From contig NZ_JBATHS010000028.1 in NCBI RefSeq assembly GCF_049667165.1, positions 20,591 to 84,590 of the forward strand: a stretch of 64,000 nucleotides of DNA, in the 5' to 3' direction. Origin of the DNA: Maribacter sp. (GTDB lineage: Bacteria; Bacteroidota; Bacteroidia; Flavobacteriales; Flavobacteriaceae). Positions 1 to 64,000 of the stretch are shown here, one piece after another. Positions within the stretch are counted from its first letter, which is position 1; every line of letters starts with the position of its first letter. The notes beneath the pieces are model-generated. The model worked only from the letters and a program-made list of their open reading frames with translations. It had not been told where the DNA came from and searched no databases. The translations under genes were made by a program, and so were the position numbers.

Positions 1-12
1 AACAGGCTTTTG

Positions 13-918
13 TCATGACACTAATTCTTTTGCTTTTCGAAACGTTGCCCGCAACAACCTCAGGTTCATTTGCGCCCCAAATGCGATAATTTCGCAATTC
101 CCTGTGAAATCCTTGAGGGGAATAATCTCATAATTGCCAAAGGTTAAATGGAAAAGGCGGTATTCGTTCCCAGCGACCCTGACGAAACCCTTTGCGCGTA
201 TACTTATTTTGCCCAGTTCCTGTAAAAAGGTCTCTAAACTTTCTAGGGGAATAATATCAGTGGTTCTATACACGGCAGTTTTAATGTCTTCGGGACGTGT
301 GTCCTCCATCGCACCTTCAGGAATTGAAGTTACTTGCATCAATTGTGTGGAATTGATTTTGCAGAATACATGCTTCTCAATGAGCGCGAACGGATTTATT
401 TCTTTTATAGATTGGATGACTTTTGCGGTTTTGGATGCATCGACCAAATCTATTTTGTTCAATATAATTTTATCAGCAACCCTGATTTGATGTTTTGCAC
501 GTTGCACAAAGGCAGCACTTTTATCAAAATTCAAGGCGTCTACAACGCACCATGCTCCGGCATATCGCACCTTGTTACTGATGCTATCATTATTCAACAA
601 TTCGCAGATAGAAATCGGGTCAGAAAGACCGGAGGCCTCTAAGTAAATTACCTCGGGATCGTACTGATCCAATAAGGTCGATAGGTTCTCTATGAAATTG
701 CCCAACAAGCAAACGCAAAAAACAGAGCCATTGTTGATCTCGACCAATTTGAAATCCTGGTTTTCAATTTTAAGCTCTTTTCCATCAACACCGGTAGGGG
801 CGAACTCATTTTGAATGACCGCAATTCTTTTATTCTTGTGTAAGTTCAATAGCTTTTTAAGCAGTGTGGTTTTTCCACTGCCTAAAAATCCACTGATAAG
901 AATTAAATCTGCGATCAT
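13..918 (-). CDS. COG0523/CobW-family G3E P-loop GTPase (putative metallochaperone)
   Basis: 301-aa ORF with Walker A GFLGSGKTTLL at the N-terminus and a CobW/YjiA-like overall layout. The usual CxCC metal motif is degenerate (NGSVFCVCLL). It overlaps the upstream gene by 4 bp (915-918), which suggests an operon. Confidence 0.75.
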   Translation of the reverse strand: MIADLILISGFLGSGKTTLLKKLLNLHKNKRIAVIQNEFAPTGVDGKELKIENQDFKLVEINNGSVFCVCLLGNFIENLSTLLDQYDPEVIYLEASGLSDPISICELLNNDSISNKVRYAGAWCVVDALNFDKSAAFVQRAKHQIRVADKIILNKIDLVDASKTAKVIQSIKEINPFALIEKHVFCKINSTQLMQVTSIPEGAMEDTRPEDIKTAVYRTTDIIPLESLETFLQELGKISIRAKGFVRVAGNEYRLFHLTFGNYEIIPLKDFTGNCEIIAFGAQMNLRLLRATFRKAKELVS

Positions 919-2291
919 ACTTTGGCCAATTGCTTTCGGTCTAAATGTTTTTGGATTCGTGCGACCAATTCTGATTTCGGTGGGATAATCGAAATGAATT
1001 CAACTTCACCATCAATACAAATTGTAGGAAGATTTCTAACTCCAAGCGATAGCATCATTTGAATGCCTTCCTCATTTTTTATCTTATGTTCTTTATATTC
1101 AATATTGTTCGCATTAAAATCATCGACTGCAAGTTTAACGGCCTTCACCATATATTGGCAAGGAGCACAAGAGGCGGAATCCAATGTGATGATGTCTATT
1201 TTTACTTTATCCTTTTCAAAATAATTTTCCAAATCAAGAAGCTCAATATTCTTGGCTGTCTGTCCTTTTGCCCTCAGAACATCCTGTTGGTATGTATCAT
1301 GAACGATTTCTGCTATTGCCTCAAGATTTTCAACGGGCGTGGCCATGGGCAGATCACAACCAGGGGCCAGGATAAAGCCAGTATCCCCGCCGATGTCCAT
1401 ACACTCAATGGCTTCAAATTTCGATTCTTCTGGAGTTCCCATTAACAATACCGAAGTCAACTTCATATTACCACCGAAGCTAATCTTATAGTTCTCTGCG
1501 TGCTCTTTAACGAAATCAAGAGGAATATTTTCATCTATAGAAATATTGTCCGGCTTGCATTTACACATTGCTTCAATATTCTGGGAGGCGTTGCCGCAAA
1601 CAAAGAACGAGCTTAAGGCACCACTTTCTCTAATATGACCGAATAAATCGGTACAATACGGTGAAACGAATGTTTCAAAAGACATTGGGTCTATTTGACT
1701 TACCATGGGGTCGACAACTGCGATAACATCGCACCCTGCCTCGACATAGTAATCAGACATGGCCTTGCCCACTTTTGTTGCAAAGTCCATAACCTTTCCA
1801 ACATATTCGGGATCTTCGAATAATTTCATGAATATATCGGTGCCCAAAAGGTGCAATGCCAGGGTAAATGGGCCGGTAATCAAACCGTATAAAGCGATAT
1901 TCGGATGATTCTCCTTGATTTTTGTCGCGGCATTCATAACCGTGGCGATTCTCCCTTTGCACCGGCATGGAACTTTTAGGTCTTCCAGTTTCAGACTGCC
2001 ATCGGCAAGCGGATGGGAAACCACCGCAGGTGGATTATCTTGGGACCATTTGATATCACAGCCCAGAACCTCTGCTTCTATTTGAAGGTCGAAGGTCACT
2101 GGAATGCCATCGGGATTGTATTTTTTTATCGCTAATTCGGCCCCATTTACAATATGGTTTTCCGATTTAAAATATGTGGTGGCATCCAATCCCAACAATT
2201 CCCCTGCATGGGCACCTACAAAGGGTACCCAAGGAATACGGGCTACCTTTTGGCGTTTCATTGCCGCTTGAATAAGTTCTAACCCTTGCAT
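915..2291 (-). CDS. URO-D/MtaA-like methyltransferase fused to a C-terminal thioredoxin-like (CxxC) domain
   Basis: 458 aa. The N-terminal ~340 aa resemble the uroporphyrinogen-decarboxylase/methylcobamide methyltransferase family. The C-terminal ~90 aa resemble a small thioredoxin/glutaredoxin fold with SCAPCQ. At the position of the HxC zinc motif the sequence reads FVCG. Confidence 0.65.
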   Translation of the reverse strand: MQGLELIQAAMKRQKVARIPWVPFVGAHAGELLGLDATTYFKSENHIVNGAELAIKKYNPDGIPVTFDLQIEAEVLGCDIKWSQDNPPAVVSHPLADGSLKLEDLKVPCRCKGRIATVMNAATKIKENHPNIALYGLITGPFTLALHLLGTDIFMKLFEDPEYVGKVMDFATKVGKAMSDYYVEAGCDVIAVVDPMVSQIDPMSFETFVSPYCTDLFGHIRESGALSSFFVCGNASQNIEAMCKCKPDNISIDENIPLDFVKEHAENYKISFGGNMKLTSVLLMGTPEESKFEAIECMDIGGDTGFILAPGCDLPMATPVENLEAIAEIVHDTYQQDVLRAKGQTAKNIELLDLENYFEKDKVKIDIITLDSASCAPCQYMVKAVKLAVDDFNANNIEYKEHKIKNEEGIQMMLSLGVRNLPTICIDGEVEFISIIPPKSELVARIQKHLDRKQLAKV

Positions 2292-2962
2292 TATGCCGAT
2301 TTTTTTAGATTGTTCATAAACTCGACAACACCTTGGGGGTCTTGGGAGTAATTATCCGCGCCGATCTTATCACAGAAATCCTGTGTAATGGGTGCCCCTC
2401 CAATGGTCACTTTTTGATTTGGGAACTTCGTTTTTATTTCCTTCACGATGTTTTCCATACTTTGCATTGTTGTTGTCAGTAAGGAGGATAAGCCAATAAT
2501 GGCATCAGGAAATTCGTTGATGGTGTCAATGAATTTATTGGCAGGAACATCCGTGCCCAGGTCAATGACCTCATATCCATTACCTTCTACGATCATTGAT
2601 ACCAGATTTTTCCCGATATCATGTAAGTCACCGGCAACGGTGCCAATGATAAAAATTCCTTTTTTCTGTACGTTCCCTTTGGCAAAAATCGGTTTTAAAT
2701 GCATCATTGCCGTGCTCATCGCTTTTGCCGACATCAATACCTGAGGAACGAAAATCTTGTTTTCCCTAAATTTAACACCAACCTTCTCCATACCAACAAT
2801 CAATCCTTTGGCCAATATGTCATTTGCAGAAATGCCTTCATCCAAGGCTTGTTTGGTAAGTTCATCGGCCCCGTCTTGATCCTTCATGTTTGGAGGATAT
2901 GGGGAGGTTTTGTTTATTTTTCCGAATTCAATACAGTCAGAGATTTTTGCTAAAATTTCCAT
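2291..2962 (-). CDS. Corrinoid (cobalamin)-binding protein, MtaC/MtbC-like
   Basis: 223 aa. It carries the B12-binding DxHxxG motif (GDLHDIGKNLV), the SxL motif (GLSSLLTTT) and the GG motif (TIGGAPIT), preceded by a helical B12-binding_2-like cap. Confidence 0.85.
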   Translation of the reverse strand: MEILAKISDCIEFGKINKTSPYPPNMKDQDGADELTKQALDEGISANDILAKGLIVGMEKVGVKFRENKIFVPQVLMSAKAMSTAMMHLKPIFAKGNVQKKGIFIIGTVAGDLHDIGKNLVSMIVEGNGYEVIDLGTDVPANKFIDTINEFPDAIIGLSSLLTTTMQSMENIVKEIKTKFPNQKVTIGGAPITQDFCDKIGADNYSQDPQGVVEFMNNLKKSA

Positions 2963-2966
2963 GATA

Positions 2967-3986
2967 TTATACTGGTTTTAATTCTTTCAATTGGGATTGG
3001 GCCACCTCTATAAAGGCCAGGATGTTTTCTAGAGACGTATCACTTTCCACGGAATGGGAAGGGGAGAAAATATAGCCTCCTTTTCGGCCCATTTCCAAAA
3101 GCGCCAATGATTCCTTGGTTACATCTTCCTTGGTTCCAAAAGGCAAGGTCTTCTGCATGGACAAGCCTCCATGGAAACAAAGCTTACCTAGATATTCGGA
3201 GTGGATCTGATGTACATCCATCACCTCTGGTTGAAAAGGGTTAAAGCAGTTTAAACCTGCATCTATTAGGGATGGGAACAATTCATCGACGTCACCACAG
3301 GAATGGATCATCACATATTTGCCTGCATCCTTGACTCTTTTGTACATTCTTTTGATGTGGGGATATAAAAATTCATGCCAAAGATCGGCACCCATGATCA
3401 ATCCGTGTTGTTGCCCCCAATCATCCCCAAAATAAACGGCGTCGATGTCATATTCCAGGGCTTTGTCCACTTGGGCAATATTGTAATCCGCAATTTTGCC
3501 CAGTAATTCGTGTACAAAATCGGGATACATGAAAAAGTCCATTAACAGATTTTCCATGCCCCGCATAGACCAGGCCCTTTCATAAAGCGAAAACCCTATT
3601 TGAAAGACCCTGAACAAATCAGGCTTTTTTTCGATTTCTGACTCAATATTCGCAAAGAAGCGAGGGTCATGGGGATTAGGGAATTGAATTCCTTCCAAAG
3701 TGGGATCTTTTATAATGTCCTCAATGGGCATTCCGATATCCTTATCTATAGATCGATCCCATACCACATTAAAAACGTCTTTAAAATGGTCTTTCTTTAC
3801 TTCTTCAAAGAAGCCAATATCACTGCCTAGGTTTAGGATGTGATTTCCCAAGACGACATCGAGGTCATCTGTTTTGTAATACTCCTGAAGCATTTCCTTG
3901 GGTTCTTTGGTGAATTTAAAGGACCATGGAACATAGGGAGGTTTTTTATGTTCCAACACAGATTTGATGATTTCTCTTTTGGTCAT
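2967..3986 (-). CDS. URO-D/MtaA-like (putatively zinc-dependent) methyltransferase
   Basis: 339 aa in the URO-D family. It contains an HxCG motif (MIHSCGDV) like the zinc site of methylcobamide:thiol methyltransferases. It is the first gene of a tightly packed 4-gene minus-strand operon. Confidence 0.65.
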   Translation of the reverse strand: MTKREIIKSVLEHKKPPYVPWSFKFTKEPKEMLQEYYKTDDLDVVLGNHILNLGSDIGFFEEVKKDHFKDVFNVVWDRSIDKDIGMPIEDIIKDPTLEGIQFPNPHDPRFFANIESEIEKKPDLFRVFQIGFSLYERAWSMRGMENLLMDFFMYPDFVHELLGKIADYNIAQVDKALEYDIDAVYFGDDWGQQHGLIMGADLWHEFLYPHIKRMYKRVKDAGKYVMIHSCGDVDELFPSLIDAGLNCFNPFQPEVMDVHQIHSEYLGKLCFHGGLSMQKTLPFGTKEDVTKESLALLEMGRKGGYIFSPSHSVESDTSLENILAFIEVAQSQLKELKPV

Positions 3987-4033
3987 GACAACACATTTTA
4001 TATTGTCATTAAAAGTAAATCAATTAGCAGGCA

Positions 4034-4117
4034 ATTTCTACGTTGATTTTAGCCAAATAATACCTTATTTTGACATGATATTTATCATATAATCAATATA
4101 AATGGCATAATAAATCA
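4034..4117 (+). promoter_or_regulatory. 84-bp conserved intergenic element, copy A (paralog of 7629-7712)
   Basis: An ungapped manual alignment to 7629-7712 gives 67/84 identical positions (49/58 in the first 58 bp). It contains direct repeats TACGTTGATTTTA and TACCTTATTTTGA whose starts are 22 bp apart. Confidence 0.5.
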
Positions 4118-4147
4118 TTTTTTTACTACTAGGTTTATGATGAAATC

Positions 4148-5188
4148 CTATTGTTTGGAATAATGAATATCTGACAAAGCTTTAATGGTATTTGCCGCCT
4201 GTTCCGCTGTGATGTCCCTTTGGGGGTTTGCGAACATCTCATAGCCTACCATAAACTTTTTAACGGTTGCCGACCGCAATAATGGTGGATAAAAAGACAT
4301 GTGAAAATGCCACTCAGGATGTGCTTCTCCGTCTGTGGGTGCCTGATGGATTCCCGCGGAATACGGAAACGAAGTTTGAAAGACATTGTCCAGTCGTATG
4401 GTAGTTTTTCGCAGGATATCGGCAAATGCCTTTTTCCCTGCATCGGAAAGTTCACCGATATGGGCCATCTTTCTCTTTGGAACGATCATGGTTTCATAAG
4501 GCCACACCGCCCAATAGGGAATTAAGGATACAAAATGTTCGTTTTCTAGAATAATGCGTTCGTCCATTTCCATTTCCTGCTTCACATAATCTTCTAAAAT
4601 ACTTGCTTTGTGAGCTTTCCAGTAGGTCGATAACCGATCGCATTTCTTTTGAACTTCCTGGGGGATACTCCGTTGCGCCCATATTTGTCCATGGGGGTGC
4701 GGATTACTACAACCCATGACATCGCCCTTGTTCTCAAAAATCTGAACATGGTTTATTCCATCAATAGCGCCCAGTTCCTTATATTCCTGCTGCCATAATG
4801 AAATTACATCGGTGATTTCTTCTGTGGACATTAAAGGCAGCGTTAGGGAGTGATCTGGCGAAAAACAAACTACTTTACAGATACCGGATTCGGATTCGGC
4901 ATAAAGCAAACCATTTTCATATTTATCTTCCTTTACATCCTTAAGGAGTGCTGAAAAATCATTCACAAATGAAAAAGGCTTTTTATAATCGGGATTTACC
5001 GCACCGCCCATTCTGCCATTGGTAGGACACAAATAGCAGTTTGGATCATACTTTGGCTTGGTTTCCAAAGCAGGTTTTTCGGTCTTGCCTTGCCATGGTC
5101 GTTTCGTTCTGTGGGGCGATACCAAGATCCATTCCCCTGTTAAAATATTAAACCTTCTATGCGGATTTTCGTTGAATTCAGTGCTCAT
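4148..5188 (-). CDS. galT: Galactose-1-phosphate uridylyltransferase
   Basis: 346 aa with the active-site HPH motif (CSNPHPHGQIW) and a CYLCP zinc-type motif. galK sits immediately upstream. Confidence 0.9.
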   Translation of the reverse strand: MSTEFNENPHRRFNILTGEWILVSPHRTKRPWQGKTEKPALETKPKYDPNCYLCPTNGRMGGAVNPDYKKPFSFVNDFSALLKDVKEDKYENGLLYAESESGICKVVCFSPDHSLTLPLMSTEEITDVISLWQQEYKELGAIDGINHVQIFENKGDVMGCSNPHPHGQIWAQRSIPQEVQKKCDRLSTYWKAHKASILEDYVKQEMEMDERIILENEHFVSLIPYWAVWPYETMIVPKRKMAHIGELSDAGKKAFADILRKTTIRLDNVFQTSFPYSAGIHQAPTDGEAHPEWHFHMSFYPPLLRSATVKKFMVGYEMFANPQRDITAEQAANTIKALSDIHYSKQ

Positions 5189-5189
5189 A

Positions 5190-6323
5190 TTATTTTTTTA
5201 GGATCGACGTTCCTTGGCTAGGGCTGGCTTCAAACCAAGTTAATTTAAGGTTATATGCTTTCTCATAGGCTTTTGATGCCGCAGCTACAAATTCTTCAAT
5301 GGCATCTTCGTGTACTAAATTTATGGTACAACCACCAAATCCACCGCCCATCATCCGTGCCCCCAAGACCGCATCATTACCTTTTGTAAACGCTACCAGA
5401 AAATCCAATTCAGGACAACTTACCTCATACATTTTGCTCAATCCTTCATGGGTTTCATACAATAATTCGCCAACTCTCTTGAGATTATTGGCCTTAAGGG
5501 CCTCAACAGCCTCTAAAACCCTGGTTTTCTCCTGTATGACATAGGCACAACGATTGTAGACCGTTTCGTCGATGGTATCCTTTACCTCATTCAACATGTC
5601 CATATTGGCATTACGCAACGATTTTACTTCAGGATAGATCTTCTGAAGTGCGCTAACCCCTGTTTCACACTGGGCCCTTCTTTTGTTATATTCCCCGGAC
5701 GCAAGATTGTGCGAAACATTGGTGTTCAAGAGTACGATCTTGTATGGTTTTATGTGTATAGGGATATAGGAATATTCCAGTGACTCACAATCCAATAGAA
5801 TGACATGCCCCTTCTTGCTCATGACGGAGGCAAATTGGTCCATGATACCACATTTGGTGCCCGCATAGGTATGCTCAGCAGCTTGTGATAGCTTTACGAT
5901 ATCCATTTTGCTCAATCCCAAATCGAACATTTCATTTAAACCAAAAGCCAACCCGCATTCCAATGCGGCCGAAGAACTCACTCCAGAACCAATAGGCACA
6001 TGACTTTCAAGTACGCAGTCAAAACCTCTGAGTTTATCTGTCCTTTTTGATATTTCATTCAAAACACCCAAAATGTAGTTTTCCCATTCAACCTTACTTA
6101 TTTCAATGGTATCCAAAGACAATTCGAACCCGGTGTCATAACCCTTACTGTAGACATGGCAGATTTTATCCGATCCATTTTTTTGAAACTTGAACGTTAT
6201 CTTCTTTTCTATGGCCGTAGGCAGTACATATCCCATATTATAATCGGTGTGTTCCCCGATTATATTTATTCTACCTGGGGATTCAACAGTAAGTTCTGGT
6301 TTGAAATTGTCTAAAAATCGCAT
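5190..6323 (-). CDS. galK: Galactokinase
   Basis: 377 aa with the galactokinase signature GRINIIGEHTDYN and the GHMP kinase motif PIGSGVSSSAALE. Confidence 0.9.
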   Translation of the reverse strand: MRFLDNFKPELTVESPGRINIIGEHTDYNMGYVLPTAIEKKITFKFQKNGSDKICHVYSKGYDTGFELSLDTIEISKVEWENYILGVLNEISKRTDKLRGFDCVLESHVPIGSGVSSSAALECGLAFGLNEMFDLGLSKMDIVKLSQAAEHTYAGTKCGIMDQFASVMSKKGHVILLDCESLEYSYIPIHIKPYKIVLLNTNVSHNLASGEYNKRRAQCETGVSALQKIYPEVKSLRNANMDMLNEVKDTIDETVYNRCAYVIQEKTRVLEAVEALKANNLKRVGELLYETHEGLSKMYEVSCPELDFLVAFTKGNDAVLGARMMGGGFGGCTINLVHEDAIEEFVAAASKAYEKAYNLKLTWFEASPSQGTSILKK

Positions 6324-6332
6324 ATTTCTATA

Positions 6333-7487
6333 TTATTTGTTTTTCATATTCCTGACCATGGCAACAGAGGCAACAGTTCTAAAGCCCAAGTGTTCCAATG
6401 AAGAATCCACACTTGTGGCCATTCTTGAGGAAACCCGATAACTTGCACAATAGGATGCATTGCACAAGAATGAGCCCCCTTTCATTATTTTTTCCTTGGC
6501 ATAAGGTTCCCGAACATTATAGGGGGTAGCCGCTCCTTTGGGGTTTACCGATACTACATGCGCCATGGAAACCTCAAGGTAATGATCTGTTCTATACCAG
6601 TCATTGGTCCATTCCCAAACATTTCCTGCCATGTCATACAAGCCAAAATCATTGGGAGGGTAGGTTTTTACGGGGGCCCGCCGTTCAAAACCATCAACCT
6701 GTGTATTATTTACCGGAAATTCCCCTTCCCAACTATTCGCCATTTGTGACAATGCTGAAGCCTCATCACCCCAAAAATAGATATTTCCCTTCTTATTACC
6801 ATGCGCTGCCCTTTCCCATTCTGCTTCAGTGGGCAATCGTTTGCCTGCCCATTCGCAATAGGCCAAGGCATCTTCGTATGCAATATGGACAACGGGATGG
6901 TTATCCTTGCCCTTTACGTTTGAATCTGGGCCATTAGGGTGTTTCCAATTGGCACCTATGGTCCAATCCCACCATTGTGAGAAATCATATAGATTGGGTA
7001 CGGGGCTCTTGGTTTTTTTAAAGGTCAAAGATCCAGGTTGCAAGATAGAATCATGGGGTTTGGGAGTGCCTTCCGGGACTTGCTTCTTAAGTTCCTCCCA
7101 ATCGATCTTTCTTTCGGCCACGGTAATGTATCCCGTTGCATCAACAAACCTTTTAAATTGGGCATTTGTTACCTCGGTAATATCCATAAAGAAACCATCA
7201 ACTGCAGCCTTATGTGCAGGTTTTTCATGGGGCATGGCCATTTTATCCTCTGGGATGGCACCCTGCATGAATTCGCCTCCGGGAATCCAAACCATATCTT
7301 CCGGGGTGTTCAGGTCGACTGGTTTTTGAATGATCAATTTGGATAGGTCGGCAACTATAATGGTATCTGAAACTTCTTCGGAATTTTCTTTTTGTTCTAG
7401 GGTTGGTTTTTTATCGCCACATTGGATTAAGGTAAACACCGTTACTATTACAATGAAAATTTTGGATATTTGAAATGCATATTTCAT
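6333..7487 (-). CDS. Formylglycine-generating enzyme (FGE/SUMF1-type sulfatase maturase), lipoprotein
   Basis: 384 aa with a lipobox-like signal (FTLIQC). FGE-family motifs are present: RLPTEAEWE, NVWEWTNDWY and the paired active-site Cys in GGSFLCNASYCASYR. Confidence 0.85.
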   Translation of the reverse strand: MKYAFQISKIFIVIVTVFTLIQCGDKKPTLEQKENSEEVSDTIIVADLSKLIIQKPVDLNTPEDMVWIPGGEFMQGAIPEDKMAMPHEKPAHKAAVDGFFMDITEVTNAQFKRFVDATGYITVAERKIDWEELKKQVPEGTPKPHDSILQPGSLTFKKTKSPVPNLYDFSQWWDWTIGANWKHPNGPDSNVKGKDNHPVVHIAYEDALAYCEWAGKRLPTEAEWERAAHGNKKGNIYFWGDEASALSQMANSWEGEFPVNNTQVDGFERRAPVKTYPPNDFGLYDMAGNVWEWTNDWYRTDHYLEVSMAHVVSVNPKGAATPYNVREPYAKEKIMKGGSFLCNASYCASYRVSSRMATSVDSSLEHLGFRTVASVAMVRNMKNK

Positions 7488-7628
7488 TAAGTGAGTGAAG
7501 GGTGTTTAAACTTTGGATTGAAACGAATGCTTAAAAGAAAGGAATATAATTTAATCCGCCATGGGTTGCTCTGAATTTGTTGATTACCTCGAATGAATAA
7601 AAAATAAAGGTAGTAACACGGAAAAGGT

Positions 7629-7712
7629 ATTTCTACCTTGATTTTAACCAACTTATACCTTATTTTGACATTTTATTTGTCATTTTTACAACAAAAGAGG
7701 TATAATAAATAA
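7629..7712 (+). promoter_or_regulatory. 84-bp conserved intergenic element, copy B (paralog of 4034-4117); candidate araC promoter/operator
   Basis: 80% identical to copy A. TTG (7638-7640) and TATTTTG (7661-7667) are spaced about 20 nt apart, which resembles a Bacteroidota -33/-7 promoter facing araC. Direct repeats TACCTTGATTTTA and TACCTTATTTTGA start 22 bp apart. Confidence 0.5.
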
Positions 7713-7736
7713 GGTTAAACCAAAAATAGTCTTGTC

Positions 7737-8600
7737 TTGAAAGCACAGTATGAAAAAATAACCGGGTCTGGGGAGAGTTCTTTCAATGCCTTCGTTTATG
7801 AAAATGAAAATTTTGATGCACCTTGGCATTTTCATGCTGAATATGAACTTACTTATATAGAAAAAGGGAAAGGGATACGATATGTTGGTAATAGCGTTGA
7901 AAAATTTGAAGAGGGAGACCTTGTACTTTTAGGTTCGAACTTACCGCATTGTTGGAAAAATTCTCCCCAGAACACTACTCAGGTCAAATCTTTGGTTTTT
8001 CAATGGGATGACCATCTTTTAGGTTCGGATTGGCTGTTAAGAAATGAATTCAAAACGATAAGGGCAGTATTGAACAAGGCTTCGGAGGGTATTAAATTCA
8101 ATGAAAAGTACGCCCAAGGCATATCTGAAAAATTAAAGGAGATTATGGATTTCCCACCTTTTACAAAACTTATTGGTTTTCTACAATTATTGGAGGAGTT
8201 AAGTACTACCCATGAAATGGAAACGCTTACCACTTCTGGTTTTTTACCTAATTTGAATCGGATAACGAACAAAAGAATAGACAAGGTTTATGATTTTGTT
8301 CAAAACAATTACGATAAGAAGATCAAGCTTACCGATGTTTCCTCATTGGTTTCTATGGGTGATGAGGCTTTTTGTCGATTCTTCAAAAAGGCCTTTAACA
8401 AATCGTTTTTCACCTTTATAAATGAATATCGTATTAATCTGGCGTGCAAGATGTTAATCGAAACAAACATGCAGATCAGTCAAATTGCCTATTCCTGTGG
8501 GTATGAAAGTCTACCTTTCTTTTATAGACAGTTCAAAAAGTTCATGGGCTGTTCCCCTTTGGTCTATCAAAAAAAATATGTTCGGGCCTTTTCAAAATAG
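7737..8600 (+). CDS. AraC/XylS-family transcriptional regulator (cupin sensor plus dual HTH)
   Basis: 287 aa with an N-terminal cupin-like region (WHFHAEYELTYIEKG) and a C-terminal AraC HTH (ISQIAYSCGYESLPFFYRQFKKFMGCSP). There is no in-frame ATG near the N-terminus, so the start is the TTG at 7737 used by the ORF track. Confidence 0.85.
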   Translation: MKAQYEKITGSGESSFNAFVYENENFDAPWHFHAEYELTYIEKGKGIRYVGNSVEKFEEGDLVLLGSNLPHCWKNSPQNTTQVKSLVFQWDDHLLGSDWLLRNEFKTIRAVLNKASEGIKFNEKYAQGISEKLKEIMDFPPFTKLIGFLQLLEELSTTHEMETLTTSGFLPNLNRITNKRIDKVYDFVQNNYDKKIKLTDVSSLVSMGDEAFCRFFKKAFNKSFFTFINEYRINLACKMLIETNMQISQIAYSCGYESLPFFYRQFKKFMGCSPLVYQKKYVRAFSK

Positions 8601-8656
8601 AAATGGTTTTCCATGGCCTTAAATGTAAATCATTATATAATTTTTTGGAATAACCA

Positions 8657-8694
8657 TTTGTTGCACTTATTTATACGTGCGTAGTTTAGCTTTG
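8657..8694 (+). promoter_or_regulatory. Candidate Bacteroidota-type promoter for the fucose operon
   Basis: A perfect -7 consensus TAnnTTTG (TAGCTTTG, 8687-8694) lies 44 nt upstream of the GH29 ATG. TTTG/TTG occurs at 8657-8663 as a possible -33 element. This is a motif match only. Confidence 0.35.
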
Positions 8695-8737
8695 GTCAAA
8701 AAAATCTGATTTTAGCGGGACATTTTAAAGAGAAGTC

Positions 8738-10297
8738 ATGTCTATTAGAATTCATCAGCTCCTACTACTTGCCATCCTTACCTTTTTTTTATCTTGCAAA
8801 TCGGATCAAAATAAGACAGAACCCGGTGTAGCGGTTACAGGTTCGGAATTGAAATTTGAACCCAACTGGGAGTCCATCAAAAAAAACTATAAAGATCCCG
8901 AATGGTTCAACAATGCCAAATTTGGGATTTTCATTCATTGGGGGGTTTATTCGGTCCCGGCATTTGGTTCTGAATGGTATCCACGCCAGATGTACATGGA
9001 TACAGCCACCTTTACGGCCCAACTTGATTTGGAAAGTAAAGGCCCTAATGCCACTTTTCTTCATCATAAAGAAAAATGGGGCGATCAAAAAGAGTTTGGG
9101 TATAAGGATTTTGTTCCTATGTTCAAAGCTGAAAAGTTCAGTGCCAAGGAATGGATATCTCTGTTCAAAAAATCGGGCGCCAAATATGTGATCCCCGTTG
9201 CCGATCATCATGATGGCTTTGCTATGTATAAATCGAATACCACACGATGGAATGCGGTCAATATGGGACCCAAAAGAGATGTGCTGGGAGAACTTTTTAA
9301 AGAGGGTCGGGAACAAGGTCTGATCATGGGGGCTTCCTCTCATTATGCATTTAACTGGTCGTTCTACAACAAAAAGGAGCATTTCGATACTGTAGATCCT
9401 GAGTATGCCGATTTGTATTCTCCAAAAGGAAAGGATGTAACCGAGCCTGTATCCGAGGAATTTAAAAAGTTATGGTGGGACCGCACTGTAGATTTGATTG
9501 ACAATTACCAACCCGATATACTTTGGTTTGATTTTTATTTGGATATTCCCGATTTCGCAGATGTTCGACCTAAAATTGCGGCTTACTATTATAATAAGGG
9601 AATCGAGTGGGGAAAAGAAGTGGTCATTAATGACAAGAATTTTGACCATGAGGCTTTTCCGGAAGGAACGGTAATTTATGACCTGGAACGTGGAAAACTT
9701 CCCGGAATTCGAAAATTGCCTTGGCAAACAGACACCTCAATAGGTAAAAATTCTTGGTCCCATGTAGCTAACTGGGAGTCAAAAACAACCAATAGTCTTA
9801 TTGATGATTTAGTAGATATTGTTTCAAAAAACGGAAATCTATTACTAAACATAGGCCCCAAAGCCGATGGCACAATACCTGAAGATCAAAAGCAGATTTT
9901 AATGCAAATTGGCGATTGGTTGGCCTTGAATGGCGAAGCTATTTATGATACCAAATACTGGAAGACATATGGAGAAGGGCCAACAGAAGTCAAAAAAGGC
10001 CATCATTCAGAAGGACAAAACAAGGGTTTTACCGGACAGGACATCCGCTTTACCCAAAAAGGGGATAAATTATATGCAATTCTGTTAGAATGGCCAGATA
10101 ATGGTTTGGTAAACATAAAGTCTTTATCGAGTATAAGTGAGTATGCAAAGGATTTGAAAATTAAAAATGTACATCTTTTGGGCGGTAAGGAAAACATAAA
10201 ATTTACCCGATCAGAGAGTGGATTATCCATTGAGGATTTGGGGGAAAAGTCAGGGGATTTTGCCCATGTTTTTGAAATAACATTGGGTACGCCTTAA
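8738..10297 (+). CDS. GH29 alpha-L-fucosidase, lipoprotein
   Basis: 519 aa with a lipobox (FFLSC). It has the GH29 N-terminal signature KFGIFIHWGVYSVPAFGSEWY, the ADHHDGF motif, and the C-terminal YGEGPTE plus beta-sandwich region. Confidence 0.9.
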   Translation: MSIRIHQLLLLAILTFFLSCKSDQNKTEPGVAVTGSELKFEPNWESIKKNYKDPEWFNNAKFGIFIHWGVYSVPAFGSEWYPRQMYMDTATFTAQLDLESKGPNATFLHHKEKWGDQKEFGYKDFVPMFKAEKFSAKEWISLFKKSGAKYVIPVADHHDGFAMYKSNTTRWNAVNMGPKRDVLGELFKEGREQGLIMGASSHYAFNWSFYNKKEHFDTVDPEYADLYSPKGKDVTEPVSEEFKKLWWDRTVDLIDNYQPDILWFDFYLDIPDFADVRPKIAAYYYNKGIEWGKEVVINDKNFDHEAFPEGTVIYDLERGKLPGIRKLPWQTDTSIGKNSWSHVANWESKTTNSLIDDLVDIVSKNGNLLLNIGPKADGTIPEDQKQILMQIGDWLALNGEAIYDTKYWKTYGEGPTEVKKGHHSEGQNKGFTGQDIRFTQKGDKLYAILLEWPDNGLVNIKSLSSISEYAKDLKIKNVHLLGGKENIKFTRSESGLSIEDLGEKSGDFAHVFEITLGTP

Positions 10298-10329
10298 GAT
10301 AGTGATGTGAGTTAGCTTTCAATAATTTA

Positions 10330-10360
10330 AGAGCGCACCGTAAGGGTGCGTTCTTTAAAT
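10330..10360 (+). terminator. Rho-independent-type hairpin after the first GH29 gene
   Basis: AGAGCGCACC-GTAAG-GGTGCGTTCT forms a 10-bp stem (one G-T pair) with a 5-nt loop, followed by TTAAAT. It lies 33 nt downstream of the stop. Confidence 0.5.
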
Positions 10361-10377
10361 ATCAATTTTAATGTACA

Positions 10378-11391
10378 ATGAAATATATTGTTTGTGAAAA
10401 GCCCGGTGAATTTATCCTAAAGGAGAAAGATGAACCAAAAAAAGTGCCTGGAGAAGCCATTTTGAAAATAAAAAAAGTAGGTATTTGTGGCACCGACTTA
10501 CATGCCTATGCCGGCAATCAAGCCTTCTTTGAATATCCTAGGATCTTAGGTCATGAACTGGCCTCCGAGGTTTTGGAGATCGAGGAAAATGATAAGGGAA
10601 TCAGGCCAGGGGACAACGTGGTTGTTATGCCCTATGTCAATTGCAATTCATGTATTGCCTGTAGAAACGGGAAGACGAATTGTTGTACGAAAATGAGGGT
10701 TTTGGGGGTACATACCGATGGTGGTATGCAAGAGAAGATATCGGTTCCGATCAGTCTTTTGATCCGCACTCCCGATTTGAACGATAATGCTATGGCTATA
10801 GTGGAACCCCTTGCCATCGGGGCCCATGCCATACGAAGGGCACAATTACAACCCGGTGAAACCATTGTTGTAGTAGGTTGTGGCCCTATAGGTATTGGTA
10901 TCATGAAATTGGCTCAAATTGCAGGGGCAAAGGTCATCGCTTTGGATGTGAACCAAGGAAGGCTTCAGTATGCCAAGGAAAAAATCGGGGTTGATCATAT
11001 CGTTTTGGGCGGGGAAGGTTCGGTAGATAAAGTGCGTCAGATTACCAATAATGACCTGGCCACGGCGGTCTTTGATGCGTCGGGCCATAAAGGGGCGTTG
11101 GAATTTGGGCATAACTATATGTCCCATGGGGGTCGATATGTTTTGGTTGGGCTCTCTAAAGGGGAAATTGTGTTTGCACACCCTGCCATCCATGCCAAGG
11201 AAACTACCTTGATGTGTAGCCGAAATGCCACTTTGGAGGATTTTGAACACGTCATTTCCGTTCTGAAGGATGGGAATTTCCCCATCGATTCCTTCATCAC
11301 CCATACCGTCGATCTCGATGAGATGATCAGTAATTTTGATGGTTGGTTGGACCCAGCCAATGGTGTGATCAAAGCGATGGTCAATTTTTAA
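10378..11391 (+). CDS. Zinc-dependent medium-chain alcohol/sugar dehydrogenase
   Basis: 337 aa with the MDR motifs GICGTDLH and GHE, a structural-zinc Cys cluster (CNSCIACRNGKTNCC) and a Rossmann motif VVGCGPIG. Confidence 0.8.
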   Translation: MKYIVCEKPGEFILKEKDEPKKVPGEAILKIKKVGICGTDLHAYAGNQAFFEYPRILGHELASEVLEIEENDKGIRPGDNVVVMPYVNCNSCIACRNGKTNCCTKMRVLGVHTDGGMQEKISVPISLLIRTPDLNDNAMAIVEPLAIGAHAIRRAQLQPGETIVVVGCGPIGIGIMKLAQIAGAKVIALDVNQGRLQYAKEKIGVDHIVLGGEGSVDKVRQITNNDLATAVFDASGHKGALEFGHNYMSHGGRYVLVGLSKGEIVFAHPAIHAKETTLMCSRNATLEDFEHVISVLKDGNFPIDSFITHTVDLDEMISNFDGWLDPANGVIKAMVNF

Positions 11392-11415
11392 AATGAGTTC
11401 AATAATAAAGGTTCA

Positions 11416-12957
11416 ATGATGAAAATATTTAAATTAGGAGTTTTGGTTTTATTGATTTTGGCAATTTCTTTTGCCTGTACCGAAAAACAAGAATCCAAAA
11501 CAAAGACACCACCTACTATTGATCAGACACCCGAATTTAAGGAAGATTGGGCGTCTTTAGGCGAACACAATGAGTCTCCCGAATGGTTCAAGAATTCTAA
11601 ATTGGGAATCTATTTCCATTGGGGTTTGTACTCCGTGCCCGCATTTAGCAATGAATGGTATCCTAGATGGATGCATTTTAAAGACAACAAGGTCTATAAG
11701 CACCATGTTGAAAAATATGGGGAACCCTCAGAATTCGGATATCATGATTTTGCGCCCATGTTCAAGGCAGAAAAATTCAATGCGGACGAATGGGCCCAAC
11801 TTTTTAAGGATGCTGGGGCACAATTTGCCGGACCTGTAGCGGAACACCATGATGGTTATGCCATGTGGGATAGTGAAATCACGCCCTGGAATACGATGGA
11901 TACCGGGCCAAAACGCGATATTACCGGGGAGCTCGAGAAAGCAATCAAAGGCAAGGGAATGAGATTCATCACGGCATTCCATCATGCCAAGAACCTTCAG
12001 CGAAGCACCGAACTTGGCAAGGAGGTACCCAATAGTCATTATCCCTATTTCGAAGGAATGCCCCCAAGTTCAAATGATCCTGATTTACAATTGATGTATG
12101 GGAATATGGAGCCCGAAAAATGGTATAAAGAGGTGTGGTTTGGCAAATTGAAAGAGGTGATAGACAACTACCATCCCGATATCATCTGGTTCGATTATGT
12201 GCTTGGTGATATCCCCGAGGAATATCGAAAAGAATTCGCGGCCTATTATCTCAATGAAGCTGCCCGTAAGGAACAAGAAGTTGTGATTGTACGAAAACAG
12301 CATGACCTTCCTTTGAATATGAGTATTGAGGATCTGGAACAAGCCCGAAAGAATAACATCGGAACAAAAACTTGGATGACCGATGCGACCATTAGTAATG
12401 GTAGTTGGTGCTATACCGAGGACTTAGGGGTGAAACCTGCCGTTGATGTACTTCATATGTTGATCGACATTGTAAGTAAGAATGGGGTACTACTTTTAAA
12501 TGTCTCCCCCAAAGCCGATGGTACCATACCTGAAAATCAAAAAGAAGGAATTCTTAAAATGGGTTCCTGGCTCAAGAAATATGGAGAGGCCATATACGAT
12601 ACCGAGGCATGGTACACTTTTGGTGAAGGTCCTACCAAAGAACCAGAAGGACATTTCAAAAACCATAAGGCCTTCATGAAACTCAAATATTCGAATAAGG
12701 ATATTCGCTATACTACCAAGGATTATTCAATTTATGCGATCGTCCTTGGGGCTGTTGAACCAGATAAGGAGTTGGTTTTGGAATCTTTTGCCAAAGAAAA
12801 AATACACGATGCCCCTACCATTGAAAGGGTAGCTTTTCTGGGTAGTGATGAAAAAATAGATTGGTCCTATGATGAAGAAAAAGGACTTAAGGTCAAAGCA
12901 CCGTCATCACGTATTGATGAAATGGCCACTGTAATAAAAGTAGAAATATCCCAATAA
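11416..12957 (+). CDS. GH29 alpha-L-fucosidase
   Basis: 513 aa with a signal peptide. Motifs: KLGIYFHWGLYSVPAFSNEWY, AEHHDGYAMW and FGEGPTKE. Confidence 0.9.
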   Translation: MMKIFKLGVLVLLILAISFACTEKQESKTKTPPTIDQTPEFKEDWASLGEHNESPEWFKNSKLGIYFHWGLYSVPAFSNEWYPRWMHFKDNKVYKHHVEKYGEPSEFGYHDFAPMFKAEKFNADEWAQLFKDAGAQFAGPVAEHHDGYAMWDSEITPWNTMDTGPKRDITGELEKAIKGKGMRFITAFHHAKNLQRSTELGKEVPNSHYPYFEGMPPSSNDPDLQLMYGNMEPEKWYKEVWFGKLKEVIDNYHPDIIWFDYVLGDIPEEYRKEFAAYYLNEAARKEQEVVIVRKQHDLPLNMSIEDLEQARKNNIGTKTWMTDATISNGSWCYTEDLGVKPAVDVLHMLIDIVSKNGVLLLNVSPKADGTIPENQKEGILKMGSWLKKYGEAIYDTEAWYTFGEGPTKEPEGHFKNHKAFMKLKYSNKDIRYTTKDYSIYAIVLGAVEPDKELVLESFAKEKIHDAPTIERVAFLGSDEKIDWSYDEEKGLKVKAPSSRIDEMATVIKVEISQ

Positions 12958-12961
12958 CGAA

Positions 12962-13792
12962 ATGACAATCGATGCCCATCAACACTTTTGGCACTACAAT
13001 CCTGTAAAACATAGCTGGATAGATAATGCAATGGCTGTGATTAGAAAGGATTTTTTGCCATCAGACTTAAAAAAGGTTTTTGAAGAAAATGATATTGACG
13101 GTTGCGTGGCCGTACAAGCGGATCAAACGCTACAGGAGACTTATTTTTTGTTGGATCTGGCCAAGTCGAATGACTTTATTAAAGGAATCGTAGGTTGGGT
13201 GGATTTGCGCGATAAAGGAATTGGTCCTGTTTTGGAAAAATATGGCGAACAAAAGAAAATAAAGGGATTTCGACATATTGTTCAAGGGGAAGCGGATCAT
13301 AATTTTTTGTTACGACCTGATTTTATGAGGGGTATATCCCATTTGGAAAAGTATGGATACACCTATGATATCTTGATTTTCCCGCACCAATTGGGCGCTA
13401 CCCTTGAATTCGTAAAGCGGTTTCCAAATCAGCGATTTGTTATAGACCATATGGGCAAACCTTATATTAAGGATGGTTTCTTTGATGGATGGGCCATTTT
13501 GATGAAAGAAATTGCCAAGCACGAAAATGTTTATTGTAAATTATCGGGCATGATTACTGAGGCCGATTTCAATTCATGGACCCCCGAGCAGATCATTCCG
13601 TATATGAATGTGGTTTTAGAGGTATTTGGCCCGGATAGGCTTATGTACGGCTCGGATTGGCCGGTATGTCTCGTAGCTGGGAATTATGCCCGTGTAAAGC
13701 AATTAGTAATTAATTTTATTACAGATCTAAGCACAACAGAACAGCAAAAGATTATGGGCGGCAATGCCATAAATTTTTATAATCTAAAGTAA
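12962..13792 (+). CDS. Amidohydrolase_2-family lactonase (L-fucono-1,5-lactonase-like)
   Basis: 276 aa with the N-terminal metal motif IDAHQHFW typical of this lactonase group. The assignment is also supported by its position between a fucosidase, an SDR and fucP. Confidence 0.7.
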   Translation: MTIDAHQHFWHYNPVKHSWIDNAMAVIRKDFLPSDLKKVFEENDIDGCVAVQADQTLQETYFLLDLAKSNDFIKGIVGWVDLRDKGIGPVLEKYGEQKKIKGFRHIVQGEADHNFLLRPDFMRGISHLEKYGYTYDILIFPHQLGATLEFVKRFPNQRFVIDHMGKPYIKDGFFDGWAILMKEIAKHENVYCKLSGMITEADFNSWTPEQIIPYMNVVLEVFGPDRLMYGSDWPVCLVAGNYARVKQLVINFITDLSTTEQQKIMGGNAINFYNLK

Positions 13793-13798
13793 AGCGCA

Positions 13799-14590
13799 AT
13801 GGATTTAGGATTAAAGGGAAAAGTAGTCGTTATCTCTGGGGCAGCAGGTATTCAGGGGAGCATAGGGGAGACCATACTTCAAAATTTAGCGGAAGAAGGG
13901 GCGATACCGGCAGTAATCGATAGAAATGACCGTGGGTTTTCTTATGTGGAAAGTATCCAGAAAAAAGGAATTGATGCCCTCTTTTGTAAAACGGACGTCA
14001 CAGACCCAAAGCAGATAGAAAAGGCAATGAATGCCATCATAGAAAAATATGGAAAAATAGATGTTGTCATCAATAATGTGGGGGTAAACGACGGGGTAGG
14101 ACTGGATGCTACCTATGATGAATTCATGAATTCATTGAAATTGAACATGGTAAGTTACTTTTTAGTGGTGAAACATGCACTTCCTTTTTTAAAGAAATCA
14201 AAGGGAAATATTTTGAACATCGGTTCCAAAGTAGCTTTGACAGGACAAGGGAACACTTCAGGCTATGCCGCTTCGAAAGGTGGCGTACTGGGATTGACCA
14301 GAGAGTGGGCTGTTGACCTTATAAAATATGGGATAAGATCTAATGCCATTATTATTGCCGAAAGTTGGACACCAGCCTATGATAATTGGATCAAAACCCT
14401 TGAAGATGGCGAGGAAAAACTTAAATCTATCGTAAAGAAGATACCCTTGGAAAACCGTATGACAACACCACAGGAAATAGCGGATACGTGCTTATTTACG
14501 ATTTCCGAAAGATCATCCCATACGACAGGTCAATTTATCTTTGTTGATGGGGGCTATGTCCATTTAGATCGTTCACTCTTAACGGAATAA
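13799..14590 (+). CDS. Short-chain dehydrogenase/reductase (fucose-pathway dehydrogenase candidate)
   Basis: 263 aa with a Gly-rich NAD site (ISGAAGIQGSIG), NNVGV, and the catalytic YAASK (YxxxK). Confidence 0.8.
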   Translation: MDLGLKGKVVVISGAAGIQGSIGETILQNLAEEGAIPAVIDRNDRGFSYVESIQKKGIDALFCKTDVTDPKQIEKAMNAIIEKYGKIDVVINNVGVNDGVGLDATYDEFMNSLKLNMVSYFLVVKHALPFLKKSKGNILNIGSKVALTGQGNTSGYAASKGGVLGLTREWAVDLIKYGIRSNAIIIAESWTPAYDNWIKTLEDGEEKLKSIVKKIPLENRMTTPQEIADTCLFTISERSSHTTGQFIFVDGGYVHLDRSLLTE

Positions 14591-14655
14591 GATAAACCTA
14601 TCAGATATAAAACCCAATGGGTCTGCTCATCGAAATCAACTAAACAACCAAATGC

Positions 14656-15999
14656 ATGAATATAACCAAGAAAATACCAGTTGTACCTAAGGAACTATTG
14701 GTTCCTTTTATTGCCGCTACTTCGATATTTGCGCTTTGGGGCTTTGCAAACGACCTTACCAACCCTATGGTCGCGGCATTTAAAAAAGTAATGGTGTTGT
14801 CTAATGAAGAAGCGTACAACGTGCAGTTCGCTTTTTACTTTGGATACGGGGTTATGGCCATTCCTGCAGCCTTGTTCATCCGTAAATTCAGTTACAAATC
14901 GGGACTATTGCTCGGTTTGGCATTATACGCTATTGGGGCCATGCTTTTTTATCCGGCAGCCGAGAATGGCTCTTATACTTATTTCTTGATTTCCCTATTT
15001 GTGATTACCTGTGGATTAGGCTTTTTGGAAACAACCTCCAATCCTTTGATCCTCTCGATGGGAAGTCCGAAAACGGCAACACGACGATTGAATCTAGCCC
15101 AATCATTTAATCCGATTGGTTCATTGACCGGAATGTTGATCGCGAAATTTGTAGTGCTCGACAGATTGCTTTCCGTGGATTATGCGGATAGTAGTGCCAT
15201 TGTGGCCCTTGGGGCAGAAAAGGCGGCCGAGATCAAAGTACATGACCTTGGGGTCATAAGTTTTCCATATATCGCTGTTGGCCTTTTTGTGGCATTGGTA
15301 TTCTTTGTCATCTGGAAAACAAGGATTCCTGCCATGGTCATGGGGGATCATTTATCGATAAAAGAATCCCTCAATAGAATATTTAAAAGCAAAACCTATG
15401 TATTGGGGGTCATTACCCAAATGTTCTATGTTGGGGCACAAATCATGTGTTGGACGGCCATTTTTCAATTGGTCGAATACTTGAACCAATCGAGTAGTTT
15501 GGGTATCGAGGCAACCTGGTGGAATATTACCGCAATGGTTTCCTTCGTAATTACTAGGTTTATAGGTACCGCACTGATGCAGAAGATCAATCCAGCTAAA
15601 ATGTTGGCAATTTTCGGCGTCGCTGCAGCAGCAATGTGTGCTGGGGTAATTGTAACATCGGGACTTACAAGTTTAGTGTTCTTGGTCTTGGTCTCCGTAT
15701 TCATGTCCATTATGTTCCCTACGATTTATGGCCTAGCACTTAAGGATATGGGAGAGGAAGCAAAATTGGCTTCTTCCGGGCTTATCATGGCCATTGTGGG
15801 AGGCGCCTTTTTACCTAAGACCCAAGCCTTGATCATGGATTATGGCGATAGGGTTGATGGAAAAGAAGTTTTTGGCGATATCGTCACCGCCGGTATCCCC
15901 GAAATTCATTTTTCATTTATTCTCCCGATGATCTGTTTGATTGTTGTAGCGCTTTATGGTATGTACGCATTTAAAGTCACTAAACCCGTCATCCATTAA
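14656..15999 (+). CDS. fucP: MFS L-fucose:H+ symporter family permease
   Basis: 447 aa with about 12 predicted TM segments. The N-terminal FALWGFANDLTNPMV resembles the FucP/glucose-galactose MFS family. It sits in a fucose gene context. Confidence 0.8.
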   Translation: MNITKKIPVVPKELLVPFIAATSIFALWGFANDLTNPMVAAFKKVMVLSNEEAYNVQFAFYFGYGVMAIPAALFIRKFSYKSGLLLGLALYAIGAMLFYPAAENGSYTYFLISLFVITCGLGFLETTSNPLILSMGSPKTATRRLNLAQSFNPIGSLTGMLIAKFVVLDRLLSVDYADSSAIVALGAEKAAEIKVHDLGVISFPYIAVGLFVALVFFVIWKTRIPAMVMGDHLSIKESLNRIFKSKTYVLGVITQMFYVGAQIMCWTAIFQLVEYLNQSSSLGIEATWWNITAMVSFVITRFIGTALMQKINPAKMLAIFGVAAAAMCAGVIVTSGLTSLVFLVLVSVFMSIMFPTIYGLALKDMGEEAKLASSGLIMAIVGGAFLPKTQALIMDYGDRVDGKEVFGDIVTAGIPEIHFSFILPMICLIVVALYGMYAFKVTKPVIH

Positions 16000-16018
16000 A
16001 AACATAAAAGTCCATATT

Positions 16019-16366
16019 ATGTCGAAAAATACAACTAGATTCTGTTACTCTTGTGACCTAAAAGACGACCCAAAACTCATTGCGGAATATAAGAAATACC
16101 ATGCCGCCGGAAACGCCTGGCCTGAGATCACAAAGAGTATCAGGGACGCGGGAATTGTTGATATGCAAATCTATCTCACAGGAAATCGTATGTTCATGAT
16201 CATGGAGGTGGACGAGACTTTTAATCCGGAAAAAAAAGCTGAAATGGATGCCAATAATCCGAAGGTACAGGAATGGGAACAACTCATGTGGAAATATCAG
16301 CAAGGCTTGCCTTGGGCTAAAAAAGGTGAAAAGTGGATACTTTTGGAAAAGGTTTTTCAATTGTAA
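16019..16366 (+). CDS. RhaM/DUF718-family sugar mutarotase (L-fucose/L-rhamnose mutarotase-like)
   Basis: An internal ATG at 16019 gives a 115-aa protein (MSKNTTRFCYSCDLKDDPKLIAEYKKYH...) of the typical size and pattern for the family. The longer tracker ORF (from 15956) would overlap fucP. Confidence 0.7.
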   Translation: MSKNTTRFCYSCDLKDDPKLIAEYKKYHAAGNAWPEITKSIRDAGIVDMQIYLTGNRMFMIMEVDETFNPEKKAEMDANNPKVQEWEQLMWKYQQGLPWAKKGEKWILLEKVFQL

Positions 16367-16375
16367 GTTAACGAT

Positions 16376-17851
16376 ATGTTTCAAAAAACAGCACTGGGTT
16401 TATTGATTGTTAGCTGGCTGTTATTCAATCAGTTCGTTCATGCCCAAAAAAATGCATCTAACAAGCCCAACATCGTTATCATTTTTACTGACGATCATCG
16501 ATTTGATGCTGTTGGGGCTTTGGGCAATGGCCAAGTTAAAACCCCGAACCTTGATAAACTGATCAAAGGTGGCACCACATTTACCAATGCCTATATACAA
16601 GGGGCAAATTCAGGGGCGGTTTGCGCCCCGAGCAGGGCCCAGTTGTTGACAGGGCGTGGGGTTTTTGAACTCCCGGATGGAAATGGCCATTATTTTCCGG
16701 AATCAATGATGTCTTTCCCAACAGCCTTTAAGAATGCTGGATATTTCACTTTCATTACGGGCAAATCCCATAATGGTCCTGAAGCTTCTATGCGTGGTTT
16801 TATGGGTGGGGCAACCTTATTTGGGCTTTCAAACGGGTATTATGTCCCCCATTTTAGAATGCCCTACCAAGATTTTCGGGAAGATGGCACCTATGATGAA
16901 GAACACTTGTATTTTATGGCTGGGGATCATCAAGAAATTCATTTGGAGCCAGATTCCAATCTAGAACATATGGGGCCACACTCCAGTGAGATCTTTGCGA
17001 AGTCTGCAGTGGATTTTTTGGAAAGCTATAACAAAGAAGAACCATTTCTTTTATATGTACCCTTTCATGCACCCCATGATACCAGAAATGCCCCGAAAAA
17101 ATACCATGAAATGTATGCCCCGGAAACAATAGCATTACCTCCCAATTATATGGCGATGCATCCTTTTGATAATGGGGATCTTTATATACGTGATGAAAAG
17201 TTGGCACCTTATCCAAGAACAGAACGGGATACGAAATATCAACTGGCTGACTATTATGCAATTATCACTCATCTGGATGATCAAATAGGCAAAGTACTAC
17301 AAGCTCTAGAGGACAAAAACATGACCAAGAACACAATTATTGTATTTGCAACCGATAGTGGTTTGGGAATGGGCAGTCATGGACTATTCGGCAAACAAAA
17401 TTTGTATGAGGATGGGGGTATTCATGTCCCCATTGTCTTTAATGGTCCTGGCATTCCCAAAAATGAAACCCGTAAGGACCTTTGCTATACCTATGATATC
17501 TTTCCGACTTTGTGTGAATTGACTGGAATAGAAGTTCCGTTTTCTGTTACTGGAATTAGTCTGGCCAAATCGATTGAAGATCCCACTAACCCAATGATCA
17601 GAAAAGAGTTATACTTTGGGTATAGGCACACCCAACGTGCCCTTCGAGATGAACGGTATAAATTGATTGAATATCAAGTAGGAGGGAAGCGTAATACACA
17701 ATTGTTCGATTTGCAGAATGATCCTTATGAAACTGCAGACCTGTCGCAAAAACCTGAATTTAATGAGACGCTTTCATTTTTACGGGAACGTTTAAAGAAG
17801 AACAGGACCGAAGGTCTTAAATGGGAAGATGCTTTTTGGGAACAATTCTAA
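16376..17851 (+). CDS. S1 sulfatase (formylglycine-dependent)
   Basis: 491 aa with a signal peptide, the metal-binding motif IIFTDDHR, and the canonical FGly motif CAPSRAQLLTGR. Confidence 0.9.
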   Translation: MFQKTALGLLIVSWLLFNQFVHAQKNASNKPNIVIIFTDDHRFDAVGALGNGQVKTPNLDKLIKGGTTFTNAYIQGANSGAVCAPSRAQLLTGRGVFELPDGNGHYFPESMMSFPTAFKNAGYFTFITGKSHNGPEASMRGFMGGATLFGLSNGYYVPHFRMPYQDFREDGTYDEEHLYFMAGDHQEIHLEPDSNLEHMGPHSSEIFAKSAVDFLESYNKEEPFLLYVPFHAPHDTRNAPKKYHEMYAPETIALPPNYMAMHPFDNGDLYIRDEKLAPYPRTERDTKYQLADYYAIITHLDDQIGKVLQALEDKNMTKNTIIVFATDSGLGMGSHGLFGKQNLYEDGGIHVPIVFNGPGIPKNETRKDLCYTYDIFPTLCELTGIEVPFSVTGISLAKSIEDPTNPMIRKELYFGYRHTQRALRDERYKLIEYQVGGKRNTQLFDLQNDPYETADLSQKPEFNETLSFLRERLKKNRTEGLKWEDAFWEQF

Positions 17852-17862
17852 AATATGTATAA

Positions 17863-19241
17863 ATGAGACGATTATTCTTCAATTTACCTTTAGCATTTTT
17901 TTTTATTCTTTTGAGTACATCGGCCCAAACTTATCATGTAAAGGATTACGGGGCGGTCAATGATGGAACTACTTTAAATACAATTGCCATACAAACTGCA
18001 ATCAATGAATGTACTCGAAATGGTGGAGGAACAGTGTTGCTATCAGGTGGGGGTAAGTACATGACCGGGACCCTGTATTTGAAAGACAACGTAACACTGC
18101 ATATCGGTAATGGTACCGTACTATTGGGTAGTCCTAATTATGAAGATTATACCACAGATACCCATAAGAATATGTACAAGAATGAGCCACATATGGATAG
18201 TTGCCTCATTTTTGCCAAAGATGCCACCTCCATTGCCATTGAGGGTTATGGGACCATAGACGGCAATGGCCACAGGGAATTTTCAATAAGGACACGGGCC
18301 GACCGATGATGATTCGCTTTTTAAATTGTAAGGACATCCACTTAAATGATATTACGTTGATAAATCCAGCTGCATGGACATCAGCATGGCTCTACTGTGA
18401 CAATATCAGTGTAAGTGCCATCAACATTGTCAGTAGGGTCAATGGCAATGGGGATGGGCTTGACTTTGACGGTTGTACCGATGTACGTGTTATTAATAGC
18501 ACGTTCGACACCAGTGATGACAGCATCTGTCTGCAAGCTTCCAGGCCCGACAGACCATGTAAAAATGTTGTGGTGAGCAATTGTACTTTCACATCGAAAT
18601 GGGCAGGGATGCGTATTGGACTTCTTTCTAGGGGCAATATCGAGTCGGTCAGTGTTACCAATTGTACGTTTCGGGACATACAGGATTCAGGACTTAAGAT
18701 CCAACAGAATGAAGGGGGTGAAATGAAGAATATGGTCTTCAGTAATTTAGTGATGGAGAATGTTCCCAGACCTATTTTCATGACTTTTTGCCAACAACGG
18801 GCTTCAAATGAGACTCCAGAAGGCCAGTTTGAACCTTTGAAACGAATGCACCATTTTATATTCAGTAATATCGTAGTTGACAATTCTAAAGGCGATAAGA
18901 ATTCGGCTTTCTTTTTAACAGGACTTCCTGATCACAAAATAGAGGAGGTGATCATGAAGGATATCCAATTTACAATTTCTGGAGGAGGAACTAAGGAAGA
19001 CGCCCAAAAAGCCAATATCAAGGAGTATACACTCGATGTATTGGATGGATGGTGGCCCGAATTCCATTTGGTAGGTACGTTGCCGGCCTCCGGTATTTAT
19101 GCAAGACATATCGACGGATTGGTTCTCGAGAATATTCAAGTCAATATGATTGAGAAGGACGCACGGAAAGTGGTCGTTTTTGATGATGTTTCGAATGCCC
19201 GTATCCGTGATGTACGAAGTAACGATAAGCGTTTCAAATAG
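17863..19241 (+). pseudogene. GH28 (polygalacturonase-like, parallel beta-helix) gene interrupted by a frameshift
   Basis: Two overlapping ORFs (17863-18309 and 18306-19241) together encode one GH28-like protein: YHVKDYGAVNDGTT..., TIDGNG..., then RPMMIRFLNCKDI..., NGDGLDFDGC, TSDDSICLQ. The frames join if one T is added to the T run at 18280-18283. Confidence 0.7.
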
Positions 19242-19254
19242 TGCTACCTTTTAC

Positions 19255-20532
19255 CTATTCCCTGTTTTTGTTCTCCTTCAGAATACGGTTTTTCTGCTTT
19301 TCATTCAACCCATGTTCAAAATAAAATTCAGGCTTGTAGTATTCATGGGCGCGCTTCATATCCGGGTCATGAATATCAAGGCTCAGATCGCAATCAAAAC
19401 GGGCGAGTATAGCATGGTTTTGACTCCAAATCGTTGCGTTCGTAAAATGTGATAGGCCCCAGGTAATACCTTTTCCATAATCCGTATTGGTAAAGGCATC
19501 GGGAATATAAGGTCCAGCGGCATTGGGCATTAAATACGTGATCGAGGCAATATCAAAGTTAACCCCGTCCGCTGCATATTGTACTGTATTATGTTCATTG
19601 CCATCCCTGATAACCAAGGCAGCAATCCCTTCCATAAATGGGAATAGCGTAGTTTCATGCCCCGAATTGATAACGGGATTCAATGGATGCTTTGTAAAAG
19701 GGCCCAAAGGATTGTCGGCAATGGCCAAACCTTGCATTCTGACCAGCTCTGGGTCTCCATCAAAATCGGATTTATAGTAGAGGTAGATTTTGCCCTTATA
19801 TACCAAGGGATATGGGTCATGGATCGAGTATTGATCCCATTCGCCTTCAGCACCATTGGGAATCACAATTTTATTGTGTGGAGTCCAAGGACCATCGGGT
19901 GAATCGGCATAAGATACAGCAACCGGACAATCATCCCCTCGCTTACCGCTGGCCTCCATAAAACCTTGGTAATACAAATAATATTTGCCTTCCCATTCCA
20001 GAATATCGGTTGTTGTTACCGATCGCCATCCCACATTGGGTTTGGGAGGTCGCGGCACGGCGACCCCTTGCTCTTGCCATGTAAAGCCATCCTCGCTCGT
20101 AGCGTACCAAATATCGGCCAGATCCCAGTCGCTTGAAGGAATGGTATCGTTCGATTTTTCAGCCCCTTGAGGCGGGGTGGGGGTATGGCGATGGGTGTAC
20201 CACACATAATATTTACCGTTGGCAAAGATAACCTTTGAAGGATCACGACGTGAAATAGTGCCGTCATCATTATTATAGTCAAAACCCTTGAGCTCGGTAT
20301 ATTTGAATTGCGAATACAATTCATTTTGAGAGGGTCTGGGGGCTGAATACGCATCATAATTACGTGCACTTGCCTTACTCATTGCTCTATTGGGCTTTTT
20401 TTCCGGAAGTTTGAAAGGAAAGCCTATAGTATTCGTTTCAGATAAGGTAACCTCCTTTTCATTTTGGATTTTTTTGCAGGAAATCAAAACTAAGAGTATC
20501 ATGCTAACAACTATCAATCTTTGCAGTTTCAT
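19255..20532 (-). CDS. GH117-like five-bladed beta-propeller glycosidase, lipoprotein
   Basis: 425 aa with a lipobox (VLISC). RRDPS, HDP and adjacent SGHE residues fall near the positions of the Asp/Asp/His-Glu catalytic set that I recall for GH117 anhydro-L-galactosidases. It is a paralog of 23606-24889. Confidence 0.6.
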   Translation of the reverse strand: MKLQRLIVVSMILLVLISCKKIQNEKEVTLSETNTIGFPFKLPEKKPNRAMSKASARNYDAYSAPRPSQNELYSQFKYTELKGFDYNNDDGTISRRDPSKVIFANGKYYVWYTHRHTPTPPQGAEKSNDTIPSSDWDLADIWYATSEDGFTWQEQGVAVPRPPKPNVGWRSVTTTDILEWEGKYYLYYQGFMEASGKRGDDCPVAVSYADSPDGPWTPHNKIVIPNGAEGEWDQYSIHDPYPLVYKGKIYLYYKSDFDGDPELVRMQGLAIADNPLGPFTKHPLNPVINSGHETTLFPFMEGIAALVIRDGNEHNTVQYAADGVNFDIASITYLMPNAAGPYIPDAFTNTDYGKGITWGLSHFTNATIWSQNHAILARFDCDLSLDIHDPDMKRAHEYYKPEFYFEHGLNEKQKNRILKENKNRE

Positions 20533-20580
20533 CTTTTAAAATTTATTTAGGGTGTCTTTTTGAATAATGTGTCTGATGGA

Positions 20581-22134
20581 CTAATCTTTGTGTGCATCTT
20601 CGTTACCACCAATGTCGTTTTCTTTATACCCTTCCATCACAATTTTAAATGCATGTGCATAGTCTGTGGGATATGACTTGGGCGGTTTAATTACCAATCC
20701 ACGGGAATTCCTTTCCCACTCCAATTTTTCATCACTGCCCAATAAACTCACACTCATGATTTTTGAGTTTAATGCACCAATATCTGTGCTCAAGGTCTTC
20801 ATCACGATGTCTTCTTCCGGTTTGTCCATCACAATAGCATAGATTTCTTTATCAGATTTTTTAGTATATCGAATATCCGTATTTGTATATTCAATTTCGA
20901 TTTTCTCAATTTTATGCCCGCCTTCAGGCAAGCGGGTCGGACCTTCGCCAAAGACCGTCCACGGACGGGTTTTGTAGATAGCATCACCATTGACCTTTAG
21001 CCAAGCACCCATTTCGGTAAGTAGATAAACCATTTCCTCTGGTATGGAGCCATCCGGATTTGGAGGTACATTTAATAGCATCAAGCCATTTTTCGCCACG
21101 ATGTCGACCAAAATATCTATCAAATCGTTTGGTTTTTTAAACTCCGCCCCAGGACGGTAGAACCAAGCTCCTGGCGAAGTATCTGTCAACCATGCCGGGC
21201 TTTTAGGTTGGTTTGGCCGACCTCGCTCATAGTCTTTAATGGCAGTTGTAATGGGAAAAGTACTTTCTTTATAGGCCACACAAACTTCTTTGCCCCATTT
21301 TTGTGCCTCATTATAATAGTAGGCCAAAAATTTCTGACGGTCCGCTTCTGGAAGGTTTTCCAACCACCAGTCGAACCAAATTAAATCGGGCTGGTATATA
21401 TCGATATATTCTTTGAGCTTGGCCCACCACTCCTCGCGGAAACGGTCATCTGGCACATCCGATTCCAAACTATGGGGATTCGTGTACAAATCATAATCTT
21501 GGGGATCAACCCCACCATATTGGTGTGCTGGCGCAAAATATTTCCAGGTAAAGGCATGATGGAAGGAGGCCATAAATTTCAATCCTTGCGCCTCAATCTC
21601 CTTTTTCAGGGTTGCGGAGGGGTCGATTCCCCCATAATTCATCGAGTTCCATCGTGTTGATTTGGCATCCCACATCGCAAAATTATCATGATGCATGGCT
21701 ACAGGTCCCGCAAATTTTGCCCCCGATTTGGCAAATAATTCAGCCCATTCTTTGGCATTGAATTTTATGGGTTTGAAATTTTCGATGATATACTTGTACC
21801 CATACTTGGCCGGATCACCATATTTCTTTTTATGATGTAAGTAATTGTTTGAGGGCTCTCCATTTTTAGTGGGTACTTTCTTTCCGTCTTGATACATGAT
21901 CATACCATGCCAACCGCTATAGTTCTTGCTGGGGTCGGTGCCTTCAAATGCTTCTGATACAGGGCCCCAGTGTGCATAAATGCCCAATTTGGCATCTAGA
22001 AACCAATCGGGTGTTTGGTTTACCTTGGAAAGTGATTCCCAGGATTCTTCATATACCACACTTTCTTGCGCTTTTAGGATACTAAAAGCACAAAAAATAA
22101 GGACTGCCATAAAAGGTAAAGCTGTTTTTTTCAT
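20581..22134 (-). CDS. GH29 alpha-L-fucosidase
   Basis: 517 aa with a signal peptide. Motifs: KLGIYAHWGPVS, AMHHDNFAMWD and FGEGPTRLPEGG. Confidence 0.9.
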   Translation of the reverse strand: MKKTALPFMAVLIFCAFSILKAQESVVYEESWESLSKVNQTPDWFLDAKLGIYAHWGPVSEAFEGTDPSKNYSGWHGMIMYQDGKKVPTKNGEPSNNYLHHKKKYGDPAKYGYKYIIENFKPIKFNAKEWAELFAKSGAKFAGPVAMHHDNFAMWDAKSTRWNSMNYGGIDPSATLKKEIEAQGLKFMASFHHAFTWKYFAPAHQYGGVDPQDYDLYTNPHSLESDVPDDRFREEWWAKLKEYIDIYQPDLIWFDWWLENLPEADRQKFLAYYYNEAQKWGKEVCVAYKESTFPITTAIKDYERGRPNQPKSPAWLTDTSPGAWFYRPGAEFKKPNDLIDILVDIVAKNGLMLLNVPPNPDGSIPEEMVYLLTEMGAWLKVNGDAIYKTRPWTVFGEGPTRLPEGGHKIEKIEIEYTNTDIRYTKKSDKEIYAIVMDKPEEDIVMKTLSTDIGALNSKIMSVSLLGSDEKLEWERNSRGLVIKPPKSYPTDYAHAFKIVMEGYKENDIGGNEDAHKD

Positions 22135-22168
22135 TTAGGGTGTTTTACTTTAAACTTATTATTGATTT

Positions 22169-23464
22169 CTACTTTACAAGATTGACAAACACGGTATTTG
22201 CATCTATTGAGCTTTTTTGATCACCTTCCATGGGACGCATACTTGCCACCAACTTATAACCGGCCATAGGTTTTAATTCCTTATCCAGTTTAAAGTTGAA
22301 TTCCAGATTGGCGTAACCAGCAAATGCCACAAAAATCGATTCTTGGATCTTTTTCCCTTCAAGATCAAATAGTACCAATTCAATTTGCCGATCCGTATTG
22401 GCTTTGTAGCTCAATGGAATATTTAGGGTCTTCGAATTTCTTAAATTGATTTCGGCACTTTCGAAAATTATAGTTTCGTCATATAGCCCTAAATCCTGTT
22501 CCAATTTAGATTCGTTAGAGGCATTAAGGCCAACAAGTTCGTAACCCCTGACCCAATCATAATAAACCGTATTCTTAGTGTCATCTGCCAATTCCTCATC
22601 AGTAGGTAATGAAATCCATGGAAATGGATAGGTTTCATGGACCAATCTCATATACATGGGCTTATCCATTGGTTTATCTGTTATCTTATCATAAAATTTT
22701 TGATGTTTGGGCTCCCTATCATCGTAATAATAACTGGCAGATTTTTCATCGCGCCACCAACCGCCGTACACATGAAAATCTTTTGAAGCCAATTCCGTAT
22801 CCTCAAACCTTACCTGAGCAGCCCGGTAATCGTGTTTCCCTTCATCACAATCGGTATACCAATAATGTGCATTCGAATGCATTCCACTAGCGAAGTATTT
22901 TCCTTCAAAGTCACCTTCCCTTCCAATACACTCTTGAATATCCCATTCTTGTCCATAGCTATCACACCCATTAGGGCCTACACCTCCATTACCGGAAAAC
23001 CAAAACGTAGTTGACATCGTTGTTGCTGCTGCTTTGACCCTGCACTCGTAGTATCCGAGGAATACCGGCCTTTTTGAAACAACGGCAGCTCCTTTGATAT
23101 TGAAGGTTATATCTTTTCCATAAGCATGAACAATGGTGTCATTATTCATCTTTTGCCCTTTTAATTGCAGGGAACCATCTGCAACTGAAACCTGCGAAGG
23201 CATAAACAACCCTGGAGGTCTACCTATCCATGTAGGATGATGATCAAGCCACTTTGTTGTATCTAGCACTGTACCGTTAAATTCGTCCGAAAAAGCAGGG
23301 TTTAATATCCAACGTTTACCGACGGGTGGCTTAGGTGGCCCTGAATCGTTTACTTGGGCATTGCCCCGGAATACATTGGTACTACAAAAAATCATTACGC
23401 TCAATACAATTCTTTCTAAAGACATCATTTTTAATCGTTTTAGTATCGTTTGAATAATTGTCAC
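22169..23464 (-). CDS. GH16 glycoside hydrolase (agarase/porphyranase-like) with a C-terminal beta-sandwich domain
   Basis: 431 aa. It has the FSDEFNGTVLDTTKW opening and the GH16 catalytic ExDxxE motif (EWDIQE). The start may instead be the MMSLER Met at 23428. Confidence 0.65.
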   Translation of the reverse strand: MTIIQTILKRLKMMSLERIVLSVMIFCSTNVFRGNAQVNDSGPPKPPVGKRWILNPAFSDEFNGTVLDTTKWLDHHPTWIGRPPGLFMPSQVSVADGSLQLKGQKMNNDTIVHAYGKDITFNIKGAAVVSKRPVFLGYYECRVKAAATTMSTTFWFSGNGGVGPNGCDSYGQEWDIQECIGREGDFEGKYFASGMHSNAHYWYTDCDEGKHDYRAAQVRFEDTELASKDFHVYGGWWRDEKSASYYYDDREPKHQKFYDKITDKPMDKPMYMRLVHETYPFPWISLPTDEELADDTKNTVYYDWVRGYELVGLNASNESKLEQDLGLYDETIIFESAEINLRNSKTLNIPLSYKANTDRQIELVLFDLEGKKIQESIFVAFAGYANLEFNFKLDKELKPMAGYKLVASMRPMEGDQKSSIDANTVFVNLVK

Positions 23465-23605
23465 ATGAATTGATTTTCAGCTTTATAAATACGCTAACTT
23501 TCTTTAAATCAATTGACAAGCTGTAAACATTATATCAATTTCATCAAGCTCCTGTCTAAAAACATTTTTATAGTGTTGCCTTCGACGTTTTTATTATCAA
23601 TTGTT

Positions 23606-24889
23606 CTAGTTTCCCGGCCTACTTAGACCTTGTTCAAAATATACTTCGGGTTTATGCCATACCCCTGTTTTTTTAAAAATATCGGGCTCATCAAAATCCA
23701 AGCTTAGGTCACAATCAAATCGTGCCATTATGGAGTATTGTTTTTGGGAAGTTCCTGCGTTTATAAAATGACATAACCCCCAGGTAAATCCCCTGCCGTA
23801 ATCAGTATCTGTGAAAGCATCTGCAACGAAAGGTGCTGCTGCCGTAGGGGTAAGCGATAAACTGGAGGCAATTTCAAAATTGACCCCATCTTTGGCATAC
23901 TGCATCGTTTCCCGTTCGTTTCCATCCTTGATCGCCAGCGCGGCAACTCCTTCCTTAAAAGGGAAATAGGTCGTCTCATGACCCGAATTGAGCACGGGAT
24001 TCAATGGATGTTTCTCAAAAGGTCCCAAAGGATCATCTGCAATCACTAGCCCATGGGCTACAGCATATTTATCACGTATATCTGGCCATTTGTTGTAAGC
24101 GGCCTTATAATACAAATAAATTTTACCCTTGTAAACGATCGGATGTGGATCGTGCGTAGCATCTTGGTCCCATTCGCCTTTTTTGCCAAACGGTATAACA
24201 GAATCGCCACCATGGGTCCACGGCCCATCGGGGGAATCGGCATAGGATACCGATACCGGACACCAATCTCCCCGAAGTCCACTGGGTTCATTAAAGGCCT
24301 GGTAATAGAGGTAGTATTTATCTTTCCATACCAAAATATCAGGAGTGGCAACCGAACGCCATCCCGGTGCGGGTTTGGGTGGCCTTGATACGGCTACCCC
24401 TTGTTCTTCCCAAGTAAATCCATCTTCACTGGTTGCATACCAGATATCGCATAAATCCCAATCGGTAGATGGAATTTCATCTGTCGCTTCCTTTGCGCGA
24501 TTCGCGCCAATTGGGGGCACTACGGTATGTCGTTTCGTATAATAGACATAAAATTTATCATCCACCAGAATGGGTCGCGAAGGGTCGCGCCGGGATACGG
24601 TTCCATCGCCATTATGATAGTCAAAACCCTTTAATCGGGTATATTTAAATTGGGAAAAAAGTTCATTGTCATGCACCCTGGGAGCCGGATAGCTGAACAT
24701 GCGTTCCATGGCAGCACTCAAGGGAATATCGGGTTTTTCAGTGGGTATTTTATGGGGAAAAACACCTGTGGTTTTTGTTTCCAAAGTTGATTCAACTGTT
24801 TTTTCCGATTTTGAATCCTTACAGGATAAAACAGTGCCAATGATCAAAATACTGAGTACGATTTTTACCAGGGCATTCTTCAAGTTCAT
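23606..24889 (-). CDS. GH117-like five-bladed beta-propeller glycosidase, lipoprotein (paralog 2)
   Basis: 427 aa with a lipobox (TVLSC). By eye it is roughly two-thirds identical to 19255-20532, and it has the same RRDPS, HDP and SGHE residues. Confidence 0.6.
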   Translation of the reverse strand: MNLKNALVKIVLSILIIGTVLSCKDSKSEKTVESTLETKTTGVFPHKIPTEKPDIPLSAAMERMFSYPAPRVHDNELFSQFKYTRLKGFDYHNGDGTVSRRDPSRPILVDDKFYVYYTKRHTVVPPIGANRAKEATDEIPSTDWDLCDIWYATSEDGFTWEEQGVAVSRPPKPAPGWRSVATPDILVWKDKYYLYYQAFNEPSGLRGDWCPVSVSYADSPDGPWTHGGDSVIPFGKKGEWDQDATHDPHPIVYKGKIYLYYKAAYNKWPDIRDKYAVAHGLVIADDPLGPFEKHPLNPVLNSGHETTYFPFKEGVAALAIKDGNERETMQYAKDGVNFEIASSLSLTPTAAAPFVADAFTDTDYGRGFTWGLCHFINAGTSQKQYSIMARFDCDLSLDFDEPDIFKKTGVWHKPEVYFEQGLSRPGN

Positions 24890-25056
24890 GATGTTATATT
24901 TTTTAAGCCGGAATTAAAGATGATTTAGCATTTGATCTCCAATTCTTCCATTCATTTTCAACCTGTAATAGAGGTGTCTCACATTGTATTGGAAGCTACT
25001 AATAGAATGCTTATCACCTTATGTTTTTGATATTTCATCAAATAATGGCCTCTTTT

Positions 25057-27405
25057 TTATTCACTGATCGCGAAAAAAACGTTCCTTCCATTTTCTAGTA
25101 TCAGGTTGTTCCCTGATAATTCCAAAATCCCATTTAAACGGATATCGGTGCAAGAAGCTCCCACCTTGAACTCGTACTTGTCCGCTTCAACAAACCATAG
25201 GTCCTTTTTATATTGGGCCAATTGTTGGGGGGATATCTTAAAGGTTACCGTTTTTTCTTCCCCAGAATTTAAGCTTATCCGTTCAAAACCTTTCAGCTGA
25301 ATGGGCTTCATGGTCGATGATTCCCCGACGGGTGAAACATACAACTGTACGATTTCGGTTCCGTTCATGGCCCCTGTATTCTTTATATTGAATGAAAGGG
25401 AGAATCGTTCATCGGTGATGGCTACTTCAGGTTTCAATTTTAAGTCGCTGTATTCGTATTGTGTATACGACAGACCATACCCAAAAGGATATTGCGGCAT
25501 ATTATCGTCCATATAACCATTCTTGTAGTTTATTTCTTCTTTTGCTTCCGTTCTCGGATATGTCACACAAAGTTTCCCCGATGGATTCACATTACCCAAG
25601 AGTACATCGGCAACAGCGTTTCCTCCTTCCTCTCCAGGGAACCAAGCCTGGATGATCGCGGCACATGTACCTTCAAATTTGTCCACAAGTTGCTGGCGAC
25701 CCCCGAACATCACAAGAATAACAGGTTTGCCCGTTTCAATAAGTTTTTCGACAAAGGCTTCTTGCTCTCCTGGCAATCGAATGCCTTTACGTTCTCTTCC
25801 CTCCCCACACAAATAGATATTCTCTCCCATGGCGGCAATGATAACATCACTTTCTTTGGAAATATTCAGGGCGTTTTGCAAATCCGGTTGTGGCAGCCCT
25901 TTAATAGTCAACATTTTCACCTTGCTTAGCCTATCATCACCTAAACCGTCGGCTATCACTATTGATTCTAGAGGAGCACTCCAATCGCACCCTCGTTCAT
26001 GAAGGATTTCAACGTCACTTCCTAACTTGGATTCCAGACCTTCTTTTAGAGTGACCAATTTGGGGTTGTTCGGATCAAAAGATTGGCCCCACCAAAATGA
26101 AACCATAGACTGGTACGTATAATCCCCAAGCAACCCATGGACTGTCGCGGCATTGGGTCCTACCAAAGCAATTTTGCCAATATCTTTTTTTAAAGGAAGG
26201 ATACCATTGTTTTTCAATAGGACAATGGATTGGCATGCTGCGTCATAGGCCAGTTTTCTGTTCGAAGGAGGGTCAAAATCAAGTAAACCATCTTTTCCTA
26301 TGACCGGGTTATTATCCAACAAGCCCAATTTAGCCTTCATCATTAGCAAACGTTTGACCGCCGTATTGATTAGTTCTTCGGTTACTAGGCCTTCTTCAAG
26401 GGCTTTTGGAAGTAAAGGATAGGCAATGGGCTCGGCCAATTCTATATCAATACCTGCATTTAAAGCCAACGCACCGGCTTCCATGGAATTTTTCGCCTGT
26501 TTATGCCCTGTATGAATAAGGTTGATGGCCCCATAATCGCTCACCACCACTCCATCGAAACCGACTTCTTTCCGCAATATTTGATTCACCATAATGGGAT
26601 TCGCGGCTACCGCTAAGGCCTTATATTTTCCATAGGAAGGCATTATACTTTTAACCCCTGCCAACTTTATGGCAGCTTCATGGGGCATTAAATATTCCTC
26701 ATACAATTCTTTTTTGTTCTGATTTTGTGTGCCATACCCCGCAAAATGTTTTGCAGTAGCTGCTACCCCAGTTGCTAAATCATCGCCCTGTAGCCCTTTG
26801 ATAAAAGCAACTCCTAAACGCGAAGTAAGGTAGGCATCCTCTCCATAGCTTTCCTCTAGACGGTTCCAGTGTGCCGTGCGACTGATATCGAGCATAGGGG
26901 ATAAGGCATAGGTTGCGCCTGCCGCACGCATGTTCCTAGCGGTTGACGCCGCATTTTTTCTTACGATATCCGGGTTCCAAGAACAGCCAACTCCAATTTG
27001 TTGTGGAAAAGTGGTAGCTCCCTTTGTTGCGAAACCCGTTATGGCCTCTTCATGGAAGATAGCAGGAATTTTCATTTTGGTTTCGGTCATTAGATAATGC
27101 TGCACTTCTCTAACCAAATCCCTGAGCTCTATAGGTGAAAGGGTCAATCCCGATGAAAACTGGCAGAAATGTCCAATACCATCAGGGATCACTTTTCGAC
27201 ACTTTTCAAGAGAGAGCTTCCCATCGACCAATAATTGGTTAAGTCGTATGCCCTCTATTTGCGCCAATTTTTCGTCCATGGTCATCGAAGCTATAATACC
27301 CTCCAATCGTGCTTCGATTTGAGATGTGGCATCTGAAGGGGCCTGAGCTTTAAGTCCTGTGCTAAAAACCAAGAAACCTATCACTAGATATATCGCTATT
27401 CGCAT
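25057..27405 (-). CDS. GH3 beta-glucosidase-family exo-glycosidase
   Basis: 782 aa with a signal peptide, the GH3 nucleophile region GFDGVVVSDYGAI, and a C-terminal fibronectin-like domain. Confidence 0.9.
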   Translation of the reverse strand: MRIAIYLVIGFLVFSTGLKAQAPSDATSQIEARLEGIIASMTMDEKLAQIEGIRLNQLLVDGKLSLEKCRKVIPDGIGHFCQFSSGLTLSPIELRDLVREVQHYLMTETKMKIPAIFHEEAITGFATKGATTFPQQIGVGCSWNPDIVRKNAASTARNMRAAGATYALSPMLDISRTAHWNRLEESYGEDAYLTSRLGVAFIKGLQGDDLATGVAATAKHFAGYGTQNQNKKELYEEYLMPHEAAIKLAGVKSIMPSYGKYKALAVAANPIMVNQILRKEVGFDGVVVSDYGAINLIHTGHKQAKNSMEAGALALNAGIDIELAEPIAYPLLPKALEEGLVTEELINTAVKRLLMMKAKLGLLDNNPVIGKDGLLDFDPPSNRKLAYDAACQSIVLLKNNGILPLKKDIGKIALVGPNAATVHGLLGDYTYQSMVSFWWGQSFDPNNPKLVTLKEGLESKLGSDVEILHERGCDWSAPLESIVIADGLGDDRLSKVKMLTIKGLPQPDLQNALNISKESDVIIAAMGENIYLCGEGRERKGIRLPGEQEAFVEKLIETGKPVILVMFGGRQQLVDKFEGTCAAIIQAWFPGEEGGNAVADVLLGNVNPSGKLCVTYPRTEAKEEINYKNGYMDDNMPQYPFGYGLSYTQYEYSDLKLKPEVAITDERFSLSFNIKNTGAMNGTEIVQLYVSPVGESSTMKPIQLKGFERISLNSGEEKTVTFKISPQQLAQYKKDLWFVEADKYEFKVGASCTDIRLNGILELSGNNLILENGRNVFFAISE

Positions 27406-27429
27406 TTACTATTTTTTATTTTAGTTTTA

Positions 27430-29658
27430 TTATCTCAGTTGTATAATCGTTTTTTGGGGGATTGCTGCGCCCAGTCGGATACTTAAATCACCTGGTGATG
27501 AATTGCCAACAAGTATCGTATATTCCCCTTTTCGCCAAATTTTCTCTCCCTTTTCGTTGATTACCTTCAAATCTTCTGGCTCCAATGAAAAAGTCAATGT
27601 TTTTTCCTCACCTTTCTTTAGTGAAACCCGTTTGAATGCCTTTAAACTTTTCAAAGGAATACCTCCAGAGGTATCTTTAGGACTTACATATACCTGTACC
27701 ACTTCTTCCATATCATACGCACCAATATTCGCAACATCAACAGTAATGGTCAATTTCTCTTTTTTATTCAATTTTAAAGAACTCAAGGCTAAATTCCTGA
27801 ATTCGCTTTTGGAATAGCTTAGGCCAAAACCGAAGGGATACGCAGGTTCTTCCATCATATATTTATAGGTTCTTCCCCTCATCGAATAATCGTCATACGC
27901 TGGTAATTGGGCCACATTCTTCGGAAAAGTCAATGGTAAATGACCTGAAGGTAAAATATCCCCGAAAAGTACATCGGCTACAGCATTGCCCCCTTGTTCC
28001 CCGGGATACCAAATTTGCAAGATCGCATCGCAGTGTTCTTCAATGCCCTCCAGTGAAACCGGACTCCCACTGGCTACAACCAAAACCAATGGGCCCTTTT
28101 TATTTTCAGCGATTTCCTTTATGTATTTTATCTGGTTCGCAGGTAGTTTTAAATCTTTACGGTCCCCCTTATCCGCTGCCGCAATGGCATCTACTTCTTC
28201 TCCTTCCATGTCTGCCGTAATCCCCACGACACAAATAGTCACGTCGGATTCGGCGGCCACTTTGGGGGCCCAGTTCAAAGGATTCAAGTTGGCTTGAAAA
28301 GGAAGGGCACCCGAACGATAGTTCAACGAAGACCCCAATGAAACGGCATCGGTGATGCCCTCCAAGATGGTGACCAAATTAGGACTCACCCCGTAGTAAT
28401 TGCCGATTAGCATATCGGCCGAATTGGCAAAGGGGCCAGTGACATAGGGCACTTTTATATCCTTGGGCAATGGCAGTACCTTGTTGTTGTTCTTTAAAAG
28501 GACAATCGATTTTTGTGCAACCTCGCGTGCCAAAGCTACATGCGCCTCACTGTGAATTTCTTCAGGGCCGATATTTACGTAGGGATTATTCTTAGAACCT
28601 CCTAAAATTCCCAACCTAAAACGAGTCTTGAATAGTTGTTTGGTACGTTCGTGAATAAGGGCTTCAGTCACCAAACCTTCTTCAAGGGCCTTTTTTAACT
28701 GTTTGTAGGTTTCACCACAATTTAGGTTTACACCGGCCTTTAAGGCTACGGCCGCAGCTTCCTCTGGTGTTTTTACGAACTTTTGCTTATATACAATACC
28801 CCCAATTGCCCCACAATCAGAGGTGATATAGCCATCAAATCCCCATTTATCCTTTAGTAGATCCTGCAATAAAAAAGTATTGGCACAAGCCGGCTCACCG
28901 AAAACCGCATTGTAGGCACCCATAACGCCTTCTACCTTCGCCTCGGTGACCAATGCTTCAAAAGCGGGTAAATACGTTTCATACAGATCCTGTTGGCTAG
29001 GTTCGGCATTGAAGGTATGTCTGATCTCCTCAGGGCCTGAATGTACGGCATAGTGTTTGGCGCATGCTGCTGTTTTTAAATAAAAAGGGTCGTCTCCTTG
29101 TAATCCTTTTACAAATGCAACACCTATTTTAGACGTTAGAAAAGGATCTTCCCCATACGTCTCTTGACCTCTTCCCCATCGGGGATCTCTAAATATGTTT
29201 ATATTGGGTGTCCAAAATGTTAAACCTGCATATTTGCTATGGTTTCCCATGCTTTGGGAAATGGCAAATTTGGCCCTTGCTTCGGTAGAGATGGCGGAAG
29301 CAACCTGCTTGGCCAATTCAGGGTCAAAAGTAGCCGCCAAAGCGATGGCTTGGGGGAAAACCGTTGCCTTCCCGTTACGGGCAACACCATGCAAGGCCTC
29401 GTTCCACCAATCATAATCCGGAACCTTCAACCTTGGGATTGCCGCGGCGTGATTCGTCAATTGACTTATTTTTTCATCGACGGTCATTTGTGAAACCAAA
29501 ATTTCCGATTGCTGGTCCACTGTTAAATTATCATCCAAAAAACTGAAATCAATGTCTTGTGCATATGAGGCAACATTCTGTATGGTCAGTAGTACTACAA
29601 ATAATTGTCTTAAAATACGGGCTCTATTGGTCATTGGTAAAAATAGGGTTAGGTTCAT
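27430..29658 (-). CDS. GH3 beta-glucosidase/beta-xylosidase-family exo-glycosidase
   Basis: 742 aa with the GH3 nucleophile region KWGFDGYITSDCGAI. The start may be the second Met at 29634. Confidence 0.9.
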   Translation of the reverse strand: MNLTLFLPMTNRARILRQLFVVLLTIQNVASYAQDIDFSFLDDNLTVDQQSEILVSQMTVDEKISQLTNHAAAIPRLKVPDYDWWNEALHGVARNGKATVFPQAIALAATFDPELAKQVASAISTEARAKFAISQSMGNHSKYAGLTFWTPNINIFRDPRWGRGQETYGEDPFLTSKIGVAFVKGLQGDDPFYLKTAACAKHYAVHSGPEEIRHTFNAEPSQQDLYETYLPAFEALVTEAKVEGVMGAYNAVFGEPACANTFLLQDLLKDKWGFDGYITSDCGAIGGIVYKQKFVKTPEEAAAVALKAGVNLNCGETYKQLKKALEEGLVTEALIHERTKQLFKTRFRLGILGGSKNNPYVNIGPEEIHSEAHVALAREVAQKSIVLLKNNNKVLPLPKDIKVPYVTGPFANSADMLIGNYYGVSPNLVTILEGITDAVSLGSSLNYRSGALPFQANLNPLNWAPKVAAESDVTICVVGITADMEGEEVDAIAAADKGDRKDLKLPANQIKYIKEIAENKKGPLVLVVASGSPVSLEGIEEHCDAILQIWYPGEQGGNAVADVLFGDILPSGHLPLTFPKNVAQLPAYDDYSMRGRTYKYMMEEPAYPFGFGLSYSKSEFRNLALSSLKLNKKEKLTITVDVANIGAYDMEEVVQVYVSPKDTSGGIPLKSLKAFKRVSLKKGEEKTLTFSLEPEDLKVINEKGEKIWRKGEYTILVGNSSPGDLSIRLGAAIPQKTIIQLR

Positions 29659-30012
29659 TTGAATAAAAAAACAGTGCTGACTATGGTTATTATCATATAA
29701 CTTCTTATGGGATCATTCTTTTTAAATTTTGAAAGGTATCTATACCTTAAAAGATTCACGTCTACCGTTGGCGTTCAAAGTATTTGCGCCACACAATAGG
29801 GCAGTGGGTGTTCCACTTTTCGTAAATATTTGGGGACTTTCTAGATTTAGTAACTGTTGCTTTCTTCCGTTTTCCCTTGTACATTTAGGCAACAGTTGAT
29901 AGTTAAACCCAAAAGGGAAAAGAGTATCAATCATCCTTTAGTCTTTACAATTTTAGTTCTATTCATTTTGCCATGTGATAAATTCAGATTTGTACCTTAA
30001 CATAGGTGGTAA

Positions 30013-31872
30013 TTAGTGCATTGGAATTATTTCTTTGGGAATGTCCAGTTTTTTATCATCGGCGCCTCCGGCAAAGTTGCTGATGTTATAACTATTGGGT
30101 AAAGTCCAATCACATTCTACTCTGCCATCCCCCAATACAATGTTGCCCAACTTGTTTCTGAACCAATCTGCCAATGCCCTGTATTCTTTTTTATCCGCAA
30201 CATTATTTTTTTCTAAAGGGTCGACCTTAAGATCATACAAGGCCATATCGGCTTTAGGTCGGTCACAGGTCAATGCCCATCTAACATCTTTGTTTTGGTC
30301 TGGACTATGAACATCATCCCACATATCCCTGCTGCGCATTGAAAAAGCAAAATCAAGGTTTCGCATATATGCTCGATGACCATTGACCACATTAATTTCT
30401 CCAAGGGCATATTGGCGTTTTGGTGCCTTATTGGTAATCACATCCTGTAAATCATAACCATCAAGGTAATTGTATTCTTTTTGAGCAATGTCAACACCAC
30501 CTACAGCCAAAAATGTAGGTACAAAATCTACATATTCAACGATGTCGGTATTCACTTTACCTGCAGGAAATTTCTCTTTGTCCGATGAGACCACTATGAC
30601 CGCATCATGTAAAGATTGCTTCCAAGGGCCGAATTTTGCCATGACGCCCTGTTCCCCCAGATGCCATCCATGATCACCTACCGTATAAACAATCAGGTAT
30701 TCCTCATCTTTTTCTTCGCAATACTTTTTAAATGTTTCAACGGCATCACCGATCAGTGCATCTCCGTAGGCACAAAACGCATAGTAATCTCGAATGGCTT
30801 GTAGTTTTTCTTCTTGTTTTAATTGATCTGCTTTGCATTCGTTATAATGCAACACCAATTGAGGAGGAAAATTGGACAATTCATCCGTGCTGAACTCCGG
30901 AAGGTTGTATTTTTTGTTCTTGAAAATGTCTCGATATTTTTTTGGAGGTAAGACAGGGGTGTGTGGCCATGTAAAACCTATATTCAAAAATAATGGTTTA
31001 TTGCTATCGGCACCCTCCACCTTTCTTCCCGATATGGTAGCATACGATTTATCAGTATTTTCAAGATAACTTTTGAATTCTTGTACAATTAATCCGTCTA
31101 TAGTTTTTCCTGCCGGATTCGGGTTTTCTCCACCGATTATCAACGTATTGTGTGGTCGGGTATATACTCTTAGAATATCAAAATCCTTATCCACTTTTGC
31201 ACGTAATTTTCGGTCGGCTTCCGGAATTTCTTTTTCTATATCATTCGTGATATATTTCACCTCGGGACCATTTGGATATATGGTGGTCTCCGTTCTGTTG
31301 ATCAATTTAAAAATCCCATCAGGAAATTCTATAGTGGCACCAGTTGTAAATATATCTCCATACCCCTTGTTTTGAAGATCTCCTTCAAAATGAACGACTA
31401 AATCGAACATATCATTTGGTCTGTTTTTTGTCTTATCCAAGTTTTTATCAATTGACCAATGGGTTTTGCCGAATGCTGCAGTGCCGTAGCCTTTATTTCT
31501 CATAATTTGGGACACCAATGGTTTTGAAACGTCCGCCTCCTGATGCGAATAGAATTTATAATGCCCAGATCTAAACGGATAACGTCCCATATGCATTGAA
31601 GCTCTTGAAATTGCACACATGGGAGAATTGTTATAAGCATTAACGAACAATGTACCTTCAGCCGCAAGTTTGTCTATGTTAGGAGACATCACGTAGCCTA
31701 GACTGCTCTCGCTCTTACCAGTGGTTGCCCTGTTATAACATTCCAAAGCATCTGCCCTTTGGTCATCTGTTATTATCCAAAGGATGTTAGGCTTTGATTT
31801 TTGGGAATTATCTTGCCCTGATAGATTTATAGAACAAAAAAGAAATAGTATTAATTTCAGGATTGTTTTCAT
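30013..31872 (-). CDS. S1 sulfatase with a non-canonical FGly motif (C-A-I-S-R)
   Basis: 619 aa with a signal peptide and the metal site WIITDDQRAD. The active-site stretch reads SPMCAISRASMHMGR, with Ile where Pro or Ala is expected. Confidence 0.85.
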   Translation of the reverse strand: MKTILKLILFLFCSINLSGQDNSQKSKPNILWIITDDQRADALECYNRATTGKSESSLGYVMSPNIDKLAAEGTLFVNAYNNSPMCAISRASMHMGRYPFRSGHYKFYSHQEADVSKPLVSQIMRNKGYGTAAFGKTHWSIDKNLDKTKNRPNDMFDLVVHFEGDLQNKGYGDIFTTGATIEFPDGIFKLINRTETTIYPNGPEVKYITNDIEKEIPEADRKLRAKVDKDFDILRVYTRPHNTLIIGGENPNPAGKTIDGLIVQEFKSYLENTDKSYATISGRKVEGADSNKPLFLNIGFTWPHTPVLPPKKYRDIFKNKKYNLPEFSTDELSNFPPQLVLHYNECKADQLKQEEKLQAIRDYYAFCAYGDALIGDAVETFKKYCEEKDEEYLIVYTVGDHGWHLGEQGVMAKFGPWKQSLHDAVIVVSSDKEKFPAGKVNTDIVEYVDFVPTFLAVGGVDIAQKEYNYLDGYDLQDVITNKAPKRQYALGEINVVNGHRAYMRNLDFAFSMRSRDMWDDVHSPDQNKDVRWALTCDRPKADMALYDLKVDPLEKNNVADKKEYRALADWFRNKLGNIVLGDGRVECDWTLPNSYNISNFAGGADDKKLDIPKEIIPMH

Positions 31873-32027
31873 GTTACGTAATTATTAACTGGCTTTTACT
31901 TCATTAATGGCATATAAATAAAACTAATCCATATTGTTCAAGATGCCATATTTTTTCACTAGACAAATACTTTACAACCCTGTTAAATCAAGATTGTAAC
32001 CTCTTCGAAATTTTCGAAAGCTTTGAT

Positions 32028-32540
32028 TTATTCCAATTCAAACTTGAATACGGTTGCGATTTCGTTCATTCCATTTACAGGTATCGTCAGATAAAAGCTT
32101 TCAGCTGTCAGTTCCCAATTCACCGCTACATTAGAACCCAATACATTTACCTTTTTTATTGGTGCCGGAGGAATGTTGCGATGATAGCCTCCTATGGTAC
32201 GTATTTCTATAAGTTCTCCTGCTTCCGGCTTTCCCAAGAAGAAAACATACATGGCCTTTTTGTCTTTCGCTACCGTAAATCGAATGTCCTCAGCAGTGTA
32301 TTCTATTTTTGATGATTGTCCGCCGTGTGAACCATCTTCAGCTTTGGCAGGGCCATACCCAAAGACCCGCCCCAAATACTTAGGCCATCGTTTCTATATA
32401 TCGATTTCGGGGAAACTTTTCCGAATTCAATCTTGAAATCTGGAGACGTATTTTCACGTTACTACCTTTGCTTTTTCCTGTTTGCAGGAGGCCAATGATG
32501 CTACACATAACGATATTATAATTACTTTCACTATTTTCAT
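32028..32540 (-). pseudogene. GH29 alpha-L-fucosidase relic (signal peptide plus C-terminal fragment)
   Basis: The ATG at 32540 opens a lipoprotein signal (MKIVKVIIISLCVASLASCKQEK). It is followed in the same frame by three stops (TGA, TGA, TAG) and then the 32028-32375 ORF. That ORF matches only the GH29 C-terminus (FGYGPAK...EDIRFT...). The ~370-codon catalytic core is absent. Confidence 0.6.
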
Positions 32541-32560
32541 TTTCCCAAAGGTCAACATAT

Positions 32561-34072
32561 TTATTCCTGAAATTGATCAAATTCTGGATTGACTTTGGCA
32601 TTTTTAAAGATCGGTCGGTTTTTCCATAATTCATATGTAGCTTTAAGTTGAGTTGCCGATTCAGGATATTGCCCTTTGTCATCAGTCTCTTTAATCCAAG
32701 TTTCCAATACGTTTCTATGTTCCTGAAGAACGACTTCAAAACTTGAATCACTGGCAAGGTTGCTCATTTGGTGTGGGTCAGTTTCCAGGTCATAGAATTC
32801 CTCCTCTGGGCGAATTCCGAACCAATGCTCCTCTTGATATTCTGTGAGTTTGTCTTCTTCGTATAGGTCTTTCATATCCGTTACTATGGGTCTATTATCC
32901 CGATAACCGGCCTGCAGCATTGGTCGATTCGGGTAATAATTTCTTATATAGCGGAACTCTTCTGAACGAACAGTACGAATACGGTCAATTGTATAATCAC
33001 ACCTATCTCTAGCTCCTATGACGAATTTCGGAGCTCTATAATCTTTGGCGAACAAATTCTGCCCGTCAAGATATTCCGGTAATTCAGCTCCGGCCAAGGC
33101 TAAAGTCGTGGCACTAACATCAAGAAGCGATACAAGTTCATCACGGACTTTTCCCGCTTCAAGTGATGCATGATTTCCTTTAATGATCAAGGGCACTTGC
33201 ATACCACCTTCATAACAAAATTGCTTGTGACGCAAGGAGGTATTGCTTCCGTGGTCGGAAAAGAAAAAAATAATCGTGTTTTCCAATTCGCCATCCGCTT
33301 TCAATTGAGCCAGAATCTTTTCTAGTTGTACATCCGATCCACGATTGGCATTGTAATGTGTAGTCCATGCCGCTCGTTGCGATGGAATATTCGGAAAATA
33401 GGGGGGCAGCGGAACATCATTAATTTCCAGCTTTTCTCCCTCCCGAACATATTTGGCATCTGCTTTTCCTCCCATGATTTGAACTTGACCAAACCAAGGT
33501 TGATCCTTATCAGGACGATTGCTCCATACAGCTTGGGTCAATGACATGAAGTTCTTAGCCCGGTTGCCTTGCCAACCATTCATGCCTGTTTTATACTCGT
33601 CAGAATTTCCCACATCATAAAGTACATTACGGTCGTAGTGAAAATTGTAATCGTCTTTACCATTGTTGAAGGTAAAATAGCCAGCAGCTTTCATGAGTTC
33701 GGGTATGGTCTTGACATATTTAGGAAGATGGATTCGAAGCGCTTCAGGAACAATTTCACCATCGACGGTTCGGCTTGAACGGTGTTGATGCGTACCAGTG
33801 GAAGTTTGCATTACACCGGTTATCAATGCAGATCTACTTGCTGAACAGACGGGAGCCGTGGAATAGGCATGTTTAAAAAGGACACCTTCTGAAGCCAATT
33901 GATCGATGATTGGCGTGTGCCCCTGGTTTATTGAATCGCCATAGCAGCCCATAAATGGAGACAAGTCTTCGGCTATTATCCATAGGATATTTGGTCGTAT
34001 TACCTCTTTTGAATCGAGTTCAAAACATGAGAGTAAAGTCAATAGCGCAATAAGTATTGCCGTTGTTTTCAT
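32561..34072 (-). CDS. S1 sulfatase, lipoprotein
   Basis: 503 aa with a lipobox (TLLSC), the metal site WIIAEDLS and the FGly motif CSASRSALITG (the Cys-x-Ala-x-Arg variant). Confidence 0.9.
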   Translation of the reverse strand: MKTTAILIALLTLLSCFELDSKEVIRPNILWIIAEDLSPFMGCYGDSINQGHTPIIDQLASEGVLFKHAYSTAPVCSASRSALITGVMQTSTGTHQHRSSRTVDGEIVPEALRIHLPKYVKTIPELMKAAGYFTFNNGKDDYNFHYDRNVLYDVGNSDEYKTGMNGWQGNRAKNFMSLTQAVWSNRPDKDQPWFGQVQIMGGKADAKYVREGEKLEINDVPLPPYFPNIPSQRAAWTTHYNANRGSDVQLEKILAQLKADGELENTIIFFFSDHGSNTSLRHKQFCYEGGMQVPLIIKGNHASLEAGKVRDELVSLLDVSATTLALAGAELPEYLDGQNLFAKDYRAPKFVIGARDRCDYTIDRIRTVRSEEFRYIRNYYPNRPMLQAGYRDNRPIVTDMKDLYEEDKLTEYQEEHWFGIRPEEEFYDLETDPHQMSNLASDSSFEVVLQEHRNVLETWIKETDDKGQYPESATQLKATYELWKNRPIFKNAKVNPEFDQFQE

Positions 34073-34172
34073 ATTGTTTTGTTGATACGTGAGTATAGTT
34101 TCACTACTTACTTAAAATTCAATGATCAATTTGCCGATAAATTGGTCTCCCATAGGTTCTATTTAAGGAGTT

Positions 34173-35291
34173 CTATTGTCCTTCCTCTATATATTGCTTT
34201 GCAAGATAGGCGTAGGTTTCACTATCGGAATTCGCAAATGTTTCAATGTTATTTAGAATTTCGCGTGATAATTCATGCTTTGGCGATAAATGGCTGAAAA
34301 AGCTATTAAGTTGATTTTTACTCATTGCCGATAACTTACCAGATAGGATGTCAACAACAAAAGGGGGTGCTGTATCCAAATTTTTCAGTAATAAACTACG
34401 GCTGCCAACATCTATTTTATCGAAAGCTTGCCAGAAGGGTAGTTGCAAGTTCGGGGTTGCTTTAAAATGTGTCATAAAGCTTTTCGCAACGACACTGCGA
34501 ACCAATGGGATGGCCGTTTTGAATATTTCCGAAATTTGAACATGATGTTGCAGATATAATTCCTGATCCATTTTTTCCAATGCAAAAAGCTGGTATTCCG
34601 GGTTATTGCTATAGAGCATATCGATTATTATATTCTCGTTTAATACAGCAAGGGTCCTAGCTTTTAATTTTTCACGAATATCCCCATGTGCTAAATGCCA
34701 AGCGGTGTAACAAGAATAAAGTGCACCAGGTACAATAGATTCTTTTACTTGGGTAATGGTCGCCCCCGAAACGGCATCCACGCCATTAACAGTCCGCATT
34801 TTAGGTTGCTCTACCAAACGGTCAATACTTCTTCTTCCCAGGATACTTTTATCATCGGTCAAAAGTTCATGTAGTTTTTGATAATCTTCTTCCAGAAATA
34901 TATCATGGTCGTATTTGGTCAAGGGTAAATCGGGATAGCGGTCAAAACCGGCATATTCCCCTAAAAGTGTCCAATACAATTTTAGATTCATTAATTTGCA
35001 TTCTCCATCAGCGCATACGGGGGTCGAAATAGCAGCGGTATATAGAACGGGTTCTTTCCTTTGATTCAGTAAAACATCGATACCCTGTTTTCCCACAGAA
35101 TCTACTTCGATGAAAAACTCCGTTTTTTGGGATGTCAGTTTTGTGCCAACGTTCCATTGCAATACATAAAATTCAGGCGCTTTATCCAAAAAATCACTCA
35201 TAGGAAGCTTGTTGGGAACCTCCTTTAATTCACTGGTGGGTCTTCCTGAAAAGAGCAGTATAAGTAGAAGTATGGAAAAAGAGGTTTTCAT
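34173..35291 (-). CDS. Secreted FMN_bind-like protein (SGAT flavinylation motif) with a helical-repeat C-terminal half; function unknown
   Basis: 372 aa with a signal peptide. VDAVSGATITQ matches the [S/T]GA[T/S] FMN-attachment site of NqrC/RnfG-type FMN_bind domains. It is a paralog of 54182-55300. Its start overlaps the stop of the upstream FAD-oxidoreductase (ATGA). Confidence 0.5.
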   Translation of the reverse strand: MKTSFSILLLILLFSGRPTSELKEVPNKLPMSDFLDKAPEFYVLQWNVGTKLTSQKTEFFIEVDSVGKQGIDVLLNQRKEPVLYTAAISTPVCADGECKLMNLKLYWTLLGEYAGFDRYPDLPLTKYDHDIFLEEDYQKLHELLTDDKSILGRRSIDRLVEQPKMRTVNGVDAVSGATITQVKESIVPGALYSCYTAWHLAHGDIREKLKARTLAVLNENIIIDMLYSNNPEYQLFALEKMDQELYLQHHVQISEIFKTAIPLVRSVVAKSFMTHFKATPNLQLPFWQAFDKIDVGSRSLLLKNLDTAPPFVVDILSGKLSAMSKNQLNSFFSHLSPKHELSREILNNIETFANSDSETYAYLAKQYIEEGQ

Positions 35292-37084
35292 TGTTTTGAA
35301 TCTGGGATCTTTTCAAATTTCTGCTCTTCTATCAACGCTAAATATTCATCTAAATAACCGGTATAAATCTCCCTCGGATTAACATCGTACTTTTTGCAAA
35401 GGGCAGCGGCAAAACCCACTGCAGCGCCCATCTGGCCCGTGGTTCGCATAACCCTTGGTCCGCCCAACCCTGCGTGGGAACAGCTGAAATTTCTTCCGGC
35501 CATAAAAAGATTGGAAATATTCTTGGAGTACAAACTTCGATACGGAATATAATATTCAGGAGTATTGTAAAAAAGTGCCTCCGATATAAAATCAGGGTTG
35601 TTCTCATTTTCAAGTACCGTCTGATAGTGTATATCGACGGCCCTTATTTCAATCACCACCCCATCGCGAAATTTGCGCCCTTCCTTTGCATCGTTAAAGG
35701 TGAAAACATGGTCGCCAATTAATCTTCGTGATTCCCTTTTCCCTACTAAATAGGATACCCATTCAAGTTCGCGATGGGCATTTTCAGGCTGTTTTTTGGC
35801 ATTTGCGAACGAACCATAAATAGCCCGTAGCATGTGGTCGCGAATTTCTTCGGCGTCATCGATTTGGTTCAAATCCGGACTGCTGAACTCCCATTGCCAT
35901 TCCCCGGCTACTTTTGCATAATCCTTAGCCACAGGCATGGCCCACGGTACCTCTGGAAAAGCCTGTTGGGATGATGTTTCTTTTGAACCCCATAATACCG
36001 ATGAGCCCATGACGGCATTGTCGGGTTCTTTCGGACTCCATAATTCACCATGCTCTTCCCATTCCTCTCTGTATGTATCCACACTTTCACGGCCATATGA
36101 AAACTCGGCACCTGCCCAATATCCTATCCAACCGTCACCCGTGGAATCTACAAATCGCGGGGCTGTAAACCGAATGCGATCTCCTGTGGATGTATGTCTT
36201 GCGTCCACATATTGAATGATACTGTCCTTGGCTAGGGCATCATAGGCCCGGTGATTCAGGAATAGGTCGATATTGCTATAATTTTTAACGTTATCATCCC
36301 GTTTTTTCTGGTCGAGTTTTGCCTCATCACTCCCATTGGGGTAGTGCTCGGTATCTATTTTTTTAAGAATGCGTTCAAAGTTCCCATAGATACCCAGCGT
36401 ATGAACCCTGATCTCTTCACTGGCATTCCCACCAAGTACAGGGCGGTCATGAATCAATGCGATTTTTAGGCCTTCCTCCGCTGCGGCTATAGCCGCGGCA
36501 CAACCGGCGATTCCCCCACCTACAACCACTAAATCATATGATTTCGTGATTGGTGGCGCATTGGGTTCGGACTTGATGGTCTTTCGCCATGATGCCAGCT
36601 TTTTAGAAGAAGATGGTGGTTCTTCATTTTTTGTGGAAAAATAAATAGCATCAACCCTGCCATTGAATCCAGTCAAATCGATGAGTTCCAGTTGAATTTC
36701 ATGTGCTGTCACATTGATGTTGTCGACATATTCCCATCCCCAACCAGAGCGGAGACCTAACGTCTTGTCAATCAATTGTGAATTTACTTTTAGTTGAAAT
36801 CGCCCTGGTGCCTCCCAATTGCCAGGGACCCAGTTCTTGGTTCGTACCCAAACGTGATACTTACCAACGGTTTCGAATTTCACTTTGGTCATGGCATTTT
36901 CAACAGGCACCCCCATGCCATGCGCCAAAAGATAGGGGGAACCCATCTGTTGTTCAAATTGAGGGTCGATTACCCAACCTCCCGGATTGTCAAAGTTTTC
37001 AGCCTCGATCAATAGTTCCTGGGCCAAAAGGGCATTAAAGAAGAAGATGAAAAAAAGCGGTATAATTTTTCTAAATAGATTCAT
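35288..37084 (-). CDS. Exported FAD-dependent oxidoreductase (PF12831-like) with an N-terminal beta-sandwich domain
   Basis: The likely start is MNLFRKIIPLFFIFFFNALLAQ at 37084 (Sec-type signal). An N-terminal ~170-aa domain is followed by the dinucleotide fold YDLVVVGGGIAGCAAAIAAAEEG and DRPVLGGNAS. It is a homolog of 55304-57220. Confidence 0.75.
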   Translation of the reverse strand: MNLFRKIIPLFFIFFFNALLAQELLIEAENFDNPGGWVIDPQFEQQMGSPYLLAHGMGVPVENAMTKVKFETVGKYHVWVRTKNWVPGNWEAPGRFQLKVNSQLIDKTLGLRSGWGWEYVDNINVTAHEIQLELIDLTGFNGRVDAIYFSTKNEEPPSSSKKLASWRKTIKSEPNAPPITKSYDLVVVGGGIAGCAAAIAAAEEGLKIALIHDRPVLGGNASEEIRVHTLGIYGNFERILKKIDTEHYPNGSDEAKLDQKKRDDNVKNYSNIDLFLNHRAYDALAKDSIIQYVDARHTSTGDRIRFTAPRFVDSTGDGWIGYWAGAEFSYGRESVDTYREEWEEHGELWSPKEPDNAVMGSSVLWGSKETSSQQAFPEVPWAMPVAKDYAKVAGEWQWEFSSPDLNQIDDAEEIRDHMLRAIYGSFANAKKQPENAHRELEWVSYLVGKRESRRLIGDHVFTFNDAKEGRKFRDGVVIEIRAVDIHYQTVLENENNPDFISEALFYNTPEYYIPYRSLYSKNISNLFMAGRNFSCSHAGLGGPRVMRTTGQMGAAVGFAAALCKKYDVNPREIYTGYLDEYLALIEEQKFEKIPDSKQ

Positions 37085-37094
37085 CCGTATTATT

Positions 37095-38780
37095 CTAATC
37101 ATTCCAATGTTCATCGATTACTTTTTGAATATGGGGGTATTTGGCATCGGTCTCGTTCAAATTCTCCCGCATTTGTTCCATTTGGGTTTTTAAATCAGCG
37201 ATGACCGAAGCATAGGCAGGGTCTTTATAGACATTGTTCATTTCTTTTGGGTCTTTGCTTAAATCATAGAATTCCCATGCGGGGGGCGTATGCGTGATAA
37301 AATCATTGCCCCAACTCTCCTTATTCCATGTGGCATTAGGGTCATCGGTATCTACCCAATATTTTCCGTAGAAGAAGATTAGTTTATAGTCTTTGGTGCG
37401 AATGCCAAAGTGGGCCGGATTTTGGTGTTTATGTGCCAAATGCATCCAATACCGATAATAGGTTGCCTGTTGCCAATTTTCAGGTTCTTCGCCAGTTTCC
37501 AAAATGGTCTTAAAGCTTTTTCCCTGCATGTAATCCGGTGCTTTACCTCCAGCCAATTCTATCAACGTAGGGGCAAAATCGGTATTATTGATTATGGCAT
37601 CGGTTCTTGTACCAGGTTTGATATTTTCAGGATATCTGACAAAGAAAGGCATCCGCATGGACTCATCGTACATCCATCGTTTATCAATATAATCATGTTC
37701 CCCCAACATAAAACCTTGATCCCCGGTATAGACAATGATGGTATTTTCCATTAATCCCTCTTCTTCTAAATAATCCAACAGGCGTTTTACATTGTCATCG
37801 ACTCCTTTTACGCAACGCAGGTATTTTTTCAAATAATCCTGATACACCTTACTTGTGTATTCCCGCTCAGCTGGGTTCATTTCCCATTTCACATATTCTT
37901 CAGGTCTAATATCCTTGGCTTCCCGGTATTTTTTATAAATCGTGGTGTCATTCCAATAGATATTCATGGCTTGGTTACGAATTAAATTTCGACGTGAAAC
38001 TGATGAACCAATAATCCGGGTTAATGAATCGTTTTTTCCTCTTGTCCCAATTGAACCATTATTAGCATTATCATATAAACTTTCCGGTTCTGGAATAAAT
38101 GTATCTGCCAAATAACTGTCATATCTTGGGGCATTTTCGAAATCATCATGGGGTGCCTTAAAGTGATGCATCAAAAAGAAAGGTTTATTCGGGTCTCTTT
38201 TGTTCTTCAGATAATCCAAGGTGATGTCCGTAATCATGTCTGATGAATGTCCTTTGGTCTGGACCAAATTTTCGGGCCAGGGCTTATCACCACGAACCCT
38301 AAAATCAGGATCGAAATATTTCCCTTGAACCGGAAGTACTTTATAATAATCAAAGGCAGCAGGTTCATCATGCAAATGCCATTTACCGACTATGGCAGTC
38401 TGGTAGCCCAGTTTTTTCATTTCAAGTGGCAAGTATTGATTTTCAGGGGCGAGAGAACCTTCCAAATCTATGACCCCATTTGTTTGCGCTCGTTGACCTG
38501 TTAATATTGCAGCCCTACTTGGCACGCAAATGGAATTATTGACAAAACAATTCTGAAAAATGATTCCCTCATTGGCAAGTTTGTCCAGCGTTGGGGTAGG
38601 GTCGAGGCTTGCCAAACGGCTGCCATAAATACCAAAGCCTTGGGTCGTATGGTCATCCGCCATGATATAGATGATATTTGGTTTTTGAACCACGGTGGCA
38701 CTTTTTTCATTGCAGGAAAATAGGGGTCCTGTTAGTATCAAAACAAGCAGCATTCTTTTTATATACATCATCATATTCAT
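37095..38780 (-). CDS. S1 sulfatase, lipoprotein
   Basis: About 561 aa from the Met at 38780 (the alternative at 38798 would overlap the upstream gene). It has a lipobox (PLFSC), the metal site YIMADDHT and the FGly motif CVPSRAAILTGQ. Confidence 0.9.
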   Translation of the reverse strand: MNMMMYIKRMLLVLILTGPLFSCNEKSATVVQKPNIIYIMADDHTTQGFGIYGSRLASLDPTPTLDKLANEGIIFQNCFVNNSICVPSRAAILTGQRAQTNGVIDLEGSLAPENQYLPLEMKKLGYQTAIVGKWHLHDEPAAFDYYKVLPVQGKYFDPDFRVRGDKPWPENLVQTKGHSSDMITDITLDYLKNKRDPNKPFFLMHHFKAPHDDFENAPRYDSYLADTFIPEPESLYDNANNGSIGTRGKNDSLTRIIGSSVSRRNLIRNQAMNIYWNDTTIYKKYREAKDIRPEEYVKWEMNPAEREYTSKVYQDYLKKYLRCVKGVDDNVKRLLDYLEEEGLMENTIIVYTGDQGFMLGEHDYIDKRWMYDESMRMPFFVRYPENIKPGTRTDAIINNTDFAPTLIELAGGKAPDYMQGKSFKTILETGEEPENWQQATYYRYWMHLAHKHQNPAHFGIRTKDYKLIFFYGKYWVDTDDPNATWNKESWGNDFITHTPPAWEFYDLSKDPKEMNNVYKDPAYASVIADLKTQMEQMRENLNETDAKYPHIQKVIDEHWND

Positions 38781-38784
38781 TATT

Positions 38785-40299
38785 TTATGGAGTGGCATTT
38801 AATTGGGGTTTGATCTGACTTATATCCAAAGGATCATTTAATTCCTTTTGCAACTGGATCAATTCGATGAACATGGCATTAATTCTGTCTTTGTATTCCG
38901 GTTTTTTCGCTAGATCATCCATTTCTTCTGGGTCGTTGGTCAAATCGAAGAGCAATATCTTATTCAGTTTAGGGTAGATCAATAACTTAAATCCGTCCTT
39001 TCTTATCATTCGCTGTGTACTCACGTAACCCCCATAGATGGCATCGTAATGACTGGTGCTTCGTTCGCCATTGAGAATATCCAAGAAACTGTTGAAATAA
39101 ACATAATCCGGCTTTTCAATCCCCGCTAGTTCTAGACTAGTGGCCATAGCATCCTGTAAATAAATATCCGTATCGATTTTTTTGCCCTTCTCAATTTTAG
39201 GCCCGACAATCGTGAATGGTGGGCGGATACTATGGTCAAACAGGGATTGCTTTCCCAACAGCCCATGGCGCCCCATGGCCAAACCATGGTCCGCGGTGAA
39301 AATGATATAGGTATTATCCATTTTGCCGCTAGCTTCCAATTCATTCAGAATTGCCCCAATTTGATCATCAAGATGGGTGATCAATGCATAATATTCCTGA
39401 ATATGTTTCTTTGTGGCATATTCCGTTCTAGGGAATGGTGCCAAAGCCTCATCCCTTAAGTCAGGTCCATTACCTATACTATCCTTAAACGGGTACATGG
39501 GCATCCAACTTTTGGGCAAACTGATATTTTCCAACGGATATTTATCCAGGTATTCTTGAGGTGCTTGTCTTGGGTCATGGGGGGCATTGAAGGCCAGGTA
39601 CATAAAGAAAGGGGTATCCTTGGTTTTGGCTTTAGTGATGAAATCGATTGCATCGTCTTTAAGGACTTCGCTCCAATGTTTGCCTCCTTCCCAATAACCT
39701 CCGAACTTCTTATCCGTTGGGGTCCACGATGTATCATTCTCATTTAATGGACGATTATACCCTACCGCTTTTATATCTGATTCTGATTTGCCATTTTTTA
39801 GCATTTCATTTATCATTGGAATTGATCCACCGTGGCTCCATGAATCTCTTGGCATGCCTGGCCTCACATGGGTAACATGCTGAAAAACGGAATCTGCCGG
39901 GGCATCTACATGCCATTTACCGGTCATGTAGGTTTCATAACCTGCCCCCTCCATTAATTTTCCCCAAGTTTTGTCCATTTCTTGCCCTCCTATCCAATTT
40001 TGTCTGAATTGGTCAGTCTCCCAAACACTGCGTCCTGAAATGAGCATGGCCCTTGATGCTTGGCATACGGCACCGTTCCATGCACCCATATTATAAGCAT
40101 GGGTGAATGTTGTTCCAGTAGCGACCAAGCGATCGATATTTGGAGTCTGGATCTCTGTATTGCCCACTGCATTAACAGCTGTATAGGTCATATCATCCGC
40201 AAAAATGAAAACAACATTAGGTTTAGCCGTTTCTGATGCCTCTTCTGTTTTGCAATTCAACACCAATGCGATAATGACTAGGGCAAATAGTTTTTTCAT
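38785..40299 (-). CDS. S1 sulfatase, lipoprotein
   Basis: 504 aa with a lipobox (LVLNC), the metal site FIFADDMT and the FGly motif CQASRAMLISGR (Ala variant). Confidence 0.9.
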   Translation of the reverse strand: MKKLFALVIIALVLNCKTEEASETAKPNVVFIFADDMTYTAVNAVGNTEIQTPNIDRLVATGTTFTHAYNMGAWNGAVCQASRAMLISGRSVWETDQFRQNWIGGQEMDKTWGKLMEGAGYETYMTGKWHVDAPADSVFQHVTHVRPGMPRDSWSHGGSIPMINEMLKNGKSESDIKAVGYNRPLNENDTSWTPTDKKFGGYWEGGKHWSEVLKDDAIDFITKAKTKDTPFFMYLAFNAPHDPRQAPQEYLDKYPLENISLPKSWMPMYPFKDSIGNGPDLRDEALAPFPRTEYATKKHIQEYYALITHLDDQIGAILNELEASGKMDNTYIIFTADHGLAMGRHGLLGKQSLFDHSIRPPFTIVGPKIEKGKKIDTDIYLQDAMATSLELAGIEKPDYVYFNSFLDILNGERSTSHYDAIYGGYVSTQRMIRKDGFKLLIYPKLNKILLFDLTNDPEEMDDLAKKPEYKDRINAMFIELIQLQKELNDPLDISQIKPQLNATP

Positions 40300-40303
40300 A
40301 GGA

Positions 40304-42112
40304 CTATAATTTTTCTATTTGAATGTAATAAGCGGGAATTTCAATGTTCTCGGCCGTAAGAAAAGAGCATTTGAGGGTATGACTCCCTGGTTTTAATTTG
40401 GTTTTAAGTTCGATGTAAGGTTGGTCTGTGTCGGTTTCGGCGAAAATGGTATTGCCACCAATTTCAACCTTCCCCGTTTTTATAGGGATCGGTTGTCCTT
40501 TTGGAAGTGCATCACGAAAAGCCGTTCCCGGAATTTCTTCGGTAGTGGCTTTTAATGTTAACCCAGATTCAGGAGGATAGCGATACAATTTAAAACGATA
40601 CTCCCCTTCATCCTGCACTTTTACGCTATAATAGCCAGCGGGGAATAGCTTACCCTCACGGATCTGTACCTGGTTCCATGGAATCCCTTCCGTGGTATGC
40701 ATATCATGGACGCTTATAGTTACAGGATTGGCGATTTTATTGCCAAGTGGAATTTCCGCATACTTTATATCAGGTTCCACGCTTGCCCACCAATTATCGT
40801 AAAACAGATTCATTTCAGAAACAAGGTCAGGATGTTTATCGGCAAGGTCATTGGCTTGGCCCAGGTCATCGGCCAAATTATAGAGTTCCTTGCCATCGAT
40901 CAATCGCCATTCCGAGGACATGACACAACTATTTTTACCTTTTTCAGGCCATTGGTTCCTTTGGGTATCGACCACCAACATACGGTCAATATCCTGTGCT
41001 TCTCCCCGCATTATATTGGCAATGCTTGTGCCATCCAATATTTTTTTGGATTCGAAAGTCAGGCCTGCCAATTCGGCCAATGTTGGGAGGATGTCAACAT
41101 GGGCGGTCAGTGCGTTACGTTTTGTTTTTTGTAAGATTTCACCATTTGGCCAGCTGATAAAGAAAGGTACACGATGGCCCCCATCATAATGACTTCCTTT
41201 TGTTCCCCGTAACCCGGCATTATACCCTAAAATGGGTTGTTCTTTATTTCCTTTTGCAATACCGGCGGCAGTACCATTATCTGTCGTGAAAATCAATATG
41301 GTATTGTCATATTGCCCTGTTTTTTTTAGATGTGAAATCAATTTACCCAAATTGTCATCGATATTGGAAATCATCCCATAGAATCTTTTCTGTTGTTCAG
41401 ATAGCGGAGCGGATTCATATAACTTGGCATAGGATTCCGGTACGTTGAACGGGCCATGGGCGGCATTCAAGGCTAAATACATAAAGAAAGGTTCGTCACT
41501 AGGGGTATTTAGGTATTCAATGGCTTCGTTGAACCAAACATCCGTACAATACCCACTTGATTTTTCGGGTATACCATTTCTAAGGTAGGTGTCATCAAAA
41601 TAGTCATTGTTCCAGAAATCCGGGGTCTGGTTTACACCGCCACCACCAAGGTAGAAGGCATGTTGAAATCCTCTGTCATTAGGTCTAAATGGGTAGTTGT
41701 CCCCCAAATGCCATTTGCCGAACATGGTGGTACGGTATCCATTTTTTTCAAAAACCTGAGGTAGGGTTTCCTCATCTTCCAAAAGGATGGAACATCCCGC
41801 AATTGTGTGCCACGCATTGTTTCGATCGGCATTTCTACCTGTTAACAATCCGGCACGAGTAGGGGCGCAGGTGGTCCCCACATGAAAGTTTGTAAGTTCT
41901 AGTGATGCCGATGCGAATGCATCTAACTGGGGGGTTTTTAGTATCGGATTGCCATGATACGCCAAATCACCATATCCTTGATCATCGGTTAAAATGATGA
42001 TGACATTGGGTTTTGCCATTTCTTCCATGTTTACCATATCAGCCTCCTTGCAATTAAGAAGTAGGATTACCGATAAAATAGCGAACATAAGATGACGTAA
42101 CAGGACCTTCAT
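40304..42112 (-). CDS. S1 sulfatase with a C-terminal beta-sandwich extension, lipoprotein
   Basis: 602 aa with a lipobox (LLLNC), the metal site IILTDDQGYGD and the FGly motif CAPTRAGLLTGR. Confidence 0.9.
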   Translation of the reverse strand: MKVLLRHLMFAILSVILLLNCKEADMVNMEEMAKPNVIIILTDDQGYGDLAYHGNPILKTPQLDAFASASLELTNFHVGTTCAPTRAGLLTGRNADRNNAWHTIAGCSILLEDEETLPQVFEKNGYRTTMFGKWHLGDNYPFRPNDRGFQHAFYLGGGGVNQTPDFWNNDYFDDTYLRNGIPEKSSGYCTDVWFNEAIEYLNTPSDEPFFMYLALNAAHGPFNVPESYAKLYESAPLSEQQKRFYGMISNIDDNLGKLISHLKKTGQYDNTILIFTTDNGTAAGIAKGNKEQPILGYNAGLRGTKGSHYDGGHRVPFFISWPNGEILQKTKRNALTAHVDILPTLAELAGLTFESKKILDGTSIANIMRGEAQDIDRMLVVDTQRNQWPEKGKNSCVMSSEWRLIDGKELYNLADDLGQANDLADKHPDLVSEMNLFYDNWWASVEPDIKYAEIPLGNKIANPVTISVHDMHTTEGIPWNQVQIREGKLFPAGYYSVKVQDEGEYRFKLYRYPPESGLTLKATTEEIPGTAFRDALPKGQPIPIKTGKVEIGGNTIFAETDTDQPYIELKTKLKPGSHTLKCSFLTAENIEIPAYYIQIEKL

Positions 42113-42119
42113 TTTTCTA

Positions 42120-45100
42120 CTAGTTAGAATCTGACGGCATATTTACCGTTTTTCTATGTTTTACATATTCACTCGGGATGACCCCAAATTGTTTTTTAAA
42201 GCATTTTGAGAAATAGGAAGCGGTGTTGAAACCCGTCATGTACATTATTTCCTTTACTGACAAATCACTGGTTTCGAACAGCTGTACTGCCCTTTTGAGT
42301 CGGACATTTCTGATGAATCCACTTGAGGACAATCCTGTAAGCTCTTTGAATTTGAGATAGAGGTTACTGCGGCTAAGCCCCATTTCCTTAACCATCATTT
42401 CAACATTAAAATCAGTGTTCATCATGTGCTTTTCAACAATTTCCATGGCATTGTTTAGAAACTTTTCATCGCTTGATGTTACCGTGATTTCGCTTGGATT
42501 GATGACTATATTTCTATTGAATCGTTTTCTTAAGGTGGCCCTTTGCGAAATGATATTGGTCAATTTCAGTTTTAGCACCTCCATATTGAACGGTTTTGTC
42601 AGGTAATCGTCAGCTCCCAATTTTAAACCTTCCTTTTCGCTCTCCTCAGATGATTTGGCGGTCAATAATAGCACTGGTATATGACTTGTTTCTTTTTGGG
42701 ATTTTAATGCCTTGCAGAATTCCATTCCATCCATAACGGGCATAAGAACATCACAAAGGACGATATTAGGGATAATCCTGTTTGCGATCTTTAACCCTTG
42801 ACTGCCGTTTTCGGCTTCATAAATTGTAAATTCATCATGCAGGGAACGTTTAATAAATGTCCTGATATCCTTATTATCATCAATAATCAATAAAACAGGA
42901 TGTTTGGACCTTGAATTGGAGAGGTTCTCATCCTCAATCTCATCATTGATACCAATGGCAAACGATTCTGTCTCTGTGGAGCGGACCAAGAAATCACTAT
43001 CGGTTATTTCTTTAATGGTAATTCCCTTCACTTTGACATAGGCTTCTTTTTGGGTAGGAAGGCTTACCACGAACTCCGTGCCTTGCCCTGGTGAACTTGT
43101 TAGGTCTATAGTGCCTTGATGAAGTTCAACCAGACTTTTGGTAAACGAAAGCCCAATGCCTATACCCTCAGGATTCATATGCACTTCATTGCCGGCAGCA
43201 TAGAACCTTTTGAAGATCTCGTTTATTCTTTCCTCAGGAATCCCGGTACCGGAATCCTTCACTTTTATCGACACTGTTTCCTGGGTATTTTGTATCCCTT
43301 TTGAAACCTCAATGGTTATCTTTCCGTTTTCGGGGGTGAATTTAAAGGCATTGGAAAGCAGGTTGTTCATTATTTTTTCCAAGGCTTCATGATCGAAATA
43401 GGAAACAAGGGTAGCTTCATTGGCTATAATATTCAGCGCTATATTTCTTCTAAGCGCCATAAACTGGAAAGGTTCTGTTACTTCTTTGATAAAGGACACA
43501 ATATCGGTGTTGCGCACTACAAGGTGCATTTTGCCCTGGTTGATCTTTCTGAAATCCAAAAGTTGGTTAACAAGCCTAAGCAAATAGTCTGTATTCTTTT
43601 TCATTATGGTATACTGCTCTTGGACCACACTGGTGTCCAATACGCCATTTTTTTCCTGTAAATACTCCAAGGGACCTTTGATAAGCGTCAAAGGTGTTCT
43701 GAATTCATGGGATATATTGGTAAAGAATTCCAGTTTTACCCGTTGCATTTCTTCGGATTTCTTTTTTTCAATGGACTCCAGTTCCAATTGATGCTTTTTG
43801 GTAGTGCGTATGAATGTGTACCGCCAAAAGAGCCATAATAGGCCTAGCGCCAACAATCCATAAAAACCATAGGCCACGTCAGTACGCCATAATGGAGGTA
43901 TGACCCTTATTTTGATTTGGGCGGGAGTAGGGTCCCAAAGGCCATCATTGTTTGAAGCTTTTACCTTAAGGGTGTAAAGGCCAGGTCCTAAATTCGTATA
44001 GGTGGCAAAACGTTTTGAAGACGTCGTTTGGATCCATTCCTTATCAAAACCATTTAGCATATATGCAAAATGGTTGTTTGTAGGTGAGGCAAAATGTAGG
44101 GCCGCAAATTCGAATGAAAAGCTGTTTTCGCTGTACTTTAAGTCTAATTTATCGGTTTCTCCAATTTCCTGTTTCAAGAGGACACGTCCATTTATTTCTT
44201 CTCCTTTTCGAATAGGTTCGTTAGAAATAAGAAAATCGGTGATTACCGTTTCCGGTGTAAAAGAATTCTCTACAATATCCCTTGGATAGAAGGCATTAAA
44301 ACCATTTACACCCCCAAAAAGCATTTCCCCGTCCTTTCTTTTTAGGCAAGCCAATTCTTGGAATTCATTGCTCTGGAGCCCATCATTAAAATTGAAATTC
44401 TTGAATATTTCCCCTTGTGGATTAAATTTCGAAAGGCCTTGATTTGTAGAAATCCATAAATCACCATGCTCATCTTCCAAAATTCCTTTTATGACATCAT
44501 TGGGTAAGCCTTCCGCTTCGGAGTAGGAAATGAATCCGTCATTTTTACCATCTTTTGAGGGAACGAGTTTATTTAATCCACCACCAAAAGTACCAATCCA
44601 TAAATCACCTTTTTGGCTTTCATAAATTGAAAGGATATAATCATGGCTAATACTGGAATCATTTACTGGATCATTTCTGAAAACTTCGAACCTCGGATGA
44701 TTTTTGAACTTTTCTTCCTTGGTCAACATGCTTAACCCATTGGCTGTCGCAAACCAAATATTACCTTCTTTGTCTTCAATAATGCTCCTTATGATACTGC
44801 CTGAAATTGAATTGGATTCTGATGGGTTGTGAACAAGATTATCTTTCAGATAGCCACCATCCCAATCATTTTCTTTCATCCAACGGTGCACTCCACCACC
44901 ATAAGTGCCGATCCATAGGTTTTGGTGAGAATCCGCATAAAGGGCAAAAACACTTTTGTCTATACCTTCAACGATTTTTATTTTATCGGGACCAATTTGA
45001 TTTGGATGGGTTATGTCCAGTTCATATAATCCAGTTTCCCCTTCCGCCCCTATGAACAATTTCTTTTTGTTGCCTTCATTTATTTCTGTGATGGCGAATG

Positions 45101-46370
45101 GCTTGGTTATACCATTGAATATTTCAAAATTATCATATGTACCATTGTCATGTTCTTTTCTTAACATATTCAATCCACCCCCTTCGGTACCTATCCATAA
45201 ATAACCATTGCTGTCCTCATAAATAGCCCTAATCTTATCATAGCTTAAACTATTGGGGTTCGGGTTTTTTCTGAAATGTCTGAATTGCTTTCGGTTTGGA
45301 TCAAACTTGTTAATGCCACCACCATTGGTGCCAATCCAAATAATTCCGGTTCTATCAATAAATATCGATTTAACTATGTTTTTGCTCAGGCTATATTCAC
45401 TTTGAATATTGTAGTTGTATTGACCTGATAATTGGGGTATGCCTTCTTCGTCATGTTCACCGAAATAATAGAGCCCGTCATTCGCTCCTGCCCAGATATG
45501 GTTATTGTTATCTACTTGAATGGCATTAAAGTGCCCATCACTTATCTTATGCGCTACAATTTCCTGATTATTGTTTTTTTGATAATACAGTCCTTTTTCC
45601 GTACCAATGACCAATTTCCCGGTTTTATCCTCCGCAATACTGCGTACGTTTAAATTGGGAAGCCCCAATAATTTATTGACCAATTGAAAGTATAATTTCC
45701 CGTTTTGATCACGGGCCAATTTATAAAGGCCACCATGGCTGCCAACCCATATTTGATTGTTGCTATCCTCAAAGATATCGAATATCGAGTTTCCGTCCCA
45801 CCCGATCATAAAAGGGTCTTTTTCAGGATTAAAACGTTGAAATCGTATTGAGTCTTGGGTGATTTCAAGATCCAACATATTCAAACCATTGTTCGTGCCA
45901 ACCCACAATCGGTTTTTACTGTCGAGAAAAACCTTTGTCACGTGGTCATTGCTTAGACTTGAATCATTTTCCTTATTATTTTTATATTGTACGAACGATC
46001 CCGTTCTGTGATCAAAGTAGTTCAATCCGTTACCCGTAGTACCCACCCACAGATTGTTTTCATTATCCCCGGTAATATTGAAAATGAGGTTACTGCTGAT
46101 GCTTCCCTTTTTCTTGGAATCCGGCTTGTATACGGTAAATCGGTACCCATCATATTTGTTCAGTCCATCATGGGTCCCAAACCACATAAAACCAAGCTTA
46201 TCTTGATAAATTGTGTTGATGTCGCTTTGGGAGAGGCCATCATCCGTAGTAATATGGCTAAAGTGAATTGATTCTTGGGAAAATACAGTAGGGCTGATTG
46301 TCAAGGCAGCAATCACAAAGAATGAAGCTAATCCACTATGTAATAAATAATGTTTCATCATGTGATCCAT
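42120..46370 (-). CDS. Hybrid two-component system sensor kinase/response regulator with AraC-type output (HTCS)
   Basis: 1416 aa. The N-terminal part has periplasmic beta-propeller repeats (repeated WIGT/WVGT...GL motifs) and a Y_Y_Y-like region. These are followed by a TM segment, an H-box (FTNISHEFRTPLT), an HATPase domain, a receiver (LLIIDDN...CDVLMPVMDG) and a C-terminal AraC HTH. Confidence 0.92.
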   Translation of the reverse strand: MDHMMKHYLLHSGLASFFVIAALTISPTVFSQESIHFSHITTDDGLSQSDINTIYQDKLGFMWFGTHDGLNKYDGYRFTVYKPDSKKKGSISSNLIFNITGDNENNLWVGTTGNGLNYFDHRTGSFVQYKNNKENDSSLSNDHVTKVFLDSKNRLWVGTNNGLNMLDLEITQDSIRFQRFNPEKDPFMIGWDGNSIFDIFEDSNNQIWVGSHGGLYKLARDQNGKLYFQLVNKLLGLPNLNVRSIAEDKTGKLVIGTEKGLYYQKNNNQEIVAHKISDGHFNAIQVDNNNHIWAGANDGLYYFGEHDEEGIPQLSGQYNYNIQSEYSLSKNIVKSIFIDRTGIIWIGTNGGGINKFDPNRKQFRHFRKNPNPNSLSYDKIRAIYEDSNGYLWIGTEGGGLNMLRKEHDNGTYDNFEIFNGITKPFAITEINEGNKKKLFIGAEGETGLYELDITHPNQIGPDKIKIVEGIDKSVFALYADSHQNLWIGTYGGGVHRWMKENDWDGGYLKDNLVHNPSESNSISGSIIRSIIEDKEGNIWFATANGLSMLTKEEKFKNHPRFEVFRNDPVNDSSISHDYILSIYESQKGDLWIGTFGGGLNKLVPSKDGKNDGFISYSEAEGLPNDVIKGILEDEHGDLWISTNQGLSKFNPQGEIFKNFNFNDGLQSNEFQELACLKRKDGEMLFGGVNGFNAFYPRDIVENSFTPETVITDFLISNEPIRKGEEINGRVLLKQEIGETDKLDLKYSENSFSFEFAALHFASPTNNHFAYMLNGFDKEWIQTTSSKRFATYTNLGPGLYTLKVKASNNDGLWDPTPAQIKIRVIPPLWRTDVAYGFYGLLALGLLWLFWRYTFIRTTKKHQLELESIEKKKSEEMQRVKLEFFTNISHEFRTPLTLIKGPLEYLQEKNGVLDTSVVQEQYTIMKKNTDYLLRLVNQLLDFRKINQGKMHLVVRNTDIVSFIKEVTEPFQFMALRRNIALNIIANEATLVSYFDHEALEKIMNNLLSNAFKFTPENGKITIEVSKGIQNTQETVSIKVKDSGTGIPEERINEIFKRFYAAGNEVHMNPEGIGIGLSFTKSLVELHQGTIDLTSSPGQGTEFVVSLPTQKEAYVKVKGITIKEITDSDFLVRSTETESFAIGINDEIEDENLSNSRSKHPVLLIIDDNKDIRTFIKRSLHDEFTIYEAENGSQGLKIANRIIPNIVLCDVLMPVMDGMEFCKALKSQKETSHIPVLLLTAKSSEESEKEGLKLGADDYLTKPFNMEVLKLKLTNIISQRATLRKRFNRNIVINPSEITVTSSDEKFLNNAMEIVEKHMMNTDFNVEMMVKEMGLSRSNLYLKFKELTGLSSSGFIRNVRLKRAVQLFETSDLSVKEIMYMTGFNTASYFSKCFKKQFGVIPSEYVKHRKTVNMPSDSN

Positions 46371-46462
46371 ACGTCATTTAAAGATACCATTTTTTATACT
46401 TATCAAGTACCCCTAAAAATCCAAGTGAAATGGTCCATTTTTGCTGTTCAAAGTGCATCTTA

Positions 46463-46470
46463 CAAAAATA
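46463..46470 (-). promoter_or_regulatory. Candidate -7 promoter box for the HTCS gene
   Basis: The plus strand reads CAAAAATA, so the minus strand reads TATTTTTG, a perfect TAnnTTTG match 93-100 nt upstream of the HTCS ATG. No clear -33 TTG was found. This is a motif match only. Confidence 0.25.
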
Positions 46471-46544
46471 CCCAACATTGGTGCATAACTGGGTAGATAT
46501 GGTTTTGACCGTATAACATATGATTCTTTTTAGATCAAGTTGTT

Positions 46545-47618
46545 TTGTTTACTATGCACGTGATTTTATGTTTTTGTATCTTCGGATCAAAGCCATCTCA
46601 TGTGATTCTTGACCGTAGTTATTTTCCTAGTTTTAAGCAAGTAGTAATTATTAGATGTATCCCCATTCTTATAATGGCATCTTTTAGTGTGCAATGCTCC
46701 CAGGAAAAAGAACCGGAATTTCTTCTACATGCCAGCCATTTGGTTAGTGAAAGCCATACTTGGTACCGGGCGTTTGAATATTTTGCGGAAATTTTGGAAG
46801 AGCGTTCCAATGGCAGAATTGTGGTCAAGAATTACCATTCGGAGCAATTGGCCAAGGAAATTGAAGCGATTCGATTGATACAGGCTGGAGTGATCGACAT
46901 GACGACGACCGGGTCCATGCTCAACAACTGGATTGATATAGTCGCCTTTTGTGAACTTCCTTTCCTATTACGGGATTCAATTGACATGAAAAATCTGATC
47001 AATGGCCCAATCGGTAAACGAATGGAACTGGAAATGAAGGAGAAAACAGGGATTCGCCCTATAGGCTACTTTCAAAGAGGCCCCCGACATTTGACCTCAA
47101 ACCGACCCATTAGACATCCTGATGATCTTAACGGGCTTATCGTTCGTGTACCCAATGTACCATCGTTCGTTACGGCATGGCAGGCTTTGGGTGCCAAACC
47201 TACCCCCATGGCATTCTCAGAAGTCTTTACATCGCTGCAACAGGGAGCCATAGAAGCACAGGAAAACCCTTTTGCCATGATAAAGTCCTCTGGGTTCTAT
47301 GAAGTACAGGATTATGTAAACCTAACGGCCCATGTGATTAGTTGGACCTATCCTGTAATAGGGGAAAAACAGTATCAGGCATTTCCCGATGATTTAAAAC
47401 AAATTTTTGATAAGGCCGCCGCGGATATGCACCATTATGAGCATCAGCTATTTTTAGAAAATGAGCGAAAAGTACAAGAAGAATTACAAGCAAAAGGAAT
47501 GGAATTCATTGAAGTAGATAAGGAAGCCTTTGGCGATAAATGCAGAAAGGCCATTTATGAAAGTCTCTCATTGGATATGAGAAAAATTTATAATGAAATA
47601 TTAGCCGCTAGGGAATGA
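46545..47618 (+). CDS. TRAP transporter solute-binding subunit (DctP family)
   Basis: It has DctP-like motifs (EAIRLIQAGVIDMTTTG, RHPDDLNGLIVRVPN). The start is ambiguous: TTG 46545, ATG 46554, GTG 46602 or ATG 46674. A lipobox-like SVQC suggests a lipoprotein. Confidence 0.75.
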   Translation: MFTMHVILCFCIFGSKPSHVILDRSYFPSFKQVVIIRCIPILIMASFSVQCSQEKEPEFLLHASHLVSESHTWYRAFEYFAEILEERSNGRIVVKNYHSEQLAKEIEAIRLIQAGVIDMTTTGSMLNNWIDIVAFCELPFLLRDSIDMKNLINGPIGKRMELEMKEKTGIRPIGYFQRGPRHLTSNRPIRHPDDLNGLIVRVPNVPSFVTAWQALGAKPTPMAFSEVFTSLQQGAIEAQENPFAMIKSSGFYEVQDYVNLTAHVISWTYPVIGEKQYQAFPDDLKQIFDKAAADMHHYEHQLFLENERKVQEELQAKGMEFIEVDKEAFGDKCRKAIYESLSLDMRKIYNEILAARE

Positions 47619-48076
47619 AGCAAATTGTAAAAAGGATATCCCGGTTTCTTAAGTATGGCACCCTAGTGAGCAGCTTGGGATTCATTGGTGCTACCCTCAT
47701 TCAGATTTATGCACGTTTTTTTATGGATAGTGCCCCGTCATGGACGGAAGAGGCGGCACGCTTTTTTTTCATATATGCCATGTGTTTTGCTGCAGGCCTT
47801 GCCATGAGGGACGGCAGTTATGTACACTTTGATGTTCTTTATAACAAGATGAACAAGGGGCAACAACGAATCTTGGACATCATAATTTCAGTGTTCACAT
47901 TCCTACTTTTTTTAGTGCTCACTATTTATGCTTTCCAATTTGTAAACGTAGGGCTTCCTGAACATTCCCCAAGTCTCGATGTGCCCATGGCCATTGCTTT
48001 TGGGAGTATGGCGATCATGGGGTTATTTGTTTCTTTTTTTGCTTTTGTCGATATCCTTACTAAAATGAAAAGATAA
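47615..48076 (+). CDS. TRAP transporter small permease subunit (DctQ family)
   Basis: 153 aa with about 4 TM helices. It overlaps the SBP gene by 4 bp and ends 1 nt before dctM. Confidence 0.75.
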   Translation: MKQIVKRISRFLKYGTLVSSLGFIGATLIQIYARFFMDSAPSWTEEAARFFFIYAMCFAAGLAMRDGSYVHFDVLYNKMNKGQQRILDIIISVFTFLLFLVLTIYAFQFVNVGLPEHSPSLDVPMAIAFGSMAIMGLFVSFFAFVDILTKMKR

Positions 48077-48077
48077 T

Positions 48078-49352
48078 ATGATCTGGATACTTGTTGTCGT
48101 CTTTGTAATTTGTTTGTTGTTACGATTTCCCATAGCATTTTCTTTAGGCCTCTCCTGTCTTGCTTATTTACTTATGAAAGGGATTCCGTTGATCATAATC
48201 CCAATGAAAATGTATTCTGGAATCGATGTGTTCGTGCTTTTGAGTATACCCGGATTTATTTTAGCGGGAAATTTAATGAACCGTGGGGGGTTGACGGAAA
48301 AAATCATTTCTTTTTGCAATCATCTCACAGGTCACGTTCGAGGAGGTTTGGCGTTGGCCAATATTGGGGCCTCCATGTTGTTTGCTGGTATTTCGGGTAC
48401 TGCAATTTCCGATACGGCAAGCATTGGTTCTGTCATGATACCTGCGATGAAAAAAGAAGGGTACGACGCTGACTTTTCATGTGCCATAACTGCTGCATCT
48501 TCTACTGTGGGGCCCATAATCCCTCCAAGTGTTCCAATGATCATTGCCGCTACCCTGAGTGGACTTTCTGTAGGTAGATTGTTTCTGGCAGGGGCGATTC
48601 CTGGTTTTTTATTGGGATTTGGATTGATGTTCGTGGCGTATTATATTTCTGTAAAAAAGAATTATCCAACTTTTCCAAAAAGCAATATTCGACAAATTCT
48701 AATAGGATTTTTAGATACATTTTGGTCCCTACTCATGACCTTTATCATTTTATTTGGGATAATAGGGGGTATCTTCACTCCGACTGAAGCCTCTATAATT
48801 GCAGTATTTTATGCCATGCTGATCGGTGTTTTCGTTTATAGGAAGTTGAACTTCAAAAACATTATGGTCATCGTTTTGGATTCGATGAAAACATCGGCTT
48901 CCCTAATGGTCTTGATCGGTTTTGCCAACCTTTTTGGTTGGATCCTCATTACAGAACAATTGCCCCAAATCATTTCGAGCGAAATACTCAATTTTTCGGA
49001 AAACAAGTATGTGGTTCTACTTTTGATCAATCTATTATTGATATTGGTTGGCACCTTTATGGAAACCATCGCCGCTCTCTTGATCTTATTTCCTATTCTT
49101 TTGAAAGTAGCCATTGGTGTAGACGTAGACCCCATTCACTTTGCAGTAATTGCACTACTCAACCTAATGATAGGGTTAACCACCCCACCCCTTGGGGTTT
49201 GCCTTTTTGTTTCGGCAAGTATTGGCAAGGTATCAATAGGTGCGGTAAGCAAGGCAGGAATACCATTTCTTATCGTGAGCCTAATCGTTTTGACCATCGT
49301 CACCTTATTCCCTGAAGTGTCACTTTTTCTCCCAAATCTTTTTATGGATTAA
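48078..49352 (+). CDS. TRAP transporter large permease subunit (DctM family)
   Basis: 424 aa, polytopic, DctM-like in size and pattern (LSIPGFILAGNLMNRGG...). Confidence 0.85.
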   Translation: MIWILVVVFVICLLLRFPIAFSLGLSCLAYLLMKGIPLIIIPMKMYSGIDVFVLLSIPGFILAGNLMNRGGLTEKIISFCNHLTGHVRGGLALANIGASMLFAGISGTAISDTASIGSVMIPAMKKEGYDADFSCAITAASSTVGPIIPPSVPMIIAATLSGLSVGRLFLAGAIPGFLLGFGLMFVAYYISVKKNYPTFPKSNIRQILIGFLDTFWSLLMTFIILFGIIGGIFTPTEASIIAVFYAMLIGVFVYRKLNFKNIMVIVLDSMKTSASLMVLIGFANLFGWILITEQLPQIISSEILNFSENKYVVLLLINLLLILVGTFMETIAALLILFPILLKVAIGVDVDPIHFAVIALLNLMIGLTTPPLGVCLFVSASIGKVSIGAVSKAGIPFLIVSLIVLTIVTLFPEVSLFLPNLFMD

Positions 49353-49421
49353 GTGAAAGGGTGAAGCCATCTTTAGGATTTTAACGAATCTGACAAAGTT
49401 CCGGTTATGCAGTTAACAAAA

Positions 49422-52661
<3,240 letters not shown>

Positions 52662-52690
52662 TTATATATAGATTACTTTTTCAATTTTAC

Positions 52691-54154
52691 TTATTCAATC
52701 TTAAATGTCTCCTCAAATTGAGCCATGTTCTTTTCCTTCCAAATCGTGCTTAATTCTTCAGGATCGAACCATTGGGGTTCAGTATGGGTTTTGCTCCATT
52801 TTTCAGCTTCAAAAACCATTTTAGCGAGCTGCTCGGGATAATTAGCACTCAAATCAGTCTGTTCGCCCAAATCTTCTTCGATATTATAGAGTTTCCAGTT
52901 ATTTTGATTGGTCTTTAACGCTTTCCATTGATCTTGTCTAACACCTACATCGCTGTATCCTTCCCGATGTCTAAGTACATAGATCATTTCACCTTTTCTA
53001 GGATTTTGTCCTTGGCTGAAAGTCGGCCAAATATCCTTACCATCCAATTCTTTTCCTGCTGGTAATTCAGCCTGTGCCAATTTGGCGAATGTTGGGTAGA
53101 AATCAAGGGCCGAAATGGGATAGGGAAACGTTTTTCCACTTGCAACCTTCCCTGGCCAATGAAAGAACATGGGTACTCGATACCCACCCTCACAGGCACT
53201 TCCTTTACCTTCCCTAAGGGGGAAATTCGTTGCGCCTTTGGTGAGTTTACCGCCGTTATCGCTTAAAAATACGATCAGGGTGTTTTCATATTCCCCTTTT
53301 TCCTTAAGGGCTGTAACAACTTCGCCAACCCCTCTATCTACGGCATATACCATGGCGGCATAAGTGCGGCGTTTTTCATCTTTAATATGATCGAATTTTT
53401 TCAGGTCTTCTGCCTTGGCCTCTAAAGGAACGTGAGGTGCATTGTAGGCCAAATAAAGAAAAAATGGATTTTCTTTTTTACTTGCGCTTCGTACAAATTC
53501 GACCGCCTTATGAGAAAGTTCATCCGTAAGATATTCTGATGGGTTTTCCACAATTTCACCATTTAGTTCCAAAGGTTTTAGATAATCGAAAATAACCTCT
53601 TTCCCCTGTGCCTTTTGTTCATTGTAGGCAGCGGTATATTGCTCGGGGAAATAGTTATGTCCTCCCCCTAGAAATCCATAGAAATAATCGAAGCCTCTTT
53701 TGTTGGGATGGTAATCGGGCTCTGGCCCTAAATGCCATTTGCCAATGGCGCCTGTGTAATACCCTGCCTCTTGCAGTACCTTGCTAAAAAAGGTTTCTTT
53801 CAATGAAATGCCTTTACCAACAGTGACCTCACTATTTGCGGGTAGATTGAATTGCGAGCCGAACGTATGGGGGTACTTTCCTGTCATCAAGGCTGCCCTA
53901 CTCGGACCACAGAATGGATGCGCCACATAACCTGAGGTCATGATAGTACCGTTAAAGGCTAATTTGTCGATTTCGGGGGTCGGAATGTCTTTGGCACCAT
54001 TGAACCCAACGTCTGAATACCCAAGGTCGTCGCACATAATGACCAAAATATTGGGCCGTTGATCTTCTACTTTTGCGGTTTGTAGGTTTTTATCTTGATT
54101 TTTACATGAAATCGAAAACGCAATAACAAACAGTAGTAATTGAATGAATTTCAT
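52691..54154 (-). CDS. S1 sulfatase, lipoprotein
   Basis: 487 aa with a lipobox (FSISC), the metal site VIMCDDLGYSD and the FGly motif CGPSRAALMTGK. Confidence 0.9.
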   Translation of the reverse strand: MKFIQLLLFVIAFSISCKNQDKNLQTAKVEDQRPNILVIMCDDLGYSDVGFNGAKDIPTPEIDKLAFNGTIMTSGYVAHPFCGPSRAALMTGKYPHTFGSQFNLPANSEVTVGKGISLKETFFSKVLQEAGYYTGAIGKWHLGPEPDYHPNKRGFDYFYGFLGGGHNYFPEQYTAAYNEQKAQGKEVIFDYLKPLELNGEIVENPSEYLTDELSHKAVEFVRSASKKENPFFLYLAYNAPHVPLEAKAEDLKKFDHIKDEKRRTYAAMVYAVDRGVGEVVTALKEKGEYENTLIVFLSDNGGKLTKGATNFPLREGKGSACEGGYRVPMFFHWPGKVASGKTFPYPISALDFYPTFAKLAQAELPAGKELDGKDIWPTFSQGQNPRKGEMIYVLRHREGYSDVGVRQDQWKALKTNQNNWKLYNIEEDLGEQTDLSANYPEQLAKMVFEAEKWSKTHTEPQWFDPEELSTIWKEKNMAQFEETFKIE

Positions 54155-54181
54155 TAGGTTATTATTTAATAATAGTTATCG

Positions 54182-55300
54182 TTAAAGTCTATCTTGATTT
54201 TGATTGTAGAATTCCTGAATGTTATTCTTCTGCACATTCGATAGTTTTTTATACGCCAAAAACCAATATGCCTTTCTGGCGATTATAAAACTACTGTTGT
54301 CCAATAACAATGTAACACGATCTAAAATAGTTGGGTCATTTGATTTTGCGTATTCCAAAATGTTCAAAATCAAATCTATTTCCTGAAAAGATTTCAGATT
54401 GGCAATATCAATGGTCAATGTATTATAAAAATCCGGATTGCCGATTTTCTCTACACTTGCTATGGAATTCAAAAAAAGAATCCTATTCGCATCACTCCCT
54501 TTGCTATAGAGTTGTTTCATCGTTTCAATATAAAGCTCCCGTGGGGCATTTTCAACATATTCAATGGCAAGGCGATTTACTTCTTTAGATGCTTTTGGGG
54601 CGATTTTCACTAGGGCATCAAGTAGGGGTTGGGTGTATGCGTTACGGCGAATCAATTCATGAAGCACAAATTTCTGATGCTTCGGATTCGTAGCACCTAA
54701 ACCAGTAATGATTTGCTGCGTCGTTAGAAAACTGCCCGATATTCGCTGCACTTCCTGAACGATCTCACCATTTGCCCAGTGCCAAAGCGTAAAGCAGGTC
54801 CATGCTGCCCCAACAACGGTTTCCCCATTTTTCAATACGGTCTCCGTGGCGCCCGATACAGCATCTACTTGACCCTCTCCTACGACCTTTTCGTGGGTTA
54901 TTTCATAGTATGAAATGTCTTTATAGGGCGAATTCCTGTCCATTAATATTTTCTGCAGCAATTGATAATCTTCCTCATTAAAAGGCTCTCCTTCTCCTTT
55001 CTCTAGGCGAACACCTTTATCCAATTCATAGCTGACATATTCCCCGTAGGTATTCCAAAAAAGACGTACTGGAACAATTTTACAAAGATGGTCGATACAA
55101 ATAACCGATTCCACTTCAAGATAAAATTCCGACGGGTTGTTTTTTCTTCTGATTTCTTTCAATACAAAATCCTTCGAAGTTCCTTCCTCAAAAGCAGGAT
55201 GGCTCACCACCACCTTATGGTCTACCACCTCTTCTTGGGCAACATTGAACGCCAAAAAGACAACAATAAAAAGGATTATGTGTTTTAAGAAAATCACCAT
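54182..55300 (-). CDS. Secreted FMN_bind-like protein (SGAT motif) with a helical-repeat C-terminal half; paralog of 34173-35291
   Basis: 372 aa with a signal peptide and VDAVSGATETV. It shares the CxDxxC (ICIDHLC) and C..WH (CFTLWHWANG) features with the paralog. It starts 4 nt after the stop of the FAD-oxidoreductase. Confidence 0.5.
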   Translation of the reverse strand: MVIFLKHIILFIVVFLAFNVAQEEVVDHKVVVSHPAFEEGTSKDFVLKEIRRKNNPSEFYLEVESVICIDHLCKIVPVRLFWNTYGEYVSYELDKGVRLEKGEGEPFNEEDYQLLQKILMDRNSPYKDISYYEITHEKVVGEGQVDAVSGATETVLKNGETVVGAAWTCFTLWHWANGEIVQEVQRISGSFLTTQQIITGLGATNPKHQKFVLHELIRRNAYTQPLLDALVKIAPKASKEVNRLAIEYVENAPRELYIETMKQLYSKGSDANRILFLNSIASVEKIGNPDFYNTLTIDIANLKSFQEIDLILNILEYAKSNDPTILDRVTLLLDNSSFIIARKAYWFLAYKKLSNVQKNNIQEFYNQNQDRL

Positions 55301-55303
55301 ACA

Positions 55304-57220
55304 TCAATAACATCTAATTTCAAATAACTTGACATGGCCTGCGCCGTAGGTTTCGGTCATTTTTAGTCTGATTGCGGTAATCTTGGTACTATCAAATTTA
55401 AATTTGATCAAGCGGGTTCTATTGCTTTCGATTGTTCCAAGATTGGTCCATTTTCCATTCGCCCGTCCTTCTAATATTATAGATTTCAGCATTTCTTTAG
55501 GGACACCATTGCTGTATAACTCATCATTTCTGCTATCCTTGCGCATCATGATGTTTCGTTTCACATTGGTATCGCATTTCAGTTCAACGGCGGATAATGC
55601 TATTGGTGACTCCCATTCCATTTGAAGTTCGGCCGGTAATCCGTCTGATTGCCAATGGTTGATTTTCCCATCAATATCCCTTGAGATGCCATTGGTTAAA
55701 AACATGGCATCTCCCGATGCCGTCGTCGAGCCAAAAATCAAACTTGCTTTTTTGGCCAAATCCAAAGGGTCGTTCGCAGGTCTTTTCGGAATAAAAACAT
55801 CATCCCTTAATAATCGTTCCTGCAACTCTTTAATATGTTTTTGGGCTACTTCCCGGGGAAGTATATTTTTCCTGTTGCAAATAGTAGCTGCCGTCCCTAC
55901 GGCCTGACCCTGCAAGGCACATGTGGCCATAATCCGGCTTGAAGACAATGCGATATGTGTTTGACTTACATTACGGCCTGCGAACATTAAATTGGGTACA
56001 TTTTTGGAGTACAGACTTCGAAAGGGAAATTGATATACCTGTTCAAAATGATGATGGAAATAACTTGGTGGTTCCGATATGTCATCGATACCTCCTGGAT
56101 TGTGTTCATCCAAAGACCAACCTCCAAAAGCTACGGCATCTTCAAAATGCCTGTATTCTGTCATATCCCTTTCAGAGACAATGTAATCCCCGATAAAACG
56201 TCGTGATTCCCTTCTGCCGGGTAGGGAACCTACCCAATCCAACGCTAAATTTTCAGCTTCCGGAAAATTCCCAGAGTTTTTAATATAGTCCCAAACACCA
56301 TGTAAATACCCCATTAATTTATGTCTGTTCACCTCAAAATCCCCGATGATATCGTCATCACTCCCAATTTCGATCCACCAAATTCCATCTTGAAATCCAG
56401 CAAATTTTCGTCTTTTGCTTGCCCCTTCATGAGTATACTTTATGGCATAGGAAGGGGGGGTGTATTTCATGGGTCTTCCCATATCTTTCGAGGACATTAA
56501 GAGCGTAGCGCCCATTTGCCAACCATCCGGCGCATCAGGGGCGTAGGTTTCGTTGAATTCCGATTTTCCTTCCCGTCCTGTTCTGTATTCCGCACCTGCC
56601 GTTGCGGCCAATAAACCATCCCCAGAGCAATCTATGAATATGGGTGCATTGATGGTATATAAAATTTCTGTTGTTCCTTGCCAACATAATGCCGATTTAA
56701 TCGTATCCCCTTGCATTATAGCTTCAATAGCTTGGGTATTCAGCATCAAGGTTAAATTCGGCTCCCTGACTACAAAATCATATAGAACATGGTCAAAAAC
56801 CGGATACGATTCCTGTTCATTTTCGAATCGATTATGTAAAAGTATTTCCTCAATTATACCCGTTTCCCGTTCGGCTTTGCCTTTTATATCATTTACGCCA
56901 TTTAAATGTACCCGCATTTCACTCGAGGCATTTCCGCCTAAAACAGGTCTGTCTTGGACCAAAACCGTTTTTGACCCATTTCTTGCCGCTGCAACGGCCG
57001 CACAAATGCCCGCTGCTCCGCCGCCTATAACGGCCACATCATAAACCATAGTTTTCTTTCTTGAAGGCACGCCCGTTTTCCCAGTCCCCAAATGATACCA
57101 TTTATCATTTTCACGATCTGCCAATCCCTCACAATTATCTTGGGTAATACGGGTAATAGGAATAATACTGGCCCCAACCGCTGCGTTAGCCGCTTTTTTG
57201 AAAAATTTTCTTCTTTCCAT
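55304..57220 (-). CDS. Tat-exported FAD-dependent oxidoreductase (PF12831-like) with a C-terminal discoidin/F5-8-like domain
   Basis: The likely start is MERRKFFKKAANAAVGASI at 57220 (twin-arginine signal). It has the dinucleotide fold YDVAVIGGGAAGICAAVAAARNG and DRPVLGGNAS, plus a C-terminal ~170-aa beta-sandwich ending in FEIRCY. Confidence 0.75.
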   Translation of the reverse strand: MERRKFFKKAANAAVGASIIPITRITQDNCEGLADRENDKWYHLGTGKTGVPSRKKTMVYDVAVIGGGAAGICAAVAAARNGSKTVLVQDRPVLGGNASSEMRVHLNGVNDIKGKAERETGIIEEILLHNRFENEQESYPVFDHVLYDFVVREPNLTLMLNTQAIEAIMQGDTIKSALCWQGTTEILYTINAPIFIDCSGDGLLAATAGAEYRTGREGKSEFNETYAPDAPDGWQMGATLLMSSKDMGRPMKYTPPSYAIKYTHEGASKRRKFAGFQDGIWWIEIGSDDDIIGDFEVNRHKLMGYLHGVWDYIKNSGNFPEAENLALDWVGSLPGRRESRRFIGDYIVSERDMTEYRHFEDAVAFGGWSLDEHNPGGIDDISEPPSYFHHHFEQVYQFPFRSLYSKNVPNLMFAGRNVSQTHIALSSSRIMATCALQGQAVGTAATICNRKNILPREVAQKHIKELQERLLRDDVFIPKRPANDPLDLAKKASLIFGSTTASGDAMFLTNGISRDIDGKINHWQSDGLPAELQMEWESPIALSAVELKCDTNVKRNIMMRKDSRNDELYSNGVPKEMLKSIILEGRANGKWTNLGTIESNRTRLIKFKFDSTKITAIRLKMTETYGAGHVKLFEIRCY

Positions 57221-57237
57221 GCCGTTGCTATTTGTAC

Positions 57238-58890
57238 TTAAGAACCAACTTTTGGTCCGACTTTGTTTTTTGGCAAATTCCCCTTCCAACCTTTGTCGAA
57301 TTGAGCCATTAATTCGGCCACCAATTCGGGATTATCACCTGCAATATTGTTGGTTTCGGTAGGGTCTACTGAATGATCATATAACTCTAAAAAAAGAGGT
57401 TCTTTTTTTAGATCTGCCCGGTCTTTCCAAACTATAAAACGATATCGCTCCGTTCTCATAGCGTATCCCATGAGCGTATTTTCGAACAATTCGCGGTCCC
57501 ACTTTTCTTTTTGTTGATCAATAATACGGGCTTCAACTTCCTCAATCAAGGGGCCGAAAAAGGTCTCACGCATTGCTGGTCTTAACGGATATGCACCCCA
57601 TTCACGCAAGGCGGGTGTGGGGAATTGACTAAAAACGGCCGATTTCCAATCCAAGTTTGGATTATTGAGCAAGGGTTTAAAGCTATAACCTTCAACATGA
57701 TTTGGCACTTCAATACCCGCGAGATCACAAAGGGTTGGGTATATATCGACCAACTCAACCAGAGCATTGGTTGTACTGCCCTGATTTTTTTCAGGAATAT
57801 CCGGTGTCCATATCATCATGGGAACACGGGTTGCAATTTCGTAATTGGTCGCTTTCCCCCAAATACCCATTTCACCTAGATGCCAACCATGATCGCCCCA
57901 AAGTACAATAATGGTATTGTCCCTAATTCCGGCATCAGCCAACGCATCGATCATTCTTCCTAGTTGTGCATCGACATAGCTTACACATGCTAAATAGGCA
58001 TGCTTTAAGGTTGTTGAAAGTTCTTTATCCAAATCCCCGAATTTTGGAATTCCGCTTCTTACCCGTAATTCAAAAGAAGGATGCAGTCCCATTGCCGCAC
58101 CATTGATCGGCGCTTTGGTTTGGGCTGTTGATTTAATTTTGTTTTCATCGTATAAATCCCAATATTTTTTGGGTGCTACCCAATTTAAATGCGGTTTATT
58201 AAAACCTAAAGCCAGAAAAAAAGGCTTGTCTTCTTTCACCATTTCTTTCATGGTCTCAATGGCCAAATCGGTGTTCAGGCCATCAGCATATGTATTGTCC
58301 GGAACATCGGCGGATTCAAAGGCCGGACCCATCGCCAGACCGTATTTGGCGACGTCTCCATATTTAGCGAACATTTCTTTACGTGTCTCCTCCCTTATTC
58401 TTTGATTTTCCGGAAGCGCAAACGGAACAGGTTTTTTATCCGTTTTTAGCTGCGGTCTATTCCAAGAAATTTCATCTTCATCTCCATGATGAAAGATTTT
58501 CCCATAATAAACGGTTTGATAACCCTTTGAAGCAAACTGTTGGGCTATTGTGTTTACCTCAGGTAGTTTTTCCCTAAAGCGTATATAATTGTGAATTACA
58601 CCACTGGTTGAAGGACGAACGCCCGTCATTAAACTAGCCCTTGATGGTCCACAGATGGCTTGTTGACAAAAGGCGTTATTGAATAATAAACCTTGATTTG
58701 CAAGTTTGTCCATATTTGGACTTATCGCAATATCAGAGCCATAACATCCCAACTCTGGACGTAAATCGTCAATGGCAATAAAAAGAATATTTGGCTTTGG
58801 TTTTGTTTGGGACGAACCCCCTTCTTCCCCTTCAGATTTGCATCCGAGGATAATCGATAAAACACATAGAAGAATACATAGCCTACCCAT
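57238..58890 (-). CDS. S1 sulfatase (iduronate-2-sulfatase-like), lipoprotein
   Basis: The internal Met at 58890 gives MGRLCILLCVLSIILGC (lipobox); the tracker N-terminal extension would overlap the upstream gene. It has the metal site FIAIDDLRPELG and the FGly motif CGPSRASLMTG. Confidence 0.85.
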   Translation of the reverse strand: MGRLCILLCVLSIILGCKSEGEEGGSSQTKPKPNILFIAIDDLRPELGCYGSDIAISPNMDKLANQGLLFNNAFCQQAICGPSRASLMTGVRPSTSGVIHNYIRFREKLPEVNTIAQQFASKGYQTVYYGKIFHHGDEDEISWNRPQLKTDKKPVPFALPENQRIREETRKEMFAKYGDVAKYGLAMGPAFESADVPDNTYADGLNTDLAIETMKEMVKEDKPFFLALGFNKPHLNWVAPKKYWDLYDENKIKSTAQTKAPINGAAMGLHPSFELRVRSGIPKFGDLDKELSTTLKHAYLACVSYVDAQLGRMIDALADAGIRDNTIIVLWGDHGWHLGEMGIWGKATNYEIATRVPMMIWTPDIPEKNQGSTTNALVELVDIYPTLCDLAGIEVPNHVEGYSFKPLLNNPNLDWKSAVFSQFPTPALREWGAYPLRPAMRETFFGPLIEEVEARIIDQQKEKWDRELFENTLMGYAMRTERYRFIVWKDRADLKKEPLFLELYDHSVDPTETNNIAGDNPELVAELMAQFDKGWKGNLPKNKVGPKVGS

Positions 58891-58897
58891 GGGTATC

Positions 58898-60577
58898 TTA
58901 ATTTTTTTGTTTTGCCCTATTGCCTTTCCAACCTTTATTGAATTGGACAAGAAGGGTATTGACCAATTTCGGATTTTGACCGGCAATGTTCACCGTTTCA
59001 TTCGGGTCTGTCTCATGGTCGAACAATTCAATAAAAATAGGTTCGCTTGCAGGTTGGGTATAATCTTTCCAGACAATTAATCGATACTGCTCCGTTCGCA
59101 TGGCATATCCCATAAGATTGTTTTCGAAGAGATTACGATCCCATTTTTCTTTTTGCTGTTCAATGATGCGTGCCTCAACTTCTTCGATCAATGGTCCAAA
59201 ATACGTTTCGCGCATTCCTTGGGAAAGTGGGTTGGCGGCCCACTCCCTTAAAGCAGGGGTTGGGAACTGGCTGAATGCGGCATCTTTCCATTCAAGCTCG
59301 GGATTGGTAAGCAACGGCACAAAACTTTGGCCTTCCAGATGGCCAGGTAACGAAATTCCCGTCAATTCGCATAAGGTCGGATAAATGTCTACCAGTTCAA
59401 CCAAGGCATTTGTCTTTTTGCCACGGTTTTCTTTAAGCATGTCGGGCGTCCAGATCATCATCGGGACCCTGGTTGAAATCTCATAATTAGTGGCCTTGCC
59501 CCAAATACCCATTTCGCCCAAATGCCATCCGTGATCGCTCCATACCACGATTATAGTATTGTCCCGAATGCCGGCTTCATCAAGGGCGGCAATCATTTTC
59601 CCGATTTGGGCATCTACATAACTTACACAGGCCAAATAAGCATGTTTTAATGTTTTGGCCAACTCATCATCAATTGGCCCTTTTTTAGGAATGCCACTTC
59701 TAACCCGAAGTTCAAAGGAAGGGTGCAGCCCCATTTCCGCCCCATTGATGGGGGCTGTCGTTTGTGTCGTAAGTTTAATACTGTCCCTGTTATATAGATC
59801 CCAATACTTCTTAGGGGCCAACCAATCCAAATGGGGTTTTTTCATGCCCAATCCCAGAAAAAAGGGTTTGTCCGGATTTTTTTCAAGCATGTCCTTTAAA
59901 GTGGCAATGGCCAATTCTGTATTATACCCATCTTCATAGATATAGTCAGGTACATCCGCACTTTCATAGGCAGGGCCTTTTCCCAAACCCCTTTTTGCAG
60001 CATCGGCGCCATATTTCGCGATCATTTCGGCCTTGTTCTCCCGATACATTTCCTGATTTTCGGGAAGGGCAAAACCTCCTGGAGTTTGTGTAGGTTTAAT
60101 TTTCATTTTATCCAGTGCCGGTGCCCTGCTCCAAGAGAGTTCGCCATCACCAAACTCGGTATTGTGGTAAATTTTACCTGTATACGCCGTTTCATAGCCA
60201 TTCGCCCAAAAATGTTGGGGTAGTGTAATGATATCGGGATTAGCATCCCGGAAATAGGTATAGTTTTCTATTACGCCAATCGTTTCTGGCCGGGCCCCGG
60301 TCATTAGACTGGCCCTCGAAGGACTACAAATGGCCTGTTGGCAGTAAGCTCTTTCAAATTGGAGTCCGTCTGAGGCCAATCGGTCCAAATTAGGGGTCAC
60401 CGCAATATCAGAGCCATAGGAACCCAGTTCAGGACGTAGATCATCTATGGCAATGAATAGGATATTTGGTTTGTTCTTTATGACTTCCTTTTTGTCTTCT
60501 TTAGGCTTACAACTACATACCGATACAAGAAGCATTAGAATACCTATGCTTTTTCTTAAACTTATTTTCTTATACAT
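58898..60577 (-). CDS. S1 sulfatase (iduronate-2-sulfatase-like), tandem paralog
   Basis: 559 aa with a lipobox-like SVCSC, the metal site FIAIDDLRPELG and the FGly motif CSPSRASLMTG. It is collinear with 57238-58890 along its whole length. Confidence 0.9.
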   Translation of the reverse strand: MYKKISLRKSIGILMLLVSVCSCKPKEDKKEVIKNKPNILFIAIDDLRPELGSYGSDIAVTPNLDRLASDGLQFERAYCQQAICSPSRASLMTGARPETIGVIENYTYFRDANPDIITLPQHFWANGYETAYTGKIYHNTEFGDGELSWSRAPALDKMKIKPTQTPGGFALPENQEMYRENKAEMIAKYGADAAKRGLGKGPAYESADVPDYIYEDGYNTELAIATLKDMLEKNPDKPFFLGLGMKKPHLDWLAPKKYWDLYNRDSIKLTTQTTAPINGAEMGLHPSFELRVRSGIPKKGPIDDELAKTLKHAYLACVSYVDAQIGKMIAALDEAGIRDNTIIVVWSDHGWHLGEMGIWGKATNYEISTRVPMMIWTPDMLKENRGKKTNALVELVDIYPTLCELTGISLPGHLEGQSFVPLLTNPELEWKDAAFSQFPTPALREWAANPLSQGMRETYFGPLIEEVEARIIEQQKEKWDRNLFENNLMGYAMRTEQYRLIVWKDYTQPASEPIFIELFDHETDPNETVNIAGQNPKLVNTLLVQFNKGWKGNRAKQKN

Positions 60578-60657
60578 TTTTTGAACTTTTCACGATTACT
60601 TTTTATGTTATAAAACAGGTAAGACATGAAACTAAAAATAAAGCATTTTCATAATAT

Positions 60658-63213
60658 TTACTTTGTTGGATCTTTAGATTCAATATCAATAATTTGTTGT
60701 TGACTTTCAAACCCACCTGCTTTAGCAATCACTTTCACTTTTCCTGCTATTTTTGTTGACTGAAGAATCATTAAGCATCTCCCTTTTGCTGTTACAATAC
60801 TATGCGATTGAAAATCTTGAATATTTTCTCTTGCACCATTATCTACTCCTAGCAATTTTGCCTCACCAACAATTTCAAATTCAATTTTGGTATTTTCGGT
60901 TTTTACTGGAAGGCCGTCTTTATCTACCAATTGAACTTCAATATGTGCTACATCATAAGCATCTGCTTTTAAAGATGTTTTATCTGAAGTCAATACAAAA
61001 CCTACTGGCTCAGAAGTTGTTTTTAATTCTGCCGTAATTTCACTTCCGTCAAATCCTGCTTTTGCTGTTAAAGTACCAGCTTCATATGGCATTGTCCAAC
61101 GGAATAAACGATCTGGACTCTCAGACATACTTCTTCTTCCCAAAGAACGTCCATTTATAAAAAGTTCAACCATAGAATAATTTGAACAAACCTCAACTAC
61201 AACAGGCTCTCCATCCTCATAATTCCAGTGCATATTAGAATCTCTCCATTTGTAGGCCCCACTATTTTCTGGCAATTGCTGACCAGAGATTCCAGTTTGT
61301 TTAAACCCAGATTCGGCTACTGGCAATGTACCAATGGAGATGTGGGGTTTATTTACCCAAATGCTTTTAAAATAGTTCCATCCTTGCAGCTCAAATCCGG
61401 CCAAATCAAGAATATCACCCCAACCACTTTTTGCAGGCCAGTCCCCATGTCTTTCTCCCATATAATCAATACCTGTCCACATAAAAACACTAAATACTCC
61501 TGGATTTTCTATGACTTGTTTCCAGTCATCCCAAGTTCCAGGGTTTTCGTTAATGGTAACTTGCTTATTAGGAAAATGCTTAAGGGCCCAAGGAATATCT
61601 TTGTTTCTGTAACTAAATCCAACAATATCCACAGCATCTGCATAGCCACTTACCATACTTGTTTGTGGAATAACCAAATTAGCCGTGGTAACTCTTGAAG
61701 GATCCAATTCTTTTACCCATCCATTGATTTTTTTTGCTGTTTCGGCTAAAATATACTCACCTTTTTCAGAGGCATCGTATCTTTTTTTCATTTCCTCAGG
61801 GGTAAACATTGGCTCGCTTCCCCAATATTCACCAGCGTTTTGAGGATCCTTTGGGTCTTTCCAAAAACCTGTAACGTATCTATAATGCAGATAAGTCCAT
61901 TCAATTTCATTTCCAATACTCCATTGGAATACGCTAGGATGATTTCTATCTCGCAACATAGTACGTGTTAAGTCACTTTTTCCCCATTTTTGAAAATGCT
62001 CTACATAACCACGAGAGATATAATCGTCATGACGATCATGGTAGTTCTGTCTTTTGTCTTTGGCATAATCCAATTCATCAAAAATTTCATTCTGAACCAA
62101 TATCCCCATTTCATCACACAAATTCATAAACTCTTCTGAAAATGGGTTATGTGATGTGCGAATGGCATTTACACCACAGGCTTTTAACTTTTCAAACCTT
62201 CGTCTCCAAACACCTTCTGGTACTGCAGCACCTACCAACCCACCATCATGATGAATACAAATACCCTTAACATCCATTGGCTTTTCATTTAAGTAAAAAC
62301 CAGACTTCACATCAAAGCGCAAGCTTCTAATTCCGAATGGTGTTGTGTATTCATCAATCACGTTGCCGTCCTGAATGATTGAAGTCACTGCCTTATACAT
62401 ATTTGGATTTTCAGTATCCCATAATTTCGGCTTAGCTACTTCCAATGCTTGTAAAAAGGAATTCTTTGACCCCACGCTTAATTGTAAATCATCTGACTTT
62501 ATCGCCACTTGATTTCCCTCACCATCCAATATTTTTGTTGAAAGGGAAAAAGAACTATCATTGGCAGATTCATTTTCAACCTTTACTTCTAGGTTAACTT
62601 TGGCACTATTTTCATTAATTTCTGGCGTAGTAAGATAGGTTCCCCAAATAGGAATATGCAATTTGCTTAGGGTTATCAGTTTTACATTTCTGTAAATACC
62701 ACTACCGGTGTACCAACGACTATCTACATAGCGTGAGTGATCTACATGGACCGTAAGAATATTTTCTTCGCTACCTTCTTTTAGCACTTCTGTTATATCA
62801 AAATATACGGGTGAATATCCATAGGGATTTTCTCCTAACAACGTTCCATTTAACCAAAAGATGGCGTTATTATACACACCATCAAAAAGAATGTAAGTAT
62901 TCTTTTCCGATTTATTTGCGGGTGTTTCAAAATGCTTTTGATATACTGCAACACCACCCGGTAAATACCCTGTAGCGCCTTCCAGTATGGAATCAAAAGA
63001 CATTTCAACACTCCAATCGTGGGGCAATCGAATATCTCTCCAATCGGTATCTATTAATGGCACTTGCGTTAATTTTGTTGTGTCTTTTTGTAATTGAAAC
63101 TTCCAATCAAAATTAAAATCGGTTTCACGATTAATAGTAGAGGTATTAGGTATTTCTTTTTGGCAGGAAAGTAAACTTGCCAACAAGAAGATTATCAAAA
63201 AGTTTGTTTTCAT
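60658..63213 (-). CDS. GH2 glycosidase (beta-galactosidase/beta-glucuronidase-like)
   Basis: 851 aa with a lipobox (SLLSC), a GH2 sugar-binding N-domain, a TIM barrel with NHPSVFQWSIGNEI, and C-terminal Ig-like domains. Confidence 0.85.
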   Translation of the reverse strand: MKTNFLIIFLLASLLSCQKEIPNTSTINRETDFNFDWKFQLQKDTTKLTQVPLIDTDWRDIRLPHDWSVEMSFDSILEGATGYLPGGVAVYQKHFETPANKSEKNTYILFDGVYNNAIFWLNGTLLGENPYGYSPVYFDITEVLKEGSEENILTVHVDHSRYVDSRWYTGSGIYRNVKLITLSKLHIPIWGTYLTTPEINENSAKVNLEVKVENESANDSSFSLSTKILDGEGNQVAIKSDDLQLSVGSKNSFLQALEVAKPKLWDTENPNMYKAVTSIIQDGNVIDEYTTPFGIRSLRFDVKSGFYLNEKPMDVKGICIHHDGGLVGAAVPEGVWRRRFEKLKACGVNAIRTSHNPFSEEFMNLCDEMGILVQNEIFDELDYAKDKRQNYHDRHDDYISRGYVEHFQKWGKSDLTRTMLRDRNHPSVFQWSIGNEIEWTYLHYRYVTGFWKDPKDPQNAGEYWGSEPMFTPEEMKKRYDASEKGEYILAETAKKINGWVKELDPSRVTTANLVIPQTSMVSGYADAVDIVGFSYRNKDIPWALKHFPNKQVTINENPGTWDDWKQVIENPGVFSVFMWTGIDYMGERHGDWPAKSGWGDILDLAGFELQGWNYFKSIWVNKPHISIGTLPVAESGFKQTGISGQQLPENSGAYKWRDSNMHWNYEDGEPVVVEVCSNYSMVELFINGRSLGRRSMSESPDRLFRWTMPYEAGTLTAKAGFDGSEITAELKTTSEPVGFVLTSDKTSLKADAYDVAHIEVQLVDKDGLPVKTENTKIEFEIVGEAKLLGVDNGARENIQDFQSHSIVTAKGRCLMILQSTKIAGKVKVIAKAGGFESQQQIIDIESKDPTK

Positions 63214-63288
63214 CTATTAAATCTTTATTTAGCTTTTACCGGTAATCCAATATATTATTCATGGATTTGGGTTATTTTTTTTCAATTT

Positions 63289-63592
63289 TTAAAGCAAATG
63301 CATGATCCCCAGTTTTATTATAATAATCTGTTTCCCTTTTTGAGGCCAATCCATTACAAAGGCATAAAGCAGATCGTCTTTAGTCACAAAACGAATATCG
63401 CTTGATGTTTGATTAGATTTTTTATCATGTTTTCCAATAACATATTCTCCTTCACCATAGGCATACCAAGGGCGTATGCCCATCCCTAGTATACAGAAAA
63501 GTTCCTTCTTCTACCTGTGCTTGGGCAGAAAGATTGTTTTGTGGAATGATAGCTATACCTAGAGCTAATAGTTGGTTAACAATCATTTTCAT
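63289..63592 (-). pseudogene. Second GH29 alpha-L-fucosidase relic (signal peptide plus short C-terminal fragment)
   Basis: The ATG at 63592 opens a signal peptide (MKMIVNQLLALGIAIIPQNNLSAQA) that runs out of frame into the 63289-63483 ORF. That ORF matches only the GH29 tail (RPWYAYGEGEY...SDIRFVTKDDLLYAFVMDWP). The catalytic core is missing and the C-terminus is also truncated. Confidence 0.55.
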
Positions 63593-63876
63593 TATGGATA
63601 ATAATTAAATGTTTCCTACTTATTAAAGTGCCGATTAAAGTTGGTTTTACCTTTTTACAGAATAGCTATCCGTTCTATATTTTTCCAATGACATATCCCT
63701 CAGAAAAAAGAATAAATAATAAGGCGATGATACTCTTACATCTAATTTTTAAATAACCATGCATGCCTTGATTTATAACATTTTAAACTTGTTGAGGACA
63801 TTAGCAGAAACCTAACAGTCCAATTCTTATCGAATATCATCAACGTAAAAGCACAGAATATTGGGCTTTTTTGATT

Positions 63877-64000
63877 TTATTCCCAAATTATGGGCATCCA
63901 AACGGTCATTTCGCTCTGGCCTCTATTCGCCCAAGCGAAATAAGGAACAAACTGGGTTTTTGAAGTTTTCCATTTTAAATCTGACATTTCACGATACATT
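63877..64000 (-). CDS. 3-prime end of a CDS running off the window (possibly GH127/DUF1680-like)
   Basis: The open frame to the window edge ends ...TQFVPYFAWANRGQSEMTVWMPIIWE with a stop at 63877-63879. From memory, the YFAWANRG..M.VW tail resembles the C-termini of DUF1680/GH127 proteins. Only 41 codons are visible. Confidence 0.35.
   Translation of the reverse strand, partial: MYREMSDLKWKTSKTQFVPYFAWANRGQSEMTVWMPIIWE

Follow-up and report, generated by a model that had tools for sequence, protein, structure and literature searches.

Organization of the locus

The window, that is, the whole stretch of 64,000 nucleotides of the Maribacter sp. contig that was analysed, opens at the edge of a minus-strand gene cassette embedded in a glycan locus. 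The relevant features are the following.

1-16, minus strand: first 16 nt of a MetH activation-domain-like gene (234 aa), the remainder lying beyond the window
13-918, minus strand: COG0523/CobW-family GTPase (cobW domain, E 7e-40)
915-2291, minus strand: MTtrx, 458 aa (URO-D, E 7e-55, and Thioredoxin_3, E 8e-6)
2291-2962, minus strand: corrinoid (B12) carrier protein, 223 aa (B12-binding_2 and B12-binding)
2967-3986, minus strand: MT339, 339 aa (Pfam URO-D, E 8.5e-27)
3987-4147, minus strand: AT-rich spacer of 161 nt between galT and the cassette
4148-5188, minus strand: galT (Pfam GalP_UDP_transf, E 4e-66)
5190-6323, minus strand: galK (GHMP kinase and GalKase_gal_bdg)
6333-7487, minus strand: formylglycine-generating enzyme, FGE (FGE-sulfatase, E 8e-79)
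7737-8600, plus strand: AraC-family regulator (Pfam cupin and HTH), divergent from the operon
19255-20532, minus strand: GH117-family enzyme (PDB 4U6D, E 2e-229; 3P2N, E 1e-63)
22169-23464, minus strand: GH16 beta-porphyranase homologue (PDB 4AWD, E 1e-45; 3JUU; 4ATE)
23606-24889: second copy of a GH117-family enzyme (weak GH43 Pfam match)

The four cassette genes (13-3986), described in an earlier note from the sequence alone, are real, intact and closely packed, and their domains are confirmed by Pfam. From the MT339 gene onwards, the first two genes are separated by 4 nt and the next pairs overlap by 1 nt and 4 nt, and the cobW stop overlaps by 4 nt with the fifth cassette gene, the MetH activation-domain-like one. 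Two methyltransferases, a corrinoid carrier and accessory proteins make up the anatomy of corrinoid methyl transfer, as had been recognized. The FGE gene opens a co-directional gene string in which galK and galT lie directly upstream of the cassette. No terminator-like hairpin is found in the spacer at 3987-4147, and this spacer may contain an internal promoter.

The surrounding genes are of the porphyran/agar type. The presence of GH16 and GH117 enzymes is confirmed by solved structures (4AWD/3JUU and 4U6D/3P2N, respectively), and it is only by such comparison that they could be assigned: Pfam alone overlooked GH16 and gives weak GH43 matches on both GH117 copies. 3P2N is a 3,6-anhydro-alpha-L-galactosidase. 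GH29 (three copies) and GH2, also noticed before, are indeed present, together with GH3 and at least nine sulfatases. The GH16 homologue shows porphyran, the source of 6-O-methyl-galactose (G6Me), to be the predicted target of the locus. The placement of galK and galT is peculiar to this Maribacter genome, with galT occurring in none and galK in one of 80 related loci.

The cassette has a conserved regulator, the AraC protein encoded at 7737-8600. It shares 58-67% identity with the AraC genes that lie directly next to the MT339 gene, in divergent orientation, in five other loci (L002-L006), and 24-38% with MT339-adjacent AraC genes in many further loci.

The operon beyond the window

The suspicion that the operon continues past position 1 is borne out by the source contig, on which a MetH activation-domain gene is followed by P450 system genes. 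The fifth cassette gene (L001, 2311-3015, 234 aa) matches Pfam Met_synt_B12 (E 2.5e-9) and PDB 1J6R (E 7e-10), its R-Y-S-P-G-Y aligning with R-I-S-P-G-Y of the latter; SPGY and a C-terminal Cx2Cx4C are conserved in an alignment of 25 sequences. A reductive activase of the RamA type or a pterin-binding methyltransferase, for which this region was to be inspected, is absent from the contig beyond position 1, and a MetH-type reactivation domain is found instead.

About 210 bp past the fifth gene and on the same strand follow, in order, genes for a P450, a ferredoxin, a ferredoxin reductase, a Zn-ADH, a GH2, an esterase and a second GH2. The P450 is of the CYP236A type and matches 6G5O (E 1e-197), the ADH matches 8H2A (E 5e-195), and by these matches the set of P450, ferredoxin, reductase and ADH is the characterized G6Me system. 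The earlier statement that there is no P450 thus holds within the window, but not for the contig. In Zobellia, the P450 was shown to be essential for growth on G6Me (Brott et al., PMC10033563).

Mutual exclusivity of the cassette with the P450 demethylase had been envisaged. Here both are in one operon, and the pairing recurs in Lutibacter, Mariniflexile, a Saprospiraceae MAG and an Akkermansiaceae MAG. Exclusivity therefore fails: rather than replacing the P450, the cassette partners it or serves as its conditional alternative. Starting from the P450, the link is weak: of approximately 14 CYP236A-like metagenome loci whose upstream flank is long enough, none has the cassette. This counts against a role of the cassette in sugar demethylation, as does the fact that no folate-binding methyltransferase, methyl acceptor or methyl-disposal route is encoded nearby.

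Components of the cassette

The carrier protein contains B12-binding_2 and B12-binding domains (E 3e-19 and 3e-22) with the motifs D-x-H-x-x-G (GDLHDIG, conserved), S-x-L and GG. It scores 179.7 bits against TIGR02370; the nearest named models, MtgC/MtbC, remain under cut-off, and the top PDB matches are 1Y80 (E 6e-46) and MttC 7XCN.

In MTtrx the URO-D match is full-length, PDB MtaA 4AY7 is matched (E 2e-27), and Foldseek gives TM 0.89 over the target. The HxCG zinc motif noticed earlier is present in the first URO-D enzyme, MT339, but not in the second: MTtrx carries an invariant Phe (F230; F-V-C232-G) at the position of the His, while C232 and C312 are kept. Its thioredoxin-like domain contains C375-A-P-C378, of which both cysteines are invariant in 30 homologues. 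MTtrx is proposed to act as methyltransferase II, transferring the methyl group from methyl-Co(III) to an acceptor. The GTPase has YjiA (1NIJ) as its top PDB match, with a metal motif G-S-V-F-C-V-C in place of the G-C-I-C-C of YjiA. Among the related loci compared, the cobW gene is confined to those with the MTtrx type, and its product is probably a metal chaperone for MTtrx.

MT339 is only distantly related to MtaA. The Pfam URO-D match spans the C-terminal half only, all NCBIfam MtaA/CmuA models score well under cut-off, and identity with MtaA amounts to 15% (profile E 0.018). Nevertheless, the fold of its AF2 model (pLDDT 88.8) is nearer to MtaA than to UroD, with MtaA 4AY7 as top match (TM 0.73). 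H228 and C230 (I-H228-S-C230-G) and H311 align with the His/Cys/Cys zinc ligands of MtaA and are invariant in 75 orthologues. Thiol and selenol methyltransferases have a His-Cys-Cys metal site, from which the resulting site of MT339 differs. The zinc site of protein farnesyltransferase, Asp/Cys/His, activates thiols, and by analogy a His/Cys/His site could equally do so, which counts against an assignment of MT339 as methyltransferase I. O-demethylases, for their part, have been reported with a metal site departing from the thiol/selenol-type His-Cys-Cys (PMC10418091). MT339 shares this departure, and on this ground, together with its diversified family and the sugar-transporter surroundings of its paralogues (see below), it is proposed to be the substrate-specific methyltransferase I, which would transfer the methyl group of a methyl ether to the Co(I)-corrinoid.

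Distribution and gene neighbourhoods of MT339

MT339 sequences from Flavobacteriia, gut Bacteroidales, Saprospiraceae, Verrucomicrobia, Kiritimatiellales and Planctomycetota share 63-92% identity, and the MT339 family is diversified (502 clusters at 50% identity, with a threshold of E <= 1e-30). MT339 is found in anaerobes feeding on algal or plant glycans (Rikenellaceae MAGs, Alistipes MAGs, Bacteroides intestinalis). The distribution is sporadic and tracks glycan degraders, not housekeeping needs, and MT339 is kept in carbohydrate loci of several phyla, including those of strict anaerobes unable to use P450.

In 33 of the 41 well-covered loci, defined by at least four genes on each side, MT339 neighbours AraC, sugar transporters, glycoside hydrolases, sulfatases or SusC/D. 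It is often abutted by GH2, and the transporters include gluP glucose/galactose MFS (above cut-off), sugar-porter MFS and SSS proteins. Of these 41 loci, 17 have a corrinoid protein, 17 a reactivation domain and 15 a second methyltransferase. RACo/RamA-type activases adjoin the cassette in L019, L029 and L082. Three unrelated oxygenase types adjoin MT339: P450 (L003-L007, L041), PhyH-like 2OG dioxygenase (L002, L018) and a MocDE-like fusion of FA-desaturase and Rieske domains (L056, L063, L065, L072), the Rieske domain resembling MocE.

About 59% of the well-covered loci thus have no corrinoid protein within about five genes, which counts against the sugar demethylase reading: there, MT339 must use partners encoded elsewhere or work differently. 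Partners elsewhere are seen in one genome only, that of Labilibaculum sp. DW002, in which one contig has MT339-GH2-corrinoid protein and another corrinoid protein-MTtrx-CobW-reactivation-RACo, beside an MT339 paralogue and RhaT. It is conceivable, though very improbable, that MT339 is a non-corrinoid enzyme, such as a sugar-modifying enzyme that depends on zinc or a URO-D-fold decarboxylase, next to which the corrinoid genes of some genomes form an unrelated module. The lack of a nearby corrinoid protein in most loci, the partial Pfam match and the distant relationship with MtaA would agree with this. However, the invariant H-x-C-G motif is that of the methyltransferase branch and the nearest fold is MtaA, and the Labilibaculum MT339 is flanked by a corrinoid protein of its own. 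Moreover, several phyla contribute to a set of at least 25 loci in which MT339 directly adjoins the genes for the corrinoid protein, the reactivation domain and the second methyltransferase, often with overlapping frames.

This second methyltransferase is of three kinds, namely MtaA-like with His-Cys-Cys, MTtrx with CobW, and MtaB. The last is full-length; in L007 its gene is placed between those for MT339 and the corrinoid protein, and a second MtaB adjoins them in L047. In the MtaB/MtaC/MtaA trio the URO-D enzyme is methyltransferase II; the roles of MT339 and its partner may therefore be reversed. MT339 would then receive the methyl group from the corrinoid protein and hand it on to a single conserved acceptor, such as homocysteine or another thiol, while MTtrx, the His-Cys-Cys URO-D enzyme or MtaB would take the methyl group from methanol, methylthiols or a methyl sugar; in the extreme, this would be a donor-flexible, MetH-like methionine/thiol methylation system. 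A universal acceptor would be in line with MT339 being the constant, highly conserved component. The B12 and reactivation domains are borrowed from methionine synthase, and the H-x-C...E...(H) spacing of MT339 also occurs in MetE and MtaA. Yet stand-alone AraC-MT339-sugar-transporter modules fit poorly with an acceptor-side enzyme, and numerous MT339-like paralogues each adjoin a different sugar transporter (RhaT in L082, sugar porters in L033 and L051). Thiol-type Cys ligands are on the partners, MT339 lacking the full set, and a search for Met-/SAM-type regulation and a riboswitch found neither. With the link to glycan degraders also speaking against a housekeeping role, we consider such a reversal unlikely.

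The substrate is a separate matter. MT339 is approximately 73% identical between marine Flavobacteriia and gut Bacteroides with GH115, GH127, GH43 and GH51 loci, and the substrate common to both may therefore not be G6Me, which also counts against the sugar demethylase reading as specified for G6Me. The same corrinoid mechanism could act on a non-sugar methylated compound accompanying algal or plant biomass, candidates being methoxylated aromatics, phenolic glycosides, methanol released from methyl esters, and methylthiols derived from DMSP. Every characterized methyltransferase I of the URO-D type has an aryl methyl ether, chloromethane or a methylthiol as its substrate (PMC8630106, PMC10418091), the ADHs of the P450 cluster prefer aromatic aldehydes in vitro (PMC10033563), and MtaB, a methanol enzyme, is a partner in two loci. 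No aromatic-catabolism genes occur in MT339 neighbourhoods, however, which consist of genes for sugar transporters, mutarotase and GH2 as well as galK and galT. The conserved AraC/cupin regulator is of the sugar type, and the neighbouring P450 has a methyl sugar as its specific substrate (structure 6G5O/6G5Q). A non-sugar substrate is therefore rather improbable.

Proposed mechanism and comparison with the P450 system

On the basis of gene context, we give about an even chance to the cassette being an O-demethylase that depends on a corrinoid but not on O2 and acts on methyl sugars derived from glycans, porphyran-derived G6Me being the most likely substrate here. Recurring in sugar-degradation loci of marine and gut bacteria, it is a strong candidate for an O2-independent route of sugar demethylation. 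Anaerobic demethylation of G6Me was called "a mechanism to be discovered" in 2025 (PMC12316285), and no description of such a corrinoid sugar demethylase was found in the literature searched.

All steps of the mechanism are deduced from homology and context. The zinc site of MT339 (His228, Cys230, His311 and probably Glu254) would bind the methyl sugar, the methyl carbon of which would be attacked by Co(I) of the corrinoid protein, giving free sugar and methyl-Co(III); freed galactose could enter the pathway of GalK and GalT encoded just upstream. MTtrx would transfer the methyl group to an acceptor, most likely a thiol, and regenerate Co(I), its metal site being loaded or maintained by the COG0523 GTPase. 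The MetH activation-domain protein would rescue oxidized Co(II) in the manner of methionine synthase, methylating it reductively with S-adenosylmethionine, and this would fit an oxygen-exposed host. The AraC regulator would activate the entire string, from FGE, galK and galT through the cassette to the P450 system. In this scheme, one and the same step would be served by either of two systems according to conditions: the P450 system is O2-dependent and B12-independent and releases formaldehyde, whereas the cassette would depend on B12, but not on O2, and would proceed without the release of formaldehyde.

Organization of the cassette

Gene calls and Pfam searches confirm the four tightly packed minus-strand genes described in the earlier note, and the supposition that the operon continues past position 1 of the window also holds. 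The exact CobW protein is located on a public 15.7-kb contig (L001), which carries the operon onward through a fifth cassette gene and then a cytochrome P450 system. Within the window, 4 nt lie between the first two genes, and the next two junctions are overlaps of 1 nt and 4 nt.

Genes of the cassette, in order of transcription
2967-3986, minus strand: MT339, 339 aa, proposed substrate-specific methyltransferase I; Pfam URO-D on the C-terminal half (E 8.5e-27), motif I-H-S-C-G
2291-2962, minus strand: corrinoid protein, 223 aa, B12 carrier; B12-binding_2 and B12-binding (PF02607 + PF02310), with DxHxxG, SxL and GG
915-2291, minus strand: MTtrx, 458 aa, MtaA-like enzyme and proposed methyltransferase II; full-length URO-D (E 7e-55) plus Thioredoxin_3, motif CAPC
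13-918, minus strand: CobW, 301 aa, cobW/COG0523 GTPase (domain E 7e-40)
L001 2311-3015: reactivation protein, 234 aa, methionine-synthase activation domain; 4-nt overlap with the cobW stop

Upstream of the cassette and on the same strand lie galT, galK and a gene for a formylglycine-generating enzyme (FGE). The spacer between galT and the cassette measures 161 nt and holds no recognisable terminator. A promoter and terminator scan of positions 1-8800, made with a sigma-70 model and not one of Bacteroidota promoters, gave counts close to those of shuffled sequence and no terminator in this gap.

On L001 the reactivation protein gene is followed, after 210 nt, by genes for a P450, a 2Fe-2S ferredoxin, a ferredoxin reductase, a zinc alcohol dehydrogenase (ADH), a GH2 enzyme, an esterase and a second GH2. 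The P450 matches the Zobellia P450 acting on 6-O-methyl-D-galactose (G6Me; 6G5O/6G5Q) over its full length (E 1e-197), and the ADH matches FoADH/ZoADH (8H2A/8H2B, E 5e-195). With Fer2 and Pyr_redox_2 genes between P450 and ADH, the neighbour genes have the make-up of a CYP236A cluster, and by homology the set is the characterised oxidative G6Me demethylation cluster. Growth of Zobellia on G6Me depends on the P450 as well as on the ADH (PMC10033563). The premise that the cassette replaces a missing P450 is thus wrong, and the suggested mutual exclusivity has to be abandoned as well, since both systems occur in one operon-like string, here and in related loci. Cobalamin and other riboswitches, considered as a switch between P450 and cassette, gave no match at gathering score in the window and seven related loci.

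The surrounding locus

Judged from its gene content, the window is a locus of the porphyran/agar type. The GH16 and GH117 enzymes of the earlier note are present, as a GH16 beta-porphyranase homologue (22169-23464, 431 aa, GTG start; matches to 4AWD, E 1e-45, and to 3JUU, 4ATE and 3ILF) and two GH117-family genes (4U6D, E 2e-229). The window also holds three GH29, two GH3, two GH2, at least nine sulfatases and one hybrid two-component regulator. The ORF at 22169-23464 has no Pfam match even at E 1, so that Pfam alone under-calls GH16 in this locus.

The three GH29 genes lie at 8738-15999 and 20581-22134 with a block of Zn-ADH, amidohydrolase, SDR and MFS transporter genes. This arrangement looks like non-phosphorylative L-fucose catabolism and, being situated in a porphyran locus, may serve L-galactose instead; the substrate of BpGH29 is L-galactose in porphyran oligosaccharides (PMC12316285). 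Among the sulfatases there are two paralogous two-gene modules, both on the minus strand (34173-37114 and 54182-57289), each made up of a PF12831 FAD-dependent oxidoreductase (608 and 661 aa, 35% identical) and a 372-aa protein. The 372-aa proteins are 32% identical to each other, and their sole domain signal is a faint FMN_bind match. A GH28-like ORF of 311 aa (18306-19241) covers profile positions 94-317 only, and the roughly 450 nt before it are non-coding; the gene may have been truncated, or its start called wrongly.

A proposed methyltransferase with a divergent metal site

MT339 belongs to a large family. Among 8,000 scored candidates, 7,924 are related to it at E <= 1e-5, and the wider MT339-like family forms 502 clusters at 50% identity (E <= 1e-30). 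Both URO-D proteins of the cassette were scored against MtaA and MtbA models, the HMM placement that the earlier note had proposed, and all scores remained under the cut-off. MT339 reaches at best 78.6 bits against the curated MtaA/MtbA/CmuA families, where the cut-off is 244, and is a member of none; against NCBIfam NF040654 and NF041608 it scores 53.8 (cut-off 400) and 35.0 (cut-off 600), and MTtrx 156.5 and 142.9, likewise below cut-off.

A single-sequence search of MT339 against PDB sequences gave no match, and its alignment to MtaA needed a profile. The AlphaFold model (28 homologues, pLDDT 88.8) has as its best structural match the methylcobalamin:CoM methyltransferase MtaA (4AY7/4AY8, TM 0.72-0.73), which ranks above uroporphyrinogen decarboxylases and MetE. 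In the profile alignment, H228 and C230 fall on the His and the first Cys zinc ligand of MtaA, and H311 on the Cys that is the third ligand; the ligand identities are those of the MtaA structure, with the numbering offset checked. MT339 is thus a His-x-Cys...His protein and lacks the His-x-Cys...Cys ligands of the MtaA type. All three residues are invariant in 75 orthologues. Among 105 more distant family members H228 is still invariant, 91 have Cys and 14 have Asp at position 230, and E254 and D316 are mostly retained. In this superfamily, enzymes that methylate thiols and selenols have His-Cys-Cys sites, while in O-demethylases one or both Cys are replaced (Kountz and Balskus, PMC10418091). 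It is therefore suggestive that the predicted metal site of MT339 follows the O-demethylase pattern.

Carrier, second methyltransferase and accessory proteins

The corrinoid protein possesses the helical cap, the Rossmann B12 domain and the DxHxxG motif that mark the carrier of corrinoid three-component systems. It is closest to Moorella 1Y80 (E 6e-46) and to MttC, its GDLHDIG motif is conserved in 26 homologues, and it scores 179.7 bits with TIGR02370, under the cut-off of 215.3.

MTtrx is a clear MtaA homologue (4AY7, E 2e-27; TM 0.89 over the target). Both Cys ligands are kept (C232, C312), and the His ligand is replaced by an invariant Phe, giving Phe-x-Cys...Cys. The CxxC of its thioredoxin domain (C375, C378) is invariant in 30 homologues, and this domain weakly matches the NCBIfam HUIPC-motif thioredoxin-like (seleno)protein. 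About 30 similar MTtrx homologues of 539 aa, together with P0170, carry a second thioredoxin-fold-like C-terminal extension of some 85 residues.

CobW has a P-loop (GFLGSGKTT) and a shifted metal motif, S-V-F-C-V-C as compared with C-I-C-C in YjiA and the canonical CxCC of COG0523; it weakly matches an NCBIfam CobW-related selenoprotein. This type of CobW is found only together with MTtrx, the methyltransferase devoid of the His zinc ligand.

The earlier note had looked to the sequence beyond position 1 for a reductive activase or a pterin-binding methyltransferase. Neither is encoded there, and a MetH-type reactivation protein is present instead: no ATP-dependent reductive activase (RamA/RACE/RACo) occurs in the window or on L001, and neither the cassette nor the adjoining 10 kb past position 1 encodes a PF00809-type protein. 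The reactivation protein matches Pfam Met_synt_B12 and Thermotoga 1J6R (E 7e-10), where R-Y-S-P-G-Y aligns to R-I-S-P-G-Y; R-x-x-x-G-Y is presumably the SAM-binding motif of MetH. No NCBIfam model matches it at E <= 1e-5. This protein (L001 2311-3015) and 24 homologues in related loci share a conserved C-terminal C-x2-C-x4-C motif, through which electrons could enter if it holds a metal or an iron-sulfur cluster.

Distribution and modular composition

For the locus survey, one genome per species was scanned, ORFs were called in all loci and clustered, and large clusters were annotated. The survey returned 80 MT339 loci with 63-92% identity. They occur in Flavobacteriia (Namhaeicola, Mariniflexile, Lutibacter), in gut and rumen Bacteroidales (Bacteroides intestinalis, Alistipes, Odoribacter, Rikenellaceae MAGs), and also in Marinilabiliales, Saprospiraceae, Verrucomicrobia, Kiritimatiellales (Pontiella), Planctomycetota and the gammaproteobacterium Neiella. 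A housekeeping role of the cassette was rejected on account of this sporadic distribution and the glycan-locus context.

Forms of the cassette
Form A: MT339, corrinoid protein, MTtrx, CobW, MetH-like reactivation protein; Flavobacteriia, Neiella, some Rikenellaceae
Form B: MT339, corrinoid protein, reactivation protein, His-x-Cys...Cys MtaA-like enzyme; Bacteroides, Alistipes, relatives
Form C: MT339, MtaB, corrinoid protein, reactivation protein; Saprospiraceae (L007)

The pairing of two URO-D-fold enzymes flanking a carrier, seen in the window, recurs in at least 22 related loci. Form B is usually followed by a GH127 gene and a gluP-type glucose/galactose transporter gene, with GH115, GH43 and GH51 nearby. 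Full-length MtaB (PF12176, E 6e-162) is encoded by two Bacteroidota, a Saprospiraceae MAG (L007, 11053-12429) and Bacteroidia MS502-39 (L047, 12498-13850). In the former it is situated between the MT339 orthologue and the corrinoid protein. The enzyme might work backwards, with methanol as the product, or supply the same carrier with methyl groups derived from methanol. It could also be that the donor and acceptor roles of the two methyltransferases are reversed, and form C does imitate the MtaB/MtaC/MtaA arrangement.

In 41 loci MT339 is flanked by four or more genes in both directions, and for these its neighbours were counted to a distance of about five genes. Carbohydrate-type neighbours (AraC regulator, sugar transporter, glycoside hydrolase or sulfatase, SusC/D) are present in 33 of the 41, a corrinoid protein and a reactivation protein in 17 each, and a partner methyltransferase in 15; many MT339 loci have no corrinoid genes nearby. 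Labilibaculum sp. DW002 divides the genes over two contigs. The first carries AraC, MT339, GH2 and a corrinoid protein; the second carries corrinoid protein, MTtrx, CobW, reactivation protein and RACo, beside an MT339-like paralogue, RhaT and AraC. Other MT339-like paralogues (H-x-C/D...H) adjoin sugar porters and a mutarotase (L033, L051, L062, L066, L073). The layout of the MT339-like family is similar to that in acetogens, where many substrate-specific methyltransferase I paralogues share carriers and activators, and such sharing, verified in only one genome, offers an explanation for stand-alone MT339 genes accompanied by a regulator and a transporter. A RACo/RamA-type ATP-dependent activase abuts the cassette in L019, L029 and L082. 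In the last of these, from Labilibaculum, the MetH-type SAM-dependent domain and the RACo-type ATP-dependent activase stand side by side after corrinoid protein, MTtrx and CobW.

The AraC gene of the window (7737-8600) is orthologous (58-67% identity) to the AraC gene that is immediately divergent from MT339 in L002-L006, and therefore FGE, galK and galT have been inserted between regulator and cassette in this genome. This insertion is absent from the other 80 loci, galT being found in none and galK in one. Such a placement of FGE, galK and galT suggests that galactose is the product. A methyl sugar other than G6Me could also be the substrate: MT339 is about 73% identical in gut loci that resemble plant arabinogalactan/xylan loci with GH115, and there 4-O-methyl-glucuronate is the obvious methylated sugar.

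Association with oxygenases

CYP236A-type P450 systems stand beside MT339 in L003-L007 and on the contig of the window, and an Akkermansiaceae MAG (L041) has a 45%-identical P450 in that position. Among metagenome loci, L112 (Ga0307966_1001363) encodes a P450 that shares only 46% identity with the G6Me P450, and some 8 kb upstream of it lie MTtrx-like (47%) and CobW-like genes. With L041 it makes up another, more distant clade of P450s that is linked to the cassette. An obligate linkage of cassette and P450 was considered and rejected, most P450 loci having no cassette; it is absent from all of the approximately 14 CYP236A-like metagenome loci with enough upstream flank.

A PhyH-like 2-oxoglutarate/Fe(II) dioxygenase follows the cassette or MT339 in Namhaeicola litoreus (L002, 14806-15696) and in a Bacteroides MAG (L018, 6693-7580). 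Its weak best match is methylphosphonate hydroxylase, and in Namhaeicola it holds the position of the P450 system. In Kiritimatiellales, including Pontiella sulfatireligans, a fusion of a fatty-acid-desaturase-type di-iron domain and a Rieske domain is encoded right after MT339 (L056, L063 at 11186-12610, L065 and L072), with a PocR-domain AraC regulator upstream. The Rieske domain is similar to MocE-family ferredoxins (67 bits, under the cut-off), and the fusion resembles the MocDE oxygenase of rhizopine catabolism. According to work attributed to Bahar et al. (1998), MocDE reportedly carries out the O-demethylation of 3-O-methyl-scyllo-inosamine. The mocDEF genes serve the catabolism of this rhizopine (PMC3538637). 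That three unrelated oxygenases stand beside MT339 is most simply explained if all would act on the same kind of bond.

Proposed mechanism and significance

In the proposed mechanism, the zinc site of MT339 would polarise the sugar-O-CH3 bond, the Co(I) of the carrier would take the methyl group, and the galactose set free would be phosphorylated by GalK. A chemical precedent is MtaB, which cleaves the aliphatic C-O bond of methanol with the help of zinc. MTtrx or its equivalents would pass the methyl group of methyl-Co(III) to a thiol, or MtaB, in reverse, would discharge it to water and yield methanol. By the energetics of the Mta system, a thiol accepts the methyl group of an O-methyl donor exergonically and the MtaB half-reaction is near equilibrium, so that it could proceed in the direction of methanol where methanol is scarce. 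Genes for a methyl-disposal pathway are absent from the vicinity of the cassette. The MetH-like protein would repair oxidised Co(II) with SAM, and CobW may serve the unusual metal site of MTtrx. The host encodes FGE and a P450 and is therefore an aerobe; to such a host the cassette would be useful at low oxygen, when B12 is available, or as a means to avoid formaldehyde. For anaerobic relatives it would be the only demethylation route.

Taken together, these elements suggest a widespread, previously undescribed O2-independent system that strips methyl ethers from sugars, a reading to which, as a whole, we give slightly less than an even chance. In it, diversified MT339-like zinc enzymes, each devoted to one O-methyl sugar, would pass the methyl group to a B12 protein. 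The group would leave as a methylthiol or, with MtaB, as methanol, amounting to a net B12-mediated hydrolysis of the methyl ether. In aerobes the system would be a conditional isozyme of the P450, 2OG-dioxygenase-like and MocDE-like demethylases, by analogy with MetE and MetH or with class I and II ribonucleotide reductases. In gut and sediment anaerobes it would be the sole route, tying the digestion of methylated glycans from algae and plants to the supply of B12.

A methyl ether keeps a sugar from being catabolised, and the only known route for its removal needs oxygen. G6Me can account for as much as 28% of porphyran (PMC10033563). A gut porphyran paper of 2025 states that the route used by anaerobes such as gut Bacteroides is unknown; in its words, the demethylation of G6Me by anaerobes is 'a mechanism to be discovered' (PMC12316285). 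In line with the earlier note, full-text searches of the literature under Creative Commons licences turned up neither this cassette nor any corrinoid-dependent demethylase of carbohydrates, and the papers on the P450/ADH cluster do not mention it. If the reading is true, a B12 route would close the gap for anaerobes and extend corrinoid O-demethylation from aromatic to carbohydrate methyl ethers. It would also be a new B12-dependent function in human-gut and marine Bacteroidota, with effects on B12 cross-feeding, predict new sources of methanol or methylthiol during glycan degradation, and provide biotechnology with a formaldehyde-free demethylase for seaweed and hemicellulose sugars. The cassette genes are defined precisely enough to turn the open question into direct assays.

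Comparison with known systems

The O-demethylases of anaerobes (MtvABC of Moorella, OdmABCD/Vdm of Acetobacterium, MtoABCD of Methermicoccus) follow the same logic as the cassette. They share with it (PMC8630106, PMC10418091) a methyltransferase I of the URO-D superfamily, a small corrinoid carrier, a second methyltransferase and a reactivation factor, as well as many methyltransferase I paralogues and a metal site departing from His-Cys-Cys. However, their substrates are aryl methyl ethers with a phenolate leaving group, whereas the context of the cassette indicates alkyl (sugar) methyl ethers. Their methyltransferase II is pterin-binding and makes methyl-H4folate or methyl-H4MPT, while that of the cassette is MtaA-like, or MtaB. 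Their activator is the ATP-dependent RACE/RamA, in contrast to a MetH-type SAM-dependent domain with RACo only in some relatives, and their hosts are acetogens and methanogens instead of glycan-degrading Bacteroidota and PVC bacteria, aerobes included.

With MtaABC of Methanosarcina the cassette has in common an MtaA homologue (MTtrx), a carrier similar to MtaC/MttC and, in L007 and L047, MtaB, of which there is none in the window. The zinc-assisted cleavage of an aliphatic methyl-oxygen bond by MtaABC is a chemical precedent for a sugar methyl ether. The cassette differs in its thioredoxin fusion, its COG0523 partner and the Phe of MTtrx in place of the MtaA His. The bacteria that carry it are not known to make coenzyme M.

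The CYP236A G6Me demethylase system, reportedly described by Reisky 2018 and Robb 2018 with structures 6G5O/6G5Q, presumably has the same task as the cassette, that is, freeing an algal sugar of its methyl ether for central metabolism. The P450 hydroxylates the methyl group with O2, NAD(P)H and ferredoxin and formaldehyde is released, whereas the cassette would perform a nucleophilic methyl transfer that requires neither O2 nor reducing equivalents at each turnover. MetH has a cap and B12-binding module and an activation domain homologous to those of the cassette, and both use a modular logic of donor barrel, carrier, acceptor barrel and reactivation. In the cassette, however, each module is a protein of its own, and two URO-D barrels stand in for the homocysteine (PF02574) and pterin (PF00809) barrels, which are absent.

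The type 1 mlp clusters (Kountz & Balskus 2023, PMC10418091) likewise combine several MtaA-like URO-D proteins with a corrinoid protein, have no folate methyltransferase and occur outside methanogens; in the text consulted, the HUIPC-motif thioredoxin-like and CobW-related selenoprotein families are not named. The clusters are described there as restricted to obligate anaerobes, with Ram/RACE, His-Cys-Cys sites and sulfur or selenium gene neighbours. The cassette, in contrast, has an aerobic host (FGE, P450), an anchor enzyme that is not His-Cys-Cys, and carbohydrate neighbours. Membership in type 1 mlp, whose Mlp2 and Mlp3 have His-Cys-Cys sites, was rejected on the metal sites, the absence of RACE and the O2-dependent host enzymes. 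The system seems to work like the three-component O-demethylases and MtaABC, yet on the tests of membership it falls outside each named family.

Follow-up and report, generated by a model that had tools for sequence, protein, structure and literature searches.

The locus lies on the minus strand of the window, by which we mean the whole 64-kb stretch of DNA that was analyzed, and comprises a gene for an exported FAD-dependent oxidoreductase (FAD1) and a gene for a 372-aa protein that follows it (partner 1), with sulfatase genes on either side. A paralogous copy of the pair (FAD2 and partner 2) is found in the same window. The features concerned are the following.

35288-37084, minus strand: FAD1, exported PF12831 FAD-dependent oxidoreductase, 598 aa (PF12831, E 2.2e-63)
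34173-35291, minus strand: partner 1, exported 372-aa protein of a Pfam-less family (AlphaFold2, homologue searches)
35288-35291, minus strand: ATGA stop/start overlap of FAD1 and partner 1, read directly
34998-35015, minus strand: CADGEC (C93...C98), within VCADGEC, an invariant cysteine pair in a beta-hairpin of the partner 1 N-domain
34758-34778, minus strand: DAVSGAT, residues 172-178 of partner 1, candidate ApbE flavinylation heptamer with Thr178 as predicted FMN attachment site
34176-34727, minus strand: HEAT/alphaRep-like helical repeat domain of partner 1, residues 189-372 (AlphaFold2 and Foldseek)
37095-42112, minus strand: three sulfatase genes 5' of FAD1 (40304-42112, 38785-40299 and 37095-38798; ORFs, tblastn and Pfam)
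30013-34072, minus strand: two sulfatase genes downstream of partner 1 (32561-34072 and 30013-31872; ORFs)
55304-57220, minus strand: FAD2, paralogous PF12831 oxidoreductase, 638 aa (PF12831, E 1.7e-89)
54182-55300, minus strand: partner 2, paralogous 372-aa protein, with DAVSGAT at 54845-54865 and CIDHLC at 55082-55099
57238-60577, minus strand: two tandem paralogous sulfatase genes immediately 5' of FAD2 (ORFs)
52691-54154, minus strand: sulfatase gene directly 3' of partner 2 (ORF; served as the tblastn sulfatase query)

The earlier note on this DNA had described an oxidoreductase with a Sec signal and the motif DRPVLGGNAS, ending in an ATGA overlap with a 372-aa protein, and a second copy of the pair at 54182-57220; all of these elements are present. 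It had also placed copy 1 between three upstream sulfatases and one downstream sulfatase. The three upstream genes were recovered, and these sulfatases and FAD1 all lie on one strand, neighboring genes being at most 14 nt apart or overlapping by at most as much; the downstream gene at 32561-34072 was recovered too, and another sulfatase has to be added at 30013-31872, the two being separated by a C-terminal fragment of a GH29 enzyme. The window further encodes glycoside hydrolases (GH2, GH3, GH28, GH43-like and three full-length GH29 fucosidases), fucose catabolism genes, a hybrid two-component regulator and, at 6333-7487, a formylglycine-generating enzyme (FGE), and no SusC/D pair, which with carbohydrate-active enzymes and a regulator would make up a Bacteroidota polysaccharide utilization locus, was found within its 64 kb. 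Among 82 related loci, SusD is present within 10 kb in 29 and SusC in 25, a CstA-like transporter gene lies downstream of the pair in 29, and the gene types found include SusC/D, sulfatases, GH29, GH43-like, GH127 and GH16. The loci that carry the pair are thus glycan-utilization loci. A sulfatase lies within 10 kb of the pair in just 37 of the 82, so that a strict sulfatase link was rejected as a general rule, and the previous view of a module dedicated to sulfated-glycan breakdown proves too narrow.

The association of the two genes is conserved well outside this window. In 77 of 80 Bacteroidota genome loci the FAD1-type gene ends at the start of the partner gene, or within about 200 nt of it, on the same strand, and in the remaining three the partner sits at a contig edge. 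Clustering of ORFs gave a consistent picture, with the FAD gene at position -1 of the partner in 76/82 loci, and the 4-nt stop/start overlap recurs in 42 of 74 related loci. The suggestion that the pair would be conserved as neighbors in other genomes is thereby borne out. Moreover, each partner type is without exception preceded by its own type of enzyme, type 1 by FAD1-type and type 2 by FAD2-type; the enzymes upstream of type-2 partners share 56-83% identity with FAD2 and about 33% with FAD1. One related locus (L015) has both modules. FAD enzyme and partner therefore form a conserved, cognate and translationally coupled module, which is also present in Zobellia species.

Partner 1 consists of a beta-rich N-domain, in which the flavinylation-type motif lies, and of a C-terminal domain of HEAT-like helical repeats; AlphaFold2 modeled it with a pLDDT of 83 over the whole protein and 89 over the N-domain. 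Partners 1 and 2 are 32% identical over about 170 aa, corresponding to the N-domain. The family has 197 close homologues and 845 representative clusters (65 homologues for partner 2), and no Pfam or NCBIfam family was found for it, 129 diverse members having been run against Pfam. A hydrophobic signal-like stretch is present at the N-terminus of 162/176 partners, as judged by a hydropathy check and not by a dedicated signal-peptide predictor; together with the signals of FAD1 and FAD2, this agrees with the proposal that the proteins are exported. The helical-repeat tail of about 170 aa that had been noticed in the sequence is also seen in the model, in which residues 189-371 are all-helical with pLDDT >90, and its best Foldseek matches are alphaRep/HEAT-like proteins (TM ~0.58 on the target, E ~0.03), HEAT_2 being weakly matched in 7 of the 129 family members. 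The HEAT-like domain is presumed to be a docking scaffold. A homology of this part of the partner with the DUF7133-HEAT-cytochrome c protein of Zobellia loci was considered and rejected (hhalign probability 0.5%).

The SGAT site is the best-conserved feature of the partner family. The sequence VDAVSGATITQ, on which the earlier note had drawn, occupies residues 171-181 of partner 1 and contains the full ApbE heptamer. Among 183 close homologues, D172 is conserved in 100%, G176 in 99%, A177 in 97% and T/S178 in 100%; among 143 diverse representatives, T178 remains at 100%, Asp at 98% and Ala at 96%, with Gly at 83%, being replaced by Ser or Ala. Across 129 diverse partner members, C93, C98 and T178 are the only invariant columns. 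In the window's 40 proteins (19,912 residues) the pattern D..[ST]GA[ST] occurs twice, once per partner, where shuffling expects 0.06. The minimal ApbE motif is D-x-x-[S/T]-G-A-[S/T]; a 7-residue tag suffices for flavinylation and functions in surface loops, mutation of the Thr abolishes flavinylation and a G-to-A change retains about 50% of it (PMC12052999). The variation seen in the partner family parallels these mutational data, the Thr being fixed and the Gly tolerant. In the AlphaFold2 model the motif sits in a low-confidence loop flanked by well-modeled elements, and this loop is presumably flexible. A metagenomic relative (P0279, L083) has TAAT in place of the motif and its domain is fused to a MatE-like region; the 3.5-kb contig has no FAD gene and the next gene encodes an MFS sugar transporter. 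Given this single contig, the TAAT and the MFS neighbor, we rejected the fusion as Rosetta-stone evidence that would connect the partner with a flavin exporter.

The two invariant cysteines deserve a separate comment. The earlier note had pointed out the VCADGEC pair and a third cysteine, in CYTAWH, as conserved. All are present, and the invariance of C93 and C98 was confirmed, whereas the third (C194) is conserved in about 55% of diverse members only. In the model, C93 and C98 lie on adjacent strands (81-94 and 97-107) of one hairpin, and they probably form a disulfide. The pair might alternatively be a thiol or redox helper, in which the FAD protein would oxidize or reduce C93/C98 as in a sulfhydryl-oxidase-type relay, or which would feed reducing equivalents to a periplasmic FGE maturing the neighboring sulfatases. 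Such a function would be consistent with the invariance of both cysteines, with the FGE gene of the window and with the sulfatases that flank both copies of the pair. Nevertheless, more than half of the related loci are without a sulfatase within 10 kb, the FGE gene lies 27 kb away in another operon, the hairpin geometry is that expected of a structural disulfide, and the invariant Thr within a complete ApbE heptamer would be left unexplained, which makes this alternative highly improbable.

The partner was thought to belong to the FMN_bind domains, and this identification did not hold. PF04205 gave no significant hit, an outcome that the earlier note had listed among those against its idea: where the cut-off is 22 bits, partners 1 and 2 obtained 14.3 and 14.4, over just 14-18 residues around SGAT, and among 129 family members 13 reached E≤1, all below threshold, with a best E of 0.028. 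The family HMM searched against the PDB, which contains the solved FMN_bind/NqrC/RnfG structures 4u9s, 7xk3, 8ahx, 7zc6 and 3dcz, recovered no FMN_bind chain at E≤10, and Foldseek with the N-domain model against the PDB gave a best E of 0.66, with no FMN_bind, NqrC or RnfG protein among the matches shown. As Pfam, NCBIfam, the HMM search of the PDB and Foldseek (whole model and N-domain) were all without a significant match, the assignment of the partner to FMN_bind was rejected. A direct hhalign comparison with RnfG/RsxG reached a probability of 26% (P 7e-4, 104 columns) against a shallow target profile of 5 sequences. Since the known ApbE substrates are spread over several unrelated folds and seven residues suffice as a tag, the partner may instead represent a new substrate class, and we regard it as a candidate ApbE substrate of new fold that is joined to a HEAT-like domain.

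No apbE gene was found in the window by tblastn with the E. coli Ftp and a Saprospiraceae ApbE as queries, and the same queries detected apbE in the flanks of one of 86 related loci (L086), where an ApbE-DUF3570-thioredoxin cluster lies near the pair on the opposite strand; at least one genome with the pair thus also has an ApbE gene. The CxxCH motif is absent from all window ORFs of ≥150 aa, so that no c-type cytochrome was seen, and no cytochrome, quinone-linked or membrane redox gene consistently adjoins the pair in 82 related loci. The connection to the respiratory chain that had been proposed is therefore one that can only be inferred, apbE, cytochrome and membrane redox partner not being linked to the pair. 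These observations, together with the lack of a recognizable flavin-binding fold or family in the partner and with the generic nature of HEAT-like domains as protein-interaction scaffolds, would fit a partner that is not flavinylated and serves the FAD enzyme as an accessory subunit, be it as scaffold, as binding protein for a glycan or substrate, or as assembly chaperone; its motif loop and cysteines would then bind an anion or substrate or form a structural turn, the likeness to the ApbE tag being convergent. We regard this as rather unlikely: conservation tracks the ApbE mutational data position by position, with the acceptor Thr as the sole invariant residue other than cysteine, an exposed periplasmic 7-residue tag is expected to be flavinylated anyway in a cell that contains ApbE, and coupling to a flavoenzyme is a constant feature of the partner.

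In agreement with the family expected for the oxidoreductases, both match PF12831 over its full length, with 215.5 bits for FAD1 and 301.5 bits for FAD2 (cut-off 27), covering positions 1-410 and 1-416 of the 416-position profile. The called start of FAD1 at 37084, within an ORF that extends over 35288-37114, gives the protein of 598 aa, whose sequence includes YDLVVVGGGIAGCAAA in addition to DRPVLGGNAS. Its signal, MNLFRKIIPLFFIFFFNALLAQE, is of the Sec type, and a twin-arginine motif occurs in 0/120 FAD1-type orthologues; FAD2 has a Tat signal with RRKFF at 57200-57214, and RRxFF is found in 5/5 FAD2-type proteins. It follows from the Sec export of the FAD1 type that these bacteria would load FAD in the periplasm. 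FAD1 and FAD2 are 35% identical over 423 aa, and enzymes of the FAD1 type share 64-87% identity across several bacterial families. As no Pfam family was found in the extra N-terminal region of FAD1 (about 160 aa, of which 158 aa were searched) or in the extra C-terminal region of FAD2 (148 aa), we do not claim a carbohydrate-binding module.

Assigning a chemistry to the FAD enzymes from solved relatives was rejected, because the match to solved structures is limited to a dinucleotide-binding motif of about 45 residues and all NCBIfam matches are far under their cut-offs. The best of these structural matches for the FAD profile is the Shewanella flavocytochrome c3 fumarate reductase (E 3.6e-10). 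This could be taken to suggest that an FMN relay and the FAD enzyme run as a reductase, membrane electrons passing through FMN and FAD to a glycan-derived acceptor such as an unsaturated or keto sugar, by analogy with flavinylated fumarate, urocanate and methacrylate reductases; moreover, the characterized extracytosolic flavoenzymes with an ApbE-flavinylated relay are all reductases. However, the fumarate reductase match spans just the dinucleotide-binding motif, the pair has no linked membrane electron donor, and the hosts belong to the marine Flavobacteriia, which are mainly aerobic. A reductase direction thus seems quite unlikely to us.

Our preferred reading, to which we give a probability of roughly 0.55, is a two-subunit periplasmic flavoenzyme composed of the FAD enzyme and a partner with an ApbE-attached FMN relay, working in the dehydrogenase direction. 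The PF12831 protein would be the catalytic FAD subunit, its substrate being a component of algal glycans that are rich in fucose and often sulfated. The partner would dock onto this subunit via the HEAT-like domain, while its N-domain would expose the D-A-V-S-G-A-T loop, in which a housekeeping ApbE encoded elsewhere in the genome would link FMN covalently to Thr178. The tethered FMN might then carry electrons between the FAD of the enzyme and a redox partner encoded elsewhere. As the hosts are aerobic Flavobacteriia, we favor a flow from substrate to FAD and then to FMN, with either the quinone pool or a periplasmic cytochrome as acceptor. The interpretation of the earlier note is partly supported. 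The pair probably encodes a two-flavin redox enzyme that has not been described before and that is common among marine Bacteroidota.

As had been supposed before, no published characterization of the pairing was found, nor any description of it in polysaccharide loci, in the literature searched. To our knowledge, the breakdown of fucoidan-type glycans by marine Bacteroidota has been described nearly wholly via hydrolases, lyases and sulfatases. If our reading is correct, an exported two-flavin module would add an oxidative or reductive step missing from current models of glycan pathways, and the partner would extend the range of ApbE substrates by a new fold. A broader and doubtful, though conceivable, extension is that the partners are a new structural class of ApbE substrates, with a Pfam-less fold and a HEAT-type docking domain, and form with PF12831 enzymes a periplasmic dehydrogenase of glycans that is widespread among marine Bacteroidota; it would remove or activate glycan substituents by oxidation and not by hydrolysis, deliver the electrons to the respiratory chain and leave a product to be imported by the CstA-like transporter. 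Oxidation beside a sulfate ester or an acidic ether or ketal group, for example, would enable elimination, and the small acidic product would be taken up by the transporter that adjoins the pair in about one third of the loci. Zobellia, one of the hosts of the module, is genetically tractable.

Several known systems resemble the pair in part. FMN_bind proteins (PF04205: NqrC, RnfG/RsxG, PplA, NosR, PceC) share the heptamer and G-A-T-[IV]-[TA] followed by a helix, and the hhalign comparison (26% probability) points to a possible common order of beta-hairpin, helix, motif and helix; the partner differs in lacking the GY.G.I and ETPGLG signatures. A precedent for unrelated folds with a conserved [S/T]GA[S/T] is given by the DUF2271 and DUF3570 substrate classes (Meheust et al. 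2021, PMC8238504) and by the flavodoxin-like and FMN-reductase-like substrates (Huang et al. 2024, PMC10979944). In contrast to the partner family, these families were discovered via apbE neighborhoods or existing Pfam models; having no Pfam model and not adjoining apbE, the partner family would have been missed by such surveys. Multi-subunit periplasmic sugar dehydrogenases, such as the FAD glucoside 3-dehydrogenase with its small subunit and cytochrome c, follow the concept proposed here, in which a Tat- or Sec-exported FAD dehydrogenase acts on glycosides and hands electrons to a dedicated small redox partner. Their enzyme belongs to the GMC family and not to PF12831, however, and their partner is a haem or small Tat-carrier subunit and not a candidate flavinylated HEAT protein. 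Comparable in organization are the PF00890 fumarate-reductase-like flavoenzymes, e.g. Listeria FrdA, the Shewanella urocanate reductase UrdA and the Klebsiella fumarate reductase. In these, too, the exported FAD enzyme belongs to the two-dinucleotide-binding-domain superfamily and is coupled to a D-x-x-[S/T]-G-A-[S/T] module, and the genes for the electron partners lie at other sites of the genome, as proposed here; the FMN-binding domain of such extracytosolic enzymes is found in cis or within two genes. The enzyme of our locus belongs instead to PF12831, its PF00890 match in Pfam being limited to the first 37 residues of the domain, and its motif module is a separate protein, of unrecognized fold, with HEAT-like repeats and a predicted flavinylation. 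Moreover, whereas the PF00890 systems serve anaerobic respiration, the pair belongs to glycan loci of aerobic marine Bacteroidota.

In our reading, to which we give a probability of roughly 55%, the two genes of each pair would encode a two-subunit periplasmic flavoenzyme. The PF12831 protein would be its catalytic subunit and a dedicated HEAT-domain partner would bear a covalent FMN on Thr178; this FMN would relay electrons to, or receive them from, a redox partner whose gene lies elsewhere. All genes of both pairs lie on the minus strand of the window.

Gene pairs of the window
35288..37114 (ORF; called start 37084), minus strand: FAD1, PF12831 FAD-dependent oxidoreductase, 598 aa (PF12831 E 2.2e-63)
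34173..35291 (ORF), minus strand: partner 1, 372 aa
55304..57220, minus strand: FAD2, PF12831 enzyme (PF12831 E 1.7e-89)
54182..55300, minus strand: partner 2, 3 nt apart from FAD2

In copy 1, the FAD1 stop overlaps the partner 1 start in an ATGA, and the motifs that the earlier note had quoted (VVVGGGIAGCAAA, DRPVLGGNAS, VCADGEC, VDAVSGATITQ and CYTAWH) were all found. FAD1 and FAD2 share 35% identity over 423 residues, and the two partners 32% over ~170 residues. Across the proteins of the window (19,912 residues), exactly two matches to D..[ST]GA[ST] were counted, one per partner, where shuffling would give 0.06. Next to copy 2, the two tandem sulfatases at 57238-60577 (minus strand) look closely similar on inspection by eye. 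Their called ORFs share 89 nt, the downstream one overlaps the longest ORF of FAD2 as well, and their real starts are probably later than called, e.g. MGRLCILLCVL.

When genomes were scanned with the partner profile, 80 related loci came up, all of them from Bacteroidota (Flavobacteriaceae, Cyclobacteriaceae, Saprospiraceae, Lewinellaceae and Flammeovirgaceae). Complete genomes with the pair include those of Zobellia roscoffensis, Maribacter sp. HTCC2170, Flagellimonas algicola and Mariniflexile sp. AS56. The pair is kept as neighbours in other genomes: the FAD1-type gene lies directly upstream of the partner and on the same strand in 77/80 loci, the partner being located at a contig edge in the remaining 3, and the 4-nt overlap of stop and start was found again in 42/74 loci. 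ORF clustering likewise placed a FAD gene at position -1 in 76/82 loci. Across loci, the identity of the enzyme (64-87%) is far above that of the partner (33-61%). Moreover, the type-2 partners (Lutibacter, Mariniflexile, Ochrovirga and a Saprospiraceae MAG) all follow an enzyme closer to FAD2 (56-83% identity) than to FAD1 (~33%); the module was thus duplicated as a unit, and the partners stayed with their own enzymes. No other observation speaks as strongly for a functional partnership, which is probably also physical, as this duplication as a unit with cognate pairing. In L015, a locus from an uncultured Flavobacteriaceae, both module types lie within ~10 kb, as in the window (FAD1 and partner 1 at 8174-11110, FAD2 at 18666-20627).

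Among solved structures, no relative of the FAD enzyme was found beyond the dinucleotide-binding motif. The two paralogous enzymes take different export routes: none of 120 FAD1-type enzymes has a twin-arginine motif, Sec signal peptides being present instead, whereas the Tat motif RRxFF is found in 5/5 FAD2-type enzymes. Sec export of the FAD1 type implies that its FAD would be acquired in the periplasm. ApbE, too, draws on periplasmic FAD as its substrate; together with a Sec-exported FAD enzyme, this would fit a flavin economy located in the periplasm of these bacteria.

The partner family, which is covered by no Pfam or NCBIfam model, comprises 845 representative clusters at E<=1e-3, with 197 close homologues of type 1 and 65 of type 2. 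A hydrophobic signal-like segment is found at the N-terminus of 162 of the 176 full-length partners. AlphaFold2 predicted a beta-rich N-domain, two to three helices, the motif loop and an all-helical repeat domain (pLDDT 83 for the whole partner, 89 for the N-domain alone); the loop bearing the SGAT motif is poorly modelled, and Foldseek found the repeat domain to be similar to alphaRep/HEAT proteins. On a high-GC metagenomic contig, L083:147-2168 codes for a fusion of 673 aa that joins a MatE-like membrane region to a partner-like domain with the motif DAVTAAT; an MFS_2 sugar transporter gene comes next on this 3.5-kb contig, which has no FAD gene.

The motif itself is strongly conserved. In 183 close homologues, D172 and T/S178 reach 100%, G176 99% and A177 97%; in 143 representatives (<=50% mutual identity), Thr178 stays at 100%, Asp172 at 98% and Ala177 at 96%, and Gly176 falls to 83%, with Ser or Ala elsewhere. 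The minimal recognition motif of ApbE is D-x-x-[S/T]-G-A-[S/T], these seven residues being enough for recognition, surface loops included; changing its Thr to Ala abolishes flavinylation, and changing Gly to Ala leaves ~50% (PMC12052999). The substitutions seen in the partner family match the published tolerances of the motif closely. C93, C98 and T178 are the sole invariant columns of a 129-sequence alignment with a mean identity of 24%. Thiol or FGE-helper roles for the module seem very improbable to us.

An FMN_bind domain could not be demonstrated in the partner: PF04205 scored 14 bits for a cut-off of 22, in the motif region only. It is the commonest Pfam match in the family, in 13/129 members, with a best E of 0.028. 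A PDB search with the family HMM returned no NqrC or RnfG, Foldseek with the confident N-domain model gave no match (best E 0.66), and hhalign against a small RnfG/RsxG/FMN_bind profile reached 26% probability. That alignment sets the CADGEC hairpin opposite the GY.G.I hairpin, a correspondence which is suggestive, not evidence. Several unrelated folds are known among ApbE substrates (PMC8238504, PMC10979944), so that failed membership weakens the term FMN_bind protein and not the proposed flavinylation. The main rival to our reading is that the partner is an accessory subunit which is not flavinylated, and we regard it as unlikely. Earlier surveys of ApbE substrates began at apbE neighbourhoods or existing Pfam models (PMC8238504), and the partner family would escape surveys of this kind.

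No apbE gene linked to the pair was found in the window or the related loci, except in L086, a locus from a Saprospiraceae MAG. There, an ApbE-DUF3570-thioredoxin cluster, a system described by Meheust et al. 2021 (PMC8238504), lies ~4 kb downstream of FAD2/partner on the opposite strand (12419-15379, minus strand). Its proximity is probably a coincidence; the cluster shows that ApbE and the pair occur together in at least one genome. In the window and related loci, no linked cytochrome or membrane redox gene was found. It is also conceivable, with somewhat less probability than the accessory subunit, that the module works in the reductase direction; in the relay that we favor, electrons might pass either way. 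A 753-aa DUF7133-HEAT_2-cytochrome c protein is encoded in six loci of Zobellia and others (e.g. L081:2754-5015); in the Zobellia loci, its gene lies three genes before the pair. This protein might serve as electron acceptor; the idea that its HEAT part is a partner homologue was considered and rejected, as the two are not homologous. In 16 loci (e.g. L062:5495-8026), the gene just before the FAD gene (position -2) encodes an 843-aa protein without Pfam match. A ~480-aa CstA-like membrane protein (PF02554) is encoded at or near the position directly after the partner, same strand, in 29/82 loci, including Zobellia, Arenibacter, Kriegella and Lutibacter (e.g. L081:11144-12586, L082:11153-12583). 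This gene, which is not present in the window, hints that a small acidic product may be imported.

Taken as a whole, the window looks like a locus for using a fucose-rich sulfated glycan. Its glycoside hydrolases are three full-length GH29 fucosidases together with GH2, GH3, GH28 and GH43-like enzymes; further genes serve the catabolism of fucose and galactose, and there are 10 sulfatases, a formylglycine-generating enzyme (FGE), a TRAP transporter and a hybrid two-component regulator. At 13-3986 (minus strand), a CobW-like GTPase, a URO-D-like/thioredoxin fusion, a B12-binding protein and a second URO-D-like protein are grouped in what looks like a corrinoid-dependent methyltransferase system; since galT/galK and the FGE gene adjoin it, this system might serve to demethylate the glycan's O-methylated sugars. 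At 32028-32757 (minus strand), a 115-aa ORF matches the GH29 C-terminal domain only, weakly (E 1.6e-4, below the Pfam gathering score); with a neighbouring 125-aa ORF it is flanked by two sulfatase genes, and the two look like the leftover of a disrupted fucosidase gene.

Across related loci, the recurrent neighbours are SusC/D, GH29, GH43-like, GH127, GH16, FG-GAP/ASPIC and sugar transporter genes, and sulfatases occur <=10 kb from the pair in just 37/82 loci. The module thus belongs to glycan loci generally, and its link to sulfated substrates is frequent, not constant. The earlier interpretation is supported in part: the conserved pairing, the motif and the setting in glycan loci stand, an FMN_bind domain could not be demonstrated, and dedication to sulfated glycans is too narrow. 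Compared with known systems that combine a flavinylated relay with a flavoenzyme, the enzyme family, the candidate carrier fold and architecture, and the biological setting in glycan loci are all new here.

Follow-up and report, generated by a model that had tools for sequence, protein, structure and literature searches.

On balance, an exported two-gene module that occurs twice in a stretch of Maribacter sp. DNA would appear to encode, in each copy, a periplasmic redox enzyme that is split in two and uses two flavins, set among sulfatase genes of an operon for red-algal galactans. The stretch that was analysed, referred to as the window, is 64,000 nucleotides long. In each copy, a FAD-dependent oxidoreductase of Pfam family PF12831 is followed by a smaller partner protein from an unannotated family, and the partner carries an ApbE-type flavinylation motif. 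Flavinylation, complex formation, the direction of electron flow and the substrate are inferences.

Copy 2 occupies positions 54182–57220, exactly as in an earlier note on this DNA. It comprises oxidoreductase 2 (55304..57220, minus strand; 638 residues) and partner 2 (54182..55300, minus strand; 372 residues). Copy 1 consists of oxidoreductase 1 (35288..37114, minus strand; 608 residues) and partner 1 (34173..35291, minus strand; 372 residues). The earlier note took the two units for diverged duplicates, and pairwise BLAST alignment bears this out far beyond chance: the oxidoreductases are 35% identical over 423 residues (E 3e-53) and the partners 32% identical over 168 residues (E 5e-25), with only the N-terminal halves of the partners aligning. 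The genes are tightly packed. In copy 2, 3 nt separate the oxidoreductase stop from the partner start, the upstream sulfatase ends 17 nt before the oxidoreductase start, and 27 nt lead to the downstream sulfatase. In copy 1, oxidoreductase and partner overlap by 4 nt, and oxidoreductase and upstream sulfatase by 20 nt.

Both oxidoreductases match PF12831 over nearly the whole profile, with scores far above the cut-off of 27 bits: oxidoreductase 2 with 301.6 bits (E 1.5e-89, profile positions 1–416 of 416) and oxidoreductase 1 with 215.5 bits (E 2.2e-63, positions 1–410 of 416). The FAD_oxidored core spans residues 61–470 in oxidoreductase 2 (55811..57040, minus strand) and residues 194–586 in oxidoreductase 1; hence the extra domain is indeed C-terminal in copy 2 and N-terminal in copy 1. 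The GxGxxG element reads GGGAAG in oxidoreductase 2 (residues 66–71; all sequences of alignment A3 have G66, G68 and G71) and GGGIAG in oxidoreductase 1 (residues 199–204). RESRR, at residues 337–341 of oxidoreductase 2, is invariant in the orthologue alignment. When the family profile was searched against the PDB, the best match (E 4.6e-14) was to N-terminal segments only and came from the FAD domain of a Shewanella fumarate reductase, flavocytochrome c3; PDB matches cover positions 41–100 and, weakly, 144–200, and the substrate domain found no PDB sequence match in this search. The fumarate-reductase family PF00890 does not match oxidoreductase 2 at full length; only residues 61–98 align, with profile positions 1–38 of 414.

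The two accessory domains resemble no family recognisably. The C-terminal domain of oxidoreductase 2 (residues 471–638; 55307..55810, minus strand) is conserved in orthologues and finds nothing in Pfam at E ≤ 10. For the N-terminal domain of oxidoreductase 1 (residues ~33–190), Pfam offers only Golvesin_C at a non-significant E of 0.09, and PDB sequence searches with both domains gave E values of 0.24 or worse. The former description of the copy 2 domain as discoidin-like finds no support at the sequence level: neither Pfam nor PDB sequence searches yield a discoidin or CBM family match.

The open frame of oxidoreductase 2 extends over 55304..57289 on the minus strand; translation from the ATG at 57220 gives a protein that starts with MERRKFFKK and ends with FEIRCY, and the M[KE]RR start common to homologues supports this choice. 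Its signal peptide, MERRKFFKKAANAAVGASIIPITRITQ (57140..57220, minus strand), has RRKFF at residues 3–7. The h-region, ANAAVGASIIPI, has a hydropathy of 1.55, compared with 2.5–3.0 in the other three proteins of the two copies. The Tat consensus places (S/T)-R-R-x-F-L-K in the n-region ahead of an h-region of weak hydrophobicity; the peptide, with M-E-R-R-K-F-F-K-K, agrees in both respects, and the RR motif is kept in 118 of the 120 best database homologues, which are 67–100% identical. From motif, hydropathy and conservation, the signal is predicted to be of the twin-arginine type, as had been proposed. The N-terminus of oxidoreductase 1 is strongly hydrophobic (2.50) and of the Sec type, which also agrees with the earlier assignment; an 81%-identical orthologue (locus L007) has a Sec-type signal too.

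The partner belongs to a sizeable family (920 cluster representatives at E ≤ 1e-3) that has escaped annotation: a word-index search with partner 2 returned 65 matches, all 'hypothetical' and none with a Pfam domain. An AlphaFold2 (AF2) model of partner 2 (pLDDT 86.7) comprises a hydrophobic N-terminal helix, a β/α domain and an all-α domain. The helix (55244..55300, minus strand; residues 2–18 in the model) is a Sec signal or membrane anchor, and 160 of 187 family members have such an element. With hydropathies of 3.04 in partner 2 and 2.63 in partner 1, these N-terminal stretches predict that the flavinylation motif is extracytosolic. The C-terminal domain (residues 186–372; 54185..54745, minus strand) is armadillo/HEAT-like, the Foldseek matches of this half being designed armadillo proteins and importin-α (E 4e-3).

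The N-terminal β/α domain (residues 20–185; 54746..55243, minus strand; pLDDT 88) is a candidate divergent FMN_bind-like domain. Among 350,542 PDB chains, its best Foldseek match is RnfG (7zc6_G), which is not statistically significant (160 columns, E 0.95, TM 0.39/0.35). Alignment to an RnfG/RsxG alignment by hhalign gave a probability of only 17% (E 0.0015 over 27 columns); in it, the core hairpin falls on its RnfG/RsxG counterpart, and the motif is collinear. A PDB sequence-profile search with the partner gave no match. The domain contains a near-invariant CxxxxC (CIDHLC, residues 68–73; 55082..55099, minus strand) in a β-hairpin whose strands are residues 55–69 and 72–82 in the model; it may form a disulfide or bind a metal. 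The corresponding element in partner 1 is CADGEC (residues 93–98). The earlier note had counted three conserved cysteines. This holds for the CxxxxC pair (C68 in 186 and C73 in 187 of 187 members), but the third, in CFTLWHWANG (residues 169–178; CYTAWHLAHG in partner 1), is replaced by Ser or Thr in 28 of 187. The wider claim that the partner's motifs are under functional constraint is sustained by their strong conservation across the 187 members.

The element that had been noted as SGAT is, by its sequence, an ApbE flavinylation motif, which went unrecognised in the earlier note and is the key to a mechanism. The D-x-x-[S/T]-G-A-[S/T] motif has been defined and experimentally shown to be an ApbE target (PMC8238504). 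In partner 2, DAVSGAT occupies residues 146–152 (54845..54865, minus strand), with Thr152 as the predicted FMN site; partner 1 has DAVSGAT at residues 172–178. Position 152 is Ser or Thr in all 187 members and D146 is present in 182; in a partner set below ~42% identity, no more than eight positions are invariant, these two included. The full motif is found in 150 of 187 partners, and 20% deviate at the G or A position. FMN_bind (PF04205) is the sole Pfam family that recurs among members, matching weakly at the motif in 9 of 21 (best E 0.025); both Maribacter partners miss its gathering score (14.4 and 14.3 bits against 22), aligning with profile positions 51–65 only. The motif loop of partner 2 is modelled at pLDDT < 50. 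Taken from the motif, the partner probably carries a covalently attached flavin. No apbE was recognised among the window ORFs. Within ±10 kb of 80 loci, neither an ApbE-like family, nor a cytochrome, nor a known flavinylation-linked membrane electron carrier recurs, with ApbE judged from recurrent families rather than by its own model. Marine Bacteroidota generally encode Na+-NQR and ApbE.

The two genes travel together. In about 64 of 80 genomes, a Tat-type PF12831 gene is immediately followed by the partner on the same strand, and these partner-adjoining orthologues are 56–83% identical to oxidoreductase 2; the arrangement spans Bacteroidota, Gammaproteobacteria and some Planctomycetota. The distance matrices of oxidoreductase and partner are correlated (r = 0.71, Mantel p = 0.001). 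Where one genome has paralogous modules, the two proteins of each module diverge together. The partner evolves at nearly twice the rate of the enzyme (mean distance 0.64 versus 0.36). Several diverged modules may occur per genome, each with its own sulfatase subfamily and accessory domains. Linkage is not universal: about 12 loci, mostly in Planctomycetota, Verrucomicrobiota and relatives, have a partner without an adjacent oxidoreductase, in one case among six sulfatases (locus L009). Conversely, an 80%-identical oxidoreductase in Wenyingzhuangia fucanilytica has no adjacent partner and is adjoined by GH127 and GH16 genes. In 18 of the 80 loci, a gene for a CstA-type transporter is found downstream of the partner.

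As had been observed, copy 2 is flanked by sulfatases, which Pfam places in the Sulfatase family and which are of the S1 type. The upstream interval 57238–60577 contains two tandem genes: S1_7-like sulfatase A, which immediately precedes oxidoreductase 2 (57238..58890, minus strand), and its paralogue B (58898..60577, minus strand), 66% identical to A. Both match S1_7 and iduronate-2-sulfatase-type structures; for A, the E values are 5.6e-94 (6HHM) and 9e-67 (iduronate-2-sulfatase). Directly downstream of partner 2 is an S1_19-like sulfatase (52691..54154, minus strand) that matches ι-carrageenan sulfatase 6B0J (E 4.7e-183) and the S1-19 entries 9HH2-4. At copy 1, an S1_11-like sulfatase (37095..38798, minus strand; exo-L-galactose-6-sulfatase 7LHA, E 1.7e-188) overlaps the start of oxidoreductase 1, and a further sulfatase lies downstream of partner 1 (32561..34072, minus strand; Pfam Sulfatase, E 6.5e-40). 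Between the copies, the sulfatases are only 22–37% identical, and so are not close paralogues, as was noted. The statement that only the redox pair is conserved is correct inside the window, but across genomes copy 2 is part of a larger cassette, with an S1_7-like sulfatase orthologue immediately upstream in 32 of 64 loci; the same holds for all five loci found via the oxidoreductase. The window also holds a TRAP transport system at 46545–49352. Neither GH127/GH129 anhydrogalactosidases nor dauA–D were recognised among its annotated ORFs.

The copy 2 cassette recalls known carrageenan loci. CGSB (S1_7 sulfatase), FR/SR and UNK2 are encoded by consecutive genes in Pseudoalteromonas atlantica T6c (Patl_0891-0893) and in strain PLSV, and a function of FR/SR and UNK2 was neither assigned nor discussed (Ficko-Blean et al. 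2017, PMC5698469, Supplementary Data 10). The FR/SR contig of Aquimarina RZW4-3-2 is one of the loci analysed here (L064): it encodes an oxidoreductase 80% identical to oxidoreductase 2, then a partner, and the FR/SR gene is flanked by a 69%-identical orthologue of sulfatase A, where the neighbouring gene is of the CGSB class. FR/SR and UNK2 are thus probably orthologues of the oxidoreductase and partner, the identity of UNK2 being taken from gene order. The S1_19 (cgsA-type) and S1_7 (cgsB-type) sulfatases beside the pair are also those of the carrageenan cassette, and the 66% identity of A and B mirrors the 65% between ZGAL_3146 and ZGAL_181. In other carrageenan loci, cgsB is adjoined by different redox genes, namely the AA3 GMC oxidoreductase ZGAL_183 in Zobellia galactanivorans and ADH and OXR in Cellulophaga. 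ZGAL_183 is induced by κ-carrageenan, ι-carrageenan and 3,6-anhydro-D-galactose (log2 fold changes of 6.6, 6.2 and 5.4). These are likewise predicted FAD or other redox enzymes beside an S1_7 carrageenan sulfatase, whereas their protein families are unrelated to the PF12831 pair; by analogy, they may be functional equivalents that arose by non-orthologous displacement.

The closest biochemical precedents are fumarate-reductase-like flavoenzymes such as the Shewanella urocanate reductase UrdA and Listeria FrdA, which are also extracytosolic FAD enzymes; the FAD domain of the oxidoreductase is nearest to those of flavocytochrome c3, UrdA and their relatives. Enzymes of this class have an ApbE-flavinylated FMN-binding domain, often fused or encoded no more than two genes away (PMC8238504). 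The pair shares the combination of a FAD enzyme with a [S/T]GA[S/T] element, fused or in a neighbouring gene. It differs in that the catalytic protein is of PF12831, with PF00890 matching only the first ~40 residues, and that the flavin carrier is a separate gene product with a sub-threshold FMN_bind match, fused to an armadillo-like domain. Further differences are the predicted Tat export, the location in glycan-utilisation/sulfatase operons rather than respiratory clusters, and the absence, among the 80 loci, of visible linked apbE or membrane electron-transfer genes. With RnfG/RsxG/NqrC, the partner shares an N-terminal membrane helix, a periplasmic domain and D-x-x-[S/T]-G-A-T near the C-terminal helix of that domain; RnfG is its best Foldseek match and the alignment is collinear, even if the similarity is not statistically significant. 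These proteins lack the CxxxxC hairpin, the WTCFTLWHW helix and the 190-residue armadillo-like extension, and no Rnf/Nqr subunits were seen near the pair.

The split two-flavin reading is thus supported by paralogy, PF12831 matches, export signals, the motif, FMN_bind recurrence and the RnfG match, together with the UrdA/FrdA-class precedent, linkage, co-divergence and cassette context. It is weakened by the sub-threshold FMN_bind score, the poor RnfG and hhalign statistics, the low-confidence loop, the lack of a nearby apbE, cytochrome or carrier, the unpaired loci, the motif deviations and the faster divergence of the partner. Several of these weaknesses would suit a partner without flavin, acting as an armadillo scaffold, anchor or chaperone and keeping the oxidoreductase or the sulfatases tied to the inner membrane, its SGAT loop being structural or a binding element. 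Half of the partner is an ARM/HEAT-like solenoid, a type of fold whose usual ligands are peptides or proteins, FMN_bind stays below threshold with a weak fold match, no apbE is seen nearby, and partners occur away from oxidoreductases, once among six sulfatases. Such a role is nevertheless unlikely: a site restricted to Ser/Thr in all members, with exact spacing of D(−6), [S/T](−3), G and A, is unexpected for a purely structural loop, FMN_bind is the only recurring family, and the top structural match is RnfG.

Two other explanations concern the reaction. The oxidoreductase might catalyse no net redox change, transient oxidation or reduced flavin serving to cleave a sulfated or anhydro sugar or to rearrange it, and the partner would only maintain the flavin redox state in a compartment without NAD(P)H. 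Models for such chemistry are the NAD-dependent GH4/GH109 enzymes and UDP-galactopyranose mutase. The substrate domain without a PDB sequence match, the position among hydrolytic steps of the operon, close homologues without an adjacent partner, and invariant Arg/His clusters (RESRR, GRN.S.TH) that would suit an anionic sugar are all compatible with this, yet positive evidence is lacking and the FAD domain resembles that of true oxidoreductases, which makes it very unlikely. Alternatively, the pair could be a flavin-dependent periplasmic system for sulfatase maturation that converts the active-site Cys to formylglycine, with the armadillo domain holding the unfolded CxPxR peptide. Armadillo repeats bind extended peptides, half of the partner is armadillo-like, the neighbouring sulfatases are all of the Cys type, and the pair is strictly tied to sulfatase-rich organisms and operons. 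However, the window already encodes a canonical FGE (6333–7487; Pfam E 8e-79), no precedent is known, and multiple modules, each with its own sulfatases and accessory domains, are easier to reconcile with substrate-specific catabolic enzymes than with a general maturase; this role is extremely improbable.

In the split two-flavin reading, the large subunit would be a PF12831 flavoprotein whose FAD domain has its nearest relatives among periplasmic enzymes of the fumarate-reductase type. In copy 2, this subunit would fold around FAD in the cytoplasm and then be exported by Tat; in copy 1, it would take the Sec route, with FAD necessarily loaded in the periplasm. The small subunit, made from the same message given the 3-nt gap or 4-nt overlap, would be Sec-exported and then anchored or released in the periplasm, where a resident ApbE would form the covalent bond between FMN and Thr152 (Thr178 in copy 1), within the divergent RnfG/NqrC-like domain. 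Through its armadillo-like half, the partner would bind to the oxidoreductase or to some other protein. The electron path would connect the bound sugar, FAD and tethered FMN, with a carrier encoded elsewhere as the onward acceptor or as the donor. The copy 2 cassette of two S1_7-like sulfatases, oxidoreductase, partner and S1_19-like sulfatase is of the carrageenan type, and the substrate of copy 2 is most likely a sugar from carrageenan, at about the stage of 2-O-desulfation; copy 1, behind an L-galactose-6-sulfatase-like gene, probably serves an agar- or porphyran-type substrate.

The pair thereby points to an unexplained redox step in the breakdown of red-seaweed sugars, a pathway thought to be fully mapped. 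A more specific and quite doubtful proposal is that the partner represents an unrecognised class of ApbE substrates and that the modules are respiratory-chain-linked periplasmic dehydrogenases, which would oxidise red-algal anhydro sugars or oligosaccharides to sugar acids. Copy 2 would then act in the D-series branch, that of carrageenan, and copy 1 in the L-series branch of agar/porphyran, and the sugar acids would enter via carboxylate transporters, either the TRAP system or those of the CstA type. If true, pathways described as complete would gain an oxidative branch in the periplasm, and there would be an explanation of why unrelated AA3, ADH/OXR and FR/SR enzymes stand beside cgsB in different carrageenan degraders.

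The second copy of the redox pair lies on the minus strand, in a cluster that runs from a GH2 enzyme (60658-63213) through two tandem sulfatases (58898-60577 and 57238-58890) to oxidoreductase 2 (55304-57220) and partner 2 (54182-55300), and on to a third sulfatase (52691-54154) and a LacZ-type GH2 (49422-52661). From the upstream sulfatase through the pair to the downstream sulfatase, the stop-to-start gaps measure 17, 3 and 27 nt; the pair and its flanking genes are therefore almost certainly co-transcribed. The copy 1 operon, also on the minus strand and about 20 kb away, has the same core: oxidoreductase 1 (35288-37114) overlaps a sulfatase (37095-38798) by 20 nt and partner 1 (34173-35291) by 4 nt, and a second sulfatase follows (32561-34072). 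Upstream of these genes are more sulfatases and a gene for a hybrid two-component regulator.

That the two-gene unit is a true duplicate, as the earlier note had proposed, is borne out by pairwise alignment. The oxidoreductases share 35% identity over 423 residues (E 3e-53) and the partners 32% over 168 residues (E 5e-25), the similarity of the latter being recognisable by BLAST in their N-terminal halves only. Within the window, the redox pair alone is duplicated; the sulfatases flanking the two copies are just 22-37% identical. Between organisms, the pair is conserved at 80% identity among flavobacterial genera and at about 70% in Gammaproteobacteria.

Linkage of the two genes extends well beyond this genome. 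In about 64 of 80 species-representative genomes with a partner homologue, the partner is found immediately downstream of a Tat-type PF12831 gene. These linked enzymes are 56-83% identical to oxidoreductase 2 and are encoded on the same strand as the partner, with gaps mostly between -15 and +160 nt. All five metagenome loci found via the oxidoreductase alone also contain the partner. The pair is present in Gammaproteobacteria, with a Catenovulum partner 30% identical (E 7e-54), and in Flagellimonas algicola (L007) the two types of module occur together, separated by 5 kb. The pairwise distances among enzymes correlate with those among partners (r = 0.71, Mantel p = 0.001), and in two-module genomes each partner groups with its own enzyme subtype, not with its genome. 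Some 12 loci, mostly from Kiritimatiellia, Victivallales, Verrucomicrobiota and Pirellulaceae, have a partner without an adjacent PF12831 gene (L053, L061, L068, L073, L078, L080 and L083; also L009, where the lone partner sits among six sulfatases), and Wenyingzhuangia fucanilytica has an 80%-identical enzyme without an adjacent partner. There is thus good support for regarding the pair as a genuine periplasmic module that is inherited together within sulfated-galactan operons.

Several loci show variations in gene content. Some genomes have, close to the pair, a third PF12831 subtype of 614 aa that shares about 63% identity with oxidoreductase 2 (L037, 11076-12917; L049, 11059-12903; L021, 2610-4454), and L049 combines one partner gene with three oxidoreductase genes. 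In the gammaproteobacterial loci of Catenovulum (L003, 10001-16912) and Paraglaciecola (L093, 10001-16881), the genes after the pair encode, in order, an ECF sigma factor, an anti-sigma protein of the FecR type with a laminin-G domain, and the S1_7-like sulfatase; in L093 a frameshift may have split the partner into two ORFs (282 and 112 aa). What looks like a 1112-aa fusion of sulfatase and oxidoreductase (L008, 6588-9926) results from a stretch of N in the assembly and is not genuine.

Oxidoreductases 2 and 1 are full-length members of PF12831 (Pfam E 1.5e-89 and 2.2e-63), and both contain a GxGxxG motif. An alignment of ten diverse relatives reveals an invariant RESRR block and a C-terminal G-R-N-x-S-x-T-H...R block. 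The top PDB match is the Shewanella flavocytochrome c3 fumarate reductase (E 4.6e-14), which covers the FAD-binding segments only; the PDB yielded no sequence relative of the substrate domain, and the NCBIfam matches are confined to N-terminal Rossmann models.

The two enzymes are predicted to be exported by different routes. Oxidoreductase 2 begins with MERRKFFKK and continues into a stretch of weak hydrophobicity (hydropathy 1.55), and the RR motif recurs in 118 of its 120 closest homologues (P0066-P0185), which points to a Tat signal. The N-termini of oxidoreductase 1 and both partners are more hydrophobic (2.5-3.0), consistent with a Sec-type signal on oxidoreductase 1. The earlier assignment of Tat to copy 2 and Sec to copy 1 is thus accepted, with the caveat that it is a reading of N-terminal sequences. 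A lipobox-like Cys follows the signal in 72 of the 118 Tat-bearing homologues, which may therefore be Tat-exported lipoproteins; a clean lipobox is absent from the window's own oxidoreductase 2. The extra domain indeed differs in position: in copy 2 it occupies residues 471-638, at the C-terminal end, and in copy 1 about residues 33-190, towards the N-terminus. Neither copy's domain matches a Pfam family or a PDB sequence; discoidin-like is a tentative label for that of copy 2.

The partners belong to a sizeable family: a profile search of 1.84 billion representatives returned 920 clusters, 539 of them at E <= 1e-30, nearly all of 350-420 residues and matched over their full length. Neither partner is assigned to a Pfam or NCBIfam family, every source that names a homologue calls it 'hypothetical', and an exact-sequence look-up of partner 1 gave no record. 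Searches of PDB sequences with the single sequence and with an N-domain profile returned nothing meaningful. In the AlphaFold model of partner 2 (pLDDT 86.7), an N-terminal helix precedes a region of five beta-strands and two helices; after a loop of low confidence, a further helix leads into an all-alpha solenoid, which Foldseek matches to armadillo repeats and importin-alpha. Because Foldseek returned only armadillo-repeat matches for the full-length model, the N-domain was modelled alone (pLDDT 88.1).

The DAVSGAT motif falls in the low-confidence loop. Across 187 full-length members, its last position is Thr in 179 and Ser in 8 with no exception, the Asp at -6 is kept in 182, and the complete D-x-x-[S/T]-G-A-[S/T] is found in 150; the proposed constraint on the motif is thus supported. 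The claim that three cysteines are conserved holds in part: those of a CxxxxC pair are near-invariant (186 and 187 of 187), but Ser or Thr takes the place of the third in 28 of 187. D-x-x-[S/T]-G-A-[S/T] is the ApbE flavinylation motif, established experimentally for FMN-binding domains, DUF2271 and DUF3570 (PMC8238504). Since the motif is conserved, Thr152 of partner 2 is predicted, with rather better than even likelihood, to be flavinylated.

Evidence from the fold is weak but consistent. FMN_bind is the sole Pfam family that recurs in diverse partner members (9 of 21); each of these matches lies at the motif and scores below threshold. The best Foldseek match of the N-domain is RnfG (7zc6_G; 160 columns, E 0.95, TM 0.39), and hhalign against a small and thin RnfG/RsxG profile aligned the core hairpin at 17% probability. 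A homologue search with E. coli RsxG yielded only sequences of >82% identity, and diversity was taken from PDB alignments instead; a comparison with the single E. coli RsxG sequence aligned hairpin and motif in register with the partner. A divergent FMN_bind fold is therefore plausible for the N-domain, if unproven. Among the ORFs of the 80 loci (L005-L084) there is no canonical FMN_bind protein, and the neighbourhoods of the pair show no recurring apbE-like gene, cytochrome or membrane carrier known to be linked to flavinylation.

The best-supported model is that of an analogue of flavinylated extracytosolic reductases in split form, with FAD enzyme and flavin carrier in separate proteins. 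The FAD enzyme, exported by Tat or Sec, would pass electrons to or from covalent FMN on a Sec-exported partner, which would dock through its armadillo half. Rival readings keep the pair and change the role of the partner, making it a non-flavin scaffold or, in a redox-neutral flavin mechanism, an activator of the enzyme. Least likely is a sulfatase-maturation system: the window encodes a canonical formylglycine-generating enzyme at 6333-7487 on the minus strand (Pfam FGE-sulfatase E 8e-79, lipoprotein-like signal), and its sulfatases thus have a canonical maturase nearby.

As for substrates, the gene after partner 2 encodes a sulfatase closely related to the S1_19 iota-carrageenan sulfatases (E 4.7e-183), and the gene overlapping oxidoreductase 1 encodes one closely related to the exo-L-galactose-6-sulfatase (S1_11) that acts in the porphyran pathway (E 1.7e-188). 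The tandem sulfatases upstream of oxidoreductase 2 are of the S1_7 / iduronate-2-sulfatase type; in 32 of 64 loci, the gene immediately preceding the oxidoreductase is an orthologue of these (65-80% identity). At 66% mutual identity they mirror the two cgsB genes (S1_7 sulfatases) of Zobellia, which are 65% identical and occur together in several other Bacteroidetes loci (Ficko-Blean 2017, PMC5698469). The same work lists CGSB, FR/SR and UNK2 in two Pseudoalteromonas strains, and an FR/SR gene adjoining CGSB in Aquimarina RZW4-3-2. That Aquimarina contig is locus L064, with an enzyme 80% identical to oxidoreductase 2 followed by the partner; the pair is therefore already catalogued in published loci, without a proposed function. 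Beside cgsB2, Zobellia has an AA3 GMC flavoenzyme, unrelated to the PF12831 oxidoreductases and strongly induced by carrageenans and 3,6-anhydro-D-galactose, while Cellulophaga has ADH and OXR genes beside cgsB (PMC5698469). This suggests, but does not show, that one periplasmic oxidation step is filled by different enzymes in different lineages. Literature searches on PF12831 with sulfatases, FAD oxidoreductases in utilisation loci, xanthan lyase annotations and seaweed glycans found no function.

Genes for carboxylate-type transporters are found close by. Between the two sulfatase operons lies a complete TRAP transporter (DctP, DctQ, DctM; 46545-49352, plus strand). Since carboxylates are what TRAP systems take up, a sugar acid may arise outside the cytoplasm. 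In 18 of 80 loci (L010, L014, L018, L055, L060, L062 and others), though not in the window, the gene right after that of the partner encodes a transporter of the CstA family (Pfam E 3.9e-60), a family of pyruvate or peptide carriers.

The genes at 8738-24889, considered along with the two modules, give the window the look of a composite region devoted to red-algal galactans. This segment contains, by eye, three GH29-like fucosidases or L-galactosidases, two GH117-like genes (one, 19255-20532, with a weak GH43-clan Pfam match only), a dehydrogenase, lactonase and permease set of the L-fucose/L-galactose type and a GH16-like ORF for which a Pfam scan found no family, together with a truncated, Pfam-supported GH28-like ORF. 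A minus-strand set at 13-3986 encodes a CobW-like GTPase, two URO-D/MtaA-like methyltransferases, one with a thioredoxin-like tail, and, by eye, a candidate B12-binding protein; putative GalT and GalK genes (by eye, 4148-6323) directly adjoin it. This set resembles a corrinoid-dependent O-demethylase system and could serve oxygen-free demethylation of 6-O-methyl-galactose, a route whose mechanism is still to be discovered (PMC12316285).

The components of the module are individually familiar in kind; the flavinylation surveys and seaweed-glycan literature searched do not describe the partner family, its architecture, its association with PF12831 enzymes or its glycan-locus setting. Earlier surveys probably missed the family because it falls below the Pfam FMN_bind threshold and is not encoded beside apbE. 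If the partner is flavinylated, about 900 sequence clusters would join the known ApbE substrates, and extracytosolic flavin-based electron transfer would be tied to polysaccharide use; Thr152, the CxxxxC pair and the Tat enzyme provide a short list of testable constructs. Carrageenan and agar breakdown in marine bacteria is treated as solved, by hydrolysis and then cytoplasmic steps. Amid the desulfation genes of this supposedly solved pathway stands a redox pair without an assigned role, a candidate for a missing activity in the enzymatic processing of sulfated seaweed galactans.
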